DNA from: Chthoniobacterales bacterium
GTDB taxonomy: Bacteria; Verrucomicrobiota; Verrucomicrobiia; Chthoniobacterales; JAFAMB01
Direction: 5' to 3'
Length of the DNA: 64,000 bases
Assembly (NCBI GenBank): GCA_036401335.1
Contig: DASWVC010000054.1
Location: forward strand, 411 to 64,410
In this document: positions 1 to 64,000 of the stretch, piece after piece
Layout of the letters: every line of letters starts with the position of its first letter
Numbering within the stretch: position 1 is the stretch's first letter
Translations under genes and position numbers: made by a program
Notes under the pieces: model-generated
The model's input: the letters and a program-made list of their open reading frames with translations, nothing else
Told to the model about the DNA's origin: nothing
Databases searched by the model: none

Positions 1-30
1 CATCATCAAACTTCTGGGAGTCCTTCCCGA

Positions 31-1038
31 GTGAGTTTACGCGAATGGACGGTTGCTTTACCGTTGGTCATCGCCATGGGCGTGGGCGCAGCGGGTTGCC
101 ACCGGTCCCGGCCACTTGCCCCCGCCCAGGGCCTGGCGGTCAAACTGCCCCTGAACCTGACCGTTGCGGATGAAGCCCCCCCCGTTTCACGGGGAGTCCG
201 CCGGGTGGGGCTTTGGAAAAATTTCGACGGCCAGCTTGCTTACGCCGCTGCCCTGAAGTTTGTGGCGCTGGGCCCGCGGGAGGCCGGGAGCAAAGCCCTG
301 GAGGAGGAACGCGGTTTGATTTCGGACCTACTGGACCAGTGCGGCTGGCAGGTCACGCCGCAAACGTTCCAGGATCAAGACCCCTCCGGTCAGGTCGTGG
401 CCTTTACGTCGTTGAGCGCACGGTACCTCCGGGGGCCGCCCGCGAGGCGCCGGGTGCTGGTGGCCGCGCACCTGGACACGGAGCGTTCCCGTGTCTTTCG
501 CAGTGTCGGCGCCACGGAGGGGGCAGCCGGGCCTGCGGTCCTGTTGGAAATGGCGCGTGTGTTGACCAGTGATCCAATGCTGGCCGGCCAGGTGGAGCTT
601 TGGTTCCTCGATGGCCACCAACCTTTCCGGGCACTAAACGCCAATGATGGGCTCTTCGGAAGCAGGTTTGCGGCGCAGATGATCCAGATTCACCAGCAAA
701 CCAATGAAATCCGGGCCATGGTTTGTCTCGGGAATTTTGGGGGGAAAGATTTTCGATTGCACTACGCACCCAACAGCGATCCGCAGCTCGAGCAAGCTTT
801 CCGACGCGCCGCCAACGGCGTCTCCATTCTGCTCGCGCCGGCCAATCGCCCGTTGCTGAATGACCACATCCCCTTTCAACAGGCCAATGTTCCGGCCATC
901 GCCATCCTCGACGCAGAAGCTCCTTACCTGCACACGGCGGATGATTCGGCCGAACAATTGGAAGCCGATTCGCTTGCGAAGGTGGGTCAGCTGGTCCTTT
1001 ATTTCCTTTCTGCGGAGGCACCTCCGACTGGCACATGA
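31..1038 (+). CDS. M28-family metallopeptidase / glutaminyl-cyclase-like lipoprotein
   Basis: 335-aa ORF with GTG start. Signal peptide with lipobox-like GAAGC. VLVAAHLDT and NDHIPFQQANVPAIAILD resemble metal-ligand regions of M28 peptidases. Stop overlaps the next start (ATGA at 1035-1038). Confidence 0.55.
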   Translation: MSLREWTVALPLVIAMGVGAAGCHRSRPLAPAQGLAVKLPLNLTVADEAPPVSRGVRRVGLWKNFDGQLAYAAALKFVALGPREAGSKALEEERGLISDLLDQCGWQVTPQTFQDQDPSGQVVAFTSLSARYLRGPPARRRVLVAAHLDTERSRVFRSVGATEGAAGPAVLLEMARVLTSDPMLAGQVELWFLDGHQPFRALNANDGLFGSRFAAQMIQIHQQTNEIRAMVCLGNFGGKDFRLHYAPNSDPQLEQAFRRAANGVSILLAPANRPLLNDHIPFQQANVPAIAILDAEAPYLHTADDSAEQLEADSLAKVGQLVLYFLSAEAPPTGT

Positions 1039-1289
1039 GCACGCATCCCATCCGTTTGTACGTTAAACCCGGCTGCCCCTGGTGTACGCTGGCCGAGCGC
1101 TACCTGGAGAAACACGGCTACGCTTACGAGCGTCTTGACGTCATCAAGGACCGGACGGCGTACGCCGAAATGAAGACGCTATCCGGCCAAACCCGAGCAC
1201 CGACCTTGGTGGCCGGTGACAGCGTGCTGCCCGATTTCGGGCCGGAGGAACTGGCCGAATTTCTCCAGCAGAACGGTATCAGGCCTTAA
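1035..1289 (+). CDS. glutaredoxin-family small redox protein
   Basis: 84-aa ORF. N-terminal beta-strand followed by a CPWC active-site motif (VKPGCPWCTLAERYL). Size and TLVAGD...GP pattern are typical of glutaredoxin/NrdH-like proteins. Confidence 0.75.
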   Translation: MSTHPIRLYVKPGCPWCTLAERYLEKHGYAYERLDVIKDRTAYAEMKTLSGQTRAPTLVAGDSVLPDFGPEELAEFLQQNGIRP

Positions 1290-1391
1290 TTTCGCCCCCA
1301 CAACCTCAAGAATGCGACGGCACTCACCGTAACCACACTGCGGCCAGGTCCGTCTGTACCGGTATGTTTCACCCCTGATTCCAAGCGAACC

Positions 1392-1634
1392 GTGACCAGA
1401 GCTGATAAAGTCTTGGACCTGCTGCAGGACGTTGCCGAGACCGACGAAGTCCGCAAAAACCCCGATCTGCCGCTCTACGACCTCCAGGTGCTCGATTCGA
1501 TGAGAACGGTGAGGCTGATCGTTGCCATCTCCGAGGAATTCGGGATCAACATTACACCGGCGGAACTCGAGCGCGAACAGTGGGCCACCCCGCGAAAGCT
1601 CGTTGCCGACATAGAAAACAGGCTGGGCGCGTAG
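1392..1634 (+). CDS. dltC: D-alanyl carrier protein
   Basis: 80-aa ORF (GTG start). Carrier-protein motif LDSMRTVRL with the phosphopantetheinyl serine. C-terminal W-x-TP pattern as in DltC. Sits directly upstream of dltX/dltA/dltB. Confidence 0.75.
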   Translation: MTRADKVLDLLQDVAETDEVRKNPDLPLYDLQVLDSMRTVRLIVAISEEFGINITPAELEREQWATPRKLVADIENRLGA

Positions 1635-1650
1635 TCGAACTGCTCTCCTC

Positions 1651-1794
1651 ATGGGCTGGCCTAAACTGTCTGAACACCCGAAAATACGGTTCGCGCTGCT
1701 CGTTTTGTATTACCTCGGAATCGTTGCAGGTCTGCTCATTCTTTATGGCCGAGGCAACTTCTCCACCCCACCATTTGTGTACCAGGGCTTCTGA
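1651..1794 (+). CDS. dltX: DltX-like small membrane protein (47 aa, below the ORF-track cutoff)
   Basis: My translation: MGWPKLSEHPKIRFALLVLYYLGIVAGLLILYGRGNFSTPPFVYQGF. It has one hydrophobic helix and a C-terminal FVYQGF, which resembles the conserved F-x-Y-x-x-F C-terminus of DltX. It fills the dltC-dltA gap; its stop is 3 nt before the dltA ATG. Confidence 0.6.
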   Translation: MGWPKLSEHPKIRFALLVLYYLGIVAGLLILYGRGNFSTPPFVYQGF

Positions 1795-1797
1795 GCA

Positions 1798-3258
1798 ATG
1801 GACCTCCTCGACCGTATCAGCAGGACGGCCCACGAGTACCCTGAAAAATTAGCTCACGTCAGCGAGGATCGTACGCTCACCTACGCCGAGCTTGCGCAGA
1901 AGTCCGACGCCTTGGCGCGGCACTTCGCCGGGGCCTTTCCGGCCGGCCATGCGCCTGTTGCCGTCATCGGTCACAAAGAGCCGGAAATGCTGATTGCCTT
2001 TCTGGGGGCAGTGAAATCGGGCCGGCCCTACGTACCGATTGACGTGGCCATTCCTGCACGTCGCGCCGCCGGGATGCTACAGGCTTCCCAGGCGGTCGTT
2101 GCCCTCACGCCATCGGAAATTGCCGCGCTTGCGAATGAACGTTCATCCGCTAAACCCCGCCGCGTCGGCCTGAACGATCCCTTCTACATCATCTTCACCT
2201 CCGGCAGCACCGGCGAGCCGAAAGGGGTTGTTATCACGCTGGGCTGCCTGACGACATTTCTCGAGTGGATGCTCGAACAGCACCCGTTCACGCGCGGCCG
2301 TGAGACGTTCTTAAATCAGGCTCCATTCGCGTTTGATCTCTCCGTGATGGATCTCTACCTGAGCTTGGCCACCGGTGGAACCCTCTTCAGCATCGGCAAA
2401 AATGAGATCGCGAACCCGAAGCGGCTCTACAGCGCCCTCGACCATTCAACCGTGACGGTCTGGGTTTCCACACCGACTTTCGCCCAGATGTGTTTGATCG
2501 AGCGCAGGTTCAATCGGACCATGCTCCCGCAGCTTCGACGGTTTTTGTTCTGTGGGGAAACGCTCGCACCAGACACTGTTGCACAGTTGCTTGACCGTTT
2601 TCCTGAGGCCGAAATTTGGAACACCTACGGTCCGACCGAGGCGACGGTAGCGTGTACCTCGGTGCGAATTGATCGCGACATGCTCGCACGCTACGCCCCT
2701 TTGCCCGTTGGGGCACCAATGCCGGGCGCAAAGGTCTTGGTTGTAGATGGGGAGGGGCAACCGGTAACACCGGGCGAACGGGGTGAAATCATCATCGCCG
2801 GGGCGCACGTAAGTCCGGGCTATGTGGGGTCGCCCGATCTGGCGAACAGCGGATTTTTCTGGATGGGAAACCTCCGTGCCTACCGCACGGGGGACTGGGG
2901 CCGGATCGAAAATGGATTGCTGTTTTTCGAGGGGCGCATCGATGCCCAATTCAAGATCAACGGCTACCGGATCGAGCTTGGCGACGTTGAAGAAAACCTG
3001 CGCTCGTTGCCCACGGTGACGGACGCAGCGGTCCTGCCGGTGATCAGGCAGGGCATTGCGCAGTCGCTGGCTGCCTTTGTCGTGCTCTCCAGGCGTGGCG
3101 GTGAGAGTGACTTTGAACTCGGGACCCGGCTTCGCAGCGAGCTTGCCCAGCGGATTCCGGCTTACATGCTGCCGGGACGGTTTATTTTCGTTGACGCCTT
3201 TCCAATGACGGCAAACGGCAAGACCGACCGGCGGAGATTAGCGGATTCGATCCGATGA
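1798..3258 (+). CDS. dltA: D-alanine--D-alanyl carrier protein ligase (adenylation enzyme)
   Basis: 486-aa ORF. AMP-binding motifs IFTSGSTGEPKGV, NTYGPTE, YRTGD and C-terminal ANGKTDRRRL. Size and context match DltA. Stop overlaps the dltB start. Confidence 0.85.
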   Translation: MDLLDRISRTAHEYPEKLAHVSEDRTLTYAELAQKSDALARHFAGAFPAGHAPVAVIGHKEPEMLIAFLGAVKSGRPYVPIDVAIPARRAAGMLQASQAVVALTPSEIAALANERSSAKPRRVGLNDPFYIIFTSGSTGEPKGVVITLGCLTTFLEWMLEQHPFTRGRETFLNQAPFAFDLSVMDLYLSLATGGTLFSIGKNEIANPKRLYSALDHSTVTVWVSTPTFAQMCLIERRFNRTMLPQLRRFLFCGETLAPDTVAQLLDRFPEAEIWNTYGPTEATVACTSVRIDRDMLARYAPLPVGAPMPGAKVLVVDGEGQPVTPGERGEIIIAGAHVSPGYVGSPDLANSGFFWMGNLRAYRTGDWGRIENGLLFFEGRIDAQFKINGYRIELGDVEENLRSLPTVTDAAVLPVIRQGIAQSLAAFVVLSRRGGESDFELGTRLRSELAQRIPAYMLPGRFIFVDAFPMTANGKTDRRRLADSIR

Positions 3259-4424
3259 CCCCGTTCGCGAATTTCGCGTACTTCGGGATCTTGCTTTACG
3301 CGGTTATCCCGACCTTGGCTCTGGGAATTGCAGGCCGCGCAAACCGGCGCTGGGCCTTTCTGGTCACCCTGGCGTTCTTTATCGGGCAGTTCTTCACGAA
3401 GCTTCACCTCAGTCCACACACTTCACTGCCAACCATTGCCGTCGTCAGCGGTTACGGGGGGTATGAATGGACGATCGCGATCGGATTCCTGCACGCGCGA
3501 CGCCGGTCTAAATCCAATGCCCGGTTCTATGCTGTTCTCCTGTTTGCCCTTGCGCCCCTGGCCGCAACCAAGTTCCTGCCGCTGCTTACCCCCGGCAACG
3601 CCTTTGGCTTTCTGGGCATTTCGTACGTCACGTTTCGGGTTCTTGACGTGCTCTTCTGCATTCACGACGGGTTGATCACCTCCTTACCGCCGTCGCAATT
3701 CTTTACCTACACGTTTTTCTTTGCCACCCTGTCCGCGGGTCCGATCGATCGTTACCGGCGCTTCGACAAAGACTGGAAACGCACCCGCACACGGGAAGAC
3801 TTTCTGATCGATCTCGATGCAGCGATCGAGCGGGTTTTCCGGGGATTTCTCTATAAATTCATCCTGGCCACGCTGATCAAACGGTTCTGGATTGACCGCG
3901 CCGCAGGAGGATCGCTCGCAGACACGCTGTCCTACATGTACGGCTACAGCCTGTACCTATTCTTTGACTTTGCCGGCTACAGTGCATTTGCGATCGCTTT
4001 CAGCCGTCTTTTCGGTATCCACACGCCGGAAAACTTCGACCGTCCCTTCCTCGCCCACAACATTCGCGATTTCTGGAACCGATGGCACATCACCCTCTCC
4101 TTCTGGTTTCGTGATCACGTCTACATGCGCTTCCTCCTCGCCGCAGCGAAGGGCAAGTGGTTCAAGGGTGACCGCGTCGCCCCCTACCTTGGATTGCTCC
4201 TTTCCTTTGGCCTGATGGGCCTCTGGCACGGAACCGAGTTGCATTACCTCATTTACGGAGCGTACCACGCCTGTTTGCTGATTACTTATGACGTGTTGTC
4301 CCGCTGGAACAAACAAAAGAAATGGTGGGGCACGGGCCGGTGGTGGCGGGCTGCTTCTATTTTTGTCACGGGCCAGCTAATTTGCTTTGGCTTCCTGATT
4401 TTCTCTGGCCGGCTTGGCCCGTAG
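3255..4424 (+). CDS. dltB: MBOAT-family D-alanyl transfer protein
   Basis: 389-aa polytopic membrane ORF. MBOAT signature region NIRDFWNRWHITLSFWFRDHVY with the conserved His. Follows dltA with a 4-nt overlap. Confidence 0.85.
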   Translation: MTPFANFAYFGILLYAVIPTLALGIAGRANRRWAFLVTLAFFIGQFFTKLHLSPHTSLPTIAVVSGYGGYEWTIAIGFLHARRRSKSNARFYAVLLFALAPLAATKFLPLLTPGNAFGFLGISYVTFRVLDVLFCIHDGLITSLPPSQFFTYTFFFATLSAGPIDRYRRFDKDWKRTRTREDFLIDLDAAIERVFRGFLYKFILATLIKRFWIDRAAGGSLADTLSYMYGYSLYLFFDFAGYSAFAIAFSRLFGIHTPENFDRPFLAHNIRDFWNRWHITLSFWFRDHVYMRFLLAAAKGKWFKGDRVAPYLGLLLSFGLMGLWHGTELHYLIYGAYHACLLITYDVLSRWNKQKKWWGTGRWWRAASIFVTGQLICFGFLIFSGRLGP

Positions 4425-4436
4425 CGGGCTGCGGCC

Positions 4437-4519
4437 CGGTAGGGTGGCGAGTCCCTTCGCCGCCGCGGGGGGTGAGGCGGGCCGCTAAAGGAGGGCGGTT
4501 GGGGACAAGCTCCCTTGCC
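4437..4519 (+). repeat. GGACAAGCTCCC intergenic repeat element, copy 1 (module A plus core)
   Basis: Module A: CGGTAGGGTGGCGAGTCCCTTCGCCGC. Core: GGGCGGTTGGGGACAAGCTCCCTTGCC. Related copies are at 31663, 33880, 50974 and 60350. Lies between the convergent dltB and dltD. Confidence 0.8.
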
Positions 4520-4581
4520 AGGCATGCGCGACCCTAGCCGTTCTTACACCCCGACACCCCGACATGCGCTTCCCGGGCGTT

Positions 4582-5805
4582 TTAACTGCCGGGCACCGCC
4601 GTAAGCCGATCGTGGAAGAAATCGTCGAGCGCCTGGTCGTAATAAAGCCACCCTTTGTCGCTTAGATGATCGTGATGCCCGGCAAGAAAAGCCCCGTCTT
4701 CATCATGTTCTTCAAAGGTTACCAGGGGCACGTGATGCGCCCGCGCCAGGGCCCGGACCTGTTTGTAATACACATCGCGCAACGGGCGCCCGACCCCAAA
4801 CCGGTCGAAGTAACTTCCATCGATCGGCATGCTGAGCAACAAAGGGCGTGCGCCTAACTCATCCAGCCCCCGTAACAACAACCCGAAGTCGATCCATTCA
4901 TGCGCACCCTGCTCTCCCGACAGGAAGGCGCCGGGGCCGGCCTCCGGCCCGATCGGTTCCGGGTCGACATCGGTGCGTTGCCCGGCATCGAACGCCGCTT
5001 GCCCAATCAGGTTGTGCCAATCGAGCGCGCGCACGACCGGTTGCACGCCGGTTTGCAAATGCGGTTTCTCTTTCAGGATGTAAATAAGGGTTTCAAAATG
5101 ATCCTGCATGCGAAGGATCCACGTTTCGACGATGCCCAGCGGAGTCAGCGCGTGAAAAATTGCATCGTGCAGCGGCGAATCTTTGGCGAGTTGGCGAAGG
5201 GCGAATGCGAGCAGGGTGCTCTTCTCGAGCGTGTGCGGATAGCGCAGCATTTGTCGCGCGACATCGCGCTTGAGTTCGAGGCTGAACGGTGCGCCGTAAA
5301 GCAGTTCATCCGCTTGCAACCGCGAGAAATTCCCGTCGTAGTAGCCCGGCGGGATCGCACGACGAAAAAACCAGCTTGGCGACAGGGAGATCACCACTTT
5401 CCTCCCGCGCATCCGCGTACCGACCGCCGCAAACTTTTGCAACATAACCAGCGAAGTCGCACCAACCCTGGCAACCGGGAAAACATTGAAGCCGGTGGGA
5501 TAGGTTCGGAAAAAATTGGCTGCCTTGTAAGCAGCCGGCCTGACCAGCTCAGAACTCCCGTAAAACGGCAACAGATCCGGTTGTGCAAAGGCCTCCCTTT
5601 GCAACGCCACGCCCTGATTTTTCTGCAGGAAAAGGAGCGGTGCCAGGGCATGGAGGTAGCGGCGCTCCCACGCACGCCCAACCGCTGCCCCGCCCAGCAG
5701 AATGACAATGGCTGCTCCTAGCACCAGCAAGGAGGCGTCAAGGTGCGGCGTTTTTATCCGGCTCACGGGATTTTTGAGTGCCCTTGGCAGTGATGGCAAG
5801 GTCAA
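4582..5805 (-). CDS. dltD: DltD-like D-alanylation protein (SGNH-like, N-terminally anchored)
   Basis: 407-aa ORF with one N-terminal TM helix. YGSSEL, VVISLSPSWFF and C-terminal HLSDKGWLYYD resemble the conserved blocks of DltD. Convergent with dltCXAB. Confidence 0.65.
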   Translation of the reverse strand: MTLPSLPRALKNPVSRIKTPHLDASLLVLGAAIVILLGGAAVGRAWERRYLHALAPLLFLQKNQGVALQREAFAQPDLLPFYGSSELVRPAAYKAANFFRTYPTGFNVFPVARVGATSLVMLQKFAAVGTRMRGRKVVISLSPSWFFRRAIPPGYYDGNFSRLQADELLYGAPFSLELKRDVARQMLRYPHTLEKSTLLAFALRQLAKDSPLHDAIFHALTPLGIVETWILRMQDHFETLIYILKEKPHLQTGVQPVVRALDWHNLIGQAAFDAGQRTDVDPEPIGPEAGPGAFLSGEQGAHEWIDFGLLLRGLDELGARPLLLSMPIDGSYFDRFGVGRPLRDVYYKQVRALARAHHVPLVTFEEHDEDGAFLAGHHDHLSDKGWLYYDQALDDFFHDRLTAVPGS

Positions 5806-5870
5806 CCAGGGGATGGTCCCGGATCGTCACAGATCGACGTGATCCTTCCGGCAAGACTAGGCCGCGGCGA

Positions 5871-7265
5871 TCACCACACCAATTCTTGGTTCGTGTAGGT
5901 TCCCGGGCCAACCACCTGCGTGCCCTTCGAACCGTTACGGACCGCCACCTTGCCGTGAAATTTTACCCCGGCCGCAAACCGGACCGGACCTTCCACGATC
6001 AACTCTTCGCACTCGGCCACCGACGGCACCCCTTCCGCCACCAACGTCTCGAATGCGTCAACCAGTTTATAACCGTCCGAAAGTTTGATGACGGGCGGCT
6101 TGCCTGCGCGTTCCGGGATGAGCTCAAGGCTGGAGGCGTCGTTTAACCGGTACGCATCGGAACGGACGGCCAATAGATCGCTCGTCGTCTTTACCGGGGC
6201 AAAGCGTGAGCGGGGCACCTCAATCGCTCCCGCTGCTTCGAAGCACCCGATGGCGGCGCCCATGGCCGTCTCGAGTTGATAAGCCTTCGGAGTTTCCTTG
6301 TCCCGTGGATCTACCGTTTTTTCGTTTCGGATCAGGGGCAAGGGCAAGATGCCGTCGCCTTCGGCCAGCACCCGATCCAACACGTCCAGGCGCACCCACA
6401 AGTTGTTGGTATTGAAAAACCGGTGCCGATCGGTGTCCTGAAATGCTTCCATGTCCTCTTCCGGGCATTGCGCCGATTCCCTCAGCACCAGCTGCCCGTC
6501 GGTTTTCCGGCGGGCCAAATGGCCGCCCTTACGATCGACAGCCGTACGACGAGTGACCTCCATGAGGAACGGCAGGCCCGACTCGGCAAAATAACTTAGC
6601 AGGCGCAGGTCAAGCGTTGCCCCAAGGTTGTCGGAATTGGAGACAAAAAGGAACTGGGTGCCACGCTCGCGCAGGGCTTTCAGCAAGCCGTGGCCCGCCA
6701 TTGCCGTGTAAAGGTCGCCATGGCCTGGCGGACACCATTCCAGTTGCGGATTTTGCGGCCATTGGACCGGCAGAAGCGACGGAACACCTATCTTTGGCAC
6801 CCGGTTCTGAAGCAACTCAAGGTGGCGGGGGTCGCCCAGCTCAGGGTAACGGCCAAGGGCCGCAAGCGTATCCTCGCTCGTGCTGAAACTGTTCATGACA
6901 AACAAGCCCAGCTGAGGCGACAGTTCCGACCGCAACCGCAGGAACTGGCGAACGATAATGTCCAAAAAAGTGAGTTCACCTCGCACCCGCAACAAGCTTT
7001 TCGCCTTCTCCAACCCCATGCCGGTGCCAAGTCCACCGTTCAACTTCATGACGGCCGTCTGGCTCACGTAGGTTTCTACCGCGGCCGCTACCTGACGGTT
7101 TTCTAAGGACGGAAGGTCTGCAACTGCTTCAAGGGATGCCTCCGGAATCAGGCCGGCGTCGGCCTGAGTCAGTTTGTTGTACTGGAACAAAAAGGCTCGA
7201 ATCGCCGTTTCGTCCATGCCCGCGGCCAGCATCTTCTCACGAATCTGGGTCTCAGCATCGCTCAT
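5871..7265 (-). CDS. UTP--glucose-1-phosphate uridylyltransferase, UDPGP (eukaryote-type) family
   Basis: ORF 5871-7331; start taken at the internal MSDAETQ (7265). Motif KLNGGLGTGMG and overall length are typical of the UDPGP family rather than GalU. Confidence 0.75.
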   Translation of the reverse strand: MSDAETQIREKMLAAGMDETAIRAFLFQYNKLTQADAGLIPEASLEAVADLPSLENRQVAAAVETYVSQTAVMKLNGGLGTGMGLEKAKSLLRVRGELTFLDIIVRQFLRLRSELSPQLGLFVMNSFSTSEDTLAALGRYPELGDPRHLELLQNRVPKIGVPSLLPVQWPQNPQLEWCPPGHGDLYTAMAGHGLLKALRERGTQFLFVSNSDNLGATLDLRLLSYFAESGLPFLMEVTRRTAVDRKGGHLARRKTDGQLVLRESAQCPEEDMEAFQDTDRHRFFNTNNLWVRLDVLDRVLAEGDGILPLPLIRNEKTVDPRDKETPKAYQLETAMGAAIGCFEAAGAIEVPRSRFAPVKTTSDLLAVRSDAYRLNDASSLELIPERAGKPPVIKLSDGYKLVDAFETLVAEGVPSVAECEELIVEGPVRFAAGVKFHGKVAVRNGSKGTQVVGPGTYTNQELVW

Positions 7266-7338
7266 AACCCAAGTAATCTTGCAGCCAGCGGGTAAGGGAG
7301 CTAAATCTTTCGGTCTCGACCCGCAGGGCAAACGTTCC

Positions 7339-7983
7339 CTAAACCACCACCATGCCGCCCGCCGTCGGCACTTCCGCCGCAGAACTATCCACTTCTTCCC
7401 CGACCACGTACCGCGTAAAACGTTTGATCACCACGTTCTCTCCAAGTTGGGCAATTTTGGAGGAAACCAATTCCTTGATCGTCTGGTCTGGGTTCTTGAT
7501 GAAAGCCTGGTCTAACAGGCAAACGCTGGCGTAATACTTGTCGAGTTTACCTTCGACAATCTTTTCAATCACGTTTGCAGGCTTGCCTTTCACCTGTTCC
7601 CGATAAATGCCGCGCTCTTTTTCAACTTCGGCCACCGGCACCTGTTCGCGGGTGACATAAAGGGGATGGGCGGCGGCAATGTGCAACGTGATATCCTTCA
7701 CAAAATCGCGGAAGATCTCATTCTTCGCCACGAAATCGGTTTCACAGTTTACCTCCACCAACACCCCGACTTTGCCTTGCAAGTGGATGTAGGAAGCCAC
7801 AATCCCTTCCTTCGCCGAGCGAGCCGCTTTCTTTGACGCACTGGCGATCCCCTTTTTCCGCAAAATCTCTTCCGCCTTGTCGAGGTCGCCTCCGGCTTCA
7901 ACCAAAGCCCTTTTGCAATCCATCATGCCTGCGTTGGTTTTTTCGCGAAGCTGTTTTACAACGGCAGGGTTCACGTCAGCCAT
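7339..7983 (-). CDS. tsf: translation elongation factor Ts (short form)
   Basis: 214 aa. N-terminal VKQLREKTNAGMMDCKRAL UBA-like motif. Immediately downstream of rpsB. Confidence 0.9.
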   Translation of the reverse strand: MADVNPAVVKQLREKTNAGMMDCKRALVEAGGDLDKAEEILRKKGIASASKKAARSAKEGIVASYIHLQGKVGVLVEVNCETDFVAKNEIFRDFVKDITLHIAAAHPLYVTREQVPVAEVEKERGIYREQVKGKPANVIEKIVEGKLDKYYASVCLLDQAFIKNPDQTIKELVSSKIAQLGENVVIKRFTRYVVGEEVDSSAAEVPTAGGMVVV

Positions 7984-8047
7984 ATATGAAAATAGAAATA
8001 GTTAAGGGCCCGAACGCCCCGAAAAAGCACCCCGCAACGCAAAGTTA

Positions 8048-8776
8048 TTACCCCGCAACCGCTGCCAGTTGGGCACTATCGTCTTTTTTGCCCTCCTGCG
8101 TTGCCCCGTAAATCGCATCCACGAGTTTTTGCAGAATCACCCGGATGGCACGAATGGCGTCATCGTTCCCGGCGATTGGGTAAGTAACTTTTTCAGGATC
8201 GGCGTTCGTGTCAACAATCGCAATCGTCGGGATCTTAAGGCGAAGTGCTTCCGCCACCGCGATGGATTCGCGGGTGGTGTCAATGATCACCAGCGCGTCC
8301 GGCAACCGGTCCATGGTCCGGATGCCTTCAAGGTTCCGGCGCAGTTTTTCAGCTTCGCGCCGTAGAGCCGAGAGCTCCTGCTTGCCCATTTTCGAGTATT
8401 CCGGCGACTTTTCAATCTGCTCAAGGTACGTGAGGCGACCCACGCTCTTTCGAATCGTGGTCAGGTTCGTCAACGTGCCGCCCAGCCACCGCTGGTTCAC
8501 ATAGAATTGCCCGCAGGCTTCCGCTGCTTCCTTGACCGCTTCCTGTGCCTGCTTCTTGCAACCGATAAAAAGCACCTTGCCGCCCTGGCGCGTCACCTCG
8601 GCCAGGTAGTCCGTCGCCGTTTGCAATTGCTCGACCGTCTTGGACAGATTGATGATGTAAATCGAATTGCGCTGCTCAAAGATGAATGGTTTCATCTTCG
8701 GGTTCCAACGCTTGGTCTGGTGTCCAAAGTGAACTCCTGCTTCCAGAAGTTCAGTCATTAATTCCATCGAAGACAT
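8048..8776 (-). CDS. rpsB: 30S ribosomal protein S2
   Basis: 242 aa. [19 protein letters not shown] and [13 protein letters not shown] motifs. Confidence 0.95.
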
Positions 8777-8955
8777 GGTAGTTGGCCGAGGCTAGCTTTC
8801 CTTGGTGGCGGGTTAGAAAATTACAATATGGGTCGAGCCGGTGACTATTGTTCAGCTCTACGTCCTTCGCAACTAAAACCTGAGAGCGCGAACTTCGCCG
8901 GAGCGGCGTTTGCAGGCCTGGCGGTTTTGCGAGTCAGCCGGACGTGTGTTTCCGG

Positions 8956-9504
8956 TCAATTTTCCCCATCCGGCGCCCGGGTTTCTTCGTAACGCGCAAA
9001 CAGCCAAAGCACGTCGGACAGCCGGTTCAGGTACCGTACCGTTTCCGGATTGACGTAATCGGCGGAATCAGCGAGGGCAACGATCCGCCGTTCCGCCCTT
9101 CGGCAAACCGTGCGGGCCACGTCGAGGGTCGCGGAAGCGAGCGTTGCTCCGGGTGTTGCCCAATGCTGGTAAGTGATGTGATGGTTCTTCTCGAGGTCAT
9201 CGACCACGGCGGTCAGCGCATCGACCATTCCGGCGTTCACCAAACCATACCCATCGTTTGAGTACCGTTCACGGTCTTCATCCGCGACGGCCAGCTCGCC
9301 CATCAGGATGACCAGGGTTTTCTGCATCGCCAGAACGGTCTGTCGCACCAGCGGGAGCTTAGAAGTGGCCCGGACCAGTCCAAGCGCCGCATTCAGTTCG
9401 TCCACGGTGCCATAAGCGTCGACGCGCCGGTTATCCTTTGGCACGCGCCGCCCGTACATCAGAGCGGTCTTGCCTGCATCACCGGTTTTTGTAGCGATCG
9501 ACAT
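8956..9504 (-). CDS. PduO-type ATP:cob(I)alamin adenosyltransferase
   Basis: ORF 8956-9546; start taken at MSIATKTGDAGKT (9504). TGDxGxT plus the YGxVDELNAxLG motif are typical of the PduO/MMAB family. Confidence 0.8.
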   Translation of the reverse strand: MSIATKTGDAGKTALMYGRRVPKDNRRVDAYGTVDELNAALGLVRATSKLPLVRQTVLAMQKTLVILMGELAVADEDRERYSNDGYGLVNAGMVDALTAVVDDLEKNHHITYQHWATPGATLASATLDVARTVCRRAERRIVALADSADYVNPETVRYLNRLSDVLWLFARYEETRAPDGEN

Positions 9505-9601
9505 GCTCTTACGGCTGCTCAAGTTCTCAGCCAGGTTTCCGGGCACTTAAGAAGAAGCTCCCCGGCCGTCAGAAGTACCGAGCGGGCGAGGGGCCAGAAC
9601 G

Positions 9602-9640
9602 AAAAGGAGGGTGGCAAAACGTCTGCCACCCTCCCCTTTT
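9602..9640 (-). terminator. intrinsic terminator after rpoC (bidirectional-looking)
   Basis: Hairpin GGAGGGTGGCA (9606-9616) pairs with TGCCACCCTCC (9624-9634). It is flanked by an A-run upstream and a T-run downstream, and lies 8 nt beyond the rpoC stop. Confidence 0.75.
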
Positions 9641-9647
9641 CTAAAGA

Positions 9648-13757
<4,110 letters not shown>

Positions 13758-13910
13758 ATTACCGCCGGTAAATAGTGAGACTGCTCAGGCTGCCGGTTAC
13801 CGAATCCGGCAGGCCAAGGTAAAAACAATTTGTTAATGGATGCGTCCCTGCGGCCGCCAGCGCGTCCCGGCTTCTCACGTCCGGAACACGCCGACCAGCA
13901 ATGCATTGAA

Positions 13911-16900
13911 TCAAAGGGCAGCCGCGGCCACCTCGCCGTCGAGCATGGGTTCGCCGTACCCTTGCTGTGAGGAACGACCGCCGACTTTCACATCCAGCCC
14001 CAGGCTTTGCATTTCCTTGATCAAAACGTTGAACGATTCCGGAGTCCCTGCCTCGAGCGAATTGTCGCCTTTCACAATCGATTCATAGATCCGGGTCCGG
14101 CCCTGCACGTCGTCGGATTTCACCGTCAGGAGTTCCTGCAACGTGTAGGCCGCACCGTACGCCTCAAGCGCCCACACTTCCATCTCGCCGAAACGCTGGC
14201 CGCCGTACTGGGCCTTGCCGCCCAACGGTTGCTGTGTCACCAGCGAGTACGGGCCGACCGCCCGGGCGTGGATTTTGTCCGCAACCAGGTGGCCAAGCTT
14301 CAGCATGTAGATGTACCCAACCACTACCTGCTGTTCAAAGGCATCGCCGGTGCGTCCGTCGTACAACGTGGACTTGCCATTCTCGTTAACCCAGCGAAAA
14401 CCCTCTACTTCCTTGGCTTCCGTCAGGTACTTGCGAATCTCAGGTTCCTCGATGCCGTCGAACACCGGGGTAGCAACTTTGAACCCGAGCGCTTTCGCCG
14501 CCACACCGAGGTGCGTCTCCAGCACCTGACCAACGTTCATCCGGCTCGGCACCCCCAGCGGATTCAACACAATTTCCACCGGCGTTCCGTCGCTCAGGAA
14601 GGGCATGTCTTCCTCGGCCACAATCTTGGCGACAACGCCTTTGTTGCCGTGTCGGCCTGCCATTTTGTCGCCCACGCTCAACTTGCGCTTGCTCGCAATG
14701 TAGACCTTGACCTGTTTGATAATGCCGGGATCGATGTCGTCGCCGCTCTCGATCCGATCAAGGGAGCGTTCTTTCTCGAGGTCCAACTCAGCAAACTTAT
14801 GTTCAAAGGAGCTGATGATCTCGCGGATCTTGTTTCGGATCGGGCTCGGGTCGATGTCGATGTGATCGTACACCCCGGCCAGCTTTCGCAACAACGTCTT
14901 CGTGATCTTCCGGTTAGCCGGGATAATGATTTCTCCCGTCTCCGCATTGACCACATCCAACGGAATCTTTTCTCCCAGCAGAATGTTGGACAACGCCTCG
15001 GTCAGTTCCTCCTGGAGTTCATCCCGTCGCTTTTTGTGGTCCTCAGAAATCTGCTTGGCCTGGCGTTTGGTTTCCGCCGGAGTCAACTTCTGTTTCTGGA
15101 CCTCTTTTCGCGACGAGACCTTCACGTCCATGACGATGCCGTACGTGCCGGAAGGAACGGTCAGAGACGTATCCTTTACATCGGCGGCCTTCTCTCCGAA
15201 GATGGCGCGCAACAGCCGTTCTTCCGGGGCCAGTTCCGTCTCGCTTTTCGGCGTGATTTTACCGACCAGGATGTCGCCCGGCTTGACCTCTGCCCCCACC
15301 CGGATCACGCCGTCGGACCCAAGGTTGCGCAGGGCTTCTTCGCTCACGTTCGGAATGTCACGGGTAATCTCTTCGGGGCCAAGCTTGGTGTCCCGGGCGC
15401 CGATCTCGAACTCATCGATGTGGATGGAGGTGTAGATGTCCTCTTTCACCACTTTCTCCGAGATCAGGATGGCATCTTCAAAGTTGTAGCCGTTCCATGG
15501 CATGAAGGCCACCAGGACGTTGCGGCCCAAGGCCAGCTCACCGTCTTCCGTGTTCGGGCCGTCAGCAATGACCTGCCCCTTTGTTACCTTCTGGCCTTTG
15601 CGAACGATCGGTTTCTGGTTGATGCACGTGCCCGCGTTCGAGCGCATGAATTTCCGCAACTCATAGACGTAGATGCCTTCGTCCGGACGGCTGATCATCT
15701 TTTTCTTGAACTCCGGCACCCTGCCGTCCCGGGTCACGATGATCAGTTCAGCCATGACGGAAGCAACGATCCCGTCTTCCTCGGCCACGATCACGGCTTT
15801 GGAGTCGCGAGCCACCTTCCCTTCAAGCCCGGTGCCCACCAGCGGCGCTTCGGAACGGATCAGCGGCACACCCTGACGCTGCATGTTCGAACCCATCAGC
15901 GCCCGGTTCGCGTCGTCGTGTTCCAGGAACGGAATCAAGCCGGCTGCAACCGAGACCAGCTGTTTCGGCGAGATGTCCATGTAGTGCGCCTTGGAGGGTT
16001 CCACCTCCAAAAAGTCGCCCCGGTAACGGACCGCCACCTTCTCGTCAGTAAAATTTCCTGCCGCATCGATCGGCTGATTGGCCTGGGCCACCAGGTAATT
16101 CTCTTCCCGGTCTGCCGTCAGGTAATCGATCCGATCGGTTACCCGGCTATTCTCGATCCGCCGGTAAGGCGTTTCGATAAAGCCGAACTCGTTGATGCGC
16201 GCAAAGGTGCTCATTGAGCTGATCAGCCCGATGTTAGGACCTTCCGGGGTCTCGATCGGACAGATGCGGCCGTAGTGGGACGGGTGCACGTCGCGCACCT
16301 CGAACCCGGCCCGGTCCCGGCTCAGGCCGCCTGGCCCAAGCGCGGACAGGCGCCGCTTGTGCGTCAGTTCGGCCAAAGGATTGGTCTGGTCCATGAACTG
16401 ACTCAACTGGGAGCGGCCGAAAAAGTCGCGGATCACCGCGCTCAACGCCTTCGGGTTGATCAGCTTCTGTGGGGTCATGCCGTCAATGTTGACGTCGAAA
16501 AGCGTCATCCGCTCTTTCACCAGCCGTTCCGTACGCGCAAGGCCGACCCGGCACTGATTGGCCAGCAGTTCACCCACGGTACGAACGCGGCGGCTGCCCA
16601 GGTGATCGATGTCGTCCAGAATGCCTTCGCCTTTGCGCAGGGTCACCAGGTACTTCATCGCGCCGATAAAATCGTCTTTCGTCAACGTCCGCTCAGCAAG
16701 GTCGACGTTGATGCTCAACTTCTGGTTGATCTTGTAACGGCCGACGCGGCCCAGGTCGTATTTCTTCGGGTCGAAAAACAACCGTTTTAACAAGCCACGG
16801 GCGTTTGCCACCGTCGGCGGATCGCCCGGACGAAGCCGGCGGTAAATATCTTTAAGGGCTTCTTCCTCGTCGTGTGCCGGATCCTTTTTGATCGACTTGA

Positions 16901-17738
16901 TGATGGTGTCGTCGTCCTTCGTATCGACCACGTCGACTTCCTGAACGCCGAGGCTCAGCACCTGCTGGATGGTTGCCTTGGTCAGCGGCTCGAACGCGCG
17001 CGCCACGGTGATCTCCCCGTCCCGCACATCCTGGATCAACACTTTCGTGTTAAGCTCCTCTTCCTCCAGGTCGTTGGTCAGGTGCAGCTTCTGGACCGCG
17101 TAAAAAAGATTGATGATCTCCGCGTCACTCCCATAACCGACGGCCCGCAAGAACGTGGTGGCCAAAAATTTCCGCCGGCGTTTGCGCCGGTCCAGGTAGA
17201 TGTACAGCAGGTCATTGGTGTCAAACTGGACTTCCAGCCAGGAACCACGGTCCGGGATGATCCGGAAGCTGTACAGCACCTTGCCGTTAAGGTGAACGGA
17301 GGATTCAAACGCAATACCGGGCGAACGGTGCAATTGGCTTACCACCACACGCTCGGCGCCATTGATCACAAAGGTGCCTTGAGGCGTCATGAGCGGGATC
17401 TCGCCCATGTAAACCTTCTCTTCCTTCGTGCCTTTCTCATCGCGCAGCTGAAACGTGACGTGCAACGGGGCACTGAATGTCTGGCCCTCGCGTTGGCACT
17501 CCAACGCAGACATCTTCGGATCGCCGATGTCGTAATTGACGAAATCCAGGACGACTTTGTCGTCGTAGCTTTGAATCGGGAAAACTTCCCTGAAAACGGC
17601 CTGCAGGCCGACGTTCTTCCGTTTGCTCAACGGCACGTCTTTCTGCAGAAATTCCACGTACGAATTGAGTTGAACCTCGATGAGGTTGGGCGGATCGATC
17701 GCCTCCTTGATTTTTCCGAAATAGATGCGCTCTGACAT
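13911..17738 (-). CDS. rpoB: DNA-directed RNA polymerase subunit beta
   Basis: ORF 13911-17795; start taken at MSERIYFGK (17738). Rif-cluster region [34 protein letters not shown] and [13 protein letters not shown]. Confidence 0.97.
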
Positions 17739-18128
17739 ACAAGATCGTGTTCTTTGTCCGAACCGGGACTTAAACGCTGCCCAACCGAAAGCCACCCTTG
17801 AGATGGAAACCGGGACGGCAAAGGGGAACAGAAATAGCCCCAGACAGGAGCATTGTCAAATGCACCTCGTGCGTGGAGCCAACAGCCGTGACTGTGAAAT
17901 TAAACTGCCGAGCGATATCTCGAGTTCCCCCGCGGTTAACGGAGCCCCAATTGTACGTTGAAATGCTCGGGTTGCAAGGGATTTTTACGGGGGAACAGCT
18001 GCCGCGTAAAAGGGCCGCCCGTCCCTTGCCGGCCTGCCCGGCGGCGAAGGGACTCCCCGACCTGCGGCAATACCTCCTTCCGCTTCGTTTGCCTTGGCTC
18101 GGAAGCTTCAATTACGACAGTTTTGATC

Positions 18129-19424
18129 ATGCTGAACAAACGCTGGACGATGATTTTTCTCTGCTTCCTTGCAAACGCGATCAATTTCATCGACCGCGCC
18201 AACCTCGCCATCGCGGCGCCAACCATTCGCACCGACTTAAAGCTCGATGCGGCCGTCATGGGTGTGGTCTTGAGCGCCTTCTTCTGGACCTATGCAGGTT
18301 TGCAAATGCCGGCAGGATGGTTCATCGACAAAGTGGGCGTACGCGTCAGCCTGGCACTCGCGGTAGGCTGGTGGTCACTCTTCACCATGAGCACGGGCCT
18401 TGCCCGTGGCATTGGCCAACTCATGGGAGCGCGCTTCCTCTTGGGCGCCGGCGAGGCGGCCGCCATTCCGTCGTTTGCCAAAGTGGCCTTCAACTGGTTC
18501 CCCCGAAAGGAACGGGGCCTGGCCTGTAGTATTTTCGACAGTGGTTCGCGCGTCGGCTCCGCCCTTTCACTTCCCCTGGTGGCTTGGCTGATTGTCACGC
18601 TGGGCTGGCGAGGGTCGTTTGTGGTGACGGGATTGATCGGCCTGATCTGGGCACTCGTCTGGTGGTTTATTTATCGCGACCCGGAACACTACCGTTCCAT
18701 TGCCCCGGAGGCCGTTGACGCGCTTCTGGCCGAACGCGGGACGCCGCTGAACACGAATCCTGAAACGAGGGTTTCATGGCTGGATTTGTTCCGCTACCGG
18801 ACCGTCTGGGGCATGATGATCGGCCTGTTCTGTTTGAATTTTACGATCTACTTTTACATCACTTGGTTTCCCAGTTACCTGCTCCAAGCCCGCGGATTTT
18901 CTCTCGCGTCGCTCGGCACACTCGGCATGCTGCCGGCCTTATTGGCAATTCCCGCGGGCTGGCTCGGCGGCTTCACTTCCGATAGTTTGATGAGACGTGG
19001 CTGGGGTGCCACCGCCGCACGCAAGACTTGCCTGGTGTCCGGCATGCTTGCGTCTTCGTCGATCAGCTTGTCTGCGTTTGTGGAGAGTACCGGCGCTTGT
19101 TTGGCCCTTTTGTCCCTGGCGTACGCGGGCCTGTCTTTCGCGGGGGCCAACGTGTGGACCCTTCCAGGCGAGGTGGCGCCGGCGCCGAAGTACGTGGCCT
19201 CGCTTGGGGGTATCCAGAATTTCGCGGGGAACCTTGCGGGCATCGTGACCAGCACCTTTACCGGCGTGATGCTGACGGTGACGAAAGGATCGTTCGTCGT
19301 TCCCCTCGCCGTTGCCGGCGGTTTGTGCGTCGTCGGCAGCCTTGCTTACCTTTTCGTTGTTGGGAAAATCGAGCCTCTGCCCGCGTTGCCCCCGCGACGG
19401 AGGAAGTCAGTGACAGATCGTTAA
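18129..19424 (+). CDS. MFS transporter (anion:cation symporter-like)
   Basis: ORF 17958-19424; start taken at MLNKRWTMIFLCFLANAINFIDRANL (18129). About 12 predicted TM helices. The FIDR motif is typical of ACS-family MFS permeases. Confidence 0.8.
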   Translation: MLNKRWTMIFLCFLANAINFIDRANLAIAAPTIRTDLKLDAAVMGVVLSAFFWTYAGLQMPAGWFIDKVGVRVSLALAVGWWSLFTMSTGLARGIGQLMGARFLLGAGEAAAIPSFAKVAFNWFPRKERGLACSIFDSGSRVGSALSLPLVAWLIVTLGWRGSFVVTGLIGLIWALVWWFIYRDPEHYRSIAPEAVDALLAERGTPLNTNPETRVSWLDLFRYRTVWGMMIGLFCLNFTIYFYITWFPSYLLQARGFSLASLGTLGMLPALLAIPAGWLGGFTSDSLMRRGWGATAARKTCLVSGMLASSSISLSAFVESTGACLALLSLAYAGLSFAGANVWTLPGEVAPAPKYVASLGGIQNFAGNLAGIVTSTFTGVMLTVTKGSFVVPLAVAGGLCVVGSLAYLFVVGKIEPLPALPPRRRKSVTDR

Positions 19425-19443
19425 GGGTCACCGTGCATATGCC

Positions 19444-20130
19444 TTAGAACTCGAGGGACTGGCCCGGATCCAGGACCAGGATTTCCGTCCTGCTCCCCGA
19501 GGCAAGGCGTTTGAACTCCTTGGGGTCGCCGATGAGGGGCGGAAACGTGCCGTAATGAATCGGAATCGCGCGTTTGGCTTGCAGGAATTCAACGGCTTTG
19601 GCGGCATCTTTCGGCCCCATGGTAAAGTGGTCGCCGATCGGCAACATGGCCAGTTCAAGCGGCACGTCCTCGCCGATCAGGCGCATGTCGGAGAAGAGCG
19701 CCGTATCGCCCGCGTGGTAGAGGTATTTGCCTTCCAGTTCAAGAACCAGCCCTGCGGCTTCGCCGAGGTACAGCGGCCTGCCGCCCTCCTCGATCAGGGA
19801 TGAACTGTGAAAGGCCACCGTGAATTTGACAGCCCCGAAAGGCAGCTTCAACCAGCCCCCGTGATTGACAGGAATGGTCTTGAGACCCTGAGCTCCCAGG
19901 TAGGTCGCGAGCTCGAACGTAGTAACAACGGTTGCGCCGGCACGTTTACCAATGGCGGGCGCGTCCCCGACGTGGTCCGAATGCCCGTGGGTAAGAAAAA
20001 TGAACTCCGGGTCAAATGCCTCGGGCTTGGCCGAGGCTTTGGGATTGTCGCTCAGGAAAGGGTCAATCAGGATTTTTGTCTGACCGCCTTCAATCCAAAA
20101 CGCGGAATGTCCAAGATAGGTCACCTTCAT
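19444..20130 (-). CDS. metallo-beta-lactamase-fold hydrolase (UPF0173-like)
   Basis: 228 aa. MKVTYLGHSAF...ILIDPF and THGHSDH metal-binding motifs. Confidence 0.8.
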   Translation of the reverse strand: MKVTYLGHSAFWIEGGQTKILIDPFLSDNPKASAKPEAFDPEFIFLTHGHSDHVGDAPAIGKRAGATVVTTFELATYLGAQGLKTIPVNHGGWLKLPFGAVKFTVAFHSSSLIEEGGRPLYLGEAAGLVLELEGKYLYHAGDTALFSDMRLIGEDVPLELAMLPIGDHFTMGPKDAAKAVEFLQAKRAIPIHYGTFPPLIGDPKEFKRLASGSRTEILVLDPGQSLEF

Positions 20131-20459
20131 CGGGTAGGGTATACCCTTCGTCCCACCCCAACCAATGCGGTGTGAACGAAGGAGCCATTTCTACGCCGCC
20201 CGTTGGGCAAGCCCCAGCCCTGACTGAGCCATCGCCGGTGGCGAGCTTGAGTCCAGCACCTTGACCATTGCTGGATCCGGCCCGCAACGAGTTCGAGGGG
20301 ACGCTGGCCACACGTTTTTTTCCTTCCCGTGATGCCCTCCACGTGATCGATTTGGACGTGATGATCACGTCGAAACAACGGCCGAGCCGCCGCGCCATTT
20401 GGCGGATTGTGGGCGAAGGTGCAGTCACCTCAAACGGATTCTCTATTTCTGTGAAGGCT

Positions 20460-20852
20460 ATGAAAACGCGCGCATTTCGGCTCATTTTGCCTGCAGTCCT
20501 TGGCGCGGCGCTGGCGGGTTGCGGCACCACGCGACGGCAAGCGCCCGAAATGGGTGCCGGGAACTCGACACCGGCCACCGCAAACCCTCAGGCAACCTAC
20601 TTGGTGACGCGCGGCCAACACGTTTTTTACACCAACTGTTCCAGGTGTCACCCCGGCGGCGAACGTGGCAGGGGCCCGGCCCTTAACAATAAGCCACTGC
20701 CCGATTTTGCGATCCGCTTCCAGGTGCGACATGGCGGGGGTGGGATGCCGGCCTTTCCCGAATCGGCTTTATCCAACAACGATCTGGAAGCGGTAATCGC
20801 GTACCTGAAAACCCTCCGGCACCACCGGCCGGCTAATCAGGTTGCACGGTGA
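20460..20852 (+). CDS. monohaem c-type cytochrome lipoprotein
   Basis: ORF 20268-20852; start taken at MKTRAFRLILPAVLGAALAGCG (signal peptide plus lipobox). Haem-binding CSRCH and distal GGGMPAF. Confidence 0.7.
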   Translation: MKTRAFRLILPAVLGAALAGCGTTRRQAPEMGAGNSTPATANPQATYLVTRGQHVFYTNCSRCHPGGERGRGPALNNKPLPDFAIRFQVRHGGGGMPAFPESALSNNDLEAVIAYLKTLRHHRPANQVAR

Positions 20853-20949
20853 ACGGTCGGCTCAAGTTCCAAAGGGGATGTTCGACGCCCGGCAACGTCC
20901 AATCGTTTAACGGGCAAGACCAGAGGTTTTGCCCTCGAGCGGCCTTCCT

Positions 20950-21240
20950 TTACCGATGACCCCCTCCATGGAATCCTCCGGCCCGGTTCCCTCCGTGAAA
21001 TCCTCCCGCCGGGGCAAAGTGGCGGACGTCGTAGCTTCGGCCATGAAAATTCCCGTCACGGAAGCCCCCGACCGCAAAACCGTCGCCAAGCAAGGGTCCG
21101 CAATCCGGATCATAGGGGCCAAACCCGCCGTAGTAAGGGCGATAGCCGAAACTTCTCGCGTAACCGTGCGCCGCGGCCTTTTGGTTCAGGGGCAAAAGGA
21201 CGCCAGCGACGACAAGCAAACCGAACAGAAACGTTTTCAT
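20950..21240 (-). CDS. hypothetical secreted Gly/His-rich small protein
   Basis: Signal-peptide-like MKTFLFGLLVVAGVLL, then G/F/H/Y-rich low-complexity sequence. It overlaps the 3' end of ORF 21110-21922 in another frame, so one of the two calls is doubtful. Confidence 0.35.
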   Translation of the reverse strand: MKTFLFGLLVVAGVLLPLNQKAAAHGYARSFGYRPYYGGFGPYDPDCGPLLGDGFAVGGFRDGNFHGRSYDVRHFAPAGGFHGGNRAGGFHGGGHR

Positions 21241-21922
21241 GACCAACGATTCTAGACCCGGCTCTTAAAGCCCGGCCGTTTCGTGCCCCAGCGGCCGTGA
21301 TCCTTGTCTCAACGGTCGCGAACTCCGCCATGGCACGTTTGTGCCAGTCGCGGGTTCGTTCCCACAGCGTCACGACGAAAGTCTCGGGCTCCACCGTCAA
21401 CTTCTCGTGACTTAGGAAGCGGACGTCGGCAGCCCGAAGAAAGTCTTCCACAGACTTCTTCTTCCCGTGCTTGCCAGCCACTCGACCGCGGTCAGGACCG
21501 AGCGACGCGACAATCTGATCGAAAAGGTGATCGATGGGGGGATTGAAGGCGAATACGGCGATCGCCATGCTGCCGGCGACAACCATCCAAGCGGCTTCCA
21601 ACCTTGGCGCAGTGATTACGACCAAGAAGCAAACGATCAGAATTTCAAGTGGTCGAGGCAGATTTTCGACCAGACAATAGATCCAATCATGCGACACAAC
21701 GACGTCCATGATAAAACTACGTAGTAAATCCTCCCCAAGCATCCCATAGATGGCCGAGAATATGAGCCATTTTACGAAAAAGCCGATTCCATCAAAATGG
21801 GTTCTGGCGAGCCGGAAAAATGCAGTCACTGCAATTACGGACAGGGACTCGTTCAGCAGGACGGCGATCCTGCCGACATTGGCGTTGGCGGGGTGAGGAA
21901 TGCCGAATCTATCGAGCATCAA
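21110..21922 (-). CDS. hypothetical membrane protein
   Basis: 270-aa ORF. The N-terminal approximately 140 aa are hydrophobic (about 4 helices). No family recognised. The C-terminal approximately 45 codons overlap the neighbouring ORF. Confidence 0.35.
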   Translation of the reverse strand: MMLDRFGIPHPANANVGRIAVLLNESLSVIAVTAFFRLARTHFDGIGFFVKWLIFSAIYGMLGEDLLRSFIMDVVVSHDWIYCLVENLPRPLEILIVCFLVVITAPRLEAAWMVVAGSMAIAVFAFNPPIDHLFDQIVASLGPDRGRVAGKHGKKKSVEDFLRAADVRFLSHEKLTVEPETFVVTLWERTRDWHKRAMAEFATVETRITAAGARNGRALRAGSRIVGHENVSVRFACRRWRPFAPEPKGRGARLREKFRLSPLLRRVWPL

Positions 21923-22202
21923 GATGTGGATGCTGAGCGACAGAATTGTCGTTCGGTATCAGGGTCAGGACGTGCTTTCACGCTGCGGTCTGCGGAAAAT
22001 CGAGAGCTGTAGAACGGCTGAAAACTTCAGAGCTGCGGCACGCCACGAGCGACCTGCCAGCAACGCAGCACGCCCACGGTCTTTTCGGCGTCGTTCAAAC
22101 GCTCGATACCCCGGCCGGCAAGAGACTGCCCGCCCTACCGAACCGGGGCTTCCCTTACTTAGTCCAGCCGCATACGCACTTCGCGGGACGGCCATCCCCG
22201 AC

Positions 22203-22232
22203 AAAAAAGCGCCCGGGTAAAAACCCGGGCGC
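22203..22232 (-). terminator. intrinsic terminator after rplL
   Basis: Perfect 9-bp GC stem GCGCCCGGG (22209-22217) pairs with CCCGGGCGC (22224-22232) around a 6-nt loop. It is followed on the minus strand by TTTTTT (22203-22208), 35 nt past the rplL stop. Confidence 0.85.
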
Positions 22233-22266
22233 CGCGACCGCAAGCCTGCGTGACAACCAATCGAGG

Positions 22267-22653
22267 CTACTTGACCTCGACTTTGGCGCCAGCAGCTTCG
22301 ACCTTTTTCTTGATTTCTTCGGCTTCTTCCTTCGGAATGCCTTCCTTGATCGGCTTGGGTGCCCCTTCCACGAGGGCTTTGGCGTCCGCTAGGCCCAAAC
22401 CCGCCACCGAGGCCCGAACCTCTTTGATGACGGCGATCTTGTTCGGCCCGATCTCAGTGAGGATCACGTCGAACTGGGTCTTTTCTTCAACCACCGGAGC
22501 CGCAGCCGCCCCGGCCGCAGCCGGACCTGCAGCCACCGCCACTGGCGCAGCGGCACTCACGCCCCATTTATCTTCAAGCTTTTTGACGAGTTCAGCGATC
22601 TCCAAAACCGTCAGGCCGCTAAGCTGTTCTACGAGTTGTTCAGTATCTGCCAT
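22267..22653 (-). CDS. rplL: 50S ribosomal protein L7/L12
   Basis: 128 aa. Ala-rich hinge and C-terminal KEVRA...[16 protein letters not shown]...[20 protein letters not shown]. Confidence 0.95.
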
Positions 22654-22854
22654 GTTGCCTTTTGTTGGTTGCGTCGCGCTCCCGAAGCCTCAGGGGCATT
22701 TAAGATCCCGCAGCCGCGAGACCCGACGAAGGACCGTTTTCTGGTTAATCGCAGCGCGTGGCTTCTGGCACGTTGCGAGGATTACAAAGCCGCCCGCAAG
22801 AATTGCCGCGACGCGCACGTTTGCGGCCCTTCTGGACGGGTGACCTTTTAAAAA

Positions 22855-23379
22855 TCATTGCGCAGCCGCACCCTCCTGCTCAAGCCTGGCCTGCAGTAAC
22901 CGGGCCAGCGAGGCGCCCGGTTCGTTCAGCACGGTCACAAACTTCTGCAGCGGCGATTTGAGAACGCCCAACAACTGGGCCTGCAGCACCCCTTTTGCCG
23001 GCAGGTCGGCCAATGCCTGCACCTGATCACTTGAAATCACCGCCTGGGCAAGAACGCCAAGCCTGACCTCTGGTTTTTTAAATTCGGTCGAAAAAACCTT
23101 AATGACCTTTGCCGCCGCGCTGATGTCGCTGTCGCCGGTCACAATGGCCGTCTGGCCGGTAAGCCGGTCGCCCAAATCAGGGTACCCAACCTCCAAGGCA
23201 GCTTTCCGCAGGAACGTGTTCTTGACGACCTTGCACTGGGCTCCCACCCCGGCCAACCGGGTCCGCAGCTCCGCGAATTGCAGCACGTTCATGCCACGGT
23301 ACTCCGTCACGATCAGGAACGGGGACGCGTTCAGCCGGTTCGAAAGGTCTTCGACAATGCTTCTTTTTTCTGGTCTCAT
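22855..23379 (-). CDS. rplJ: 50S ribosomal protein L10
   Basis: ORF 22855-23529; start taken at MRPEKRSIVEDL (23379), 17 nt after the rplA stop. Typical L10 N-terminus and position. Confidence 0.9.
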   Translation of the reverse strand: MRPEKRSIVEDLSNRLNASPFLIVTEYRGMNVLQFAELRTRLAGVGAQCKVVKNTFLRKAALEVGYPDLGDRLTGQTAIVTGDSDISAAAKVIKVFSTEFKKPEVRLGVLAQAVISSDQVQALADLPAKGVLQAQLLGVLKSPLQKFVTVLNEPGASLARLLQARLEQEGAAAQ

Positions 23380-23396
23380 TTTACCGGGGACTCCGT

Positions 23397-24098
23397 TTAG
23401 CCGGCGTAGGGTGCGGCATCCACCTGCAGCCCGGGCGTCATGGTGGCACTCACCGTCAGGTTGTGAACAAACTTGCCTTTTGCAGCCGCCGGACGTGCTT
23501 TGACCACCGCATCGATCACCGCCGTGCAATTCTCGACCAAAGCCTGCGGCTCAAAGGAGAACTTCCCAAACGGCACCGCAACGTTACCGTTTTTATCCAG
23601 TTTGAACTCGACCCGGCCCGCCTTGACTTCCCGGACGGCCCGTCCCGTGTCGTCGGTGACGGTCCCGGTTTTCGGGTTGGGCATCAGCCCGCGCGGCCCA
23701 AGCACCTTCCCGAGTTTCCGCACCTCCGACATGGCCGCGGGGGTGGCAATGGCCACATCGAAATCCTGAAAACCTGCCTGGCATTTCTTGATTAAATCTT
23801 CAAACCCGATGTACTCGGCCCCTGCGCTGCGTGCCGCTTCGGCGGCCTGCCCTTGCGCAAAGACCAATACCCGTACCTGTTTGCCGCTGCCGTGAGGCAA
23901 GGGACAGGTGCCGCGAACCATCTGGTCAGATTGACGAGGATCCACGCCGAGGCGGAACGAAAGGGTGACCGTCTGGTCGAACTTGGTCGGAGGCAGTTGT
24001 TTCAACTGGGAAAGCGCCTCATCCAACGAATAGATTTTATCGGCCTGAACCAGCTTTAGGCAGGCACGGTAACGCTTGCTGCGTTTCTCTGTTTTCAT
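23397..24098 (-). CDS. rplA: 50S ribosomal protein L1
   Basis: 233 aa. SKRYRA...FDQTV...[14 protein letters not shown] and [14 protein letters not shown] motifs. Confidence 0.95.
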
Positions 24099-24198
24099 AA
24101 TCTATGGCAGTCTTGACGGCCTTTTTCGGCCTCCTGCGAAGGGTCAAACGCCCAGCCAACCCGCCGTGAGCCGCGGTGTCATCCCTTCAAAAATTGTT

Positions 24199-24624
24199 TT
24201 AGTCCACCACTTCAATGCCCATCTGCCGGGCGGTCCCGACCAACGTACGGTAAGCCGCTTCCTCGGTCCCTGCGTTCATGTCCTTGATCTTCACCTTTAC
24301 AATGTCCATCACCTGTTTTTTGGTGAGTTGGCCGACCTTGGTTTTGTTTGGCTCTTTAGATCCAGCGGCAATGTTGGCTGCCTTCTTGAGAAGGATCGCC
24401 GCCGGTGGGGATTTCGTGATGAACGTGAACGATTTGTCCTTATAAACCGTGATGACCACGGGCAAAATGTCGCCCACTTGCTTCTGGGTGGTGGCGTTAA
24501 ACTCTTTGCAGAACGCCATGATGTTAACGCCATTCTGACCCAGAGCAGGTCCGACCGGAGGCGCCGGGTTGGCTTGGCCGCCTGGAATCTGCAGCTTGAT
24601 TGTTGCCACAACTTCTTTCGCCAT
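24199..24624 (-). CDS. rplK: 50S ribosomal protein L11
   Basis: 141 aa. [34 protein letters not shown] motif. Confidence 0.95.
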
Positions 24625-24633
24625 ATCTAGATA

Positions 24634-25197
24634 TTAACCTCTTTCTACCTGCCAGTATTCCAGTTCCACCGGCGTAGAGCGCCCGAAGATGGAAACCGAG
24701 ACGCGCAGCTTACCACGTTCCGGATCGATTTCCTCCACAACCCCGCTCTGATTTTGAAATGGTCCGTCGGCAACCTTGACCGTTTCGCCCACTTCAAAGC
24801 TAACTTTCGGCTTAACCTTGTCCTCCCGCTCGCGAATCTGTGCCAGCATGCTCTCCACCTCATGCGGGCGCATCGGAACCGGACGGTCTTTGGTTCCAGC
24901 AAATCCAAGCACACCCGGCGTCTCGCGAATAAAGTACCATGTCCGGTCGGCCAGCTGGTTTTGCTTATCCAGAAGGTGCATGTTGACGATCAGGTAACCC
25001 GGGAAAAATTTCCGGGTCGTCTCCGTGCGTTTGCCCCGTTTGATCTCCGAGACACGCTCCGTGGGGATCAGCACTTCGTAAACGAGATCACCCATCTCCT
25101 CGGTCTTGATGCGCCGGGTCAGGTTATCGTAGACCTTCTGCTCCTGCCCGGAGAGCACATGCACCACATACCACTGACTTCGATCGGGTTCGCTCAT
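24634..25197 (-). CDS. nusG: transcription termination/antitermination factor NusG
   Basis: 187 aa. NGN domain WYVVHVLSGQEQKV and C-terminal KOW motif (GETVKVADGPFQNQSGVVEEI). Confidence 0.92.
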   Translation of the reverse strand: MSEPDRSQWYVVHVLSGQEQKVYDNLTRRIKTEEMGDLVYEVLIPTERVSEIKRGKRTETTRKFFPGYLIVNMHLLDKQNQLADRTWYFIRETPGVLGFAGTKDRPVPMRPHEVESMLAQIREREDKVKPKVSFEVGETVKVADGPFQNQSGVVEEIDPERGKLRVSVSIFGRSTPVELEYWQVERG

Positions 25198-25202
25198 GGG
25201 AG

Positions 25203-25309
25203 AAATTGTATCAATTCTATGAATGGTATCAATTGTATCAGTTAAAGAGGAAAGTTCCCCCGCCTTCTATTGGTAGCATTCATGGCACTGGTACAATTGT
25301 TGCAATTTC
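25203..25309. repeat. AT-rich inverted-repeat element built of 9-bp TGTATCAAT units (short copy)
   Basis: Left arm 25207-25242 is four tandem 9-mers: TGTATCAAT TCTATGAAT GGTATCAAT TGTATCAGT. A degenerate inverted arm is at 25270-25309. The element fills the secE-nusG spacer and is related to the element at 39859-40042. Confidence 0.8.
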
Positions 25310-25312
25310 CTC

Positions 25313-25525
25313 TTAGGGCACCAGCCAGCCGATGACTTTGACCATGACAAAGTCCCAGAACGCGATGTAGCCGCTCAGGAGAAGCATCGCGATCACGACC
25401 ACGCTGGTCGAGTCAATGAGTTCCCGGTAGCGCTTTGCCCCTCGCTCTTTAGGGTCCCAGGGCCAGCTTGCTTTGCCAAGTTCCGTCCGCACCTCGCCCA
25501 GGAAAGTGATAGCGCGCTGAAACAT
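25313..25525 (-). CDS. secE: preprotein translocase subunit SecE
   Basis: 70 aa. FLGEVRTELGKASWP motif plus a single C-terminal TM helix. Canonical position between tRNA-Trp and nusG. Confidence 0.85.
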   Translation of the reverse strand: MFQRAITFLGEVRTELGKASWPWDPKERGAKRYRELIDSTSVVVIAMLLLSGYIAFWDFVMVKVIGWLVP

Positions 25526-25548
25526 AAAAAGTGGATTGCAGAAGAAAC

Positions 25549-25621
25549 CAGGTCAGGAGGGACTCGAACCCCCAACCGGCGGTTTTGGAGACCGCTGCTC
25601 TACCAATTGAGCTACTGACCT
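25549..25621 (-). tRNA. tRNA-Trp (anticodon CCA)
   Basis: Hand-folded 73-nt cloverleaf: acceptor AGGTCAG/CTGACCT, anticodon arm GCGGT-CTCCAAA-ACCGC, T-loop TTCGAGT. CCA end not encoded. Confidence 0.9.
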
Positions 25622-25714
25622 AGGCGTCGATGCGGCTGGCGGGGCCACAATGAAAGTGGTCCCGCCATGCGGGACCACTTTCAAACCGCTTCATTTCTCC
25701 TCGAGAAAAGAAGG

Positions 25715-26899
<1,185 letters not shown>

Positions 26900-26962
26900 T
26901 TAAGGTCTCTTTCTTCTTGCTGCTAATGCTCTTCGTAAATTGCTGGTCGTTAGGTCAGCACA

Positions 26963-27038
<76 letters not shown>

Positions 27039-27280
27039 GCCTGCTGTCTTCCGGGTTGCGCACTCAGCGTTGAGGCCAACACGGATTCGTCGCCGGAACT
27101 GACGACAACGACCAATGCCCGCGAAACAGGTCCTTTTCAGAGGCAGGTCGATGGCGGCTCAAGGTCCGTCAAGCGAGCCGGAAACTTAACAAAGAGCAGA
27201 GAAGCGTCAACAGGATTCTTGAGGACCTTCAGAGCGGACACGTCCCGCCGCTGCCCGTCAAGGAGGACGGCCATGGGGCC

Positions 27281-28129
27281 CTACGGGGTCAAAGTCGCCT
27301 CTGGCGACGCCGTCGGGGCAGGTTCCCTCTTGGCTTCAACCCTCGGTGGACAAGGTTCCGCGATCCGCCGGACGTGCAGGGCGCGGCCGGTGGTTTCGTC
27401 AATCTCGACCAGCAACCCGTGGAGGCGCACATCGTTCCGGGCGACGGGGAAGTTAACGGGCATGCTGGTGTAGAAACGTTGAACGATCGGTTCGATCTCA
27501 CGTCCCAGAACCGACTCGGCGGGCCCGCACATGCCGGCATCGCAAAGAAAGCCGGTTCCGCCGGGAAAGATCTGTTCGTCGGCGGTCTGCACGTGCGTGT
27601 GGGTACCCACGACGGCGGAAACCCGGCCGTCCAGAAAACGCCCCATGGCGATTTTTTCGCTCGTGGTTTCCGCATGGATGTCGACGAAAATGACCTTGGT
27701 TTCGTCCTGCAACCGGGCCACTTCGGCGTCGATGGCCCGAAACGGGTTCTCCAGATGCGGGAGCATGTAAGTCCGCCCTTGCACATTGATGACGGCGACT
27801 TTGCCCTTGGCGGTTTCCAGCACGATCGAGCCGTGACCGGGCGTGCCGTCCGGGTAGTTGATCGGCCGGAGCAAACGGGGCTCGCTGTCAATGTAGTGCA
27901 GGATCTCTTTTTGGTCCCAGACGTGGTCCCCGGTGGTGATCACCGCGGCTCCCGCCCGCAGGAGGTCAATCGCAATCTTCGGTGTGATCCCGCGCCCAGC
28001 GGCGGCGTTCTCGCCGTTGACCACGATGAAATCGAGGCTCCAGGCGTGCTTCAACTGGGGAACCATCTCAATCACTGCCTTCCGGCCGGGTTCCCCAATG
28101 ATGTCGCCCAAAAAAAGAAGTCGTAGCAT
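27281..28129 (-). CDS. YmdB-like (TIGR00282-type) metallophosphoesterase
   Basis: 282 aa. N-terminal LFLGDIIGEPGR and VVNGENAAAGRGIT motifs, plus HAETTSEK and GTHTHVQTADE metal-ligand blocks. Confidence 0.85.
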   Translation of the reverse strand: MLRLLFLGDIIGEPGRKAVIEMVPQLKHAWSLDFIVVNGENAAAGRGITPKIAIDLLRAGAAVITTGDHVWDQKEILHYIDSEPRLLRPINYPDGTPGHGSIVLETAKGKVAVINVQGRTYMLPHLENPFRAIDAEVARLQDETKVIFVDIHAETTSEKIAMGRFLDGRVSAVVGTHTHVQTADEQIFPGGTGFLCDAGMCGPAESVLGREIEPIVQRFYTSMPVNFPVARNDVRLHGLLVEIDETTGRALHVRRIAEPCPPRVEAKREPAPTASPEATLTP

Positions 28130-28186
28130 CGCCAGATTACCTATTCCTCTACAAATAGATTCAGCCGAGGGTTGAAGCCACTGACC

Positions 28187-29443
28187 ATGCGCTTCGCCCG
28201 GTTTTCTTTACTCGGATTCCTCCTCTGGTGTGCCACCGGCAGGCTTAACGCCGAGCGGTTGTCGCCGTTGGCGACCGCCCGGGACTGGCGGCTCCTGGCA
28301 GCGGCTGAAAGGGCATTGACCCCCGACGAGTTTTTTCACCTGCTCGAAACGGTTTACGCGCCCGAGCACGCCGCCGACCCCTGGGTGCAGTGGGATGGGG
28401 TTCAGGTCGCCTTGCAGGCAAGCGGCGCGGATCGTTGCACCGTCCCGCTTGCGGCCACAGCTGCCTCCGTTAAGATCCCGCCCCGTTATTGGCGCCCCTT
28501 GCCGACAGAATCGGCGGATGCCCGGCGTCCGCTCGCCGGCGTGACGGTCGCGATTGATCCGGGGCACCTGGGCGGCGTGTACGCGCGCATGGAAGAACGC
28601 TGGTTCCAATGCGACGGCGCACCGCCGGTGCAGGAAGGTGAACTGACGTTGCGCGTCGCCAAGGTGCTGCAGCCGTTGCTGGAAGCACTTGGCGCCCATG
28701 CCGTCCTGGTGCGGTCGAACGCCGAGCCGCTCACGCCCCTTCGCCCCGAAAACCTCCGGGACGCTGCCGCCCGTTTGCTTGAGGGCAGCGACCCAGGCCA
28801 TCCGCCGCTGCCCGGCTACCAAGGGCCGAATGACCCGGAAAAAGAGCATTCGATCGAGTGGCAAGCAGAGCGCCTGTTTTACCGGGTCGCCGAAATCCGT
28901 GAGCGGGCGGTGCGCGTAAACGACGTGCTCCGGCCGGACCTGGTGATCTGTCTGCATTTCAACGCGGAGCCGTGGGGTGACCCGGATCATCCGGAACTGG
29001 TGGAGGCAAACCACCTTCACCTCCTGGTCAACGGCGATTATTCACCGGGAGAATTGGCCTACGACGACGTACGCTTCGAGATGTGGCAGCGGCTGCTCGG
29101 TCGCACGCACGAGGAGGAACTCGCCGTCGCGGAAGCAGTCGCGGGGGCGCTGGCTCGTGCCACCGGCTTGCCCCCGTACCAGTACCACAGCCCGAACGCG
29201 GTACCGGTCGGCACCAGCGGCTACGTGTGGGCACGCAACCTCCTGGCCAACCGTCTGTACCAATGCCCGGTCGTCTACACCGAATGTTACGTGATGAACA
29301 GCCGCGGGTTTGTCGAACGCTACCAGGCCGGAGAATACGACGGCTTGCGCTGGTTCGCGGGCGCCTGGCACGAAAATTTGTTTCGCGAGTACGCGAACGG
29401 AATCGCCGACGGACTCAAAAACTACTGCGCCGGCCGGCGGTAG
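28187..29443 (+). CDS. putative N-acetylmuramoyl-L-alanine amidase-like secreted protein
   Basis: ORF from 28172 (TTG) or 28187 (ATG), with a signal peptide. VAIDPGHLGG and VICLHFNAEPW resemble the Zn-ligand blocks of Amidase_3. Assignment is tentative. Confidence 0.5.
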   Translation: MRFARFSLLGFLLWCATGRLNAERLSPLATARDWRLLAAAERALTPDEFFHLLETVYAPEHAADPWVQWDGVQVALQASGADRCTVPLAATAASVKIPPRYWRPLPTESADARRPLAGVTVAIDPGHLGGVYARMEERWFQCDGAPPVQEGELTLRVAKVLQPLLEALGAHAVLVRSNAEPLTPLRPENLRDAAARLLEGSDPGHPPLPGYQGPNDPEKEHSIEWQAERLFYRVAEIRERAVRVNDVLRPDLVICLHFNAEPWGDPDHPELVEANHLHLLVNGDYSPGELAYDDVRFEMWQRLLGRTHEEELAVAEAVAGALARATGLPPYQYHSPNAVPVGTSGYVWARNLLANRLYQCPVVYTECYVMNSRGFVERYQAGEYDGLRWFAGAWHENLFREYANGIADGLKNYCAGRR

Positions 29444-29531
29444 GGGCGGCAGCTCGGAATCCGCCGTCGCCGTCGGTTGTTTTTGGTTGCAAACGTTTTC
29501 GTTGGCCTTAACGTCTCGCCTCAGTTTTCAA

Positions 29532-29606
29532 CGGGCTGTGGCTCAGCTTGGCTAGAGCGCCACGTTCGGGTCGTGGAGGCCGTGGGTTCGAATCCCACCA
29601 GCCCGA
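29532..29606 (+). tRNA. tRNA-Pro (anticodon CGG)
   Basis: Hand-folded 75-nt cloverleaf: acceptor CGGGCTG/CAGCCCG, anticodon arm CCACG-TTCGGGT-CGTGG, T-loop TTCGAAT. Confidence 0.9.
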
Positions 29607-29736
29607 CTTATCTGTAGAAAGTGCGTTTGCGCGCGCGCATTGCCCAGACCTGGGCGCCCAATTTTTTACGCCCTTTCCGGTCGCGTCCCTGCGCTTCAGG
29701 CTCGCGCTCCGCCGCACCATCGATTCTTATGCACCC

Positions 29737-30813
29737 ATGAAAATGCCTCGGACGACTCCCCTGCTGGTGTTTGCGGCCAGTTTATTCAGCCTTGCCGGGG
29801 TCGCACACGCAGACGCACCGGCCCGGCCAAAGGTCGTCATCCTGGCTACCGGCGGCACGATCGCAGGGTCGGGCGCAACCTCAACCACCACCGTCGGCTA
29901 CCAGGCGGCCAAGGTCCCGGTGGAAGCGCTGCTCCAAGCTGTGCCGGAACTCCAGAAGGTTGCTGAGGTCAGGGGTGAGCAGGTGATGCAGATCGCCAGT
30001 CAAAACATGACCAACGATGGGTTGTTGAACCTTGCCCAGCGGGTCAATGAACTGCTCCGTCAGACTGACGTGGACGGTGTGGTCATCACCCACGGCACCG
30101 ACACGTTGGAAGAGACTGCTTATTTCCTCGACCTGACGGTAAAAAGCCCGAAGCCGGTCGTGCTGGTCGGTTCCATGCGGCCCTCGACCGCCATTTCGGC
30201 CGACGGGCCGGCTAACCTTTACGATGCCGTCCTGATTGCGGGGAGCCGGGATTCCATCGGCAAAGGCGTCCTTGTCTGCCTGGAGGATGAAATCAACGCG
30301 GCCCGCGACGTGACCAAAACCAACACGTCGGCCCTCGACACGTTCAAAGCGCCGGAACTCGGCTTGCTCGGCTACGTGCAAGGCAACCGGGTCGCCTACT
30401 ACCGGAGTTCGGTCCGGCGCCACACCGACATGTCCGAGTTCGACCTCAGCACGGTCCGGCAATTGCCGGAAGTGGCGATTGTTTATGGCCATGAAGGCGT
30501 GACACGGACGGCCGTCGATGCCTTCGCTGCCGCGCAGGTGGCCGGTCTGGTTTACGCCGGGGTGGGCGACGGCAACCCGTCCGAGATCACGGAAGCGGCC
30601 CTGGCCGATGCCCGGCGTCAAGGCGTCATTGTGGTACGAAGTGCCCGCGTGGGCAACGGCATCGTGGCGCGCAACAATGAGGTGAATGATGACCAGCGAG
30701 ATTTCGTGGTTTCAGACACGTTGAACCCTCAAAAGGCGCGCATTCTTCTGATGGTTGCCCTGACCAAGACGCACGACACCAAAGAGCTTCAGCGGATTTT
30801 CGCCGAGTATTAA
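29737..30813 (+). CDS. ansB: periplasmic L-asparaginase, type II
   Basis: ORF 29548-30813; start taken at MKMPRTTPLL (signal peptide). Catalytic ILATGGTIAGS and ITHGTDTLEETAYFL motifs. Confidence 0.85.
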   Translation: MKMPRTTPLLVFAASLFSLAGVAHADAPARPKVVILATGGTIAGSGATSTTTVGYQAAKVPVEALLQAVPELQKVAEVRGEQVMQIASQNMTNDGLLNLAQRVNELLRQTDVDGVVITHGTDTLEETAYFLDLTVKSPKPVVLVGSMRPSTAISADGPANLYDAVLIAGSRDSIGKGVLVCLEDEINAARDVTKTNTSALDTFKAPELGLLGYVQGNRVAYYRSSVRRHTDMSEFDLSTVRQLPEVAIVYGHEGVTRTAVDAFAAAQVAGLVYAGVGDGNPSEITEAALADARRQGVIVVRSARVGNGIVARNNEVNDDQRDFVVSDTLNPQKARILLMVALTKTHDTKELQRIFAEY

Positions 30814-30820
30814 GTGTTGC

Positions 30821-30850
30821 CGGTAGGGTCGGCGGTCCCTCGCCGACCGG
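30821..30850 (+). repeat. partial copy (module A only) of the GGACAAGCTCCC repeat family
   Basis: CGGTAGGGTCGGCGGTCCCTCGCCGACCGG. It contains the hairpin GGTCGGCG-GTCCCT-CGCCGACC, starts 8 nt after the ansB stop, and lacks the GGACAAGCTCC core. Confidence 0.65.
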
Positions 30851-31005
30851 GGCATCGGGGTGCGCATCCCGGTCAAAGAGCTGATCCTTCAGCGCCCACT
30901 CTTGCGGCCAACGGCCCGGCACGATCGGCTCTGGATTGCCAACCCTGCCATGAAAAATCCCGCGTTGCCGGCCTTCAACACGCGTTATTGGCCGACAACA
31001 AACTC

Positions 31006-31767
31006 CTAATGCGATGGGCTTTCCCGGCATGATCGCACCATGCGTGGCGCGCAAAGGTCGTTGTTATCGATCAAAAGCGTTGCCTGTTCTCGCGGGTTAC
31101 ACGTGCGGAAATAAAGTTTTTGACCTTCAACGTAACGCCAATTTTCCGGTGCTGCCGGATCGGCCGACCCATGACCGGGTCTGCGTTGTGCCCCTCTCGG
31201 GATCGAAACCTCGAAGTCGACGTCGAGGAAGATGGACAAATCCCAGTAGGCGAGCAATTCCGCTCGATGAAGAAAAATCCCATCCAAAAGCAACACCGCG
31301 TTTAACGGAGCAAGTTGATCGGGTACCTTGATCGGCAAGTCCGAAACCTCGTCAAAAACTCCGGTTCGGAAGTACCTTGAACCACCCGGGCTCAACGGAT
31401 CAAGAGGCGCCTCGCGAAGGGCACCCTAATCATAAGAGTCCAGAAAAAAACCTTCGGGCGAGCTCCGGCCTCTCCGGTACCGTACCTTCCGCGAATGGTG
31501 AAAGGCATCAACGCCGGCACGAATCACAGTACTATCGTTTTGAAATTGGTTTCGACGATACCCTGAACTGTTGGGAAACAGCACCCCTTGGCATGTGCAG
31601 TGTCTCTTTGGTTGCCCGAAGCGCGACCTCCCATGTCCTTGCACGCCGACACCTTCGTCCTGGGGCGCTTGGGGACAAGCTCCGCTGCCAGCAACCCCCG
31701 CCGCCAGCGCGGGAACGCTGCATGGGAGGGCCCGGCAGGGGGGTTCGCGCTTGCGTCGTGCCAGCAT
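31006..31767 (-). pseudogene. uridine-kinase-like P-loop kinase gene interrupted by an in-frame TAG
   Basis: ORFs 31426-31767 and 31006-31395 are in the same frame, separated only by a TAG at 31426-31428 (...RYRRGRSSPEGFFLDSYD*GALREAPLDPLSPGGSRYFRT...). LLLDGIFLHRAELLAYWDLSIFLDVDFEVS resembles the uridine kinase family. The 5' part is degenerate and carries repeat copy 2. Confidence 0.5.
31663..31689 (+). repeat. GGACAAGCTCC repeat core, copy 2
   Basis: GGGCGCTTGGGGACAAGCTCCGCTGCC. Confidence 0.75.
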
Positions 31768-31786
31768 TGACGTTCATAACGCCTGG

Positions 31787-32248
31787 GTGACACCGTCATC
31801 CGCGGGAAAATCCGGCTCGGAAATTATTGCCCTGCTCGGGCTGCAACCGCATCCTGAAGGAGGGCATTACGTCGAGACTTACCGAGGTCCGCTTGATGGG
31901 GCCGAGCGCCCCCCTGGTTCCGCCATCTATTACCTGCTGGCTGAAGGGGAATTCTCGAGGTGGCACCGGATTGACGCCACCGAGATCTGGCATTGGTACG
32001 CCGGCGCACCGTTGGAATTGCGCATTTCGGAAGGAGCCGGCAGCGTCCAGATGACCCATCTCGGCCATGATTTCGCGGCGGGCGAACGCCCGCAGGTCAT
32101 CGTCCCTCCTTTCGTGTGGCAAGCTGCCCGGAGCCTGGGCCCGTGGACGCTCGTGGGTTGCACGGTCAACCCCGCGTTCACGTTTTCCGGCTTCGAACTC
32201 GCACCGACCGGTTGGGAGCCAGGACACCGCGGCGGGAGTCCGGGTTGA
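31787..32248 (+). CDS. cupin-fold protein (DUF985-like)
   Basis: ORF 31571-32248; start is uncertain (GTG 31787 chosen). LGLQPHPEGGHYVETYR and FSRWHRIDATEIWHWYAGAPLEL match the DUF985 cupin pattern. Confidence 0.6.
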   Translation: MTPSSAGKSGSEIIALLGLQPHPEGGHYVETYRGPLDGAERPPGSAIYYLLAEGEFSRWHRIDATEIWHWYAGAPLELRISEGAGSVQMTHLGHDFAAGERPQVIVPPFVWQAARSLGPWTLVGCTVNPAFTFSGFELAPTGWEPGHRGGSPG

Positions 32249-32405
32249 ACCGCGTTTTGAAAAGGCCGACGACCCGCGTTTACGGATTGATGCTCCAGCC
32301 GAGTTTGCCCAAACCTTTCCGTGCGGGTCCGCGAAACGATAAAGAAGGGCGTGGCCGCGCGCGTCACCGCCGGAAAGGGCGGGCTTAACCGCTAGAAAGG
32401 GAAAA

Positions 32406-33863
32406 ATGGATCTGTTGCGGACAAAACCGACGGAGGGGTTGGTTGAGGAAAGCGAAGAAAAGCACGGGTTTCGCCGAGCCCTGAACGGGTTCCACCTCAT
32501 TTTACTCGGCATCGGTGCCATCGTCGGCACGGGCATTTTTGTGCTTACCGGCACCGCTGCCGCCCAACATGCCGGGCCGGCCATTGCCGTGTCTTTTATC
32601 ATCTCGGGCCTGGGATGCCTTTGCGCTGGACTGTGTTACGCCGAATTCGCGTCCATGCTGCCCGTCTCGGGCAGTGCCTACACGTATGCGTACGCTACGG
32701 TCGGAGAACTGATCGCGTGGATCATCGGGTGGGACCTGATTTTGGAGTACCTGTTCGGGGCGGCGACGGTCGCAGCCGGCTGGTCCGGGTACGCGACGGC
32801 CTTGTTGGGGGACTTCTCGATCAAACTGCCTGCGGCCCTTTGCCACGCCCCGCTCGATTTCGTGAACGGGCGGATGGCGCTGACGGGTGCTTTCCTGAAC
32901 TTGCCGGCGATGCTCGTGATCGCCGTCATCACGGTGGTCCTGGTCTTCGGCATCCGAGAATCCGTGCAGGTCAACAATGCCGTGGTGATTGCAAAACTGT
33001 TGGTGGTGGCGGCTTTTTTGGTGGTGTGCTTTCCGCACATCCGCACCGAAAACTGGGCACCGTTCCTGCCTCCCAGCCAGGGCCAGGTCGGGGTTTTTGG
33101 CTGGACCGGCGTTCTGGCGGGAGCGGGCGTGATCTTTTATGCCTACATCGGCTTCGACGCCGTTACCACGGCGGCCCAGGAAGTGAAACGTCCGCAACGG
33201 GACATCCCGATCGGGATTCTGGGCTCTCTGGCCATCTGCACGGTCCTGTACGTGTTGGTGTCCCTGGTGCTCACGGGCGTCGTCAATTACCGTGAACTGA
33301 ATGTGCCGGCGCCGGTGGCGTTTGCCGTGGAAAGGATCGGTCCATCGGTTGCCTGGATTAAGCCGTTTATCGAACTGGGCGCCCTGGCCGGTTTGAGCTC
33401 GGTGATCCTCGTCCTCCTCATGGGCCAGCCCCGGATTTTCCATCGGATGGCGATGGACGGGCTGTTGCCGCCGGTGTTCTCCAAGGTGCACCCGCGTTTT
33501 CGGACTCCGTTTGTCACGACCATTGTCACCGGGTCCGTTACTGCCGTGTTCGCCGGACTTTTGCCAATCAAGGTACTCAGTGAACTCGTCTCCATCGGGA
33601 CACTGCTCGCCTTCGTCATCGTGAGCGTCAGCATCATCATTCTCCGGCGCACCCGCCCGGAATTAGAACGGCATTTCCGAACGCCGTGGGTCCCCTTTGT
33701 TCCGGCCTGCGGCGCCGTGATCTGCGTGGCGCAGATGGTGTTTCTGCCTTGGGAGACCTGGTTGCGCCTGCTGATCTGGCTGGCCCTTGGGCTGATCATC
33801 TACTTCGGCTACAGCCGCACCCACAGCGTTTTGCACCGGAAGGGGAAGAAGGTAGCGGGGTGA
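32406..33863 (+). CDS. APC-superfamily amino acid permease (cationic amino acid transporter-like)
   Basis: 485 aa, about 12-14 TM helices. GIGAIVGTGIFVLTG and AELASMLPVSGSAYTY-type motif (here AEFASMLPVSGSAYTY). Confidence 0.85.
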   Translation: MDLLRTKPTEGLVEESEEKHGFRRALNGFHLILLGIGAIVGTGIFVLTGTAAAQHAGPAIAVSFIISGLGCLCAGLCYAEFASMLPVSGSAYTYAYATVGELIAWIIGWDLILEYLFGAATVAAGWSGYATALLGDFSIKLPAALCHAPLDFVNGRMALTGAFLNLPAMLVIAVITVVLVFGIRESVQVNNAVVIAKLLVVAAFLVVCFPHIRTENWAPFLPPSQGQVGVFGWTGVLAGAGVIFYAYIGFDAVTTAAQEVKRPQRDIPIGILGSLAICTVLYVLVSLVLTGVVNYRELNVPAPVAFAVERIGPSVAWIKPFIELGALAGLSSVILVLLMGQPRIFHRMAMDGLLPPVFSKVHPRFRTPFVTTIVTGSVTAVFAGLLPIKVLSELVSIGTLLAFVIVSVSIIILRRTRPELERHFRTPWVPFVPACGAVICVAQMVFLPWETWLRLLIWLALGLIIYFGYSRTHSVLHRKGKKVAG

Positions 33864-33879
33864 CGGAGTGTCGGCGGTT

Positions 33880-33988
33880 CGGTAGGGTCACGAGTCCCTT
33901 TGCCGCTGGCGCGGCGTGACCTTCTTCGAGGGCGCTTGAGGACAAGCTCCCCTACCGGAGGTCACGAAGGGACTCGCCGCCTCACCGG
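33880..33988 (+). repeat. GGACAAGCTCCCCTACC repeat element, copy 3 (most complete)
   Basis: Module A CGGTAGGGTCACGAGTCCCTTTGCCGC, a spacer, the core GGGCGCTTGAGGACAAGCTCCCCTACCGG (33930-33958), then GTCACGAAGGGACTCGCCGCCTCACCGG, which contains the inverse of the AGTCCCTT block. Confidence 0.8.
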
Positions 33989-34344
33989 ACGCCCCGTCGC
34001 GGTCGCTCTCGATCGTGTCGACCGAGTCGCTAAAGCTGGGATCGTTAAGCAGCCGTTCCCATGCCCGGCGGTTTAACGCGGGTTGTTCAGCAAACGATCG
34101 TTGAAGGGTGCCAGCGCTCATCCGTTTCCGGGAAGGTCATTAAGGTCCAATTGTCGCATACAAACGCTTACGACAGATCGCCATGTGGTCAGCTTGTCAC
34201 GTTTGCGGTGTTTTACCTTGAGAGACGCTATGCCCTCATGGCCGTTACCAGCAGCCTTTCTTCCACGCCGATACCCCGTTACTCCCACACCTTCTTCCCT
34301 CCCGCTGGCGCAGCCGGTTCACCCGTACTACCTTCCGCTCTTTT

Positions 34345-37300
34345 ATGGCCAAGGCAGTCCATTCCCGCAAGAACGCCATCACGATTCGGGGCGCCCGTCA
34401 GAACAATTTGAAGGGCATCGACCTTGACCTTGCGTTGTACCAGATGCACGTCGTGACCGGCCCGAGCGGGAGCGGCAAATCCAGCTTGGCCTTCGACACC
34501 ATCTACGCAGAAGGCCAGCGCCGTTACGTGGAAACGTTCTCGCCGTACACACGGCAGTTTCTCGAACGCATGGATAAGCCGGCGGTTGACGAGATTTCAG
34601 GCATCCCGCCCGCGATCGCCATCGAGCAAGGGACCCGCGTCCGCACGACCCGATCCACGGTCGGGACGATGACGGAAATCAACGATTACCTGAAGCTCCT
34701 GATGGCGCGGGCAGCGTCGGCCTTTTGTCCCAGCTGCCAGCGGCAGGTTGTGCCGGAATCCGCCGAATCAATTACCACCGAAGTCTTGGCCCGGCTCGCC
34801 GATAAAACGGTCTTGGTCACCTTCGGGGTGCCCGCGCCGCCCGGGACCAGGGCAGCCGACTTTTTCGGATTCCTCCACCAGCAAGGGTTCGTGCGGGTGT
34901 TCCTGGAGGGAGACGTTAAGCGAACCGACCAACCTGAAAGCGTCAAACGCGTGCCCGGGTTGGTGCCGGTGATCCAGGACCGGCTGACGGTCGGCGAGGG
35001 TTCACGGGCGCGTCTGACCGAAGCGATCGAGGGCTCCCTGAAATACGGCAAAGGCCTGGTCAACGTGATCACCCTCGAACCCGTGGCCGATCACCGGTTT
35101 TCAGTGGGCTGGCATTGTCCGGATTGCGACCTGGACATCCGGCCACCGTCGCCTGGTCTTTTCTCGTTCAACAACCCGCTGGGAGCCTGCCCGGCCTGCC
35201 GCGGCTTTGGGCGCACCATCGGCATTGACCTCGATCGAGCCCTGCCAGACCGGTCCCGCAGCCTTGCGGAAGGTGTGGTAAAGCCGTTCCAGAGCGGCCA
35301 GATGCGCGAATGCCAGCATGACCTGCTGAATCGGGCCCGGGATCGCGGCGTCGACATCCATGCCCCGTTCAGCGGGCTGCCCGCTCCCGACCAGGAATGG
35401 GTCGTTAACGGGGATCGTCGACCGGACGTGTCGCTGGAAGAACTCTGGGAAAGCGGCGGGTGGTACGGGGTGCGCGGTTTTTTTGAGTGGATGGAGGCAC
35501 GCACCTACAAAATGCACGTGCGGGTGTTTCTGAGCCGGTACCGGGCGTACACTTTGTGTGAAACCTGCCGGGGCACCCGTTTCAAGCCGGAGACGCTTAA
35601 CTATGCCCTGGTGATTTCGGACCGGCGTTACACCCTGCCGGACCTGCAGAACCTGCCGGTGGCCGAGTTGGTTCAGACCATGCAGCAGTGCCCGCTGAAC
35701 CCTGCCGACACGAACGTCGAAATGCTTCGCGGCCAGGTCGTGACCCGGCTTCAATACCTGGTCGACGTGGGGCTGGGCTACCTTACCCTGGACCGTTCGA
35801 CGCGGTCCCTGTCCGGCGGCGAAGTGCAACGCGTTAACCTCACCACTTGCCTGGGTGCATCGCTGGTAAATACCCTTTTCGTGTTGGACGAACCGAGCGT
35901 CGGGTTGCACCCGCGAGACGTCGACCGCCTCGTTCAGGTGCTTCATGGACTGCGCAACAAGGGCAACACGCTCCTCGTCGTGGAACACGAGGAAGCCGTG
36001 ATGCGCGCGGCGGATAACCTGATCGAAATCGGTCCGGGCCGAGGTGAGCACGGCGGCAAACTGGTGTTTGAAGGTTGCGCGGACCGGTTGCATGAAGCAC
36101 CGGCCGAATCGTTGACCGCGGCCTACCTGCTCGGCCGGAAACGGATTCCTTCCGACCGGGGCCGGCGGGTGCCCAAGCAGTTTATCGAGGTGGTGGGTGC
36201 GCGCGAACACAACCTCAAGAACCTGCATGCCCGGATCCCGCTCGGGGTGTTTTGCGCGGTCACCGGGGTCTCCGGCTCCGGCAAAAGCACCCTCATCCAG
36301 AATGTGTTGTACGAGAACCTGATCCGCCTCAAGGGCCAGGCCAGCGAGGAACTCCCGGGGTTGTGCGACCGCATCACCGGCGCGCACCTGGTTGATGAGG
36401 TGATGCTCGTCGACCAGTCGCCACTCGGGCGTTCCCCGCGGTCAACCCCGGCCGTTTACATCGGCATTTTTGACCGTATCCGGGAAATGTTTGCCGCGAC
36501 CCCCGAGGCGGAAGCGGCCTCGCTGACGCCGGGCGTGTTCTCGTTTAACTCCGGCACCGGGCGATGCGACCGTTGTGCCGGCCTCGGGTACGAGAAAGTG
36601 GAGATGCAGTTCCTCAGCGACCAGTACGTGCGGTGCGCCGAATGTGAAGGCAAACGCTACCAACCGCACGTGCTTGAAGTAAAACTGGCCGGCAAAAACA
36701 TTTTTGAGATCCTTCAGCTCACGGTCACCGAAGCCATGGATTTTTTCCGGCCGCTGCCGTTCGGCGACACCGTTCAACCTCCCCTGGAGCTGCTGCGGCA
36801 AGTCGGGCTCGGCTACCTGCGGCTTGGCCAACCGGTGAACGTGTTGTCAGGCGGCGAATCGCAGCGGCTGAAGTTGGTGGGTCACCTGACGGAAAAGACC
36901 AAACAAAACCAAAATGCGCTGCTTATCTTTGATGAGCCAACCACAGGACTGCACTTTGACGACATTGCAGTTCTCCTGGAGACCTTTCACCGTTTGGTTG
37001 AGCGTGGCAACAGCCTGCTCGTGATCGAACACAACCTGGACGTGCTCCAATCGGCCGACTACCTGCTCGACCTCGGCCCGGAAGCCGGGGAACAGGGCGG
37101 CACGATGGTGGCTGCGGGCACGCCTGAAGAGGTGGCGCGGGTCGAAGCCTCGCACACCGGCCGTTTCCTGCGCGAACGGTTCAGCCGGAAGGGGCAGGTC
37201 TACCCCACGGCCCGGACCCGTCCCAAGACGACGGCCGTCTTGCCGCCCGTCATCTCCCTCCATGGCGCCCGGCATCACAACCTGAAAAACGTTTCCGTCC

Positions 37301-39858
37301 AGTTGCCGTTGGACGAGATGGTCGTTATCACCGGGCTCAGCGGTTCAGGCAAGTCGAGCCTCGCTTTCGACATTCTGTTTGCGGAAGGTCAACGCCGGTT
37401 CCTCGACAGCATGTCGGCTTACGCCCGGCAATTCGTCGAACAGCTCGAACGCCCGGAGGTCGACCATGTAGAGGGCCTGCCGCCAAGCGTGGCGATTGAA
37501 CAACGGGTTAGCCAGGGAGGCGGGAAATCAACGGTCGCAACCGTCACGGAGGTGTACCACTTTCTGCGTCTCCTGTTTGCCAAGACGGGTACCCAGTTCT
37601 GCCCGAAATGCCAGGTGCCTGTGGCCAAACAAAGCTTGGCAGCCATTACGCGGCAAACCCGCGAAATCCTGGCGGCGAAACCGGCCCTGCTCCTCGCGCC
37701 ATTGGTGAAGGCGCGCAAGGGCTACCACAAGGAAGTGGCCGCCTGGGCTGCCCGTGCGGGCTACCGTGAACTCATCATTGACCAGCGCAGGCATGCGGTG
37801 ACCAGTTTTCCGGAGCTGGAGCGCTACCGCGAACACACGATTGAGGCCGTGGTCGCCGACCTTCCGCGGGGGCAGACCGCCGACCTTCCCGCCCTGATCC
37901 GGACCGCGCTGAACCTTGGCCACGGTTCGGCGTTCCTGTTGGCCCAGGGCGGTTCGCGCACCGTCCTCAGCAGCGAGATGACCTGCCCATCCTGCGGCAC
38001 CGCGTTTGAAGAACTCGATCCGCGCCTGTTCTCGTTCAATTCACCCCATGGCTGGTGCGAAACCTGCCACGGGTTCGGCTTTATCCTGCCGTTTGCCCCG
38101 GAGGTCGACAAAGCGGAGTCGGTCCTCGAGGCGGAACTCATCCAGGAGCGTCGCAGCGATTACGTGGACCTGAGCGACGTATCCACGTGCCTTGCATGCG
38201 CCGGCAGCCGGTTGAACCCGGCAGCACGCGCAGTTCAAGTCCAGGGTTTCACGATCACCGAACTGGCGCATGCGCCCGTGAGCCACGCCCTTGATCTGGT
38301 GGGCAAGTTGCGGTTCACGGGTTCACAGAACGTGATTGCCGGCCCGATCCTGGCGGAAATCCGGCAACGGCTGCTCTTCATGGGACAGGTCGGCCTCGGG
38401 TACCTGGCCCTCGACCGCGCAGCCAAGACCCTGAGCGGCGGCGAGGCGCAGCGAATCCGGCTGGCGGCGCAGCTTGGATCCAACCTGCGCGGTGTGCTGT
38501 ACGTGCTCGACGAACCAACCATCGGCCTGCACCCGCGCGACAACGATCGGCTCCTGGCCACGCTGGACGGCCTCAAGCGAAAAGGGAATACCCTGGTGGT
38601 GGTGGAGCACGATGAAGAAACGATGCGTCGGGCCGACACGATCCTTGACCTTGGCCCGGGCGCCGGCCGTGACGGAGGACACGTGGTCGCCCTGGGCACG
38701 CTGAACGAGATCAAACGGCACCGAGGCTCGGTTACGGGCCAGTACCTGCGCAAGCCCATGGTTCACCCGGTGCACGGCAGCCGGCGTCCACTGGAACACG
38801 TCCCTTGGCTCGAGCTGAAAGGCGCACACGCGAATAACCTTAAAAACGTTGAGGTGCGCTTTCCCATCGGCCGGCTGTCGGTGATCACCGGCGTGTCGGG
38901 CTCCGGCAAAAGCACCCTGTTGCGCTCAGTGCTGCTGCCGGCAGTGACGGCGCAGCTCGCGCCGCCTCGGAAAAGGAAGGGATCACCGCCGGAAGCCAGG
39001 GTGTCCGGGGTGCAGTACCTGGGCGGGGTTTATGAGGTCGATCAATCGCCCATCGGCAAATCCTCGCGGTCGATCCCGGCAACCTACGTAAAGGTCTTCG
39101 ACGAGATCCGGAACCTGTTTGCGCAGCTCCCGGAGGCGAGGATTCGTGGCTTCAGCGCGAGCCGGTTTTCTTTTAACATGGAGGGAGGACGCTGCGACGC
39201 CTGCGGCGGCCAGGGGATGGTGAAACTGGAGATGAGTTTTCTTCCCACGAGTTTCATTCCCTGCGAAGCATGCAGCGGAAAGCGGTTTAATGCCCAGACG
39301 CTCGCGGTCCGGTACAACGAGAAAAGCATCGGAGAAATTCTTGAGCTGACCATCGCCGAGGCCGCCGCTTTTTTTCGGGCGCAGCCTAGAATTTACCAGC
39401 CGCTACAACTGTTGGTAAGCACCGGCCTGGGGTACCTCGGCCTTGGCCAACCCAGCCCGACGCTCAGTGGCGGGGAGGCCCAGCGGTTGAAATTGGTAAG
39501 TGAGCTCAAAAGGGGCGTTGGAAGGGGTATCACCGAGCGGCTCCGGCATAACCAGACGCCTAAATCGAACCTGTACCTGCTCGAAGAACCCACAATTGGC
39601 TTGCACATGGCCGACGTGCGTCTCCTGATCGACGTGCTGCACCGGCTTGTGGACGACGGCAACACGGTCATTGTCATCGAACACAACCTGGATGTGATTG
39701 CCGAGGCGGATTACCTGGTCGACATCGGCCCGGAAGCCGGCTCCGCCGGAGGCGAAGTGGTGGCGACGGGCACCCCGGAGACCGTGGCCGACCACCCGGT
39801 ATCCCGTACCGCGCCGTTCTTAAAAAAGCTGCTCGCCGGCAAGGGGGGAGGGTTGTAA
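34345..39858 (+). CDS. tandem-duplicated UvrA-like excinuclease ATPase (two UvrA modules in one polypeptide)
   Basis: 1837 aa. Four Walker A sites (34459-34482 GPSGSGKS, 36265-36288 GVSGSGKS, 37333-37356 GLSGSGKS, 38890-38913 GVSGSGKS). The UvrA N-terminus is repeated (IRGARQNNLKGIDL... and LHGARHHNLKNVSV... from about 37249). Cys4 zinc modules are present in both halves. Confidence 0.88.
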   Translation: MAKAVHSRKNAITIRGARQNNLKGIDLDLALYQMHVVTGPSGSGKSSLAFDTIYAEGQRRYVETFSPYTRQFLERMDKPAVDEISGIPPAIAIEQGTRVRTTRSTVGTMTEINDYLKLLMARAASAFCPSCQRQVVPESAESITTEVLARLADKTVLVTFGVPAPPGTRAADFFGFLHQQGFVRVFLEGDVKRTDQPESVKRVPGLVPVIQDRLTVGEGSRARLTEAIEGSLKYGKGLVNVITLEPVADHRFSVGWHCPDCDLDIRPPSPGLFSFNNPLGACPACRGFGRTIGIDLDRALPDRSRSLAEGVVKPFQSGQMRECQHDLLNRARDRGVDIHAPFSGLPAPDQEWVVNGDRRPDVSLEELWESGGWYGVRGFFEWMEARTYKMHVRVFLSRYRAYTLCETCRGTRFKPETLNYALVISDRRYTLPDLQNLPVAELVQTMQQCPLNPADTNVEMLRGQVVTRLQYLVDVGLGYLTLDRSTRSLSGGEVQRVNLTTCLGASLVNTLFVLDEPSVGLHPRDVDRLVQVLHGLRNKGNTLLVVEHEEAVMRAADNLIEIGPGRGEHGGKLVFEGCADRLHEAPAESLTAAYLLGRKRIPSDRGRRVPKQFIEVVGAREHNLKNLHARIPLGVFCAVTGVSGSGKSTLIQNVLYENLIRLKGQASEELPGLCDRITGAHLVDEVMLVDQSPLGRSPRSTPAVYIGIFDRIREMFAATPEAEAASLTPGVFSFNSGTGRCDRCAGLGYEKVEMQFLSDQYVRCAECEGKRYQPHVLEVKLAGKNIFEILQLTVTEAMDFFRPLPFGDTVQPPLELLRQVGLGYLRLGQPVNVLSGGESQRLKLVGHLTEKTKQNQNALLIFDEPTTGLHFDDIAVLLETFHRLVERGNSLLVIEHNLDVLQSADYLLDLGPEAGEQGGTMVAAGTPEEVARVEASHTGRFLRERFSRKGQVYPTARTRPKTTAVLPPVISLHGARHHNLKNVSVQLPLDEMVVITGLSGSGKSSLAFDILFAEGQRRFLDSMSAYARQFVEQLERPEVDHVEGLPPSVAIEQRVSQGGGKSTVATVTEVYHFLRLLFAKTGTQFCPKCQVPVAKQSLAAITRQTREILAAKPALLLAPLVKARKGYHKEVAAWAARAGYRELIIDQRRHAVTSFPELERYREHTIEAVVADLPRGQTADLPALIRTALNLGHGSAFLLAQGGSRTVLSSEMTCPSCGTAFEELDPRLFSFNSPHGWCETCHGFGFILPFAPEVDKAESVLEAELIQERRSDYVDLSDVSTCLACAGSRLNPAARAVQVQGFTITELAHAPVSHALDLVGKLRFTGSQNVIAGPILAEIRQRLLFMGQVGLGYLALDRAAKTLSGGEAQRIRLAAQLGSNLRGVLYVLDEPTIGLHPRDNDRLLATLDGLKRKGNTLVVVEHDEETMRRADTILDLGPGAGRDGGHVVALGTLNEIKRHRGSVTGQYLRKPMVHPVHGSRRPLEHVPWLELKGAHANNLKNVEVRFPIGRLSVITGVSGSGKSTLLRSVLLPAVTAQLAPPRKRKGSPPEARVSGVQYLGGVYEVDQSPIGKSSRSIPATYVKVFDEIRNLFAQLPEARIRGFSASRFSFNMEGGRCDACGGQGMVKLEMSFLPTSFIPCEACSGKRFNAQTLAVRYNEKSIGEILELTIAEAAAFFRAQPRIYQPLQLLVSTGLGYLGLGQPSPTLSGGEAQRLKLVSELKRGVGRGITERLRHNQTPKSNLYLLEEPTIGLHMADVRLLIDVLHRLVDDGNTVIVIEHNLDVIAEADYLVDIGPEAGSAGGEVVATGTPETVADHPVSRTAPFLKKLLAGKGGGL

Positions 39859-40042
39859 CAATTGTATGAATGGTATCAGTTGTATCAATAGGGCCATCGG
39901 TTTGCATTGTCCTAAAAACCGCTAAGCTCCAGTGACCTGCCAAACCCGGCCTTCCCGCACGCACCTCGGGAATACATTCTGGCAACGCCGCAGGTCAGCA
40001 AAATTGATACAATCGATACCATTCATACAACTGATACAATTT
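39859..40042. repeat. MITE-like inverted-repeat element with 9-bp TGTATCAAT unit arms (long copy)
   Basis: Left arm 39859-39890 and right arm 40002-40042 are about 90 percent inverse-complementary and are built of TGTATGAAT/GGTATCAGT/TGTATCAAT units. The 111-bp core has its own GACCTGC/GCAGGTC inverted repeat. The element fills the gap between two convergent stop codons almost exactly. Confidence 0.8.
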
Positions 40043-40043
40043 C

Positions 40044-40733
40044 TTAAGGCTTCAGCCTTACCTTGCCACGGTGGATCATCGCGCCGCGGTCACGGAAATA
40101 GCGCTCCAGCTCCGGCGTAAAATGCCCGTAATCCTCCGGGTTTAGCGCCAGGAAAATCTCGGCACCCGGCTTTAAAATTCGCGTCTCGAGGTCCCGAAGG
40201 AAAAACTCCCATTCCGGCGGACCCCAAACTTGATTGCTACGATGACCGTTGAAACAGATGGCAAAGGCGGTGACCAGGTCAAACTTGCGCCCCAATTCCG
40301 GGAGGGGTTCATAGGGGTTGATCCGCCAGATCACCCGCTCCACCCCGAGCAGCGCCACCATTTCTCCAAAATACACGGGCTCCGGTAAATCCAGGCCAAG
40401 GCCGCGGTGCCCAAGCTGTTGGCAAGTGAAAAGGAAGTAACCTGCACCGCTCCCGAGATCGAGAATTTCCTTGCCGGTTGCCCGGTCAAGGTGCAACTCG
40501 CGCACCTGACCGACTGCCTTTTTCAACCAGTGCTCCGCGTTTACGTATTTCGGCCAAGCCCACTTTTCCCCGGGGACTTCGTATTTGGCCCGGATCCGAT
40601 CGAGCCCTTCAAGGTCGATTTTCTTGAGTAGGGCTTCGGGTTCCAACGGATGGCGCCAGCGGTAGTAGGCGTCCATGGCACTCTCGATGAACTCACCGGT
40701 CCAAACTTTTTCCAATTTGCGAGTTAGTTGCAT
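40044..40733 (-). CDS. class I SAM-dependent methyltransferase
   Basis: 229 aa. Motif I ILDLGSGAGYF followed by an acidic LGLD block. No more specific assignment. Confidence 0.6.
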   Translation of the reverse strand: MQLTRKLEKVWTGEFIESAMDAYYRWRHPLEPEALLKKIDLEGLDRIRAKYEVPGEKWAWPKYVNAEHWLKKAVGQVRELHLDRATGKEILDLGSGAGYFLFTCQQLGHRGLGLDLPEPVYFGEMVALLGVERVIWRINPYEPLPELGRKFDLVTAFAICFNGHRSNQVWGPPEWEFFLRDLETRILKPGAEIFLALNPEDYGHFTPELERYFRDRGAMIHRGKVRLKP

Positions 40734-40807
40734 ACGGAATCGGGTCGCCTCTGCCGCTTGGCGTTGACCGCGGGCAATCTTTCACATTCCGTGACCTTGC
40801 CAAGCCG

Positions 40808-41755
40808 TCAACCTTCCGTGGGCCGGGCTTGGCGGCTTCCGTGCGGTTGCTGGAGCCAAGGCCAGAACTCCGCCCAAACGGCTCCGGGATCCAGCTCGGG
40901 AAGGCGTCGTGTGGGCGCCCGGATTACCTTAACGTCCGGGCCGCGCGGGGCCCATACCTCCGGGTTCGTCGGCCCGAACAGGGCAAAGACGGGCGTGCCG
41001 GCAGCGGCCGCCAAGTGCGAAATCCCGGAATCGTGACCCAGGAGGGCACGGCACCGGGACAGGCGGCCGGCCAGTTCCGGAAGGGGCAACCCGCGCCAGC
41101 ACTCAACTTGAAGGTCGGGCAATCGGGCCAGGAACTCGTCCGTGGCGGCAGCGTCGGCTTCTCCGCAAACCAGGGTCACCGGCTGCTCGGGCAGGACTTT
41201 CCGTAACTGGCGCACGAGGTCCGCCCAATGGCTGACGGGCCAGTTCTTTGCTCTTGCTCCGCTTCCCACGTGCAAGGCAAGGGGGTGGCGGGAGTTTTCC
41301 TGGCCGCGATCGACCGCGATCGGCAAAGTCGGCCAACCCAGCGCCACGCGACCCAACAAAGCATTTACCGGGAAGGCGAGTTGCTCCAGGGCGTGCGGTC
41401 CGCGTTCGTCAACGCGACTCGGCCCCACCACCAGCCGGCCGACACCGAGGCGGGCGAGGTTCCCGGCGACCACTTTGTCGGGATCGAAAAGGTAGCTCAG
41501 CGCCAGGTCGGCATTGCGCACGGCGTCCACCCAAGGCTGCGCCGGGAACTCCCCGCTGCGGAAAAGGCTGGTGAGGGCGCCTCCGTTCAAATCGTAAGTT
41601 GCCGTGGCAGGAAACGGATGGGCCAGGCGCGCCTGCGGCATCGTTCCAAAAAGGTAAATCTCAGCCTGCGGGTACGCGCTTCGCAGCGCCACCAGGGTCG
41701 GAAGGGTCAGCAGGAAATCACCCAGCGCGCCTCCTCGAAAGACGAGAACCTTCAA
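40808..41755 (-). CDS. glycosyltransferase family 9 (LPS heptosyltransferase-like)
   Basis: 315 aa. N-terminal KVLVFRGGALGDFLLTLP and C-terminal GHDSGISHLAAAAGTPVFALFGPTNP motifs are typical of GT9. Confidence 0.75.
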   Translation of the reverse strand: MKVLVFRGGALGDFLLTLPTLVALRSAYPQAEIYLFGTMPQARLAHPFPATATYDLNGGALTSLFRSGEFPAQPWVDAVRNADLALSYLFDPDKVVAGNLARLGVGRLVVGPSRVDERGPHALEQLAFPVNALLGRVALGWPTLPIAVDRGQENSRHPLALHVGSGARAKNWPVSHWADLVRQLRKVLPEQPVTLVCGEADAAATDEFLARLPDLQVECWRGLPLPELAGRLSRCRALLGHDSGISHLAAAAGTPVFALFGPTNPEVWAPRGPDVKVIRAPTRRLPELDPGAVWAEFWPWLQQPHGSRQARPTEG

Positions 41756-41759
41756 AGCA

Positions 41760-41948
41760 CTACTGGTTCATGCCCGGGACCGATCCCAACTGGCCCGCCT
41801 GTTCCCACTGTTCGGGCCGATTCCACGGGATCGTACTGTCCGGCTGACCAAATTGTGGTTTCTGTTCGGTGGTGTCGCCGTGCGTGCCACCCCCTTGGCA
41901 ACTCGCCAGCAACACTGCTCCCGCTAAAAGCAAAAACGCTTTTTTCAT
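41760..41948 (-). CDS. small lipoprotein, hypothetical
   Basis: 62 aa. Signal peptide with lipobox LLASC. Start overlaps the upstream stop (ATGA). Confidence 0.45.
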   Translation of the reverse strand: MKKAFLLLAGAVLLASCQGGGTHGDTTEQKPQFGQPDSTIPWNRPEQWEQAGQLGSVPGMNQ

Positions 41949-42664
41949 CGTGTACTAGGGACCACCAGGTCACCTACGGCAACCTTTGCAAAATTCTCAG
42001 GGGCCGAAGTAACAAACTCTGCCACGCAACTGTCCCTTTCCGCTGAAACGACGCGCAACTCCCGTAAACCCTGCCCGTTTCTAATCACCTCAAGGCGTGC
42101 GTTGGCCCCAATTCCCGAATCGGTGCCGAGGCTGATTGTCAAAGCCTGGGCGTCCGGATTCATGGATAAGATGCTTCCTTCAATCGGCAGGGGCAGTGCG
42201 GTCCGTGTCCCGGCGGGAATGCCGGCCGCGCTGATCCGGAGCTGATTCAGGGTGTCTTCCACCCGAACCAATCGTCCGGCCAAAGCGTTACGTTCATTTT
42301 CGGCCCGTTGCTTCTGCTCAACGTTCCGTCCGGCCTCGGCCAGGGCAGCGGTCAGGGCGCGATTCTCTTTTTCGCGCGCATCGAGTTGTTCCACGGCCTG
42401 GTTAAGCCGCGTTCGGGTGCGGGTCAGGTCGGCACTGGCCTTTTGCTGTTGATCTTGCAGCGCATTCAATTCACCGGTCTGCCGCTCGTCGTTCAGCCGC
42501 AACCGTTCACCCAGACCAGCTGCAGCCTGTTTCGCCCGCTCACTTTCCTGACGTGCCGCGGCAAGGTCCTGGGTGACCCGCGTGAGCTTCTCCCGGTTAA
42601 ACAAGCCGAGGGCGCCCGCTCCGAACGCACAGATGACAGAAACTGTGAGGAGAAACCGAAGCAT
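41945..42664 (-). CDS. membrane-anchored coiled-coil protein, hypothetical
   Basis: 239 aa. N-terminal TM helix, then about 130 aa of Q/E/R/A-rich heptad-like sequence and a C-terminal beta-rich domain. Confidence 0.5.
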   Translation of the reverse strand: MLRFLLTVSVICAFGAGALGLFNREKLTRVTQDLAAARQESERAKQAAAGLGERLRLNDERQTGELNALQDQQQKASADLTRTRTRLNQAVEQLDAREKENRALTAALAEAGRNVEQKQRAENERNALAGRLVRVEDTLNQLRISAAGIPAGTRTALPLPIEGSILSMNPDAQALTISLGTDSGIGANARLEVIRNGQGLRELRVVSAERDSCVAEFVTSAPENFAKVAVGDLVVPSTR

Positions 42665-42853
42665 CTGCTACCCTCAAAGGAAGACCTTGGCCGAACAGGG
42701 CCGCTGATAATGCGTTGCGGTGGCCAATGCAAGGGGCATTTTCTTGACCCGAGAACAAGCTGAGAGCGGCTGGCCGTTGCGCCGCGCCGGTCAAAACTTG
42801 GAAGTTGCCGTTGCAATCTCCTGGCAGGCAATCGAAATGAAAGAGGGGGGGAA

Positions 42854-44617
42854 GTGATGCCGTTTGGTCAAGGAGCCGCCCGGGTCGGCTTTAAACGCAC
42901 GGAGCGGGGTTTGAGGCGACCAGGTATAGTTTCCAAATTACTGGCCTTGTTCGGGCGCGACGGCAACGACCGTGGTTCCGAGGATGGCAGGGTTGTCCCA
43001 GGCGATGTCTCGCTGCCCTGGAAAGTGTTGCTTTACCTGCCGTTTGATTCGGAGGTGCCATCCTGGATCAGCAGCGTTGCCAAACGCGGGTTCCAGGTCG
43101 AAGTCCGCACAACACCGGATTTACCATCGGTTGCGCACCGGCCGGACGCGGTGCTGATAGACACTTCGGACCGGGTGGAGGAGGCGGTTCGATACGTGAA
43201 GCGCGCACAGGTCCACTTTGGAGGCCAAGCCGTTTTCACGGCGGTATTGGTGCACTCGCCGGACTTCATGCGAACACAAGGAAAACGGCTTCTGGACGCG
43301 GGAGCATCGCGGGTGTTCCAACCAACCAACGCCCGCGACGCACAGATCCTGACCGGACTGAAAGTCGCGTTCACTCCAGGTTACCTGGACCCATCCCTAC
43401 AATTTCCACCCTTACAATCCTTAAGACCGTTGCCTCCCGCCGGCGAAGCGGGAGCTTCTCACAACCACATTCTACTTGTGGTGGACGACCCGGTGATCGC
43501 CAACCTATTGACCAGGATCCTGGAGGAAGGTGAATTTACCACGACCGTGATCCCGGACGTGGAAGCGGCGATGAGGTGGTTGGAACACGCCCATCCGGCG
43601 GCGGTGTTGCTTGATTCGGTTCTGCCGGGCCTGGCGGGCCTTGAAGCGGTAAAACGGTTCCATGCTCCGCGTGCTACGGGCACCGCTTTGCCGGTCGTGG
43701 TTTTCGTTGGCACCCTGGCGCCGGTCTCCGAGAACCAACTGCTTGAAGCCGGCGCGGCCCAAGTGTACCGGAAAGCCGACGTCGATGCGCGCAAGCTGTT
43801 GAACACGTTTGCAGCCCTTCTTCGTCGGGCCCCCTCGGATGAACATGGCGTGGGGTTCGACGATAAGGCTGCCGCATTTTCTAAACCAGATTCGGTTTTG
43901 TTCGGCGAAATCCGGGAGGTGCTCATGCAGCAAGCGCCAGGGATCTGTGGCGAACTGCTCCGCTTGCTGGGTCAGGTGGCCCACGAGGAAAACCCGGAAA
44001 CCGAAAAACTGAAGCAACTGCACCGGAAGCTGCACTCGTTGGCCGGGCACGCAGGGCTGGCCGGTTTATCTCGAGTGAGCACCCTGGCCGGAGCTTTGGC
44101 GTCATTGGTCGACGAACTCCTCGGGCGCAACGCATCGTTCACCCACTCGATCCGACGCACCCTGGCTCAAGGCATCGAGCTTACCACTGAGCTTTTCGGA
44201 AGGGCGGACGAATTCATGCCCGCAACGATTCCCGTGTTGGCGGTGGATGACGAAGAGGTCAGCCGGCGGGTGTTGAGTCACGCCCTCCAGAAAGTGGACC
44301 TTCGCCCCACCGTTCTTTCGTCTTCGGAGGAGGCGTTGCCGGAAGTCCGGGCACGCCGGTATGACCTGATTTTTCTGGACGTCGAAATGCCAGGCTTAAG
44401 CGGCCTGGAACTGTGCCGCCGGATCCGGGAATTGCCAGCCTACCGCACGACGCCGGTAGTGTTTGTCACGTCAAAGGACTCACTGGCAATCTCTCTGGAA
44501 ACCGCAAGAAGCGGCGGTACGGATTTTATCAAAAAACCGTTTGGCCTTCGGGAACTGGCCGTAAAAGCGCTGATTTACCTGTTGGAACAACCGGGCACGC
44601 CGCCTTCATCGGGCTAA
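42854..44617 (+). CDS. multidomain phosphorelay protein: pseudo-receiver, receiver, Hpt, receiver
   Basis: 587 aa. REC blocks ILLVVDDPVIANLL...LLDSVLPGLAGLE and VLAVDDEEVSRRVL...IFLDVEMPGLSGLELCRRIR...PVVFVTS. Hpt-like HRKLHSLAGHAGLAGL lies between them. Confidence 0.75.
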   Translation: MMPFGQGAARVGFKRTERGLRRPGIVSKLLALFGRDGNDRGSEDGRVVPGDVSLPWKVLLYLPFDSEVPSWISSVAKRGFQVEVRTTPDLPSVAHRPDAVLIDTSDRVEEAVRYVKRAQVHFGGQAVFTAVLVHSPDFMRTQGKRLLDAGASRVFQPTNARDAQILTGLKVAFTPGYLDPSLQFPPLQSLRPLPPAGEAGASHNHILLVVDDPVIANLLTRILEEGEFTTTVIPDVEAAMRWLEHAHPAAVLLDSVLPGLAGLEAVKRFHAPRATGTALPVVVFVGTLAPVSENQLLEAGAAQVYRKADVDARKLLNTFAALLRRAPSDEHGVGFDDKAAAFSKPDSVLFGEIREVLMQQAPGICGELLRLLGQVAHEENPETEKLKQLHRKLHSLAGHAGLAGLSRVSTLAGALASLVDELLGRNASFTHSIRRTLAQGIELTTELFGRADEFMPATIPVLAVDDEEVSRRVLSHALQKVDLRPTVLSSSEEALPEVRARRYDLIFLDVEMPGLSGLELCRRIRELPAYRTTPVVFVTSKDSLAISLETARSGGTDFIKKPFGLRELAVKALIYLLEQPGTPPSSG

Positions 44618-44932
44618 GGCGAGGATCGAGAAGCCGGGAAATCTGGCCACACAATTCCGTTGCCGGGACCCGCATCCTGTCCCATGGTTCAACACCGTCA
44701 GGGACTATGGATCGTAGACACGCGAACCCCGCCAGGGCAGGAATGCAGCAACGGTAGTGTGCTTTGCGTTGCCGTAGTTCTCTGACGGCTTTTTTTGACT
44801 TTTTGACGGGATGTCTGGCAAATGTTGAAACTCACGGTCAGTAGTGCCCCGACGCCTTCCTTCCCGAATCGCTGAACCTTGTTGCAGGGTTCCAACCGAA
44901 GCAGCCAACCTGCGCCGCCGCGAAAAGAAAGG

Positions 44933-45307
44933 ATGAAAATCGTACCACGCAATGTGCATGGCATTCTTGACTACCTGGTAGGCCTGCTGCTGGCGGCGTC
45001 GCCCTGGCTCTTCCATTTTGCCGATGGTGGACCCGCTACGTTCATTCCGGTTGTGCTTGGCCTGGGGGCGCTTCTTTACAGCTTGCTCACGGATTACGAA
45101 CTTGGCGTGGCGCGCATCATCCCCTTTACCACCCACCTGATACTGGATTTCGTGTCCGGCGTTCTGTTGCTCGTCTCGCCCTGGCTGTTTGGCTTTCACG
45201 ACCATGTTTACCTTCCCCACGTCGTGTTCGGTCTGCTGGAGATCGGTGCGGCCGTCATGACTCGTAACGATGCCGTGGCCAACATCAATCGGGTGGTTCG
45301 CCGGTGA
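44933..45307 (+). CDS. SPW-repeat membrane protein
   Basis: ORF 44879-45307; start taken at MKIVPRN. Two internally repeated halves each carry the SPWLF motif (LLLAASPWLFHF, LLLVSPWLFGF). Confidence 0.6.
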   Translation: MKIVPRNVHGILDYLVGLLLAASPWLFHFADGGPATFIPVVLGLGALLYSLLTDYELGVARIIPFTTHLILDFVSGVLLLVSPWLFGFHDHVYLPHVVFGLLEIGAAVMTRNDAVANINRVVRR

Positions 45308-45348
45308 GCACCTTGCAGCGGTGAAAAGCCGTTGGTGAAATCCAAAGG

Positions 45349-47634
45349 TTGAATTTCGCCGGGAGCCTGTTTTCTCTGGAGAGATTGGAAACAGAGCTCA
45401 CGATCCTTAGTGGCCTTACGCCCCGGACGCACGCGGTGACTGGAACGAGCGTCCTTGGGCGGGCAGCGGAAGCCGACGTGGTCTTGCCTCACCCGGAGAT
45501 CTCACGTCGTCATTGCCGGATTCTGCAGGTCGAAACGCGTTGGTACGTCGAAGACCTCGGGAGCCAGCGCGGCACTTTCCTCAATGACGCCCGCATCGGC
45601 GGACGGATGGAGCTTCATCCTGGCGACCGCCTGACCCTGGGCCCCGTCGTCCTGGTTTTCGGTCAGGCTGCCGTGCCTTCCGAGGCCGCCGAAACCGTCA
45701 AGGGGCGGATGCGCGTCAACGGGCAACTGACGAACGTCATTCCACTAGGGAAAACGATTGTTTTGGGTCGAGGAGAAGACGTGGACGTGCAGCTCAATGA
45801 CACAGCCATCTCCCGCCAGCATGCCCGTATCCAGAAAGAGAGCCAAGGGTACCGCATCTTCGACCTGCACAGCAAAGCGGGTTCTTTTGTCAACGGACGA
45901 CGGTTTGATGAACACGCCCTGGTGATCGGTGACCAGGTTCAGATCGGGCCTTTTTGTTTCGTTTTTGACGGACGCCAACTTGCGCGGATTCACCGATTGG
46001 CATCCGGGCGCATCCTTGCCCGTAACCTGGCAAAAACGGGCGGCAGCACGTTGATCCTGAAAAACGTCTCCTTTAGCGCCACGCAGGGCCAATTTATCGG
46101 CATTCTGGGACCAAGCGGCGCCGGCAAAACCACGCTGCTGAACGCCCTTTCAGGCCTTCGCCCGGCCGACACCGGACAGGTCCTGGTAGACGGCACCGAC
46201 TACTACGCCCACCTCGACGACCTGAGGGCTAAGTTCGGTTACGTCCCCCAGGACGACATCGTGCACGCTGAGTTGACGCTGCAACAAGCCTTGTCCTTCG
46301 CCGCTCGCCTCCGGCTTCCCGCCGGCACGCCGCGGCCCGAAATCCGCACCCTGATCTCCCACACGGTCGAGCAACTCGGATTGTCCGAACGTGCCGGGGT
46401 CCGGATCGGGCAGCTTTCCGGCGGGCAGCGCAAACGGGCCAGCGTGGCTGCGGAATTGCTGAACCGGCCGTCCCTGTTGTTTCTCGACGAACCTACCTCC
46501 GGCCTGGATCCGCTGGCCGAATTCCGGCTGATGGAGCTCCTGCGACGGTTGGCAGACACCGGTTGCACCGTCATCTGCACCACGCACGTGATGGAAAACG
46601 TGTACCTGATGGACGAGATCGCCGTCCTGGTCGAAGGCCAGCTCATTTTCCAGGGCGCGCCAGATGCCGCGCGCGCGCACTTCAACGTCAGCCGGCTCAG
46701 CGGGCTCTACGACGCGCTCCAGTCACCTGATTGCACCAGCCTGAGCCCTTTCGAGCCTCCCATCCCTGACGAAACCACGACCGAGACCCGTACCTTCCCC
46801 AAGAAAGAGCGCCGGGCTGCCTCGCTGCCCATTTTGTTGGAGCGGCAAGCAGCCATCTTTCGGGCCGACCCTAAGAATCTTTGGATCGTGCTCGGGCAAC
46901 CCGTTCTGATCGGCGCGTTGGTGGCCTGGGCCAGCCAGTCCGCTCCGCTGGCCCAATTCTTTGCCTACATCACCACCCTCTGGTTCGGTTGCAGCAACTC
47001 GGCCCAGGAAATTGTGCGGGAGCTGCCCATTTACCGGAGGGAACGCCTGGTCGGCCTGGGCCGATGGAGTTACCTGCTGGCGAAGCTGGTGTGGATGGGC
47101 GGCCTGACGTCACTGCAGGTGGCGCTGCTGTTTCTCATCATTACCCTGGTCGGACCGGTCGGGCCTGGACTTTGGCCCCTTCAACTGGCCAGCCTTGTCC
47201 TCCTGGCGTTTGCCGCCACCGGCATCGGCCTCACGGTCTCCACCCTGGCCAGGTCTCCCCTCCAGGCCATGATGCTGGTTCCCATGATCCTCATTCCCCA
47301 GATCCTTTTTTCAGGGTTTACCGTGCCGGTCGGTGACATGGCGTCCACGGTTTTGCCCGTGAGCAAGGTCTTTCCAAGTTTTGCCGCAGAACGCATTGTG
47401 GATTGCAGTTTCATCCTCGGAAAACCGATCACGGGGGATCTGGTCCGCGATTTCTCCACCGCTTACCAAAACCTGAACCAGTGGCAGCGCCAAAGCCGGC
47501 GGCCTCGTCTGATGAATGGCGCCCGTTTCGAAGACACCACGCCGGTGCTTCTGAGCTTCCTTAACCTGAGCCTCTGGACGGCCGGGGGCTTTTTGGCCTC
47601 CTCGGTTTTGCTGGCCCGGAAGGAACGAGGGTGA
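45349..47634 (+). CDS. FHA-FHA-ABC transporter fusion (ATPase plus ABC-2/ABCG-like permease)
   Basis: 761 aa. Two FHA cores (GR..EADVVLPHPEISRRHCRI...GSQRGTFLN and GRGEDVDVQLNDTAISRQHARI...HSKAGSFVNG). Walker A GPSGAGKTT, signature LSGGQRKR, Walker B LLFLDEPTSGLD, then about 6 TM helices. Confidence 0.82.
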   Translation: MNFAGSLFSLERLETELTILSGLTPRTHAVTGTSVLGRAAEADVVLPHPEISRRHCRILQVETRWYVEDLGSQRGTFLNDARIGGRMELHPGDRLTLGPVVLVFGQAAVPSEAAETVKGRMRVNGQLTNVIPLGKTIVLGRGEDVDVQLNDTAISRQHARIQKESQGYRIFDLHSKAGSFVNGRRFDEHALVIGDQVQIGPFCFVFDGRQLARIHRLASGRILARNLAKTGGSTLILKNVSFSATQGQFIGILGPSGAGKTTLLNALSGLRPADTGQVLVDGTDYYAHLDDLRAKFGYVPQDDIVHAELTLQQALSFAARLRLPAGTPRPEIRTLISHTVEQLGLSERAGVRIGQLSGGQRKRASVAAELLNRPSLLFLDEPTSGLDPLAEFRLMELLRRLADTGCTVICTTHVMENVYLMDEIAVLVEGQLIFQGAPDAARAHFNVSRLSGLYDALQSPDCTSLSPFEPPIPDETTTETRTFPKKERRAASLPILLERQAAIFRADPKNLWIVLGQPVLIGALVAWASQSAPLAQFFAYITTLWFGCSNSAQEIVRELPIYRRERLVGLGRWSYLLAKLVWMGGLTSLQVALLFLIITLVGPVGPGLWPLQLASLVLLAFAATGIGLTVSTLARSPLQAMMLVPMILIPQILFSGFTVPVGDMASTVLPVSKVFPSFAAERIVDCSFILGKPITGDLVRDFSTAYQNLNQWQRQSRRPRLMNGARFEDTTPVLLSFLNLSLWTAGGFLASSVLLARKERG

Positions 47635-47697
47635 AGAACGTCCCGGCGTGGCGGCGTGACCGGGAACCCGGGAGGGCGCCGGGAGTGCCGTCAGCCG

Positions 47698-48669
47698 TTA
47701 CAAGTTTCCCATGCGGGAATCGCTTTCCCGCCCCTCGGACCGCTCGCGCGGTGGAGATTCCAACCCATTCACCCCTAACACCCGTACCCCCTGCTGTTTG
47801 CCTTTAAGCTGGAATTGGCCGAGATCCACGAGGTCGCGCCCTGGCGGCAGGACCGTTCCAAAATCCTGGGACAGCACCAGGTTGCGGTTCAATTCTTTCA
47901 TCACACCTTCCAACCGGAACGCCGTGTTCACGGCATCCCCGATGATCGTCGCGTCACGCATCGCGACCTGGCCGATGTTGCCACTGGTCACGCGCCCAAA
48001 ATGGAGGGCGATGCCCACCCGAAACGACTGTCCGGTTTCCGGCCAGCTCCGCTTGGCAGCCAACTCAAGCAACGTCGCAGCGACGTCCAGGCAGGTGGCA
48101 CACTCGGTGCCTTGTTGATCGCGTGCAGGCCAGTAGGCAAGCACGGCGTCGCCGATGTATTTGTCGATGATGCCGCCGGCCGATTGGACTGCATTGCCAA
48201 TGTCGCGAAACCAATTCCCGAGCACTAACGCGAGCTGACGCTCTTCCAGCCTTTCCGCCATGGCGCTGAAGCCGCGGATGTCGCAAACGAGGATGGCCAC
48301 CGACAAGGAGGCATGCTGCCCCTCCAAGCTCAGGGCGGCCAACGTGATGTCCGTAGCCTCACCGGGTTCTTCGTCCAGGGTTTGCTCGAAAATCAGTTCG
48401 TAATTGGCAATGCGCACCCGCGCACCGGACTGGAGCACAACCGGCATCACCACCCGCTGATCATTAACGTAAGTCCCATTGCGACTGCCCAGGTCCATGA
48501 TCTGATATTCGTACCCATTGTGACAGCGGACGATCGCATGCTGCCGGGATACGTGGGTACCTGGCAACGACACCGTATTATCGAGGGTACGCCCGATGGT
48601 CGCAGTGTTGCTTACAACCTGTTCGAACAACGGCTCACCTGGCGAGTAGACGCGAAACCTTGCGGGCAT
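47698..48669 (-). CDS. FHA-domain class III adenylate/guanylate cyclase
   Basis: ORF 47698-48795; start moved to MPARFRVY (48669) because the longer version would overlap the riboswitch. FHA core IGRTLDNTVSLPGTHVSRQHAIV...GSRNGTYVN. Cyclase blocks VAILVCDIRGFSAM and IGDAVLAYW. Confidence 0.78.
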   Translation of the reverse strand: MPARFRVYSPGEPLFEQVVSNTATIGRTLDNTVSLPGTHVSRQHAIVRCHNGYEYQIMDLGSRNGTYVNDQRVVMPVVLQSGARVRIANYELIFEQTLDEEPGEATDITLAALSLEGQHASLSVAILVCDIRGFSAMAERLEERQLALVLGNWFRDIGNAVQSAGGIIDKYIGDAVLAYWPARDQQGTECATCLDVAATLLELAAKRSWPETGQSFRVGIALHFGRVTSGNIGQVAMRDATIIGDAVNTAFRLEGVMKELNRNLVLSQDFGTVLPPGRDLVDLGQFQLKGKQQGVRVLGVNGLESPPRERSEGRESDSRMGNL

Positions 48670-48786
48670 GGCAGGCCACAAAAATGCCAGCTTACCACCC
48701 TGTTTGCCAGTCTCTTTAGAGTAAGGCGGATCGCTGAGGTCAATTTCTTGTTGACGCTCCCCCTGGGTGCCCGTAATTTCGGCCCA

Positions 48787-48900
48787 CTCCATCAAGAGTA
48801 GCAGAGGGACTGGCCCGTTGAAGCTACGGCAACCGGTTCGGCGAAAGCCGAACGCCCAGGTGCCAAATCCAGCCTTGAGAAATCAAGGGCAGATGGTGAG
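48787..48900 (+). promoter_or_regulatory. SAM-I (S-box) riboswitch
   Basis: Hallmark strings GAGGGACTGGCCC (48804-48816), GGCAACC (48828-48834) and GGTGCCAAATCCAGC (48859-48873). P3 hairpin GGTTCGGC-GAAA-GCCGAAC (48835-48853). P4 hairpin CCTTGA-GAAA-TCAAGG (48873-48888). P1 CTCCATC (48787-48793) pairs with GATGGTGAG (48892-48900). Lies directly upstream of the thrC-like gene. Confidence 0.78.
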
Positions 48901-48948
48901 CAATGCGTGTCTATCCGCGGCTCTTGGTGGGTACCCTACACCCGCCCT

Positions 48949-50208
48949 ATGGATAAACGCCCCAACTTTTCGCACTTGCAATGTCGTGAGTGCGGCCGTC
49001 GGTACCCCAAAGAAGCCATTCACGTTTGCGAGTTTGACTTTGGACCGCTCGAGGCAGCCTACGACTACGAGGCCATCAAGGCCGTTGTCTCCCGGGATCT
49101 CATCGCCCAACGGCCCCGATCCATGTGGCGGTACCGCGAGCTTCTTCCGATCGAAGGGCAGCCGTCTGTTGGGTTGCAAACCGGATGCACTCCGTTGGTG
49201 CGGGCCAAGCGCTTGGCTGAAAGGTTGGGAGTCAGCGAACTTTATATAAAGAATGATGCCGTAAACCATCCCACCTTGTCCTTCAAGGACCGGGTGGTAT
49301 CTGTGGCGCTCACCCGTGCCAAGGAACTCGGACTCGACACGGTCGCCTGTGCGTCAACCGGCAACCTGGCGAATTCGGTGGCCGCCAATGCAGCCGCAGC
49401 CGGTCTCCGCAGCTTTGTCCTGATCCCGGCCGACCTGGAGCCGAGCAAAGTGGTGAACTCACTCATTTACGGCACCAACGTCGTGGGCGTTCGGGGCTCC
49501 TACGATCAGGTCAACCGGTTGTGCGCTGAGGTTGCCGGTAAATTTGGGTGGGGGTTTGTGAACGTAAACCTTCGCCCTTACTATGCCGAAGGGTCGAAAA
49601 CCTTGGGGTTCGAGGTCGTAGAACAACTCGGTTGGAAGTTGCCGCAACATACCGTGGTGTGCATGGCCAGCGGTTCATTGCTGACCAAGGTTCACAAAGC
49701 CTATAAAGAATTCGTGCAGGTGGGCTTGGTTGACGACACGCCGACCTGCATCTACGGCGCTCAGGCCAGCGGCTGTTCACCCATCACCACGGCCATCAAA
49801 AACAAAAGCGAGGTTGTCCGGCCCGTGCCAAACCCCCGGACAATCGCCAAATCGTTGTCCATTGGGACCCCCGCAGATGGGTACTACGCCATCCGCACGA
49901 TGGAGGAGACCGGTGGGACCGGCGAAGACGCCTCGGATCCCGAAATCATCGAAGGCATCAAATTGCTCGCTGAAACGGAGGGCATTTTTGCTGAAACGGC
50001 GGGCGGTGTGACCGTCGCCTGTGCGAAAAAATTGATCGAGGCAGGTAAAATTCCGCGTGACGAAAGCATCGTCCTTTGCATCACCGGCTATGGCCTTAAA
50101 ACGCAGGAGGCCATCGTCGAACACGTGGGACGCCCCCACTACATCCAGCCGCAACTGCGCGAGTTCGAAGCATTGATCTCTGAACAATCCACTCTTTCCC
50201 CTAAATAA
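48949..50208 (+). CDS. threonine synthase homologue (PLP enzyme; candidate sulfur-carrier-dependent homocysteine synthase)
   Basis: ORF from GTG 48907; ATG 48949 preferred. N-terminal Zn-ribbon-like CRECG...VCEF. PLP-lysine motif HPTLSFKDR. Glycine-rich GNLANS loop. Confidence 0.8.
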   Translation: MDKRPNFSHLQCRECGRRYPKEAIHVCEFDFGPLEAAYDYEAIKAVVSRDLIAQRPRSMWRYRELLPIEGQPSVGLQTGCTPLVRAKRLAERLGVSELYIKNDAVNHPTLSFKDRVVSVALTRAKELGLDTVACASTGNLANSVAANAAAAGLRSFVLIPADLEPSKVVNSLIYGTNVVGVRGSYDQVNRLCAEVAGKFGWGFVNVNLRPYYAEGSKTLGFEVVEQLGWKLPQHTVVCMASGSLLTKVHKAYKEFVQVGLVDDTPTCIYGAQASGCSPITTAIKNKSEVVRPVPNPRTIAKSLSIGTPADGYYAIRTMEETGGTGEDASDPEIIEGIKLLAETEGIFAETAGGVTVACAKKLIEAGKIPRDESIVLCITGYGLKTQEAIVEHVGRPHYIQPQLREFEALISEQSTLSPK

Positions 50209-50216
50209 TACCTGTC

Positions 50217-50492
50217 ATGCCTGTCCCTGTTCGTATCCCTACCCCGCTCCGCAAGTTGACCGACAACCAGGAGGTCGTCCAAGTCAACGGAGCTAACATT
50301 CGCGAAGTCATCAACAGCCTCGAATCCGCGTTTCCCGGGTTGAAAGAACGCATCTGCGACGATAAAAACCAGATCCGCCGCTTTGTGAATGTGTTCGTCA
50401 ACGAAGAAGACATCCGCTTCCTGCAGGATTCCGAGACCCCGGTGAAAAGCGGAGACGAGATTAGCATTGTCCCGGCCATTGCGGGCGGGTAA
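50217..50492 (+). CDS. MoaD/ThiS-family ubiquitin-like sulfur carrier protein
   Basis: 91 aa, ending in ...SIVPAIAGG (C-terminal Gly-Gly). Starts 8 nt after the thrC-like stop. Confidence 0.75.
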   Translation: MPVPVRIPTPLRKLTDNQEVVQVNGANIREVINSLESAFPGLKERICDDKNQIRRFVNVFVNEEDIRFLQDSETPVKSGDEISIVPAIAGG

Positions 50493-50973
50493 ATCCGTCC
50501 CAGCCCCTTTTTTCTGTTCTGGTTAAGCTAGTGCTGGAAACGCGGCCGGGGCCCCCTTACCGTGTTCTTGAGCGGAGCACAAGTCCAGAGACGGACCTGG
50601 TCCCCGGGTCTGGCCCTCTCCACTCCGGGGCTGCCGTGGGGCCGAACACAACCTCATGGTTTACTCCTGATCCCCCACCTTTTCCCGTGAGGGTTCCTGG
50701 TCCGCGGTTTCCGGCCGCGAGGTGCCGCTCTCCGGTTGGTCATCCACGGCGCCGTCCTTGCCTCCATCCGGTTCGTCTCTCAAAGTGCTCATGGTTAATG
50801 ATCGCGGCGCGTTTTCGCAACGCCTTGCCCCAGAAGCCTTTTTTCGGTTTTTAGGCCGCTACCATAAACCCGTCCCGGAGGCACCCTGTTGCAGGTAACA
50901 TAAGGAAACCATGATGCGGCCAAAGCGTCGGTTGTCCCCAACCGACTACGGGATTGAGGCGGACCACGATCCC

Positions 50974-51002
50974 GGGCACTTGAGGACAAGCTCCCCTACC
51001 GG
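50974..51002 (+). repeat. GGACAAGCTCCCCTACC repeat core, copy 4
   Basis: GGGCACTTGAGGACAAGCTCCCCTACCGG. Confidence 0.8.
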
Positions 51003-51139
51003 AGAAGGCACTCGCCGGGGAGAGAAGCTTATCAGAACGCATGGCTGCCAGACGCCCGGGAAAGGGCGTTGCGGCCGGGCAGCCGCAATCGCCACCGGCA
51101 TGCCGGGTCAGCAAGTCCCCTTGTTCGGTGGACGCTTGC

Positions 51140-51676
51140 TTAGCGATCGGTCCGATGGCCACGGCGCCGGAGGTGAAATCCGAACAACGAAAGCCCACCT
51201 ACCAGGACGAGGGCCAACACCGATGGTTCGGGAACAGCAGCAACCGTCAACCTGGCATTCTCATGGTGGAAACTGCTGTAGACGCCACTCTGCTGAAAGA
51301 ACCCGTAGATGTCGTAAGTACCCGGCAGGAATTGCCCTTGGGTGCCACTGGCAGTCTCACCAATGAAAGGTTTGTCGAAGGCTGCAATCGCGGTTGACCA
51401 ACCCGTGTTCGCCAAAAACACGTTCGTCCCAAACCGTGCATCCAACGACACCGGTTGTTGCACGACCTGCGCATTGATTGAAAGCGTCAGATTTTGCACC
51501 GCAATGACCTGACTTGCCGCGCCGGGATCGATGGAAAACGTTGGGACTTGGAACGACAGCGAAAACGCCTTCCCATTGTCGAGTGGACCTTGCAGCGAGA
51601 CGGATTCCAACTCGGCCCGCGTTATTCCGGGGGTGAGCGCGACGGCGAAAAGGACAAGGCTAAAAAAGCGATGCAT
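51140..51676 (-). CDS. PEP-CTERM sorting-domain secreted protein
   Basis: ORF 51140-51736; start taken at MHRFFSLVLFAVAL (signal peptide). C-terminal VPEPSVLALVLVGGLSLFGFHLRRR is a PEP-CTERM anchor. Confidence 0.7.
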   Translation of the reverse strand: MHRFFSLVLFAVALTPGITRAELESVSLQGPLDNGKAFSLSFQVPTFSIDPGAASQVIAVQNLTLSINAQVVQQPVSLDARFGTNVFLANTGWSTAIAAFDKPFIGETASGTQGQFLPGTYDIYGFFQQSGVYSSFHHENARLTVAAVPEPSVLALVLVGGLSLFGFHLRRRGHRTDR

Positions 51677-51914
51677 GGCTACTTGAATCGCTCGCCCACG
51701 GAGAAAAGCTCGTGGAAGATGGCGGTTCCAGGTCAAACATTTTTGTGTGTTGTTACGGTAGGTTTAAGTAGGTTCAGCCGGCACAGTTTATAAAATTTGT
51801 CTCTTAACATCGACTGGCCGAAAAGGTGCTTCTAAATACGCCTCTCAATGGGCGTTATTGCGGCACAAGGGCCGTTCGCGACCAGCGACAAAACAAAGGC
51901 GTCGTCCCAGACCG

Positions 51915-53504
51915 ATGAGGAATGAGCAAACGGCAGAAATCGGAAACGGGCTGAGAACCCACACGGTCTTTACACACGTGCTGGTGGAAAAAGCGGAACT
52001 TTACCGCATGATCCTCGAGGGCTTTGTTCGGGCACGCGAGCAGTTCATTACCCACCTACGACCAGCGGAGGTTGCGCGTGAGATCGGGTGCAACGACGAG
52101 GAAGCGGAGAACGCCTTGCGCAAACTCCAGCAATGGGGAAACGTTGAAGCCACCCAGGATTCGGCTGAAGCCGTTTCAATCGACGAATTTTACCGGAGCC
52201 GGTTCCTTTACGCGCTTTCGGCGGCGGGCGAAGCGGCTGAGCGGGCGCTGGCGATTTTCGAAGAAACGCTGCATCGGCCCGGAGAGTTGCAAACGGCAGC
52301 ATTGCGCGACATCACCGAATTCCTTGAAGGCATCCGGGTCCTGTTGGCCGGCGCGGAACCTGACGTGCCCAAATTGCACACGCAATTGTTGGGTTTGACC
52401 GAGCGCTTCCGGAACCTGACGAACCGGGCGCAGGCTTTCATGCGAGATCTCCAGAGCACGGTGCAGCTTCACGGGATGAGCGTGGAACAGTTCCTCGGGT
52501 ACAAACAGCTGCTGATCGACTACCTGGAACGGTTCCTACGAGACCTCGTGCTCGCCACCAATGAGATTTCCCAGAAGATCCTGCTTCTCGAGCAAGCGGG
52601 CATCCGTGATCAATTCGGGCCGGTGGCACGGCGTTCGTTGGCCGATGCCCTGACCCGTACGCGGGAGATGGAAGAGCGGGAAATCGCAAGCTGGGAAGGG
52701 CGCTGGCACGGGTTGCGGCGTTGGTTCCTGGGCGAACCGGGCGTCCTTTCGCAGTCCGAGATTCTCCGAGCACGCGCCCGGGAGGCAATCCCTGCCCTGC
52801 TTTTTACGTTGCAGAACATCAACGATCAGCGCGTCACCCGGAGCGACCGCTTTACCGACTGGCAGACGCTTGCGGTCTGGTTTGCGGAGACCGCCACCGA
52901 TGAAGAGGCGCACCGTCTCTGGCGGGTGGCGTTCGGGCTGGCACCGGCGAGGCACCTCCAGATCAATCAGGAGACACTTGACCTCTGGGACCAGGCGGGT
53001 GACGGACCGCGGACGCCATGGCTGGCGGCGGAGCCCCTCCGGATCAGCCCGCGCCTGCGCGTGAACGGACGTTTGGTGGTCCGAAGCCAGGCCACGGCGG
53101 TCGTAGATCGGGGCAGAGAGAAGGCGGAGCTCGCTCGTCTGGCTGCCGACGAAGCGGTGCAGATTGCCCGCGCACAGCGGGAACTGGCGCTTAACCGACC
53201 GCTGCGCCTGACGGATTTCGGCAGATTGGACACTCCGGCGTTTTACCTTTTGCTTGACCTGCTGGGAGAGGCGCTGGCGATGCGGACCGACCCTCGCGAA
53301 CCCGTGGAAGCTGCCTCAATGGATGGCGCGCTGCTCGTTCGTCTCGGCCCGGAGGACGACCCAGTGCGTTTGGCCGAGATCGTTACCACCACCGGCGTGC
53401 TGCGCGGGCCCGATTGCGAAGTGACAATTTCGTATGCTCACCTTACCCCGGCCGCCAAGATGGTGGCCGGGGAATCAAGGTGGCCGGAGGCGCCGGGGCT
53501 ATAA
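51915..53504 (+). CDS. jetA: JetA-like subunit (TIGR02677/DUF2397-like) of an SMC-type defence operon
   Basis: ORF 51858-53504; start taken at MRNEQ (51915). Helical, with no catalytic motif. N-terminal FTHVLVEKAELYRMILEGF resembles, from memory, the DUF2397 N-terminus. First gene of the four-gene operon. Confidence 0.6.
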   Translation: MRNEQTAEIGNGLRTHTVFTHVLVEKAELYRMILEGFVRAREQFITHLRPAEVAREIGCNDEEAENALRKLQQWGNVEATQDSAEAVSIDEFYRSRFLYALSAAGEAAERALAIFEETLHRPGELQTAALRDITEFLEGIRVLLAGAEPDVPKLHTQLLGLTERFRNLTNRAQAFMRDLQSTVQLHGMSVEQFLGYKQLLIDYLERFLRDLVLATNEISQKILLLEQAGIRDQFGPVARRSLADALTRTREMEEREIASWEGRWHGLRRWFLGEPGVLSQSEILRARAREAIPALLFTLQNINDQRVTRSDRFTDWQTLAVWFAETATDEEAHRLWRVAFGLAPARHLQINQETLDLWDQAGDGPRTPWLAAEPLRISPRLRVNGRLVVRSQATAVVDRGREKAELARLAADEAVQIARAQRELALNRPLRLTDFGRLDTPAFYLLLDLLGEALAMRTDPREPVEAASMDGALLVRLGPEDDPVRLAEIVTTTGVLRGPDCEVTISYAHLTPAAKMVAGESRWPEAPGL

Positions 53505-53505
53505 C

Positions 53506-54810
53506 GTGTTAAGCGACCCAGATCGTATGGCCGACCGGAGGTCCCTTCCGGGTGCAAGCACGGGGCGGCCGACGCGCCAACGGCTGGCTGGGCTGGGATC
53601 AACCATTAACGCGCAAGAGCGGGACGAGCGTCAACGCGCCGTCCGCGCACTTCTGAGCGAGCCGCTGCTTTCCCCGGGAGGTTCAGAGGCGTTTACCCTT
53701 GTACAGAAGCACCGGGACTTTCTGCGTCTCTGGTTTGCCCACCACGCAGGCTGGCAGCTCGTTCTGGACGCAGAATCCGCTCGACTGATCAAACGACCCG
53801 CCCGGCTTGACGACGCGACGCGCCCCTGCCGCGAGCCCAACTCCGGGGCTGCGCTGAGCAGGCGCGCCTACGTGATTCTCTGCCTTGCCTTGGCGTCACT
53901 GGTGCGCGCCGATCGTCAGACGACTTTGATCCGGCTGCGAGACTTGATCCTTGGCCTCGTCCGAACCGAACCGCGGTTGGCCGCGGCAGGCCTTAGAATT
54001 GAACTCGACCACCAGGAATCGCGCCGGGATTTTGTGCATGCCATTCGCCTGCTCCTGGCGTGGCGGGTGTTGAAGCGTGTGCAGGGCGAGGAAGAGCATT
54101 TTATCAAAGATGCGGAAACTGACGCCCTCTACAACGTCCACCGGCCCACGCTTGCGCGGTTGCTCGCGGCGAGCCGGCCGCCTTCGCTCGTGAAGGCGCG
54201 AGAATTTCCGGAGCGACTTCGTGCGTTGGCCGAAGACGACCTTGCGGCCAACGCCGAGGAATCGGATCATCGGCACCTGCGGGTCCGTTTGTTCCGCCAG
54301 CTGCTTGACGACCCGGTGTTGTATTACGATGAATTGACCCAGGAAGAGCGGCAATACCTGGACCGGCAGCGCGGCTTTATCCTCCCGGAGATTGAAGCGG
54401 CGACTGGCCTCGTCCGCGAGGTGCGTGCTGAAGGGATCGCCATGGCCGATCCAAGCGGAAAGCTCAGTGACTATGGCCTTCCCGAGGAGGGAACGGACGG
54501 GCACCTTACCCTGTTGCTCGCCACCTTTCTGGCAGCCCGGCTCCGTGAATCGCCGGGCGCAAGCGTCACCTTTGCCGCCTTGGTTGCACGAACGCAGCAG
54601 TTCATCGTCACCCATCACCGCCATTGGCGCAAAGACGTGCGTGATTCCGGTCAGGATCGCGCGCTGACACGCACCGTCGTTGATCGGCTTTCTGCGCTGG
54701 GCCTGGCCCGCTGCGAAGGCGACCGGATCGTTCCCCTTCCGGCCATCGGACGCTACGGACTGCGGGAAGAGAGCGAGCCCGCATGGCCGGACGAAGGAGG
54801 GACGGAGTGA
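53506..54810 (+). CDS. jetB: JetB-like subunit (TIGR02678/DUF2398-like)
   Basis: ORF 53434-54810. Likely start is GTG 53506 (2 nt after the jetA stop) or ATG 53527. LLSEPLLSP...FTLVQKHRDFLRLWFAHHAGWQLVLDAESARLIKRP resembles, from memory, the DUF2398 pattern. No enzymatic motifs. Confidence 0.6.
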   Translation: MLSDPDRMADRRSLPGASTGRPTRQRLAGLGSTINAQERDERQRAVRALLSEPLLSPGGSEAFTLVQKHRDFLRLWFAHHAGWQLVLDAESARLIKRPARLDDATRPCREPNSGAALSRRAYVILCLALASLVRADRQTTLIRLRDLILGLVRTEPRLAAAGLRIELDHQESRRDFVHAIRLLLAWRVLKRVQGEEEHFIKDAETDALYNVHRPTLARLLAASRPPSLVKAREFPERLRALAEDDLAANAEESDHRHLRVRLFRQLLDDPVLYYDELTQEERQYLDRQRGFILPEIEAATGLVREVRAEGIAMADPSGKLSDYGLPEEGTDGHLTLLLATFLAARLRESPGASVTFAALVARTQQFIVTHHRHWRKDVRDSGQDRALTRTVVDRLSALGLARCEGDRIVPLPAIGRYGLREESEPAWPDEGGTE

Positions 54811-57800
54811 GCGACGAACTCTTTGGCGAGCCGTCCGGGGACGGAGCTTTCCCCCCGCGCATTCTCCCACGACCCACCCGGGAACGCTGGCAACCTTTGC
54901 GCAGCGGCCTTCTGAACATTTTCAAGTACGACGAAGAAGAATTCCTTTTTGAGGACGGAAGGCTGCTTCTGCGCGGAAACAATGGTGCCGGAAAATCGCG
55001 CGTGCTGGCGTTGCAGCTTCCCTTCCTGCTCGACGGTGAAATGGCTCCGCACCGGGTCGAGCCGGATGCAGACCCGGCGAAGCGGATGGAATGGAACCTT
55101 CTCATGAACAAACATGAGAACCGCCTTGGCTACACTTGGATCGAATTCGGCCGGCGGGATGCGGACGGTGTTGAGCGGTACCTTACGCTTGGTTGCGGCA
55201 TGCACGCCCGCAAAGGAACCGGCATCCCGCCGAATGGCCGCTGGTTCTTTATTACACCTCGGCGCGTGGGCGCAACGCTCCAACTGCTTTCGGGAAACCG
55301 TGTGCCGCTCAACCGGGAACGGCTCGAGGCAGTGCTGGGGCCAGGGGCGATTTACCGCAGCGCCCGTGAATACCGCGCCGCGGTGGATGCCGCGCTTTTC
55401 GGCCTGGGTGCGCGGTATGAGCCGCTGCTTGAACTGCTGATCCAGCTTCGCAAGCCGCAGATCATGCGGGATTTCAAAGCGGACGACCTGTCACGGCTGT
55501 TGAGTGAAGCCATGCCGCCGCTCTCGACCCGGCTGGTCGAGAACGTCTCGGTGTCGTTCCGCAGTCTGGATACCGATCGCCAGCAGCTTACCGAACTGAC
55601 CGATACGCGCCGCAGCGTGGAAACGTTTCTCAAGAGCTACCAGCATTACGTGCAGGTCGCGGTGCGCCGCCGGGCGGCTGAGGTCCGTGCAACGCACAGC
55701 CGGTTTGAAAGCGTGCAGCGGGAGCTCAAGCGGCTGCGGGACCAGCGTGATCAGATCGCCGCCGACCTGGTTGCTGCAGAGACGGACCAAAGACAGATCG
55801 AGGAGGCGCTGGCGGCGACCCGCGAAGCGGAAAGGACCCTGCTCGCCAGCCCGGAGATGAAAAATGCGGAAGCCTTGCGGCACGCCGCCGAAGCCAAGGA
55901 GGACCGGGTCAAACGCGCCACGGCGGCCGAAGAGTCTGCGCGCGAAGCGCGAAATGCGCACGGCCGGATGCGTCACGAAAGGGAGGAAGCCGAAGGGGTG
56001 GTGATGCGCGAGCGCCAGGCGGCTGATGTCCTCCATGCCGCCTTGACGGATGCTTGGAGATCGGCGGCGCTGGCGGACAACGCGCTGCCGCTGCGCGAAC
56101 CCGCGGAAAAAAATGCACGAACAGATTTTGACCGCACCGTTGCCGAACGCCGGCGGGTCATCCTGATTTTGCGTGAAAACAACTCGGTGGTGGCGCGAAA
56201 CGTTGACTTGCGGAAGCAGGAAGAGATCCGTTTCGAACAGCGGCGCGACGACGTGGCCCGGTGCGAGGAGGCGCTGGCCAATGCCCGAACTGAATGCGGG
56301 CAGGCTTTGGAAGACGCCCTGACCGGCATTCACCAATGGGAAGCGGCGTTGCAACTCTTGCCCATGACGAAAGGAGTGGATTGGCGTGTGCTCCTGGAAC
56401 GGTGGCTCGATGCGACGGGCCGGCCCTCTCCCTTGACCGAATACGTCGAGGCAGCGCATCGCTCGGCCGCGCAGACCGTGTTCGATGCGCGCAGCCGTCA
56501 AAAGACTGCCTTGGCGGAGCAAGCGACCGCGCGAAGGGAAGCGGCGGACGAACTTGACGGCCTCCGCGCCGGCCGTCAACCGGAGCCGCCGACCCCTCAC
56601 ACACGGATGGCTGACGCGCGCGCCGGCCGGCCGGGAGCTCCCTTTTGGAAACTATGCGGCTTTCGTGACCATGTCGCACCGGAGGACCGCGCCGGCTTTG
56701 AGGCAGCAGCCGAAGCGGCAGGGTTGCTCGACGCCTGGTTGACCCCGGACGGCGCGCTGATAAATGCTGGAACGCTCGACTGCTATTTCGTGGCTGCTGA
56801 CGGCCGGCGGGACGCGGGCCTGAACGCGGTGCTGTATGCGGAAGGCGAGATGACCGACGTCGTGGAGCGCGTCCTCGGCTGCATCGGCACCCATGAAAAT
56901 GAAGGCAAGAGCTGGCTTTCCCGTGATGGCCGCTGGCAGCACGGGCTGTTGCGGGGTGCCTGGCGTAAGCCGAAAGCGGAGTACCTCGGCCACGGCGCCC
57001 GTGAAGACGCCCGGCGCCAGCGAATGCAAGAACTCGAATCCGTCCTCGCGGCCATCGATCGTGTGGTCGCGCAGCACCAGCGCGAACTCGAGGACATTGC
57101 CCAGCGGGCAAAGGGGCTCGAGGCGGAACGCGCCGGGGTGCCCAGCCTCGCGCCGTTGCAGCGCGCCGCGCACACCCTGGAAGCTGCCGAACATTCCAGC
57201 GCGGAGGCGCGGGCACGGCTCGACGAGGTTGACCGGCTGCTGGCAACGGCCCGCGAAGGGGAGCGCGGCGCCTGCCAAAGGCGGGATCGAGATGCCGCCG
57301 ATCTTGGCCTGGCGGCGTGGAAAGAACCGGAAGCAGTCAGTCGCTTGGAAACGTTGCTTATCGAAGTCCGCCTGAAGGCGGCTGCGCTCTGGCCGGCCTG
57401 GGACGCTTTGCTTGCTGCAAATGCGGCGTTGTTAAAGGCGGGGATACGCGAACGGGAAGCCCAGCATGCGGCAGAGGCCGTCGCCGGCCGCTACGAGGAA
57501 GCACGGCAACTCGCGGCAGCCGCAACCGCCCACTTTGCCACTCTCCACGCTGCCATCGGGGCAACCGCCGATCAGGTATTGAGCCGGCTCGGCAGCGTGC
57601 GGCGCGAGCTGACCCACCTGGTCGAAGCCGAAAAAACAGGGCACCACCACATTGGAAAACTCAATGTTACCCGGGCCGTGGCCGTGAATGACGGAGAACG
57701 CGCTGAATCCGATCGCGTGGTCCGTGAATTGGAACGCGGCCATGCCATCGCCCGGCTGCAGCTCTTTGCGGAAAAGCGGCTCCTTGAGGAAACGGGCGTG

Positions 57801-58868
57801 AACCTGGGGCCCGATCCCGGGTTGCTGGCGCCCAGCGCGGCAGTGGACCTGGCCCGACAAATCGAGCAGGTTTTTGGGAGCGTTGCGGCGGATGAGGATG
57901 CCTGGAAACGCGTTCAAGCAGGCATCCAGCAGCAGTTCACCCAGCTCAACGACCACCTCGGCGCCCACGGGTACTACCCGCAAGCTGAAGTCGTTGATGA
58001 AGGGGTTTTTGCGATCACCTGCGCCTTTCATGGTCAGACTTGCACCATGACCGCATTGCGCCAGTCAATCTCCGACGAAATCCAGAGCCGCGAGCAGATG
58101 CTGAACGCGAGGGAGCGGGAAGTCATCGAGAACCACCTCATCGGCGAGGTGGCTACGGAGCTGCAGAACCTCATCCGGGCCGGTGAGGATTGGGTCCGCA
58201 CCGTCAATGAGGAGCTGGCCCAGAGGCCGACCAGCAGCGGCATCAAATTGCGCTTTAGTTGGGACGTGGATGCCGAGGCTTCCGCGGGGCTCGACGCAGC
58301 GCGGCGCCAACTGTTGAAAATGACCGCCGCCTGGTCACCGGCTGAACGCGACAGCATCGGGCGTTTTCTTCAGGATCGAATCAATGGTGAAAGGGCAGCG
58401 GATGAAAGCGCACCGTGGCAGGACCACCTGCACCGCGCCCTTGATTACCGGGCATGGCACCGGTTCGGCATCATGCGCTTCCAGGACGGCCAGTGGAAAA
58501 AGCTGACCAAACAGACTTACGGTACCGGCTCGGGTGGGGAGAAAGCCCTGACCCTGATGCTCCCGCAATTTGCCGCCGCGGCCGCGCATTACCGGAGCGC
58601 CTCGCCCCACGCGCCGCGATTGATTCTGCTCGATGAGGTTTTCATCGGCATTGACGCTCCGACCCGGGCACGCCTGATGGGGCTGCTTACGAGCTTTGAA
58701 TTGGATTTTGTGATGACGAGTGAACGCGAATGGGGGTGCTACTCAACCCTTCCGGCGTTGTCGATCTGCCAGCTCGCTTCTCACCCTGACTCACCCGCGG
58801 TTCACGTCACCCGCTGGGTGTGGAATGGACGCCAGTTGTCGACGCACCCCAATGGATCATCCGTCTGA
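54807..58868 (+). CDS. jetC: JetC-like SMC/Rad50-type ABC ATPase (TIGR02680-like)
   Basis: ORF 54783-58868. Preferred start is GTG 54807, overlapping the jetB TGA (GTGA) and preceded by GAAGGAGGG. Walker A GNNGAGKS (54975-54998), signature-like SGGEK (58530-58544), Walker B RLILLDE (58617-58637). About 1170 residues of A/E/R/L/Q-rich coiled coil lie between them, with a central non-heptad segment. Confidence 0.8.
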   Translation: MSDELFGEPSGDGAFPPRILPRPTRERWQPLRSGLLNIFKYDEEEFLFEDGRLLLRGNNGAGKSRVLALQLPFLLDGEMAPHRVEPDADPAKRMEWNLLMNKHENRLGYTWIEFGRRDADGVERYLTLGCGMHARKGTGIPPNGRWFFITPRRVGATLQLLSGNRVPLNRERLEAVLGPGAIYRSAREYRAAVDAALFGLGARYEPLLELLIQLRKPQIMRDFKADDLSRLLSEAMPPLSTRLVENVSVSFRSLDTDRQQLTELTDTRRSVETFLKSYQHYVQVAVRRRAAEVRATHSRFESVQRELKRLRDQRDQIAADLVAAETDQRQIEEALAATREAERTLLASPEMKNAEALRHAAEAKEDRVKRATAAEESAREARNAHGRMRHEREEAEGVVMRERQAADVLHAALTDAWRSAALADNALPLREPAEKNARTDFDRTVAERRRVILILRENNSVVARNVDLRKQEEIRFEQRRDDVARCEEALANARTECGQALEDALTGIHQWEAALQLLPMTKGVDWRVLLERWLDATGRPSPLTEYVEAAHRSAAQTVFDARSRQKTALAEQATARREAADELDGLRAGRQPEPPTPHTRMADARAGRPGAPFWKLCGFRDHVAPEDRAGFEAAAEAAGLLDAWLTPDGALINAGTLDCYFVAADGRRDAGLNAVLYAEGEMTDVVERVLGCIGTHENEGKSWLSRDGRWQHGLLRGAWRKPKAEYLGHGAREDARRQRMQELESVLAAIDRVVAQHQRELEDIAQRAKGLEAERAGVPSLAPLQRAAHTLEAAEHSSAEARARLDEVDRLLATAREGERGACQRRDRDAADLGLAAWKEPEAVSRLETLLIEVRLKAAALWPAWDALLAANAALLKAGIREREAQHAAEAVAGRYEEARQLAAAATAHFATLHAAIGATADQVLSRLGSVRRELTHLVEAEKTGHHHIGKLNVTRAVAVNDGERAESDRVVRELERGHAIARLQLFAEKRLLEETGVNLGPDPGLLAPSAAVDLARQIEQVFGSVAADEDAWKRVQAGIQQQFTQLNDHLGAHGYYPQAEVVDEGVFAITCAFHGQTCTMTALRQSISDEIQSREQMLNAREREVIENHLIGEVATELQNLIRAGEDWVRTVNEELAQRPTSSGIKLRFSWDVDAEASAGLDAARRQLLKMTAAWSPAERDSIGRFLQDRINGERAADESAPWQDHLHRALDYRAWHRFGIMRFQDGQWKKLTKQTYGTGSGGEKALTLMLPQFAAAAAHYRSASPHAPRLILLDEVFIGIDAPTRARLMGLLTSFELDFVMTSEREWGCYSTLPALSICQLASHPDSPAVHVTRWVWNGRQLSTHPNGSSV

Positions 58869-60105
58869 CCCGGAGCGCCTCCGCCTGCTTTTCGACCGCC
58901 CCAGCCTCAGGTGGATTGTCGACCGACTGGCCGTGCGGCAGGCCAGGGAGCGTCCGCTGCGCGGGATCCTGGTGCGTGGAGGCGCCACCGCCGAGGAACG
59001 CCGTGCCGTCGATGACCTCCTCGGCCGGAAGAGCACGACCGGGAACAATCTAAGTCTCACCCTCGAAGCGCTGGAGGAGGCTCTGCGGGAGGCCGGCCTG
59101 CTTCAAGAGTTGGGTGAAGTGGTTACGGCATGCCGCGGGCCGGCGGCAAACCGCCGCGAAGAAGCGGCGCGGCGGCGTTCCGAATGGGATGGGGTATTTG
59201 ACGCGGTCCGGACGCGTTGCGCCGGACGGCCCGGGCTGCTCCGCTGGGTCGATGACGTGCACCGGCAAGGAGTGTTGAAGCGAATGGTCAAAGGTGGCCC
59301 AACGGCCGCTGCCGGCCTCCTTGACCGTGCTCTGAAAGTTATCGAACGGTTTCCCTGCCCAGGCGTTTTGCTCGCCAACCTCGCCGCTGAATGCCTGGGC
59401 GACAGCCATGCCTTGGACCGCGGTCAGCCTGCGGGCACGCTTTGCCTGCGCGCGATCGAGGTTTTACACGGCATTGATGGACTGCGCAGCGCCGATGCGC
59501 GGCGGCAAGCCTGGAGCGCAGCCGGCGTGATCATCGACGATCTCAGCGCTCCGGTCCTCGCCTTCAACCTGCGCGGAACGAGCGGCTCAGCGCTGGAAGC
59601 ATTCCTTGAGCTTTACCGCCGGCACGGCCTGCCGGGATTTTTCACTTACCGCCAGCTTCAAACCTCGGATGCGTTTCTGCCCCTTCATCCCTCGATGCGG
59701 AAGGTCTTTGTCTGCGAAAACCCGAGCGTTGTCAGTGCCGCGGCCCGCGAGATCGGGACCAAGTGCCTTCCCCTGGTCTGCACCAATGGCCAACCCGCCT
59801 CCGCCGTGCACTTGCTTCTGACCCGACTGCAGCAGGCCGGAGCTCAGGTGCATGCGCACGCCGATTTTGACTGGGCAGGGCTGCGCATCGTTGATCAACT
59901 GGTGCGGGAACACGCAGTGCTCCCCTGGCGAATGGACGCGGGGGAATACTTTGCCGCTGCCGGCACCGCGCCTCTGGAGCCGCAGCCCTTTTCCGCAGCC
60001 TGGGCACCAGACTTGTCAGAGGCACTTCGCCGGCGCGGCAAAGCCGTTTTCGAGGAGCAGGTCGTAGGTTCGCTGCTCAGCGACCTTGGCCAGGAACAAA
60101 CCTGA
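58852..60105 (+). CDS. jetD: JetD-like Toprim-type nuclease subunit (TIGR02679/DUF2399-like)
   Basis: ORF 58720-60105; start taken at ATG 58852 (17-nt overlap with jetC; ATG 58825 is an alternative). The C-terminal domain has VFVCENPS (Glu at 59716-59718) and HADFDWAG (Asp at 59863-59865 and 59869-59871), a Toprim-like E...DxD arrangement. Confidence 0.7.
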   Translation: MDHPSDPERLRLLFDRPSLRWIVDRLAVRQARERPLRGILVRGGATAEERRAVDDLLGRKSTTGNNLSLTLEALEEALREAGLLQELGEVVTACRGPAANRREEAARRRSEWDGVFDAVRTRCAGRPGLLRWVDDVHRQGVLKRMVKGGPTAAAGLLDRALKVIERFPCPGVLLANLAAECLGDSHALDRGQPAGTLCLRAIEVLHGIDGLRSADARRQAWSAAGVIIDDLSAPVLAFNLRGTSGSALEAFLELYRRHGLPGFFTYRQLQTSDAFLPLHPSMRKVFVCENPSVVSAAAREIGTKCLPLVCTNGQPASAVHLLLTRLQQAGAQVHAHADFDWAGLRIVDQLVREHAVLPWRMDAGEYFAAAGTAPLEPQPFSAAWAPDLSEALRRRGKAVFEEQVVGSLLSDLGQEQT

Positions 60106-60184
60106 ACCGGATACACGCCTTCTGCCGTGACGGCCTGCAGCCGTTCCGGGCTCCGTCGACCGCGGGATAAGGCGTGACCCCGCC

Positions 60185-60298
60185 AATGCCACAAGCCGAA
60201 AAATGAGAGGATGCCACAGATGGCGGCCCGGAGAAGAACAGCCGAACGTGGCCCTTGAACCATTCGTGGCATTTTGCGGTTCTTCGGTTTGTGGCATT
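60185..60298. repeat. nested inverted repeat carrying four ATGCCACA / TGTGGCAT motifs
   Basis: Outer arms AATGCCACAAGCCGAA (60185-60200) and TTCGGTTTGTGGCATT (60283-60298) match 15/16 as inverse complements. Inner arms GATGCCACAGATGG (60210-60223) and CCATTCGTGGCATT (60260-60273). Confidence 0.7.
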
Positions 60299-60349
60299 CT
60301 TCCACCCCGTCACGCCGACACCCCGATACCTTCTTCGCGGGCGCTCCCC

Positions 60350-60377
60350 GGGCGCTTGAGGACAAGCTCCCCTACCG
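60350..60377 (+). repeat. GGACAAGCTCCCCTACC repeat core, copy 5
   Basis: GGGCGCTTGAGGACAAGCTCCCCTACCG. Overlaps the stop-codon region of the convergent ABC permease gene. Confidence 0.8.
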
Positions 60378-61325
60378 CGGCATTCTTGAACCGCCAGCGG
60401 CGATGATGACGCCGATGATGACGAACCCGGTGACCACGAAGCGAATGCCCGCACTTACCCCGAACGTATTTAGCATGGTCAGCAGAAGCACCAGGAACAG
60501 CGCTGCTCCCCACAACCCGGCGACGTTTGCGTTCCCGCCGCTGACCGACGTCCCTCCAATCACCACCAATGCGATGGATGCAAGCAGGTATTCGTCACCG
60601 ATCTCCAACGACGAGCCTCGAAAATACCCGGCCAGCAGCGCTCCGCAAATTCCGCCGAGAGCACCGCTCAGCACGTAGGTGATGCACCGGGTGCGTTCGA
60701 CGGCGATGCCCGCGAGCCAGGCGGCCCGGGGATTCTGCCCGATGGCCAGGACCGAGCGGCCGTAGATCGTCCGGTGCAGGACAATCCCGCCCGCGATCGT
60801 GAACAGGAGGGTGCCCATGGCCAGCAGGGGGATGCCGGCAAATTGCGCACTGGTGAACGCGGCAAACCCTGGCGGCGGCTTGACCTGGAGGCCGCGGCCG
60901 TAAGCAATGCCCGCGGATTGGATGATGAAGCTGGCTGAAAGGGTAGCGATAATCGGCGGGATGCGCAGGAGACGGATGAACAGGTAATTGGCCAGGCCAA
61001 TGCCGGTGCCGGAGGCGAGCGCCGCCAGGAGGCCAACGGCAACCATCGCGTCGGCGCCGCCCATTACTTTCATGGCTACGGCGCTCGCCAACCCAATGTT
61101 GGCCGGCAGTGACAGATCGACATTACCGGGTCCCAATGTAATCACGAACATTTGGGCAACGCCGGTGATGACGGAAAAAACAGCGAGTGCAAGCCCCGCC
61201 GTCAACATGCCCCCTGCCCCATGGCCACGCGTGAAGACGATCGCGGCCAGCCAGACGGACAATGCCCCCAGGTAGGACCAGATCCATGGCCGCGCCACCG
61301 GACGGAGCCCGCCGGTTAACTTCAC
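60372..61325 (-). CDS. sugar ABC transporter permease (RbsC/AraH-like)
   Basis: 317 aa, about 9-10 TM helices. Gly/Ala-rich helices and layout are typical of ribose-type permeases. 4-nt overlap with the upstream permease. Confidence 0.75.
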   Translation of the reverse strand: MKLTGGLRPVARPWIWSYLGALSVWLAAIVFTRGHGAGGMLTAGLALAVFSVITGVAQMFVITLGPGNVDLSLPANIGLASAVAMKVMGGADAMVAVGLLAALASGTGIGLANYLFIRLLRIPPIIATLSASFIIQSAGIAYGRGLQVKPPPGFAAFTSAQFAGIPLLAMGTLLFTIAGGIVLHRTIYGRSVLAIGQNPRAAWLAGIAVERTRCITYVLSGALGGICGALLAGYFRGSSLEIGDEYLLASIALVVIGGTSVSGGNANVAGLWGAALFLVLLLTMLNTFGVSAGIRFVVTGFVIIGVIIAAGGSRMPR

Positions 61326-62314
61326 GGATCCCTTCCTCCGGTCCGGTTAATGAGCGCGCGGGCAGCCAGCACGACGATCAGGATCGCACCCTGGGCGCCG
61401 ACCTGCCAATCAGGTGAAATGTGCATGAAGTTAAGAAGGGTGCCAGCGAGCGTCAGGGTCAGCGCTCCGACGACCGCCCCGACGGGCGACACACGGCCGC
61501 CGGTAAACTCTCCCCCGCCGAGGATCACGCCGGCAATGGAGAGCAAGGTGTAGCCTTTGCCGATGTTGGCGTCGGCCGATGTGGTCAAACCGATCAGCGC
61601 GAGCCCGGAGAAGACCCCGAACACCCCGGCCAGCGCAAACATAACCATCTTCGTTTTCAGGAGCGACCACCCGGCCCGGCCAATGGCGCCCGAATTGCCT
61701 CCGGACCCGCGCAGGATCGCGCCATAAGAAGTCCGCATCAGGCCGGCGTGAACCGCCGCCGCGATAGCAAGTGCGGCAACGATTGGGAAAGGCACGTAAG
61801 GGGTGTGGTACCCCATCAAACCGTGCAACCAGACGGGCACTTTTCCGCCGGGCTTGGGCAGGACGAGAATGGCCAGTCCCTGCCAGACGAACGACATCCC
61901 GAGCGTGACAACGATGGAGGGAACGTTGCGAAGGTAGGTCACAGCACCAAGCAACGCGTAGACGGCAACCCCGCCAAGAAGAATGGTTCCGCCCAGGACC
62001 GGCGAATCACGCAGGAACGTGGCAGCTACACAAGCGACGAAGCTGACGAAGGTACCAATGGAGAGGTCAAGATCGTTGACGGTGATAACAAACATCTGCG
62101 CGATGGTGGCCAGTGCCACGGGAATGCCCAGATTGAGCATGAGGTTAAGGCCGAAGTAGCTGACCGCGCGCGGGTTGAGGGAAGCGATCCCCACAAGGAC
62201 GAGAACGAGCGACACTCCGGGAAGGGCTGCCCGCAGGAAACGGCGCGGCGCCCGCGCTAGCCTCAACGGGATCGGGCGGGCGTTCGCGGCGGTAGAACCT
62301 GGCGTTGCGGTCAC
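61322..62314 (-). CDS. sugar ABC transporter permease (RbsC/AraH-like), second copy
   Basis: 330 aa polytopic membrane [17 protein letters not shown] block is similar to the ribose-type permease ITGGIDLSVG region. Overlaps the ATPase gene stop. Confidence 0.75.
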
Positions 62315-63783
62315 GCTGACTCCTCGAAAGACGAATGGATGACCCGTTCCTCGCTCAGTTCACCTCGGGGCAGGTCGGCGACGATGCTGCCATTACGGAA
62401 CACGTAGACGTGATCGCAGTTTTCGAGTTCCTCCATCTCGGTCGTGTACCAGAGAAACGTCCGGCCGGCATTGGCCTCGTTGCGGATCAGGCGGTAGACC
62501 TCCCGTTTGGTGCCGACGTCAACCCCGCGCATGGGGTCGTCCATCAGCAGAATTTTGGCTTCACACCCGAGCGCACGGGCGAACAATGCTTTCTGCTGGT
62601 TTCCTCCAGACAGCGATAAGATGTTGTTCCGCAGGTCGGGCGTCCGGATCTGGATGCGCTTTTGCCAGCGTTCGGCCAGCTGGTCTTCTAACTCCGGTGA
62701 CAAAAGAAAGGAACGGCGCAACGCCGGCATTGAGCTGACACCGACGTTCCCGACGATCGACCAGAGCGGGAAAATTCCGTCGCTCTGGCGGTCACCGGCG
62801 ATCAGGGCAACTGGCTCCGTGACCTCGATGCCGGGCATCCGCCGGCTCGCAGCCTTAAAAATGGCGAGCAGGAGGTCGGTCTGACCATGGCCGGACAACC
62901 CTGCAAACCCGACGACCTCGCCTTCGTGCGCGACCAGCTCCAGACCGTCACGCTGCCGCGCCGGACGGGCCCGCACCCGCGGCCGGGTGGTCCGGCGTGT
63001 TGCGGGGGACGGCTCAGCCGCCTGCATTTTACCCGCTGTGGCCCCGCCCATTGCGGTCACCAGGAGTTCACGGTCAAAGCGGGCCGCACAATCGGCCGCG
63101 ACGACCTTGCCGTCGCGCATGACCACGATGCGGTCTGAATAATCGAGGATTTCTCCAAGTAGATGCGAGATCAGGATGCAGCTCACGCCCGTGGCCACGG
63201 TCCGCCGCACATGGGCAAGCAGTTGCCCGGCCGTGTGGCCGTCCAGAGACGAAGTTGGTTCGTCCAGAATGACGAGATGAAGGGGAGACCGGCTGAGGGT
63301 AAAAGCGCGGGCCACTTCCACCATTTGCCGTTTGGCGATCGGCAGGTCGCTCACCACGGCATCGGCTTCAATGCCGTGGCCCGGAAAGATCTCGTCAAGT
63401 TTACCCCCGATAAGCCGGGCGGCCCGCCTTCGCCAGCCCCAGCCCGTGATCGAGGGATGAAGGACCCGCGCATTCTCGGCGACGGTAAGGTTGGGGCACA
63501 AGGAAAGCTCTTGAAAAACGCAGCGGATCCCAAGCTGCTGCGCCATGACCACCCCGTAGCCCCGGCGCGCTTCCCCTGCGACCAAAACCTTGCCGCCATC
63601 CGGGCCAAGCGTCCCTGCCAGGATGTGCATCAACGTGGATTTGCCCGCGCCATTGTGGCCCACGAGTCCCACGCATTCTCCGGCGTGAACCGCGAAGTCA
63701 ACTCCGGCCAATGCGCGCACCGCTCCGAAATGCTTCTCGACGCGGTCCAACCTGACAATTTGTCCAGGTAACTCAGGCATCAC
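62311..63783 (-). CDS. sugar ABC transporter ATP-binding protein with duplicated ATPase domains (RbsA/MglA-like)
   Basis: 490 aa. First domain [10 protein letters not shown], plus [11 protein letters not shown]. Second, degenerate domain [10 protein letters not shown] with LSGGNQQK and [13 protein letters not shown]. Confidence 0.85.
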
Positions 63784-63864
63784 AAAACCCCGGGTGCCCG
63801 TCCCATCTTCGCCACCGCTCTGGCAACCGGCACATGCGGCCAGGCCGCCGCGACAATCCCAACC

Positions 63865-64000
63865 TCACTTTTTCAAGTTGTCGTCAATCGCCTTCTTCGC
63901 ATCCTCAAGCGTGTACTCATGGCTCGCAACCCCGCCGACCGGAATGCCGGGAAGGGCGGCCTCGAAGTCGTCCTGCGTAAACGCCAGGTACGGCACGACC
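63865..64000 (-). CDS. partial CDS (C-terminal 44 codons), probable periplasmic sugar-binding protein of the ABC system
   Basis: My translation of the minus strand: ...VVPYLAFTQDDFEAALPGIPVGGVASHEYTLEDAKKAIDDNLKK-stop (TGA at 63865-63867). The ORF runs off the window edge. Function is inferred mostly from position upstream of the ATPase and permeases. Confidence 0.45.
   Translation of the reverse strand, partial: VVPYLAFTQDDFEAALPGIPVGGVASHEYTLEDAKKAIDDNLKK

Follow-up and report, generated by a model that had tools for sequence, protein, structure and literature searches.

A SAM-I riboswitch with a predicted strand-exchange platform ahead of a metM-like operon in Chthoniobacterales

A SAM-sensing leader in front of a gene publicly labelled 'threonine synthase' raises two questions: what the enzyme makes, and how the leader can control it when the stretch between aptamer and start codon holds neither a T-run terminator nor a Shine-Dalgarno (SD) sequence. 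The locus lies in a 64,000-nt stretch of a contig from a soil-dwelling Chthoniobacterales bacterium (the window; all positions given here are window positions, and all features lie on the forward strand). An earlier note on this DNA had read the leader as a SAM-I riboswitch without a terminator, had placed the gene in methionine or sulfur metabolism, and had cast the 3' strand of helix P1 as the SD of an alternative GTG start at 48907; the first three parts are supported, and the last is not. Taken together, a promoter, a SAM-I aptamer, a strand-exchange, SAM-OFF translational switch and a homocysteine operon of the MetM/MetO type probably offer the best explanation of the locus.

The SAM-I aptamer and its promoter

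When the entire window is scanned with cmscan against Rfam 15, the SAM-I model RF00162 matches at 48786-48899 with 81.0 bits (E = 1.7e-17), well over its gathering score of 44.4 bits, and the alignment is not truncated, spanning model positions 1-108 of 108. This is the check that the earlier note had proposed for its SAM-I call, and the call holds clearly; the Rfam bounds are shifted by one base from the 48787-48900 given there. The conserved strings that prompted the call are all present: GAGGGACTGGCCC at 48804-48816, GGCAACC at 48828-48834 and GGTGCCAAATCCAGC at 48859-48873. P1 is formed by CUCCAUC (48787-93) with GAUGGUG (48892-98), with one U-U mismatch (48788/48897), and P2 by 48798-802 with 48823-27 and 48806-08 with 48814-16. 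P3 (48828-42 with 48847-64) and P4 (48873-78 with 48883-88) are both capped by GAAA loops, at 48843-46 and 48879-82, respectively. The pseudoknot between the P2 loop and J3/4 joins CUGG (48810-13) to CCAG (48869-72). A candidate kink-turn in P2 (GA / UGAAG) can be recognised at the sequence level only: GCAGAGGG and CCCGUUGAAGC fall at the consensus K-turn positions of the covariance-model alignment.

The four-way junction P1-P4 and the pseudoknot covary among 31 related aptamers. Across this alignment 95.8% of cells in the aptamer helices are paired and 15 pairs show compensatory changes, a level of pairing that none of 500 shuffles matches and that slid controls miss by a wide distance (36-46%); in the RNAalifold structure, compensatory changes are found in 14 of 25 pairs. 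The pseudoknot is paired in 96.8% of cells and has one compensating position (CAGG/CCUG in two leaders, L024 and L001). By covariance model and covariation the element is confirmed as a genuine, ordinary SAM-I riboswitch, which presumably binds SAM.

Transcription of the leader can be traced to a conserved promoter at 48751-48779, with a -35 box TTGACG (48751-56), a 17-nt spacer and a -10 box TAATTT (48774-79). The TTGAC of the -35 box is invariant, and a TAnnnT -10 box stands at a fixed distance to P1, in each of the close group's 25 distinct leaders; the consensus scanner missed this promoter because its -10 box is too weak. Transcription probably starts at ∼48786, 1-2 nt upstream of P1. This sigma-70-type promoter would produce a transcript that carries the SAM-I aptamer, a 49-nt linker and a two-gene operon.

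Start codon, linker and a predicted strand exchange

The downstream gene starts at ATG 48949, which yields the conserved N-terminus MDKRP.FSHL.CRECG. The earlier note had proposed another mechanism, in which translation begins at GTG 48907 and SAM-stabilised P1 hides GGUGAG (48895-48900), the sole SD-like sequence. Both strings are indeed in the letters: the GTG is in frame 6 nt past GGTGAG, the reading frame is open from 48907, and P1 does contain 48892-48898. The N-terminal extension that would begin at this GTG is nonetheless not conserved. In three relatives (L002, L004 and L006) stop codons shut the frame upstream of the ATG homologous to 48949, and therefore only that ATG is usable there. 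L004 and L009 lack the GTG altogether, and ∼4 of 10 relatives (about a third) have it in frame, roughly the chance rate; in the alignment of relatives' leaders, 48907-48948 is conserved at the level of an RNA motif rather than of codons. The public annotation of a 100%-identical protein (P0001, 419 aa) also begins at ATG 48949. The proposed SD fares no better, as SDs are absent from the well-defined genes of the window: none was found at the confident starts of tuf, tsf, rpsB, rpoB, nusG and metO. A GTG start with P1 as its SD switch is thus very improbable.

Upstream of ATG 48949 there is no GGAG, GAGG or AGGA. An SD-sequestering riboswitch has its SD at -5 to -12 and pairs it when ligand is bound; this leader has no such SD, and occlusion close to the AUG is predicted instead. 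Two further candidates for a role in initiation were rejected. A 17-codon upstream reading frame (ATG 48903 to TAA 48954-56), which overlaps the start of the gene, has an ATG that is absent from relatives. A long-range SD function for GGUGGG fails on position and structure: the motif is 17-30 nt away from the AUG, and both predicted states keep it base-paired.

The expression platform is the aptamer-to-start linker itself (48900-48948), and comparable linkers of ∼50-70 nt separate aptamer and ATG across the close group. The conserved switching element sits in these 49 nt, a stretch that the earlier note left unanalysed. The element, GCUCUUGGUGGG (48920-48931), is complementary over 12 bp to UCCAUCAAGAGU (48788-48799), which comprises the P1 5' strand, J1/2 and the first nucleotide of P2. 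Its core, CTCTTG.TGG, is invariant in an alignment of 10 leaders and present in 25 distinct leaders. In folding models, 48788-48799 can pair with the P1 3' strand, giving the aptamer state, or with the linker element, giving an anti-aptamer state.

The linker element is conserved and covaries with the 5' strand of the aptamer. In all 25 leaders the anti-aptamer duplex scores z ∼ -6, with 0-1 of 300 shuffles equally good. In more distant Verrucomicrobiota both partners change together: AUCGAGAG is found with CUCUCGAU in L095 and L096, UCUUAUC with GAUAAGA in L011, and AGAGCA with UGCUCU in L098. Across the alignment 89.3% of cells in the anti-aptamer helix are paired, against 40-51% in slid controls, with compensatory changes in 5 of 14 pairs; the register of this alignment is that of the best complement, which biases the pair counts toward pairing.

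Energetically, the two predicted states are finely balanced. Their mean energies are near-isoenergetic (-66.6 vs -69.5 kcal/mol), and the unconstrained minimum free energy (MFE) structure contains the anti-aptamer helix in 6 of 10 leaders. In the window leader, whose aptamer state has an energy of -64.5, that state is preferred by the nearest-neighbour model, with no ligand present, by ∼3 kcal/mol; the ensemble gives the anti-aptamer helix a probability of only ∼3% there, though most relatives favour it. In all 25 leaders the start region is predicted to be more accessible in the anti-aptamer state, and in the window leader its unpaired fraction is 0.83 in that state vs 0.36.

How the start region might be closed is suggested by a predicted OFF-state hairpin (48926-48946), in which GGUGGGU (48926-32) pairs with ACCCGCC (48940-46) and which ends 2 nt short of the AUG. 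The window leader lengthens this hairpin with UAUCCG (48912-17) paired to UGGAUA (48950-55), so that the UG of the start codon is covered, and with 48907-10 paired to 48957-60. The hairpin is part of the MFE structure of the window leader and has P ∼0.9 in the ensemble. Nearly all of the 25 relatives are predicted to form a hairpin on the GGUGGG arm, with varying 3' arms (UUCCC, CCUACC, CCCAUC, UCCACC and UUCCUGCC). Its support from shuffling is moderate (mean z -1.6; for the window leader, 40 of 300 shuffles do as well), and the sequestering hairpin is plausible rather than established.

These elements suggest a strand-exchange, SAM-OFF translational switch, of which the OFF direction, the sequestering hairpin and the toehold order of events are read from folding models. 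When SAM is abundant, the bound aptamer would lock P1 and leave the linker element GCUCUUGGUGGG free; its GGUGGGU would then pair with ACCCGCC upstream of the AUG, while the flanks pair over the UG of the AUG. With the SD-less initiation region folded away, translation would therefore be repressed. At low SAM, the element would nucleate on single-stranded J1/2 (CAAGAG) and invade P1 by taking its 5' strand. The resulting 12-bp long-range helix, 48788-99 with 48920-31, would destroy the SAM pocket and keep structure out of the region around the AUG (-17 to +11), where 30S subunits could then load. A point against such a switch is that a helix closing ∼130 nt is kinetically demanding.

Control could instead be mainly transcriptional, through SAM-induced termination by Rho or a non-canonical terminator, or through Rho polarity after translational repression as the main output. 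Homolog leaders in delta-proteobacteria and Thermodesulfobacteriota have T-runs and canonical GGAGG SDs, which makes theirs terminator-type platforms; in Verrucomicrobiales, L022 and L111 carry a terminator-like hairpin, GGAAGGGG-TTTTTT. The linker is C-rich, and dual translational and Rho control has been reported for other riboswitches (e.g. review PMC10907184). In the window, however, the scanner found no intrinsic terminator in 48400-49200, as the earlier note had surmised, and there is none between aptamer and ATG; 24 of 25 close-group leaders have no T5 run. A classical S-box attenuator combines a terminator with an antiterminator built on the P1 3' strand; no such combination was found in this leader. 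The folding models pair the C-rich stretch when SAM is bound and expose it when SAM is absent, the reverse of what direct loading of Rho at high SAM would need. A mainly transcriptional output is unlikely here, and the translational strand exchange remains the preferred reading.

The operon and the product of its enzyme

The first gene (48949-50208) encodes a 419-aa, pyridoxal phosphate (PLP)-dependent enzyme of the ThrC family (PF00291, 1.1e-66), hereafter the metM-like protein. It matches TIGR00260 (thrC) with 281.6 bits, over the curated cutoff of 167.1, and every named protein among its best 120 matches is labelled threonine synthase. It is ∼40% identical to solved threonine synthases and retains the PLP-lysine motif SFKDR. 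Threonine synthases in the PDB align to residues 55-405 only; the N-terminal ∼54 aa, a zinc-ribbon-like CxxC...HxC extension, form a domain absent from solved ThrCs. Cyanobacterial homologs are 61-62% identical to the metM-like protein, and the Microcystis aeruginosa member of that group has 51.6% identity to MetM (PMC12172450).

The second, metO-like gene (50217-50492) begins 8 nt past the metM stop and encodes a 91-aa sulfur carrier of the ThiS/MoaD family (PF02597, 8.7e-17) ending in ...PAIAGG. Its nearest solved relatives are 4n6e_B and 3dwg_C (E = 1e-18 to 1e-20), both cfp10A of Mycobacterium tuberculosis, which we take to be CysO; the match to CysO in PDB 3dwg has E = 4.7e-18 over the full length. 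The two genes form a co-transcribed, two-gene operon. At its end, GGGCGGG (50483-89) can pair with CCCAGCCC (50499-506, one bulged A) ahead of a T6 run (50508-13). This hairpin (50483-50513; -11.5 kcal/mol), which the scanner missed because its loop is 9 nt, is not significant alone (z = -0.95), and an operon-end terminator is plausible, not proven. Among the ∼40 ORFs of the 64-kb window, no MoeZ, Mec, thrB, hom or further met gene was found. Partners that activate the carrier (a MoeZ-type E1/sulfurtransferase, a Mec protease) need not adjoin the operon.

In MetM/MetO of Streptomyces albulus, O-phosphohomoserine is converted to homocysteine, according to the works that cite Hasebe et al. 2024 (Appl Environ Microbiol 90:e01247-24), namely PMC12172450 and a GapMind 2026 preprint. 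By analogy, the metM-like and metO-like products would combine O-phospho-L-homoserine with the carrier thiocarboxylate to give homocysteine, so that the operon most likely makes this methionine precursor. The suspicion that the 'threonine synthase' serves methionine or sulfur metabolism is thus supported by the co-transcribed, CysO-like carrier and the match to a published system; it was right, yet already in print. Beyond the Hasebe citation, nothing was found in the older literature on S-box elements at thrC-like genes.

Could the enzyme be a bona fide threonine synthase, with the riboswitch balancing the threonine and methionine branches at O-phosphohomoserine and the ThiS-like neighbour functionally unrelated? 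The TIGR00260 score, the identity to solved threonine synthases and the intact SFKDR motif are what such an enzyme would show, and the M. aeruginosa homolog has threonine synthase activity in vitro, together with deaminase activity, and does not clearly act as MetM (PMC12172450). The best-matching equivalog, PRK08197, nevertheless scores below its cutoff (291 vs 303 bits). The neighbour also speaks against it: a GG-terminated 91-aa carrier lies directly downstream (4-40 nt) across Verrucomicrobiota and in many cyanobacteria, and its closest similarity is to CysO, which hands a thiocarboxylate to a PLP enzyme. On a true ThrC, a SAM-OFF switch would reduce threonine production at high SAM and so run counter to the known logic of this branch point; the threonine synthase of plants is activated by SAM. 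The S. albulus homolog, as the citing works report, is a homocysteine synthase (PMC12172450; GapMind 2026 preprint). We give the threonine synthase reading little credence, and homocysteine synthesis is retained as the probable function.

The association of riboswitch and enzyme extends well beyond the window. By Rfam scans, on which all presence and absence counts rest (a core regex missed several Rfam-confirmed aptamers), SAM-I lies directly upstream of the metM homolog at 20/20, 13/20 and 8/20 loci in three scanned sets. It precedes the homolog at 25 of 26 Verrucomicrobiota loci and at many delta-proteobacterial loci, there with terminators; none was found at the scanned cyanobacterial loci. 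A metO-like gene follows immediately in nearly all Verrucomicrobiota relatives and at 69 of 122 loci overall.

Hundreds of 'threonine synthase' genes in Verrucomicrobiota, delta-proteobacteria and Planctomycetota probably encode homocysteine synthases that belong to the MetM/MetO thiocarboxylate pathway. Their misannotation distorts methionine and threonine reconstructions for uncultured soil bacteria, and an upstream SAM-I match offers a cheap, independent flag for re-annotation. One aptamer class also appears to be read out differently by phylum: terminators and SDs in delta-proteobacteria, a predicted SD-less structural switch in Chthoniobacterales, where the leader makes a compact test case of toehold-type strand exchange at the P1 5' strand. 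Neither the re-annotation nor the diversity of platforms upsets current understanding. More tentatively, and at somewhat less than even odds, Chthoniobacterales may have an SD-independent platform new to S-box leaders, in which a J1/2 toehold, capture of the P1 5' strand and a ∼130-nt helix dismantle the SAM pocket and open up the surroundings of the AUG; as a separate matter, soil Verrucomicrobiota at large may rely mainly on MetM/MetO for their homocysteine.

Comparison with known systems

With the Bacillus subtilis yitJ and metI S-box leaders (RF00162), this leader shares the four-way junction P1-P4, the P2-loop/J3/4 pseudoknot, the conserved core strings and a location in the 5' leader of an operon for the methionine pathway. 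Classical S-box leaders switch between a terminator and an antiterminator, with the P1 3' strand as the switching sequence. Here, by contrast, there is no terminator, and the conserved competitor pairs with the P1 5' strand and J1/2.

On the protein side, CysM has a cysteine-synthase fold and converts O-phosphoserine to cysteine. The M. tuberculosis CysM-CysO pair (PDB 3dwg) would resemble the present operon in its PLP enzyme, its sulfur donated as a thiocarboxylate on a ThiS/MoaD-fold carrier and its O-phospho amino acid substrate. The enzyme here belongs instead to the ThrC family, and a SAM riboswitch in front of it suggests that the pathway leads to homocysteine and methionine.

A published counterpart is metM-metO of S. 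albulus. As described in the works citing it (PMC12172450; GapMind 2026 preprint), it has a PLP enzyme homologous to ThrC together with a ThiS-like carrier in the same gene order, a SAM riboswitch upstream of metM, and an enzyme that is likewise, and frequently, misannotated as threonine synthase. The present operon differs in belonging to Verrucomicrobiota (Chthoniobacterales), not Actinomycetota, and in having no MoeZ or Mec gene within the 64-kb window. The present carrier is encoded with GG as its last residues, and C-terminal processing may therefore be unneeded.

For the mode of control, a parallel is SAM-I_Xcc of Xanthomonas campestris, a SAM-I aptamer on a met operon that acts chiefly on translation (PMC7270179), as is predicted here. 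In SAM-I_Xcc a true SD is sequestered by an anti-SD, and the platform binds uncharged tRNA-fMet (PMC7270179). The Chthoniobacterales leader, with no SD and no sign of tRNA sensing, would instead build its switching helix on the P1 5' strand and J1/2.

Identity of the leader and its operon

The leader at 48786-48899 (+) is a genuine SAM-I riboswitch of the usual type, as the earlier note had proposed. An Rfam search of the window with all 4227 families matched it to RF00162 (SAM-I, S-box leader) at 81.0 bits, well above the gathering score of 44.4 (E-value 1.7e-17; model positions 1-108 of 108 covered), and the conserved strings, the two GAAA-capped helices and the P1 pairing given in that note were all found in place. 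The window's P1 has a single U-U mismatch (48788/48897). In an alignment of 31 Rfam-confirmed aptamers from related loci, RNAalifold recovered P1-P4, with compensatory changes in 14 of 25 pairs. A hand-specified structure, consisting of these helices, the inner P1 pairs and a pseudoknot between the P2 loop and J3/4, gave 95.8% standard pairs and double changes in 15 pairs across the same aptamers; none of 500 column shuffles equalled its score, and controls with slid partners reached 36-46%. The pseudoknot pairs CUGG 48810-13 with CCAG 48869-72 (+) in the window, and appears in a compensating version (CAGG/CCUG) in the related loci L001 and L024. Every testable defining feature of SAM-I is present, and SAM binding is predicted from the sequence.

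An invariant TTGAC -35 and a TAnnnT -10 lie at a constant distance from P1 in 25/25 related leaders. In the window they occupy 48751-56 and 48774-79 (+), which places the probable transcription start ∼1-2 nt upstream of P1. The gene 3' of the riboswitch (metM-like, 48949-50208, +) encodes a ThrC-family PLP enzyme (PF00291, 1.1e-66; TIGR00260, 281.6 bits), with PRK08197 as its best equivalog (291 bits, slightly below the cutoff of 303). Over residues 55-405 the enzyme shares ∼40% identity with threonine synthases of solved structure, and it carries an additional ∼54-aa N-terminal segment, CxxC...HxC. The DNA comes from a Chthoniobacterales (Verrucomicrobiota) MAG, and a public protein of 419 aa that is 100% identical (P0001) is named ‘threonine synthase’. 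Starting 8 nt past the enzyme stop codon, the metO-like gene (50217-50492, +) encodes a 91-aa ThiS/MoaD-family sulfur carrier with the C-terminus ...PAIAGG. Among solved structures it is closest to 4n6e_B and 3dwg_C, M. tuberculosis cfp10A. This protein is CysO, which donates sulfur as a thiocarboxylate to the PLP enzyme CysM. A terminator-like GC-rich hairpin followed by T6 (50483-50513) overlaps the carrier stop codon; as an operon terminator it is suggestive only (z = -0.95). So arranged, promoter, riboswitch, enzyme, carrier and terminator can be read as one unit. No further methionine or sulfur-relay genes were found in the 64 kb window.

The SAM sensor had been taken to imply a role in methionine or sulfur metabolism for the supposed threonine synthase. 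This agrees with Streptomyces albulus, where, according to two papers that cite Hasebe et al. 2024 (Appl Environ Microbiol 90:e01247-24), namely PMC12172450 and the GapMind 2026 preprint, the threonine-synthase homolog MetM and the sulfur carrier MetO turn O-phospho-L-homoserine into homocysteine. Like the window gene, S. albulus metM has a SAM riboswitch upstream; the Microcystis homolog has none (PMC12172450). The functional reading is thus correct but not new; annotations often mislabel MetM as a threonine synthase (GapMind 2026 preprint). By analogy, the riboswitch most likely controls a MetM/MetO homocysteine-synthesis operon. Beyond Streptomyces the MetM assignment is a putative one, since the Microcystis homolog acted in vitro as a threonine synthase and deaminase and is not clearly a MetM (PMC12172450).

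The closest loci are from Verrucomicrobiota (70-84% identical). In an Rfam scan of the best 60 genome loci, SAM-I lies directly upstream of the homolog in 20/20 of L001-L020, 13/20 of L021-L040 and 8/20 of L041-L060. It is present at 25 of the 26 Verrucomicrobiota loci and at many in Delta-proteobacteria/Thermodesulfobacteriota and Isosphaeraceae/Tautonia, and at 0/10 cyanobacterial loci in the same scan, consistent with the Microcystis literature (PMC12172450). The carrier gene directly follows the enzyme gene in nearly all Verrucomicrobiota and at many cyanobacterial loci.

On the 3' side of the operon are a PEP-CTERM-anchored 198-aa protein (51140-51736, -) and a full type II Wadjet anti-plasmid system (51858-60105, +; PADLOC E-values 1e-120 to 0): JetA2 (51858-53504, DUF2397), JetB2 (53434-54810, DUF2398), JetC2 (54783-58868, MukB-like ATPase) and JetD2 (58720-60105, DUF3323 + DUF2399), all (+). 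On the 5' side, an ORF with FHA and adenylate/guanylate cyclase domains (47698-48795, -) nominally starts at TTG/ATG 48795/48792. Its extension over the aptamer is probably spurious, because this start is the reverse complement of the conserved CCATCAAG (P1/J1-2); the ATG near 48669 is likely where the ORF really begins. Adjoining it is a signalling cluster (42854-47634, +) with one protein that combines two receiver domains with an Hpt domain (42854-44617, +) and another in which two N-terminal FHA domains precede an ABC transporter in a single fusion (45349-47634, +); a bacterial small SRP RNA lies at 44696-44790 (+; Rfam, 61.3 bits). Farther away are a 1837-aa ORF (34345-39858, +) and a typical ribosomal/transcription cluster, in which three Rfam-detected tRNA genes (25549-25621, -; 26966-27038, -; 29532-29606, +) flank tuf (25715-26899), nusG and rplJ, with rpoB/rpoC-sized ORFs at 9648-17795. 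A dlt-like set at 1798-5805, comprising an AMP-binding enzyme (1798-3258), an MBOAT acyltransferase (3255-4424) and, on the opposite strand, a DltD-family protein (4582-5805), resembles a D-alanylation or alginate-O-acetylation-type module, unusual for a Verrucomicrobium.

A linker element complementary to the aptamer

The 49-nt linker between aptamer and ATG (48900-48948) contains an invariant CTCTTG.TGG (48921-48930). Around it, 48920-31 (GCUCUUGGUGGG) is complementary over 12 bp to 48788-99 (UCCAUCAAGAGU), that is, to the 5' strand of P1, J1/2 in its entirety and the first base of P2. In known SAM-I structures SAM contacts P1, J1/2 and P3, so this anti-aptamer helix would be incompatible with the binding pocket.

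The duplex is far more stable than with dinucleotide-shuffled linkers (mean z -6.3; ≤1/300 shuffles equal it), and it is the unconstrained MFE in 6/10 leaders. Folds constrained to P1 and to the anti-aptamer helix are near-isoenergetic across 25 distinct leaders (mean -66.6 vs -69.5 kcal/mol); for the leader in the window, the aptamer state is preferred by ∼3 kcal/mol in the model even when no ligand is present. The helix covaries in more distant Verrucomicrobiota: J1/2 AUCGAGAG is matched by linker CUCUCGAU in L095 and L096, P1-5' UCUUAUC by GAUAAGA in L011, and AGAGCA by UGCUCU in L098. With the register chosen for each sequence as the best complement, 89.3% of positions are paired vs 40-51% in slid registers, and 5/14 pairs show compensatory changes.

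The start codon and its accessibility

The earlier note had P1's 3' strand serve as Shine-Dalgarno sequence of a GTG start at 48907, a proposal contradicted by comparative data. The conserved enzyme N-terminus (M-D/H-x-x-P-F-F-S-H-L-x-C-R-E-C-G) begins at the ATG homologous to 48949, also the public gene call, and in L002, L004 and L006 stop codons close the frame just 5' of it. The GTG counterpart is missing in L004 and L009 and in frame in only ∼4/10 relatives; across 48907-48948 conservation follows a nucleotide motif, not codons. Finally, no GGAG-type Shine-Dalgarno sequence was found at -6 to -18 of the window genes with unambiguous starts (tuf, tsf, rpsB, rpoB, nusG, ymdB and metO). Such highly expressed genes suggest largely Shine-Dalgarno-independent initiation in this Chthoniobacterales genome, which makes Shine-Dalgarno sequestration an unlikely logic in the organism. 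A 17-codon uORF (ATG 48903 to TAA 48954-56, +) overlaps the metM-like start; it is probably fortuitous, as its ATG occurs in 0/9 closest relatives.

With P1 enforced, GGUGGGU 48926-32, the 3' half of the linker element, is predicted to pair with ACCCGCC 48940-46, two bases 5' of the AUG. The window hairpin is lengthened by 48912-17 with 48950-55, covering the UG of the AUG, and 3' arms differ among relatives (UUCCC, CCUACC, CCCAUC, UCCACC, UUCCUGCC). In 25/25 leaders the stretch from -15 to +5 has a higher mean unpaired probability in the anti-aptamer state than in the P1 state (0.63 vs 0.44; window, 0.83 vs 0.36). Shuffling gives this plausible hairpin moderate support (mean z -1.6; window matched by 40/300 shuffles).

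Proposed switching and comparison with other platforms

In the terms of the review PMC10907184, the leader would be a strand-exchange riboswitch. At high SAM, locked P1 would leave the linker element to fold onto the AUG-proximal region, turning translation off. At low SAM, the element would nucleate on single-stranded J1/2 and displace the P1 3' strand, freeing the initiation region and switching translation on.

The pairing of SAM riboswitch and metM/metO is already published for Streptomyces and most likely recurs here in a different phylum; the expression platform, as modelled, is possibly a new variant. In the classical S-box terminator/antiterminator, by contrast, the switching sequence is the P1 3' strand itself, whereas the translational SAM-I_Xcc of Xanthomonas sequesters a real Shine-Dalgarno sequence and also senses tRNA-fMet. 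The leaders of delta-proteobacterial homologs differ again in using T-run terminators and GGAGG Shine-Dalgarno sequences, so the platform is lineage-specific. It varies even within the phylum: the close relative L084 (about 500-701) keeps the CTCTTGGTGGG element with an extra ∼45-nt insert bearing a T7 run before the ATG, and in L022 and L111, from Verrucomicrobiales, the leader contains a terminator-like hairpin, GGAAGGGG-TTTTTT.

Follow-up and report, generated by a model that had tools for sequence, protein, structure and literature searches.

A SAM-I riboswitch-linked "threonine synthase" gene of a Chthoniobacterales bacterium and its Gly-Gly carrier gene: a probable MetM/MetO-type system for homocysteine synthesis

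A gene in the metagenome-assembled genome of a Chthoniobacterales bacterium (Verrucomicrobiota) is annotated as threonine synthase and lies between a SAM-I riboswitch and a gene for a carrier protein of the ThiS/MoaD family, in the order riboswitch, enzyme, carrier, all on the forward strand (Table 1). Does this PLP enzyme with the fold of threonine synthase (ThrC) make threonine, or does it rather make homocysteine with sulfur delivered by the carrier? We addressed the question in the window, i.e. the whole 64-kb stretch of DNA that was analysed, and in related loci. A chance arrangement of the three parts was ruled out because the same layout recurs in related loci of several phyla. With a probability of roughly 0.8 the two genes form an operon of the MetM/MetO type, in which a protein thiocarboxylate supplies the sulfur of homocysteine and which is repressed by SAM; the substrate would then be O-phosphohomoserine and the product homocysteine, with a riboswitch that presumably acts close to the start codon. 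The MetM/MetO system has already been published for Streptomyces and is part of GapMind, and the locus is most likely its verrucomicrobial example.

Table 1. Features of the locus (positions in the window).
Feature	Position	Strand	Basis or remark
SAM-I riboswitch aptamer (S-box), complete	48786..48899	+	Rfam RF00162, 81 bits
Inferred expression platform	48920..48946	+	anti-P1 element and start-proximal hairpin
MetM-like ThrC-fold PLP enzyme gene, 419 aa	48949..50208	+	Pfam PALP, TIGR00260
Gene for a MetO-like sulfur carrier of the beta-grasp ThiS/MoaD family, 91 aa	50217..50492	+	Pfam ThiS
Possible weak intrinsic terminator, hairpin across the carrier stop codon and UUUUUU (50508-50513)	50474..50513	+	tentative

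The stop codon of the enzyme gene and the ATG of the carrier gene are separated by 8 nt. This gap, the two open reading frames, the lysine in TLSFKDR, the 91 residues and the Gly-Gly end of the carrier and the SAM-I element were all found where an earlier note on this DNA had placed them. Translation of the enzyme from the ATG at 48949 yields a length in line with that of homologues (417-419 aa), and use of an alternative upstream GTG (48907), only 8 nt past the aptamer, is unlikely. The predicted protein matched Pfam PALP (1e-66) and the NCBIfam thrC model TIGR00260 with 281.7 bits at a cutoff of 167.1. The motif T109-L-S-F-K113-D-R places its lysine, K113, in the alignment at the position of Lys61, the Schiff-base residue of T. 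thermophilus ThrC. An AlphaFold model (pLDDT 90.5) gave ThrC structures as top Foldseek matches.

These data would suit a genuine, perhaps bifunctional, threonine synthase. In that case the carrier would function in some other pathway, and the riboswitch would only adjust how O-phosphohomoserine is divided between threonine and methionine. Score, fold and PLP lysine agree with such an enzyme, and many active-site residues are common to the window enzyme and ThrC. On the other hand, the closer and best-scoring equivalog, NF006050/PRK08197, stayed below its cutoff of 303 with 291.1 bits, and a sole ThrC under repression by SAM would lead to threonine starvation. The comparison with canonical ThrC (T. 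thermophilus 1UIM, A. aeolicus 2ZSJ, B. subtilis 6CGQ and M. tuberculosis 2D1F) revealed both likeness and difference. Shared are the fold, the S-F-K-D-R lysine motif and probably the substrate. Yet the identity is only 32-36%, and the window enzyme has a 9-residue insertion at 283-291 and an extra N-terminal segment of about 55 aa that resembles a zinc ribbon (C12, C15, C27, D30). The best solved relatives of the enzyme, which are canonical ThrCs (194 bits), cover residues 55-394 only. As a side observation, the broad TIGR00260 model does not separate the MetO-linked clade from canonical ThrC.

The carrier ends in ...PAIAGG followed by the stop codon, i.e. in a free Gly-Gly. It matched Pfam ThiS at 8.7e-17 and, with 63.3 bits at a cutoff of 60, also NCBIfam SAMP1. 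A role of the carrier in molybdopterin synthesis, which the earlier note had named as a counter-case, was not borne out, the protein being closest to CysO-type carriers and not to MoaD. With the moaD equivalog TIGR01682 it reached 20.3 bits at a cutoff of 66.15, and it passed only TIGR01687, a broad subfamily model named 'MoaD family protein' (51 bits, cutoff 49.5). Two solved proteins came out as its best relatives. One is 4N6E_B, a 90-aa protein of the ThiS/MoaD family (8.7e-20) which we take to be a CysO-type carrier; the other is Cfp10A of M. tuberculosis (3DWG_C, 4.7e-18, full length), presumably the CysO of that organism. A MoaD identity was dismissed in view of these HMM scores and PDB neighbours.

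In the CysM/CysO system of M. tuberculosis (PDB 3DWG) cysteine is formed from O-phosphoserine and the thiocarboxylate of CysO. The window locus would share with it a fold-type II PLP enzyme, a phospho-ester amino acid and a carrier thiocarboxylate as the nucleophile. The kinship of the carrier with CysO-type proteins therefore counts in favor of a different product, i.e. cysteine from O-phosphoserine, or else of a different substrate such as O-acetyl- or O-succinylhomoserine. The riboswitch fits such an assignment as well, as SAM riboswitches in some bacteria also control genes that lead from cysteine to methionine. The enzyme itself, however, is ThrC-like and not CysM-like: it scored 35.5 bits with cysM TIGR01138 (cutoff 394) and 35.8 bits with cysKM (cutoff 344). 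With homocysteine as the expected product and with its regulation by SAM the locus also departs from CysM/CysO.

The earlier note had named a pair of ThrC-like MetM and the sulfur carrier MetO from Streptomyces. This was correct and refers to S. albulus MetM/MetO/MoeZ/Mec, which is reported to form homocysteine from O-phosphohomoserine and MetO thiocarboxylate and to require the latter (Hasebe et al. 2024, Appl Environ Microbiol 90:e01247-24, PMC11497804). That this characterised homologous system uses O-phosphohomoserine argues against the other substrates named above. In GapMind 2026 MetM appears as a homocysteine synthase that depends on MetO thiocarboxylate, uses O-phosphohomoserine and is "often misannotated" as threonine synthase, and a SAM riboswitch upstream of S. 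albulus metM is mentioned in PMC12172450. The window matches this system with a ThrC-homologous PLP enzyme followed by a Gly-Gly carrier behind a SAM riboswitch. It differs in its phylum (Verrucomicrobiota), in the absence of E1 and JAMM genes nearby, in the fourth zinc-ribbon ligand, which is Asp and not Cys, and in a carrier that ends directly in GG, so that C-terminal trimming should not be needed. A further precedent is W. succinogenes HcyS/MetY with HcyD and HcyF, which is reported to form homocysteine from a carrier thiocarboxylate (Krishnamoorthy & Begley 2011). Loci related to that of the window likewise have E1 and protease accessory genes; MetY, in contrast, is a fold-type I O-acetylhomoserine sulfhydrylase, while the window enzyme is of fold-type II and presumably acts on O-phosphohomoserine.

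The putative orthology of the window enzyme with S. albulus MetM rests on a chain of comparisons. The window enzyme is 60% identical to its Microcystis homologue (locus L050). For M. aeruginosa ThrC and the product of the neighbouring gene, similarities of 51.6% to MetM and 47% to MetO of S. albulus have been published (PMC12172450). The Microcystis protein was active in vitro as a threonine synthase and threonine deaminase, and methionine did not rise in vivo (PMC12172450), which supports the interpretation of the window enzyme as a threonine synthase.

The comparison was then extended to 80 related loci (81 including the window), with enzymes at 56-76% identity and with eight or more phyla represented. 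Besides Cyanobacteria and Actinomycetota the set comprises Verrucomicrobiota, Planctomycetota, Nitrospirota, Desulfobacterota-like bacteria, Acidobacteriota and others, which takes the MetM/MetO pair well past Streptomyces and cyanobacteria. An orthologous carrier gene was located downstream on the same strand in 77 of the 80 loci. A SAM-I riboswitch preceded the enzyme gene in 23 of them (24/81 with the window). The riboswitch counts were obtained with Rfam and a custom covariance model; a simple regular expression for the core under-called, with many elements appearing as 'partial'. Among loci that lack SAM-I, 12 were sampled, and none of them showed another RNA element ahead of the gene.

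The recurring accessory set consists of E1, JAMM, TusA and NIL. A ThiF-type E1 gene shared the operon in 22/80 related loci and a JAMM protease gene in 14/80; TusA was encoded in five. A small NIL-domain protein was present in 32 loci, separate in 24 and fused to the carrier in eight. Thirteen carriers had 1-6 residues beyond the GG, which implies maturation by a protease. The tight coupling of the enzyme to the carrier and the presence of E1 and JAMM in operons of relatives argue against an enzyme that makes threonine with an unrelated carrier nearby. In the window itself a Pfam scan of 41 ORFs and tblastn detected no gene for E1, JAMM, NIL, TusA, homoserine kinase or a second thrC.

The lack of an E1 in the window would be in agreement with a plain O-phosphohomoserine sulfhydrylase that uses free sulfide, with the Gly-Gly protein being a ubiquitin-like modifier or a regulator. 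The carrier is just over the SAMP1 cutoff, and SAMPs can also be conjugated to proteins. Nevertheless, the operon linkage to ThiF-type E1, TusA and JAMM in relatives and a carrier-ThiF (E1) fusion in one locus (L038) conform to the thiocarboxylate paradigm, and the published S. albulus system reportedly needs MetO thiocarboxylate. Hence free sulfide as the sulfur source is a very remote prospect and we prefer the thiocarboxylate of the carrier.

Among Actinomycetota a tblastn search of a plasmid collection gave no Streptomyces MetM. It did yield Nonomuraea, where an 11.85-Mb record has the layout of riboswitch, MetM and MetO with proteins that are 51% and 51% identical to those of the window. 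The same record encodes a ThrC with 65% identity to that of M. tuberculosis. When an actinobacterial representative (P0126) was the query of a protein search, all matches were from Micromonosporaceae.

A check by phylogeny had been suggested in the earlier note. An unbootstrapped NJ tree built from 162 sequences set the solved ThrCs of B. subtilis, M. tuberculosis, T. thermophilus and A. aeolicus apart from all 81 carrier-linked proteins. Three loci of Nitrospirota (L015, L018 and L043) have a second ThrC gene, which grouped with the solved ThrCs. Thus the MetO-linked clade splits from canonical ThrC, and canonical ThrC coexists with a MetM-like gene in these three loci and in Nonomuraea, in the same locus or elsewhere in the genome.

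The two groups are fixed differently at 36 positions. The clade changes include T88L, S155N, R160Y and the replacement of the G-N-A-G-N loop by A-S-G-S-L (T. thermophilus numbering); in the window enzyme the corresponding residues are L140, N207, Y212 and A-S-G-S-L. These pocket substitutions were conserved to 95% or more among the 81 carrier-linked proteins, while the ThrC residues were invariant in seven canonical sequences. The window enzyme has the majority residue of the clade at 34 of the 36 positions, the exceptions being the conservative changes V for I at 248 and S for A at 304. We take T88, S155 and R160 of ThrC to be residues of the phosphate pocket, roles that reportedly go back to work of Omi from 2003 and Murakawa from 2011.

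A distinct clade with 36 fixed differences, three of them in this presumed pocket, is hard to reconcile with a canonical function. Together with the coexistence of a true ThrC elsewhere it makes a genuine threonine synthase quite improbable, and we retain homocysteine synthesis as the function of the window enzyme. The replaced pocket residues also mean that the substrate need not be identical to that of ThrC, which is a point for the other substrates and products considered above. However, the loop that matches the ThrC phosphate loop has an invariant arginine (R209) and an invariant N205, which is compatible with a phosphate ester as the substrate. Taken together, a cysteine-forming enzyme or one that uses an acetyl or succinyl ester is very improbable, and O-phosphohomoserine remains the preferred substrate. 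The earlier note had read the locus as one for thiocarboxylate-dependent homocysteine synthesis, and this reading is supported by the carrier linkage, the SAM-I riboswitch, E1 and JAMM in relatives and the separation of the clade from ThrC.

Next we consider the leader. The match to RF00162 (gathering threshold 44.4 bits, E 1.7e-17) spans model positions 1-108 of 108, and the 3' end of the aptamer is 49 nt away from the enzyme start codon. The spacer contains an anti-P1 element at about 48920-48932, CUCUUGGUGGGU, that is complementary to the 5' strand of P1 (48786-48798). The duplex of the two has -15.9 kcal/mol compared to -7.5 kcal/mol for P1 itself, and a duplex of this quality was matched by 1 of 2000 spacer shuffles. 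Overlapping with the anti-P1 element is a hairpin of GGUGGGU (48926-48932) and ACCCGCC (48940-48946), which stops 2 nt short of the AUG and is present in the MFE fold. L003, the closest relative, has conserved both elements.

A consensus scan found no terminator downstream of the aptamer in the window leader, unlike most other relatives, in which the aptamer is followed by a hairpin and a U-run. Because of this a transcriptional read-out was set aside in favor of a start-codon sequestor; Rho-dependent termination may be used instead. Judged by its sequence the riboswitch of the window appears to act via a start-codon-proximal sequestor, apparently in difference to the terminator of many MetM/MetO relatives. 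At the other end of the operon, the tentative terminator hairpin had -14.8 kcal/mol, no better than shuffles (z = 0.28), and the consensus terminator scan did not flag it.

The data suggest the following mechanism. The C-terminal Gly-Gly of the carrier would be adenylated and converted to the thiocarboxylate by an E1 of the ThiF/MoeZ type that is presumably encoded elsewhere in the genome. The enzyme would take up O-phospho-L-homoserine at the PLP bound to K113, and elimination of phosphate would lead to a vinylglycine-type intermediate. To this the thiocarboxylate sulfur of the carrier would be added at C-gamma, as opposed to water at C-beta in ThrC. Homocysteine may then be freed, and the carrier regenerated, through hydrolysis or an acyl shift, by analogy to CysM/CysO and to the published system of S. 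albulus. When SAM is abundant the aptamer would close P1, CUCUUGGUGGGU would be released to form the start-codon hairpin, and translation initiation would probably be blocked.

The remodelled pocket (T88L, S155N, R160Y), the exchange of Cys for Asp in the zinc ribbon and the frequent NIL partner in relatives leave some room for a verrucomicrobial enzyme that is not a simple MetM orthologue. It might use another activated substrate, include a NIL-dependent step of sulfur delivery or methionine sensing, or be the sole route to homocysteine in these phyla. We regard this as unlikely and favor the view that the locus encodes a MetM/MetO pair.

As the chemistry and the gene pair have already been published, the locus opens no new question. 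It does correct the label "threonine synthase" on the window gene and on hundreds of verrucomicrobial proteins that are 75-100% identical to it. In metabolic reconstructions this mislabelling obscures how Chthoniobacterales and related soil bacteria make methionine. The list of residues that differ between the clade and ThrC could become a specific annotation model.

The operon consists of the three elements described in the earlier note, a SAM-I riboswitch, a threonine synthase (ThrC) homologue and a 91-aa protein ending in Gly-Gly, and that description was right in all details (see the table). The aptamer ends 49 nt before the ATG of the enzyme gene and a gap of 8 nt separates the enzyme stop from the carrier ORF. 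The top-scoring equivalog for the enzyme was PRK08197, yet its score of 291 was below the cutoff of 303. The enzyme has a TLSFKDR motif, and its K113 aligned with the Schiff-base Lys61 of Thermus thermophilus ThrC. A 100% identical database protein from a Chthoniobacterales (Verrucomicrobiota) MAG is named "threonine synthase", as is every source-named homologue among the matches listed (74-97% identity).

Features of the window and of related loci (L numbers)
Feature	Position	Strand	Details
UvrA-like protein, 1837 aa	34345-39858	+	UvrA interaction and DNA-binding domains, several ABC/P-loop segments
Bacterial small SRP RNA	44696-44790	+	61 bits
761-aa protein	45349-47634	+	two FHA domains, ABC ATPase and ABC-2 membrane domain in a single polypeptide
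FHA-domain adenylate/guanylate cyclase gene	47698-48795	-	divergent from the riboswitch
SAM-I riboswitch aptamer, complete	48786-48899	+	Rfam 81 bits (gathering score 44.4), model 1-108 of 108
Enzyme ORF, 419 aa	48949 (ATG)-50208	+	Pfam PALP 1e-66; NCBIfam thrC TIGR00260 281.7 bits (cutoff 167)
Zinc-ribbon-like segment, enzyme residues 1-55	48949-49113		C-x2-C ... C-x2-C/D; C12-x2-C15 ... C27-x2-X30
Carrier ORF, 91 aa, C-terminus AIAGG-stop	50217-50492	+	Pfam ThiS 8.7e-17; NCBIfam SAMP1 and MoaD-family models
Type II Wadjet (anti-plasmid), complete	51858-60105	+	JetA2, JetB2, JetC2, JetD2: DUF2397; DUF2398; SbcC/MukB-like ATPase (1361 aa); DUF3323 and DUF2399; PADLOC 1e-120 to 0
SRP RNA, L003	2335-2429		few kb upstream of the operon
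Second ThrC, L015	7859-8914
Second ThrC, L018	2195-3259
Second ThrC, L043	2016-3086
NIL-domain protein, L011	2070-2366
NIL-domain protein, L014	7287-7802
Carrier and ThiF-family E1 in one ORF, L038	7217-8284		E1 starts right after Gly-Gly
Prok-JAB protease, L038	4407-4838
NIL, L038	8291-8533

The solved relatives of the enzyme were canonical ThrCs only, covering residues 55-394 with 32-36% identity; the AlphaFold model was confident (pLDDT 90.5). The N-terminal 55 residues had no counterpart in bacterial ThrC structures. Position 30 of this segment is Cys in 57 of the 81 sequences; the window and 18 further ones from Verrucomicrobiota, Planctomycetota and related MAGs have Asp, and three from Cyanobacteria have Thr.

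The separation from true ThrC was examined in a neighbour-joining tree of 162 sequences. One large clade contained all 81 carrier-linked proteins, while the ThrCs of B. subtilis, M. tuberculosis, T. thermophilus and A. aeolicus were outside of it. The solved ThrCs grouped with a second ThrC gene of three Nitrospirota loci (L015, L018 and L043), which lies a few hundred nt past the carrier and NIL genes in the order MetM-like, carrier, NIL, ThrC and whose product is 33-36% identical to the window enzyme. Thus both O-phosphohomoserine branches are encoded side by side in these strings. Nonomuraea gerenzanensis possesses a SAM-I riboswitch, the enzyme and a 91-aa carrier ending AVAGG, both proteins being 51% identical to those of the window, and also, 9 Mb from the MetM-like locus, a ThrC that shares 65% identity with that of M. 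tuberculosis. The record used here as a whole actinobacterial genome, NZ_LT559118.1 (11.85 Mb), is labelled 'plasmid I' and almost unannotated (10 features); evidently it is a chromosome-sized replicon.

Column analysis yielded 36 positions fixed differently in the carrier-linked and the ThrC group. The window enzyme had the majority residue of the carrier-linked clade at 34 of these and conservative variants at the remaining two, V instead of I at 248 and S instead of A at 304. The 36 include, from T. thermophilus to the window, replacement of T88 by L140, S155 by N207, R160 by Y212, the G-N-A-G-N loop by A-S-G-S-L and S248-W249 by D310-G311. In ThrC, T88, S155 and R160 reportedly hold on to the phosphate, which serves as the catalytic base for addition of water at C-beta. 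The loss of these phosphate-holding residues would fit a change to gamma-replacement.

The best solved relatives of the carrier were the 90-aa ThiS/MoaD-family protein 4N6E_B (8.7e-20) and M. tuberculosis Cfp10A, 3DWG_C (4.7e-18), which aligned over the full length and have the C-terminal AGG in common. We take both to be CysO-type carriers, from the BexX/CysO and CysM/CysO complexes. A role of the carrier in molybdopterin synthesis is disfavored because its moaD equivalog score of 20 bits was below the cutoff of 66.

A scan with an alignment of diverse homologues, limited to one genome per species, returned 80 loci with 56-76% identity from Verrucomicrobiota, Planctomycetota, Nitrospirota, Nitrospinota, Cyanobacteria, Desulfobacterota-like MAGs, Actinomycetota, Acidobacteriota, Methylomirabilota and others. 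A carrier homologue followed on the same strand in 77; in one of the three exceptions the contig ends there. The carrier stopped exactly at Gly-Gly in 54 loci, had 1-6 extra residues in 13, was fused to a NIL domain in eight and to a ThiF E1 domain in one, and was interrupted by a contig end in one. Clustering of flanking ORFs followed by Pfam checks identified NIL-domain proteins, separate or fused (32 loci), ThiF-type E1 (22), Prok-JAB (JAMM) protease (14), TusA (5) and an Rrf2 regulator (4), nearly all on the strand of enzyme and carrier. These genes correspond to those of a protein-thiocarboxylate pathway. In 24 loci the NIL protein is separate (about 80-98 aa) and encoded after the carrier, and in the fusions NIL is joined at the carrier C-terminus, past Gly-Gly; no NIL protein occurs in the window or in L002 and L003, its closest relatives. 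Our literature search returned no account of MetM/MetO with a NIL partner, although the unrelated DUF39 homocysteine route does involve NIL/ferredoxin proteins. The fusion to E1 occurs in an Actinomycetota MAG (L038), with protease and NIL genes nearby.

Within the 64-kb window, a Pfam scan of 41 ORFs and tblastn with the accessory proteins of the relatives detected no ThiF/MoeZ-type E1, JAMM protease, NIL protein, TusA, homoserine kinase or second ThrC. Upstream lies the cyclase gene, on the opposite strand, and downstream a PEP-CTERM protein and the Wadjet system, so the operon is limited to riboswitch, enzyme and carrier.

In outline, Hasebe et al. (2024) describe how Streptomyces albulus converts O-phosphohomoserine to homocysteine with the ThrC homologue MetM, MetO as the carrier, MoeZ as the E1 and Mec as the hydrolase. 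The window pair agreed with MetM/MetO in all sequence-level features tested. The window enzyme shares 60% identity with a protein of the Microcystis type (L050). According to PMC12172450, M. aeruginosa ThrC has 51.6% similarity to MetM, and its neighbour 47% to MetO. The same paper, however, reports that the Microcystis homologue acted as threonine synthase and deaminase in vitro and that methionine did not rise in vivo. These results speak against the MetM/MetO reading, and the in vitro activity for a threonine synthase. Taken together, the sequence features, the carrier linkage, the accessory genes and the clade split support the thiocarboxylate-dependent homocysteine synthesis proposed in the earlier note, and we consider it likely, with a probability of roughly 80%, that the operon is of the MetM/MetO type. 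It would be a verrucomicrobial member in a minimal two-gene form, in which the carrier requires no trimming of its C-terminus and the riboswitch read-out is probably translational. The "unique ThrC lineage" seen only in cyanobacteria (PMC12172450) is much wider according to our scan. A system of this kind is already known; because the family is systematically labelled threonine synthase, the main value of the finding is annotation. A 2026 GapMind preprint includes the pathway and states that MetM is often misannotated under that name. The accessory genes of the relatives, and the recurrent NIL-domain partner in particular, are of secondary value.

S. albulus metM has a SAM riboswitch (PMC12172450). 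Rfam detected a SAM-I aptamer directly upstream of the enzyme gene in 14 of 14 loci first tested, and a covariance model built from these aptamers detected it in 24 of 81 sources, window included: in 11 of 12 Verrucomicrobiota loci having upstream sequence, 6 of 8 Planctomycetota loci, one Acidobacteriota locus and several Desulfobacterota-like MAGs. The model found none in the Cyanobacteria or Nitrospirota loci, in agreement with the Microcystis gene being published as lacking a riboswitch (PMC12172450), and a 12-locus sample of these and similar lineages contained no other Rfam elements. Most relatives have a classical hairpin and U-run after the aptamer; this combination was not found in the window or in L003. 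Common to these two are the segment CUCUUGGUGGG, complementary to the 5' strand of P1, and a hairpin of GGUGGG(U) with (A)CCCGCC, which in the window ends 2 nt before the AUG. The duplex of CUCUUGGUGGG with the P1 5' strand had -15.9 kcal/mol vs -7.5 for P1 itself, and 1 of 2000 shuffles was as good. The leader may thus be of a sequestor/anti-sequestor design controlling translation initiation, with Rho-dependent termination as the alternative read-out.

The cyclase gene upstream of the riboswitch is also a neighbour in L003. Its longest ORF, which starts with TTG at 48795, shares 10 nt with the 5' end of the aptamer; the actual start codon therefore probably lies more internally. The SRP RNA near the operon in both window and L003 indicates local synteny. 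The Wadjet system lies directly downstream of the operon, and the UvrA-like protein is about twice the normal UvrA size.
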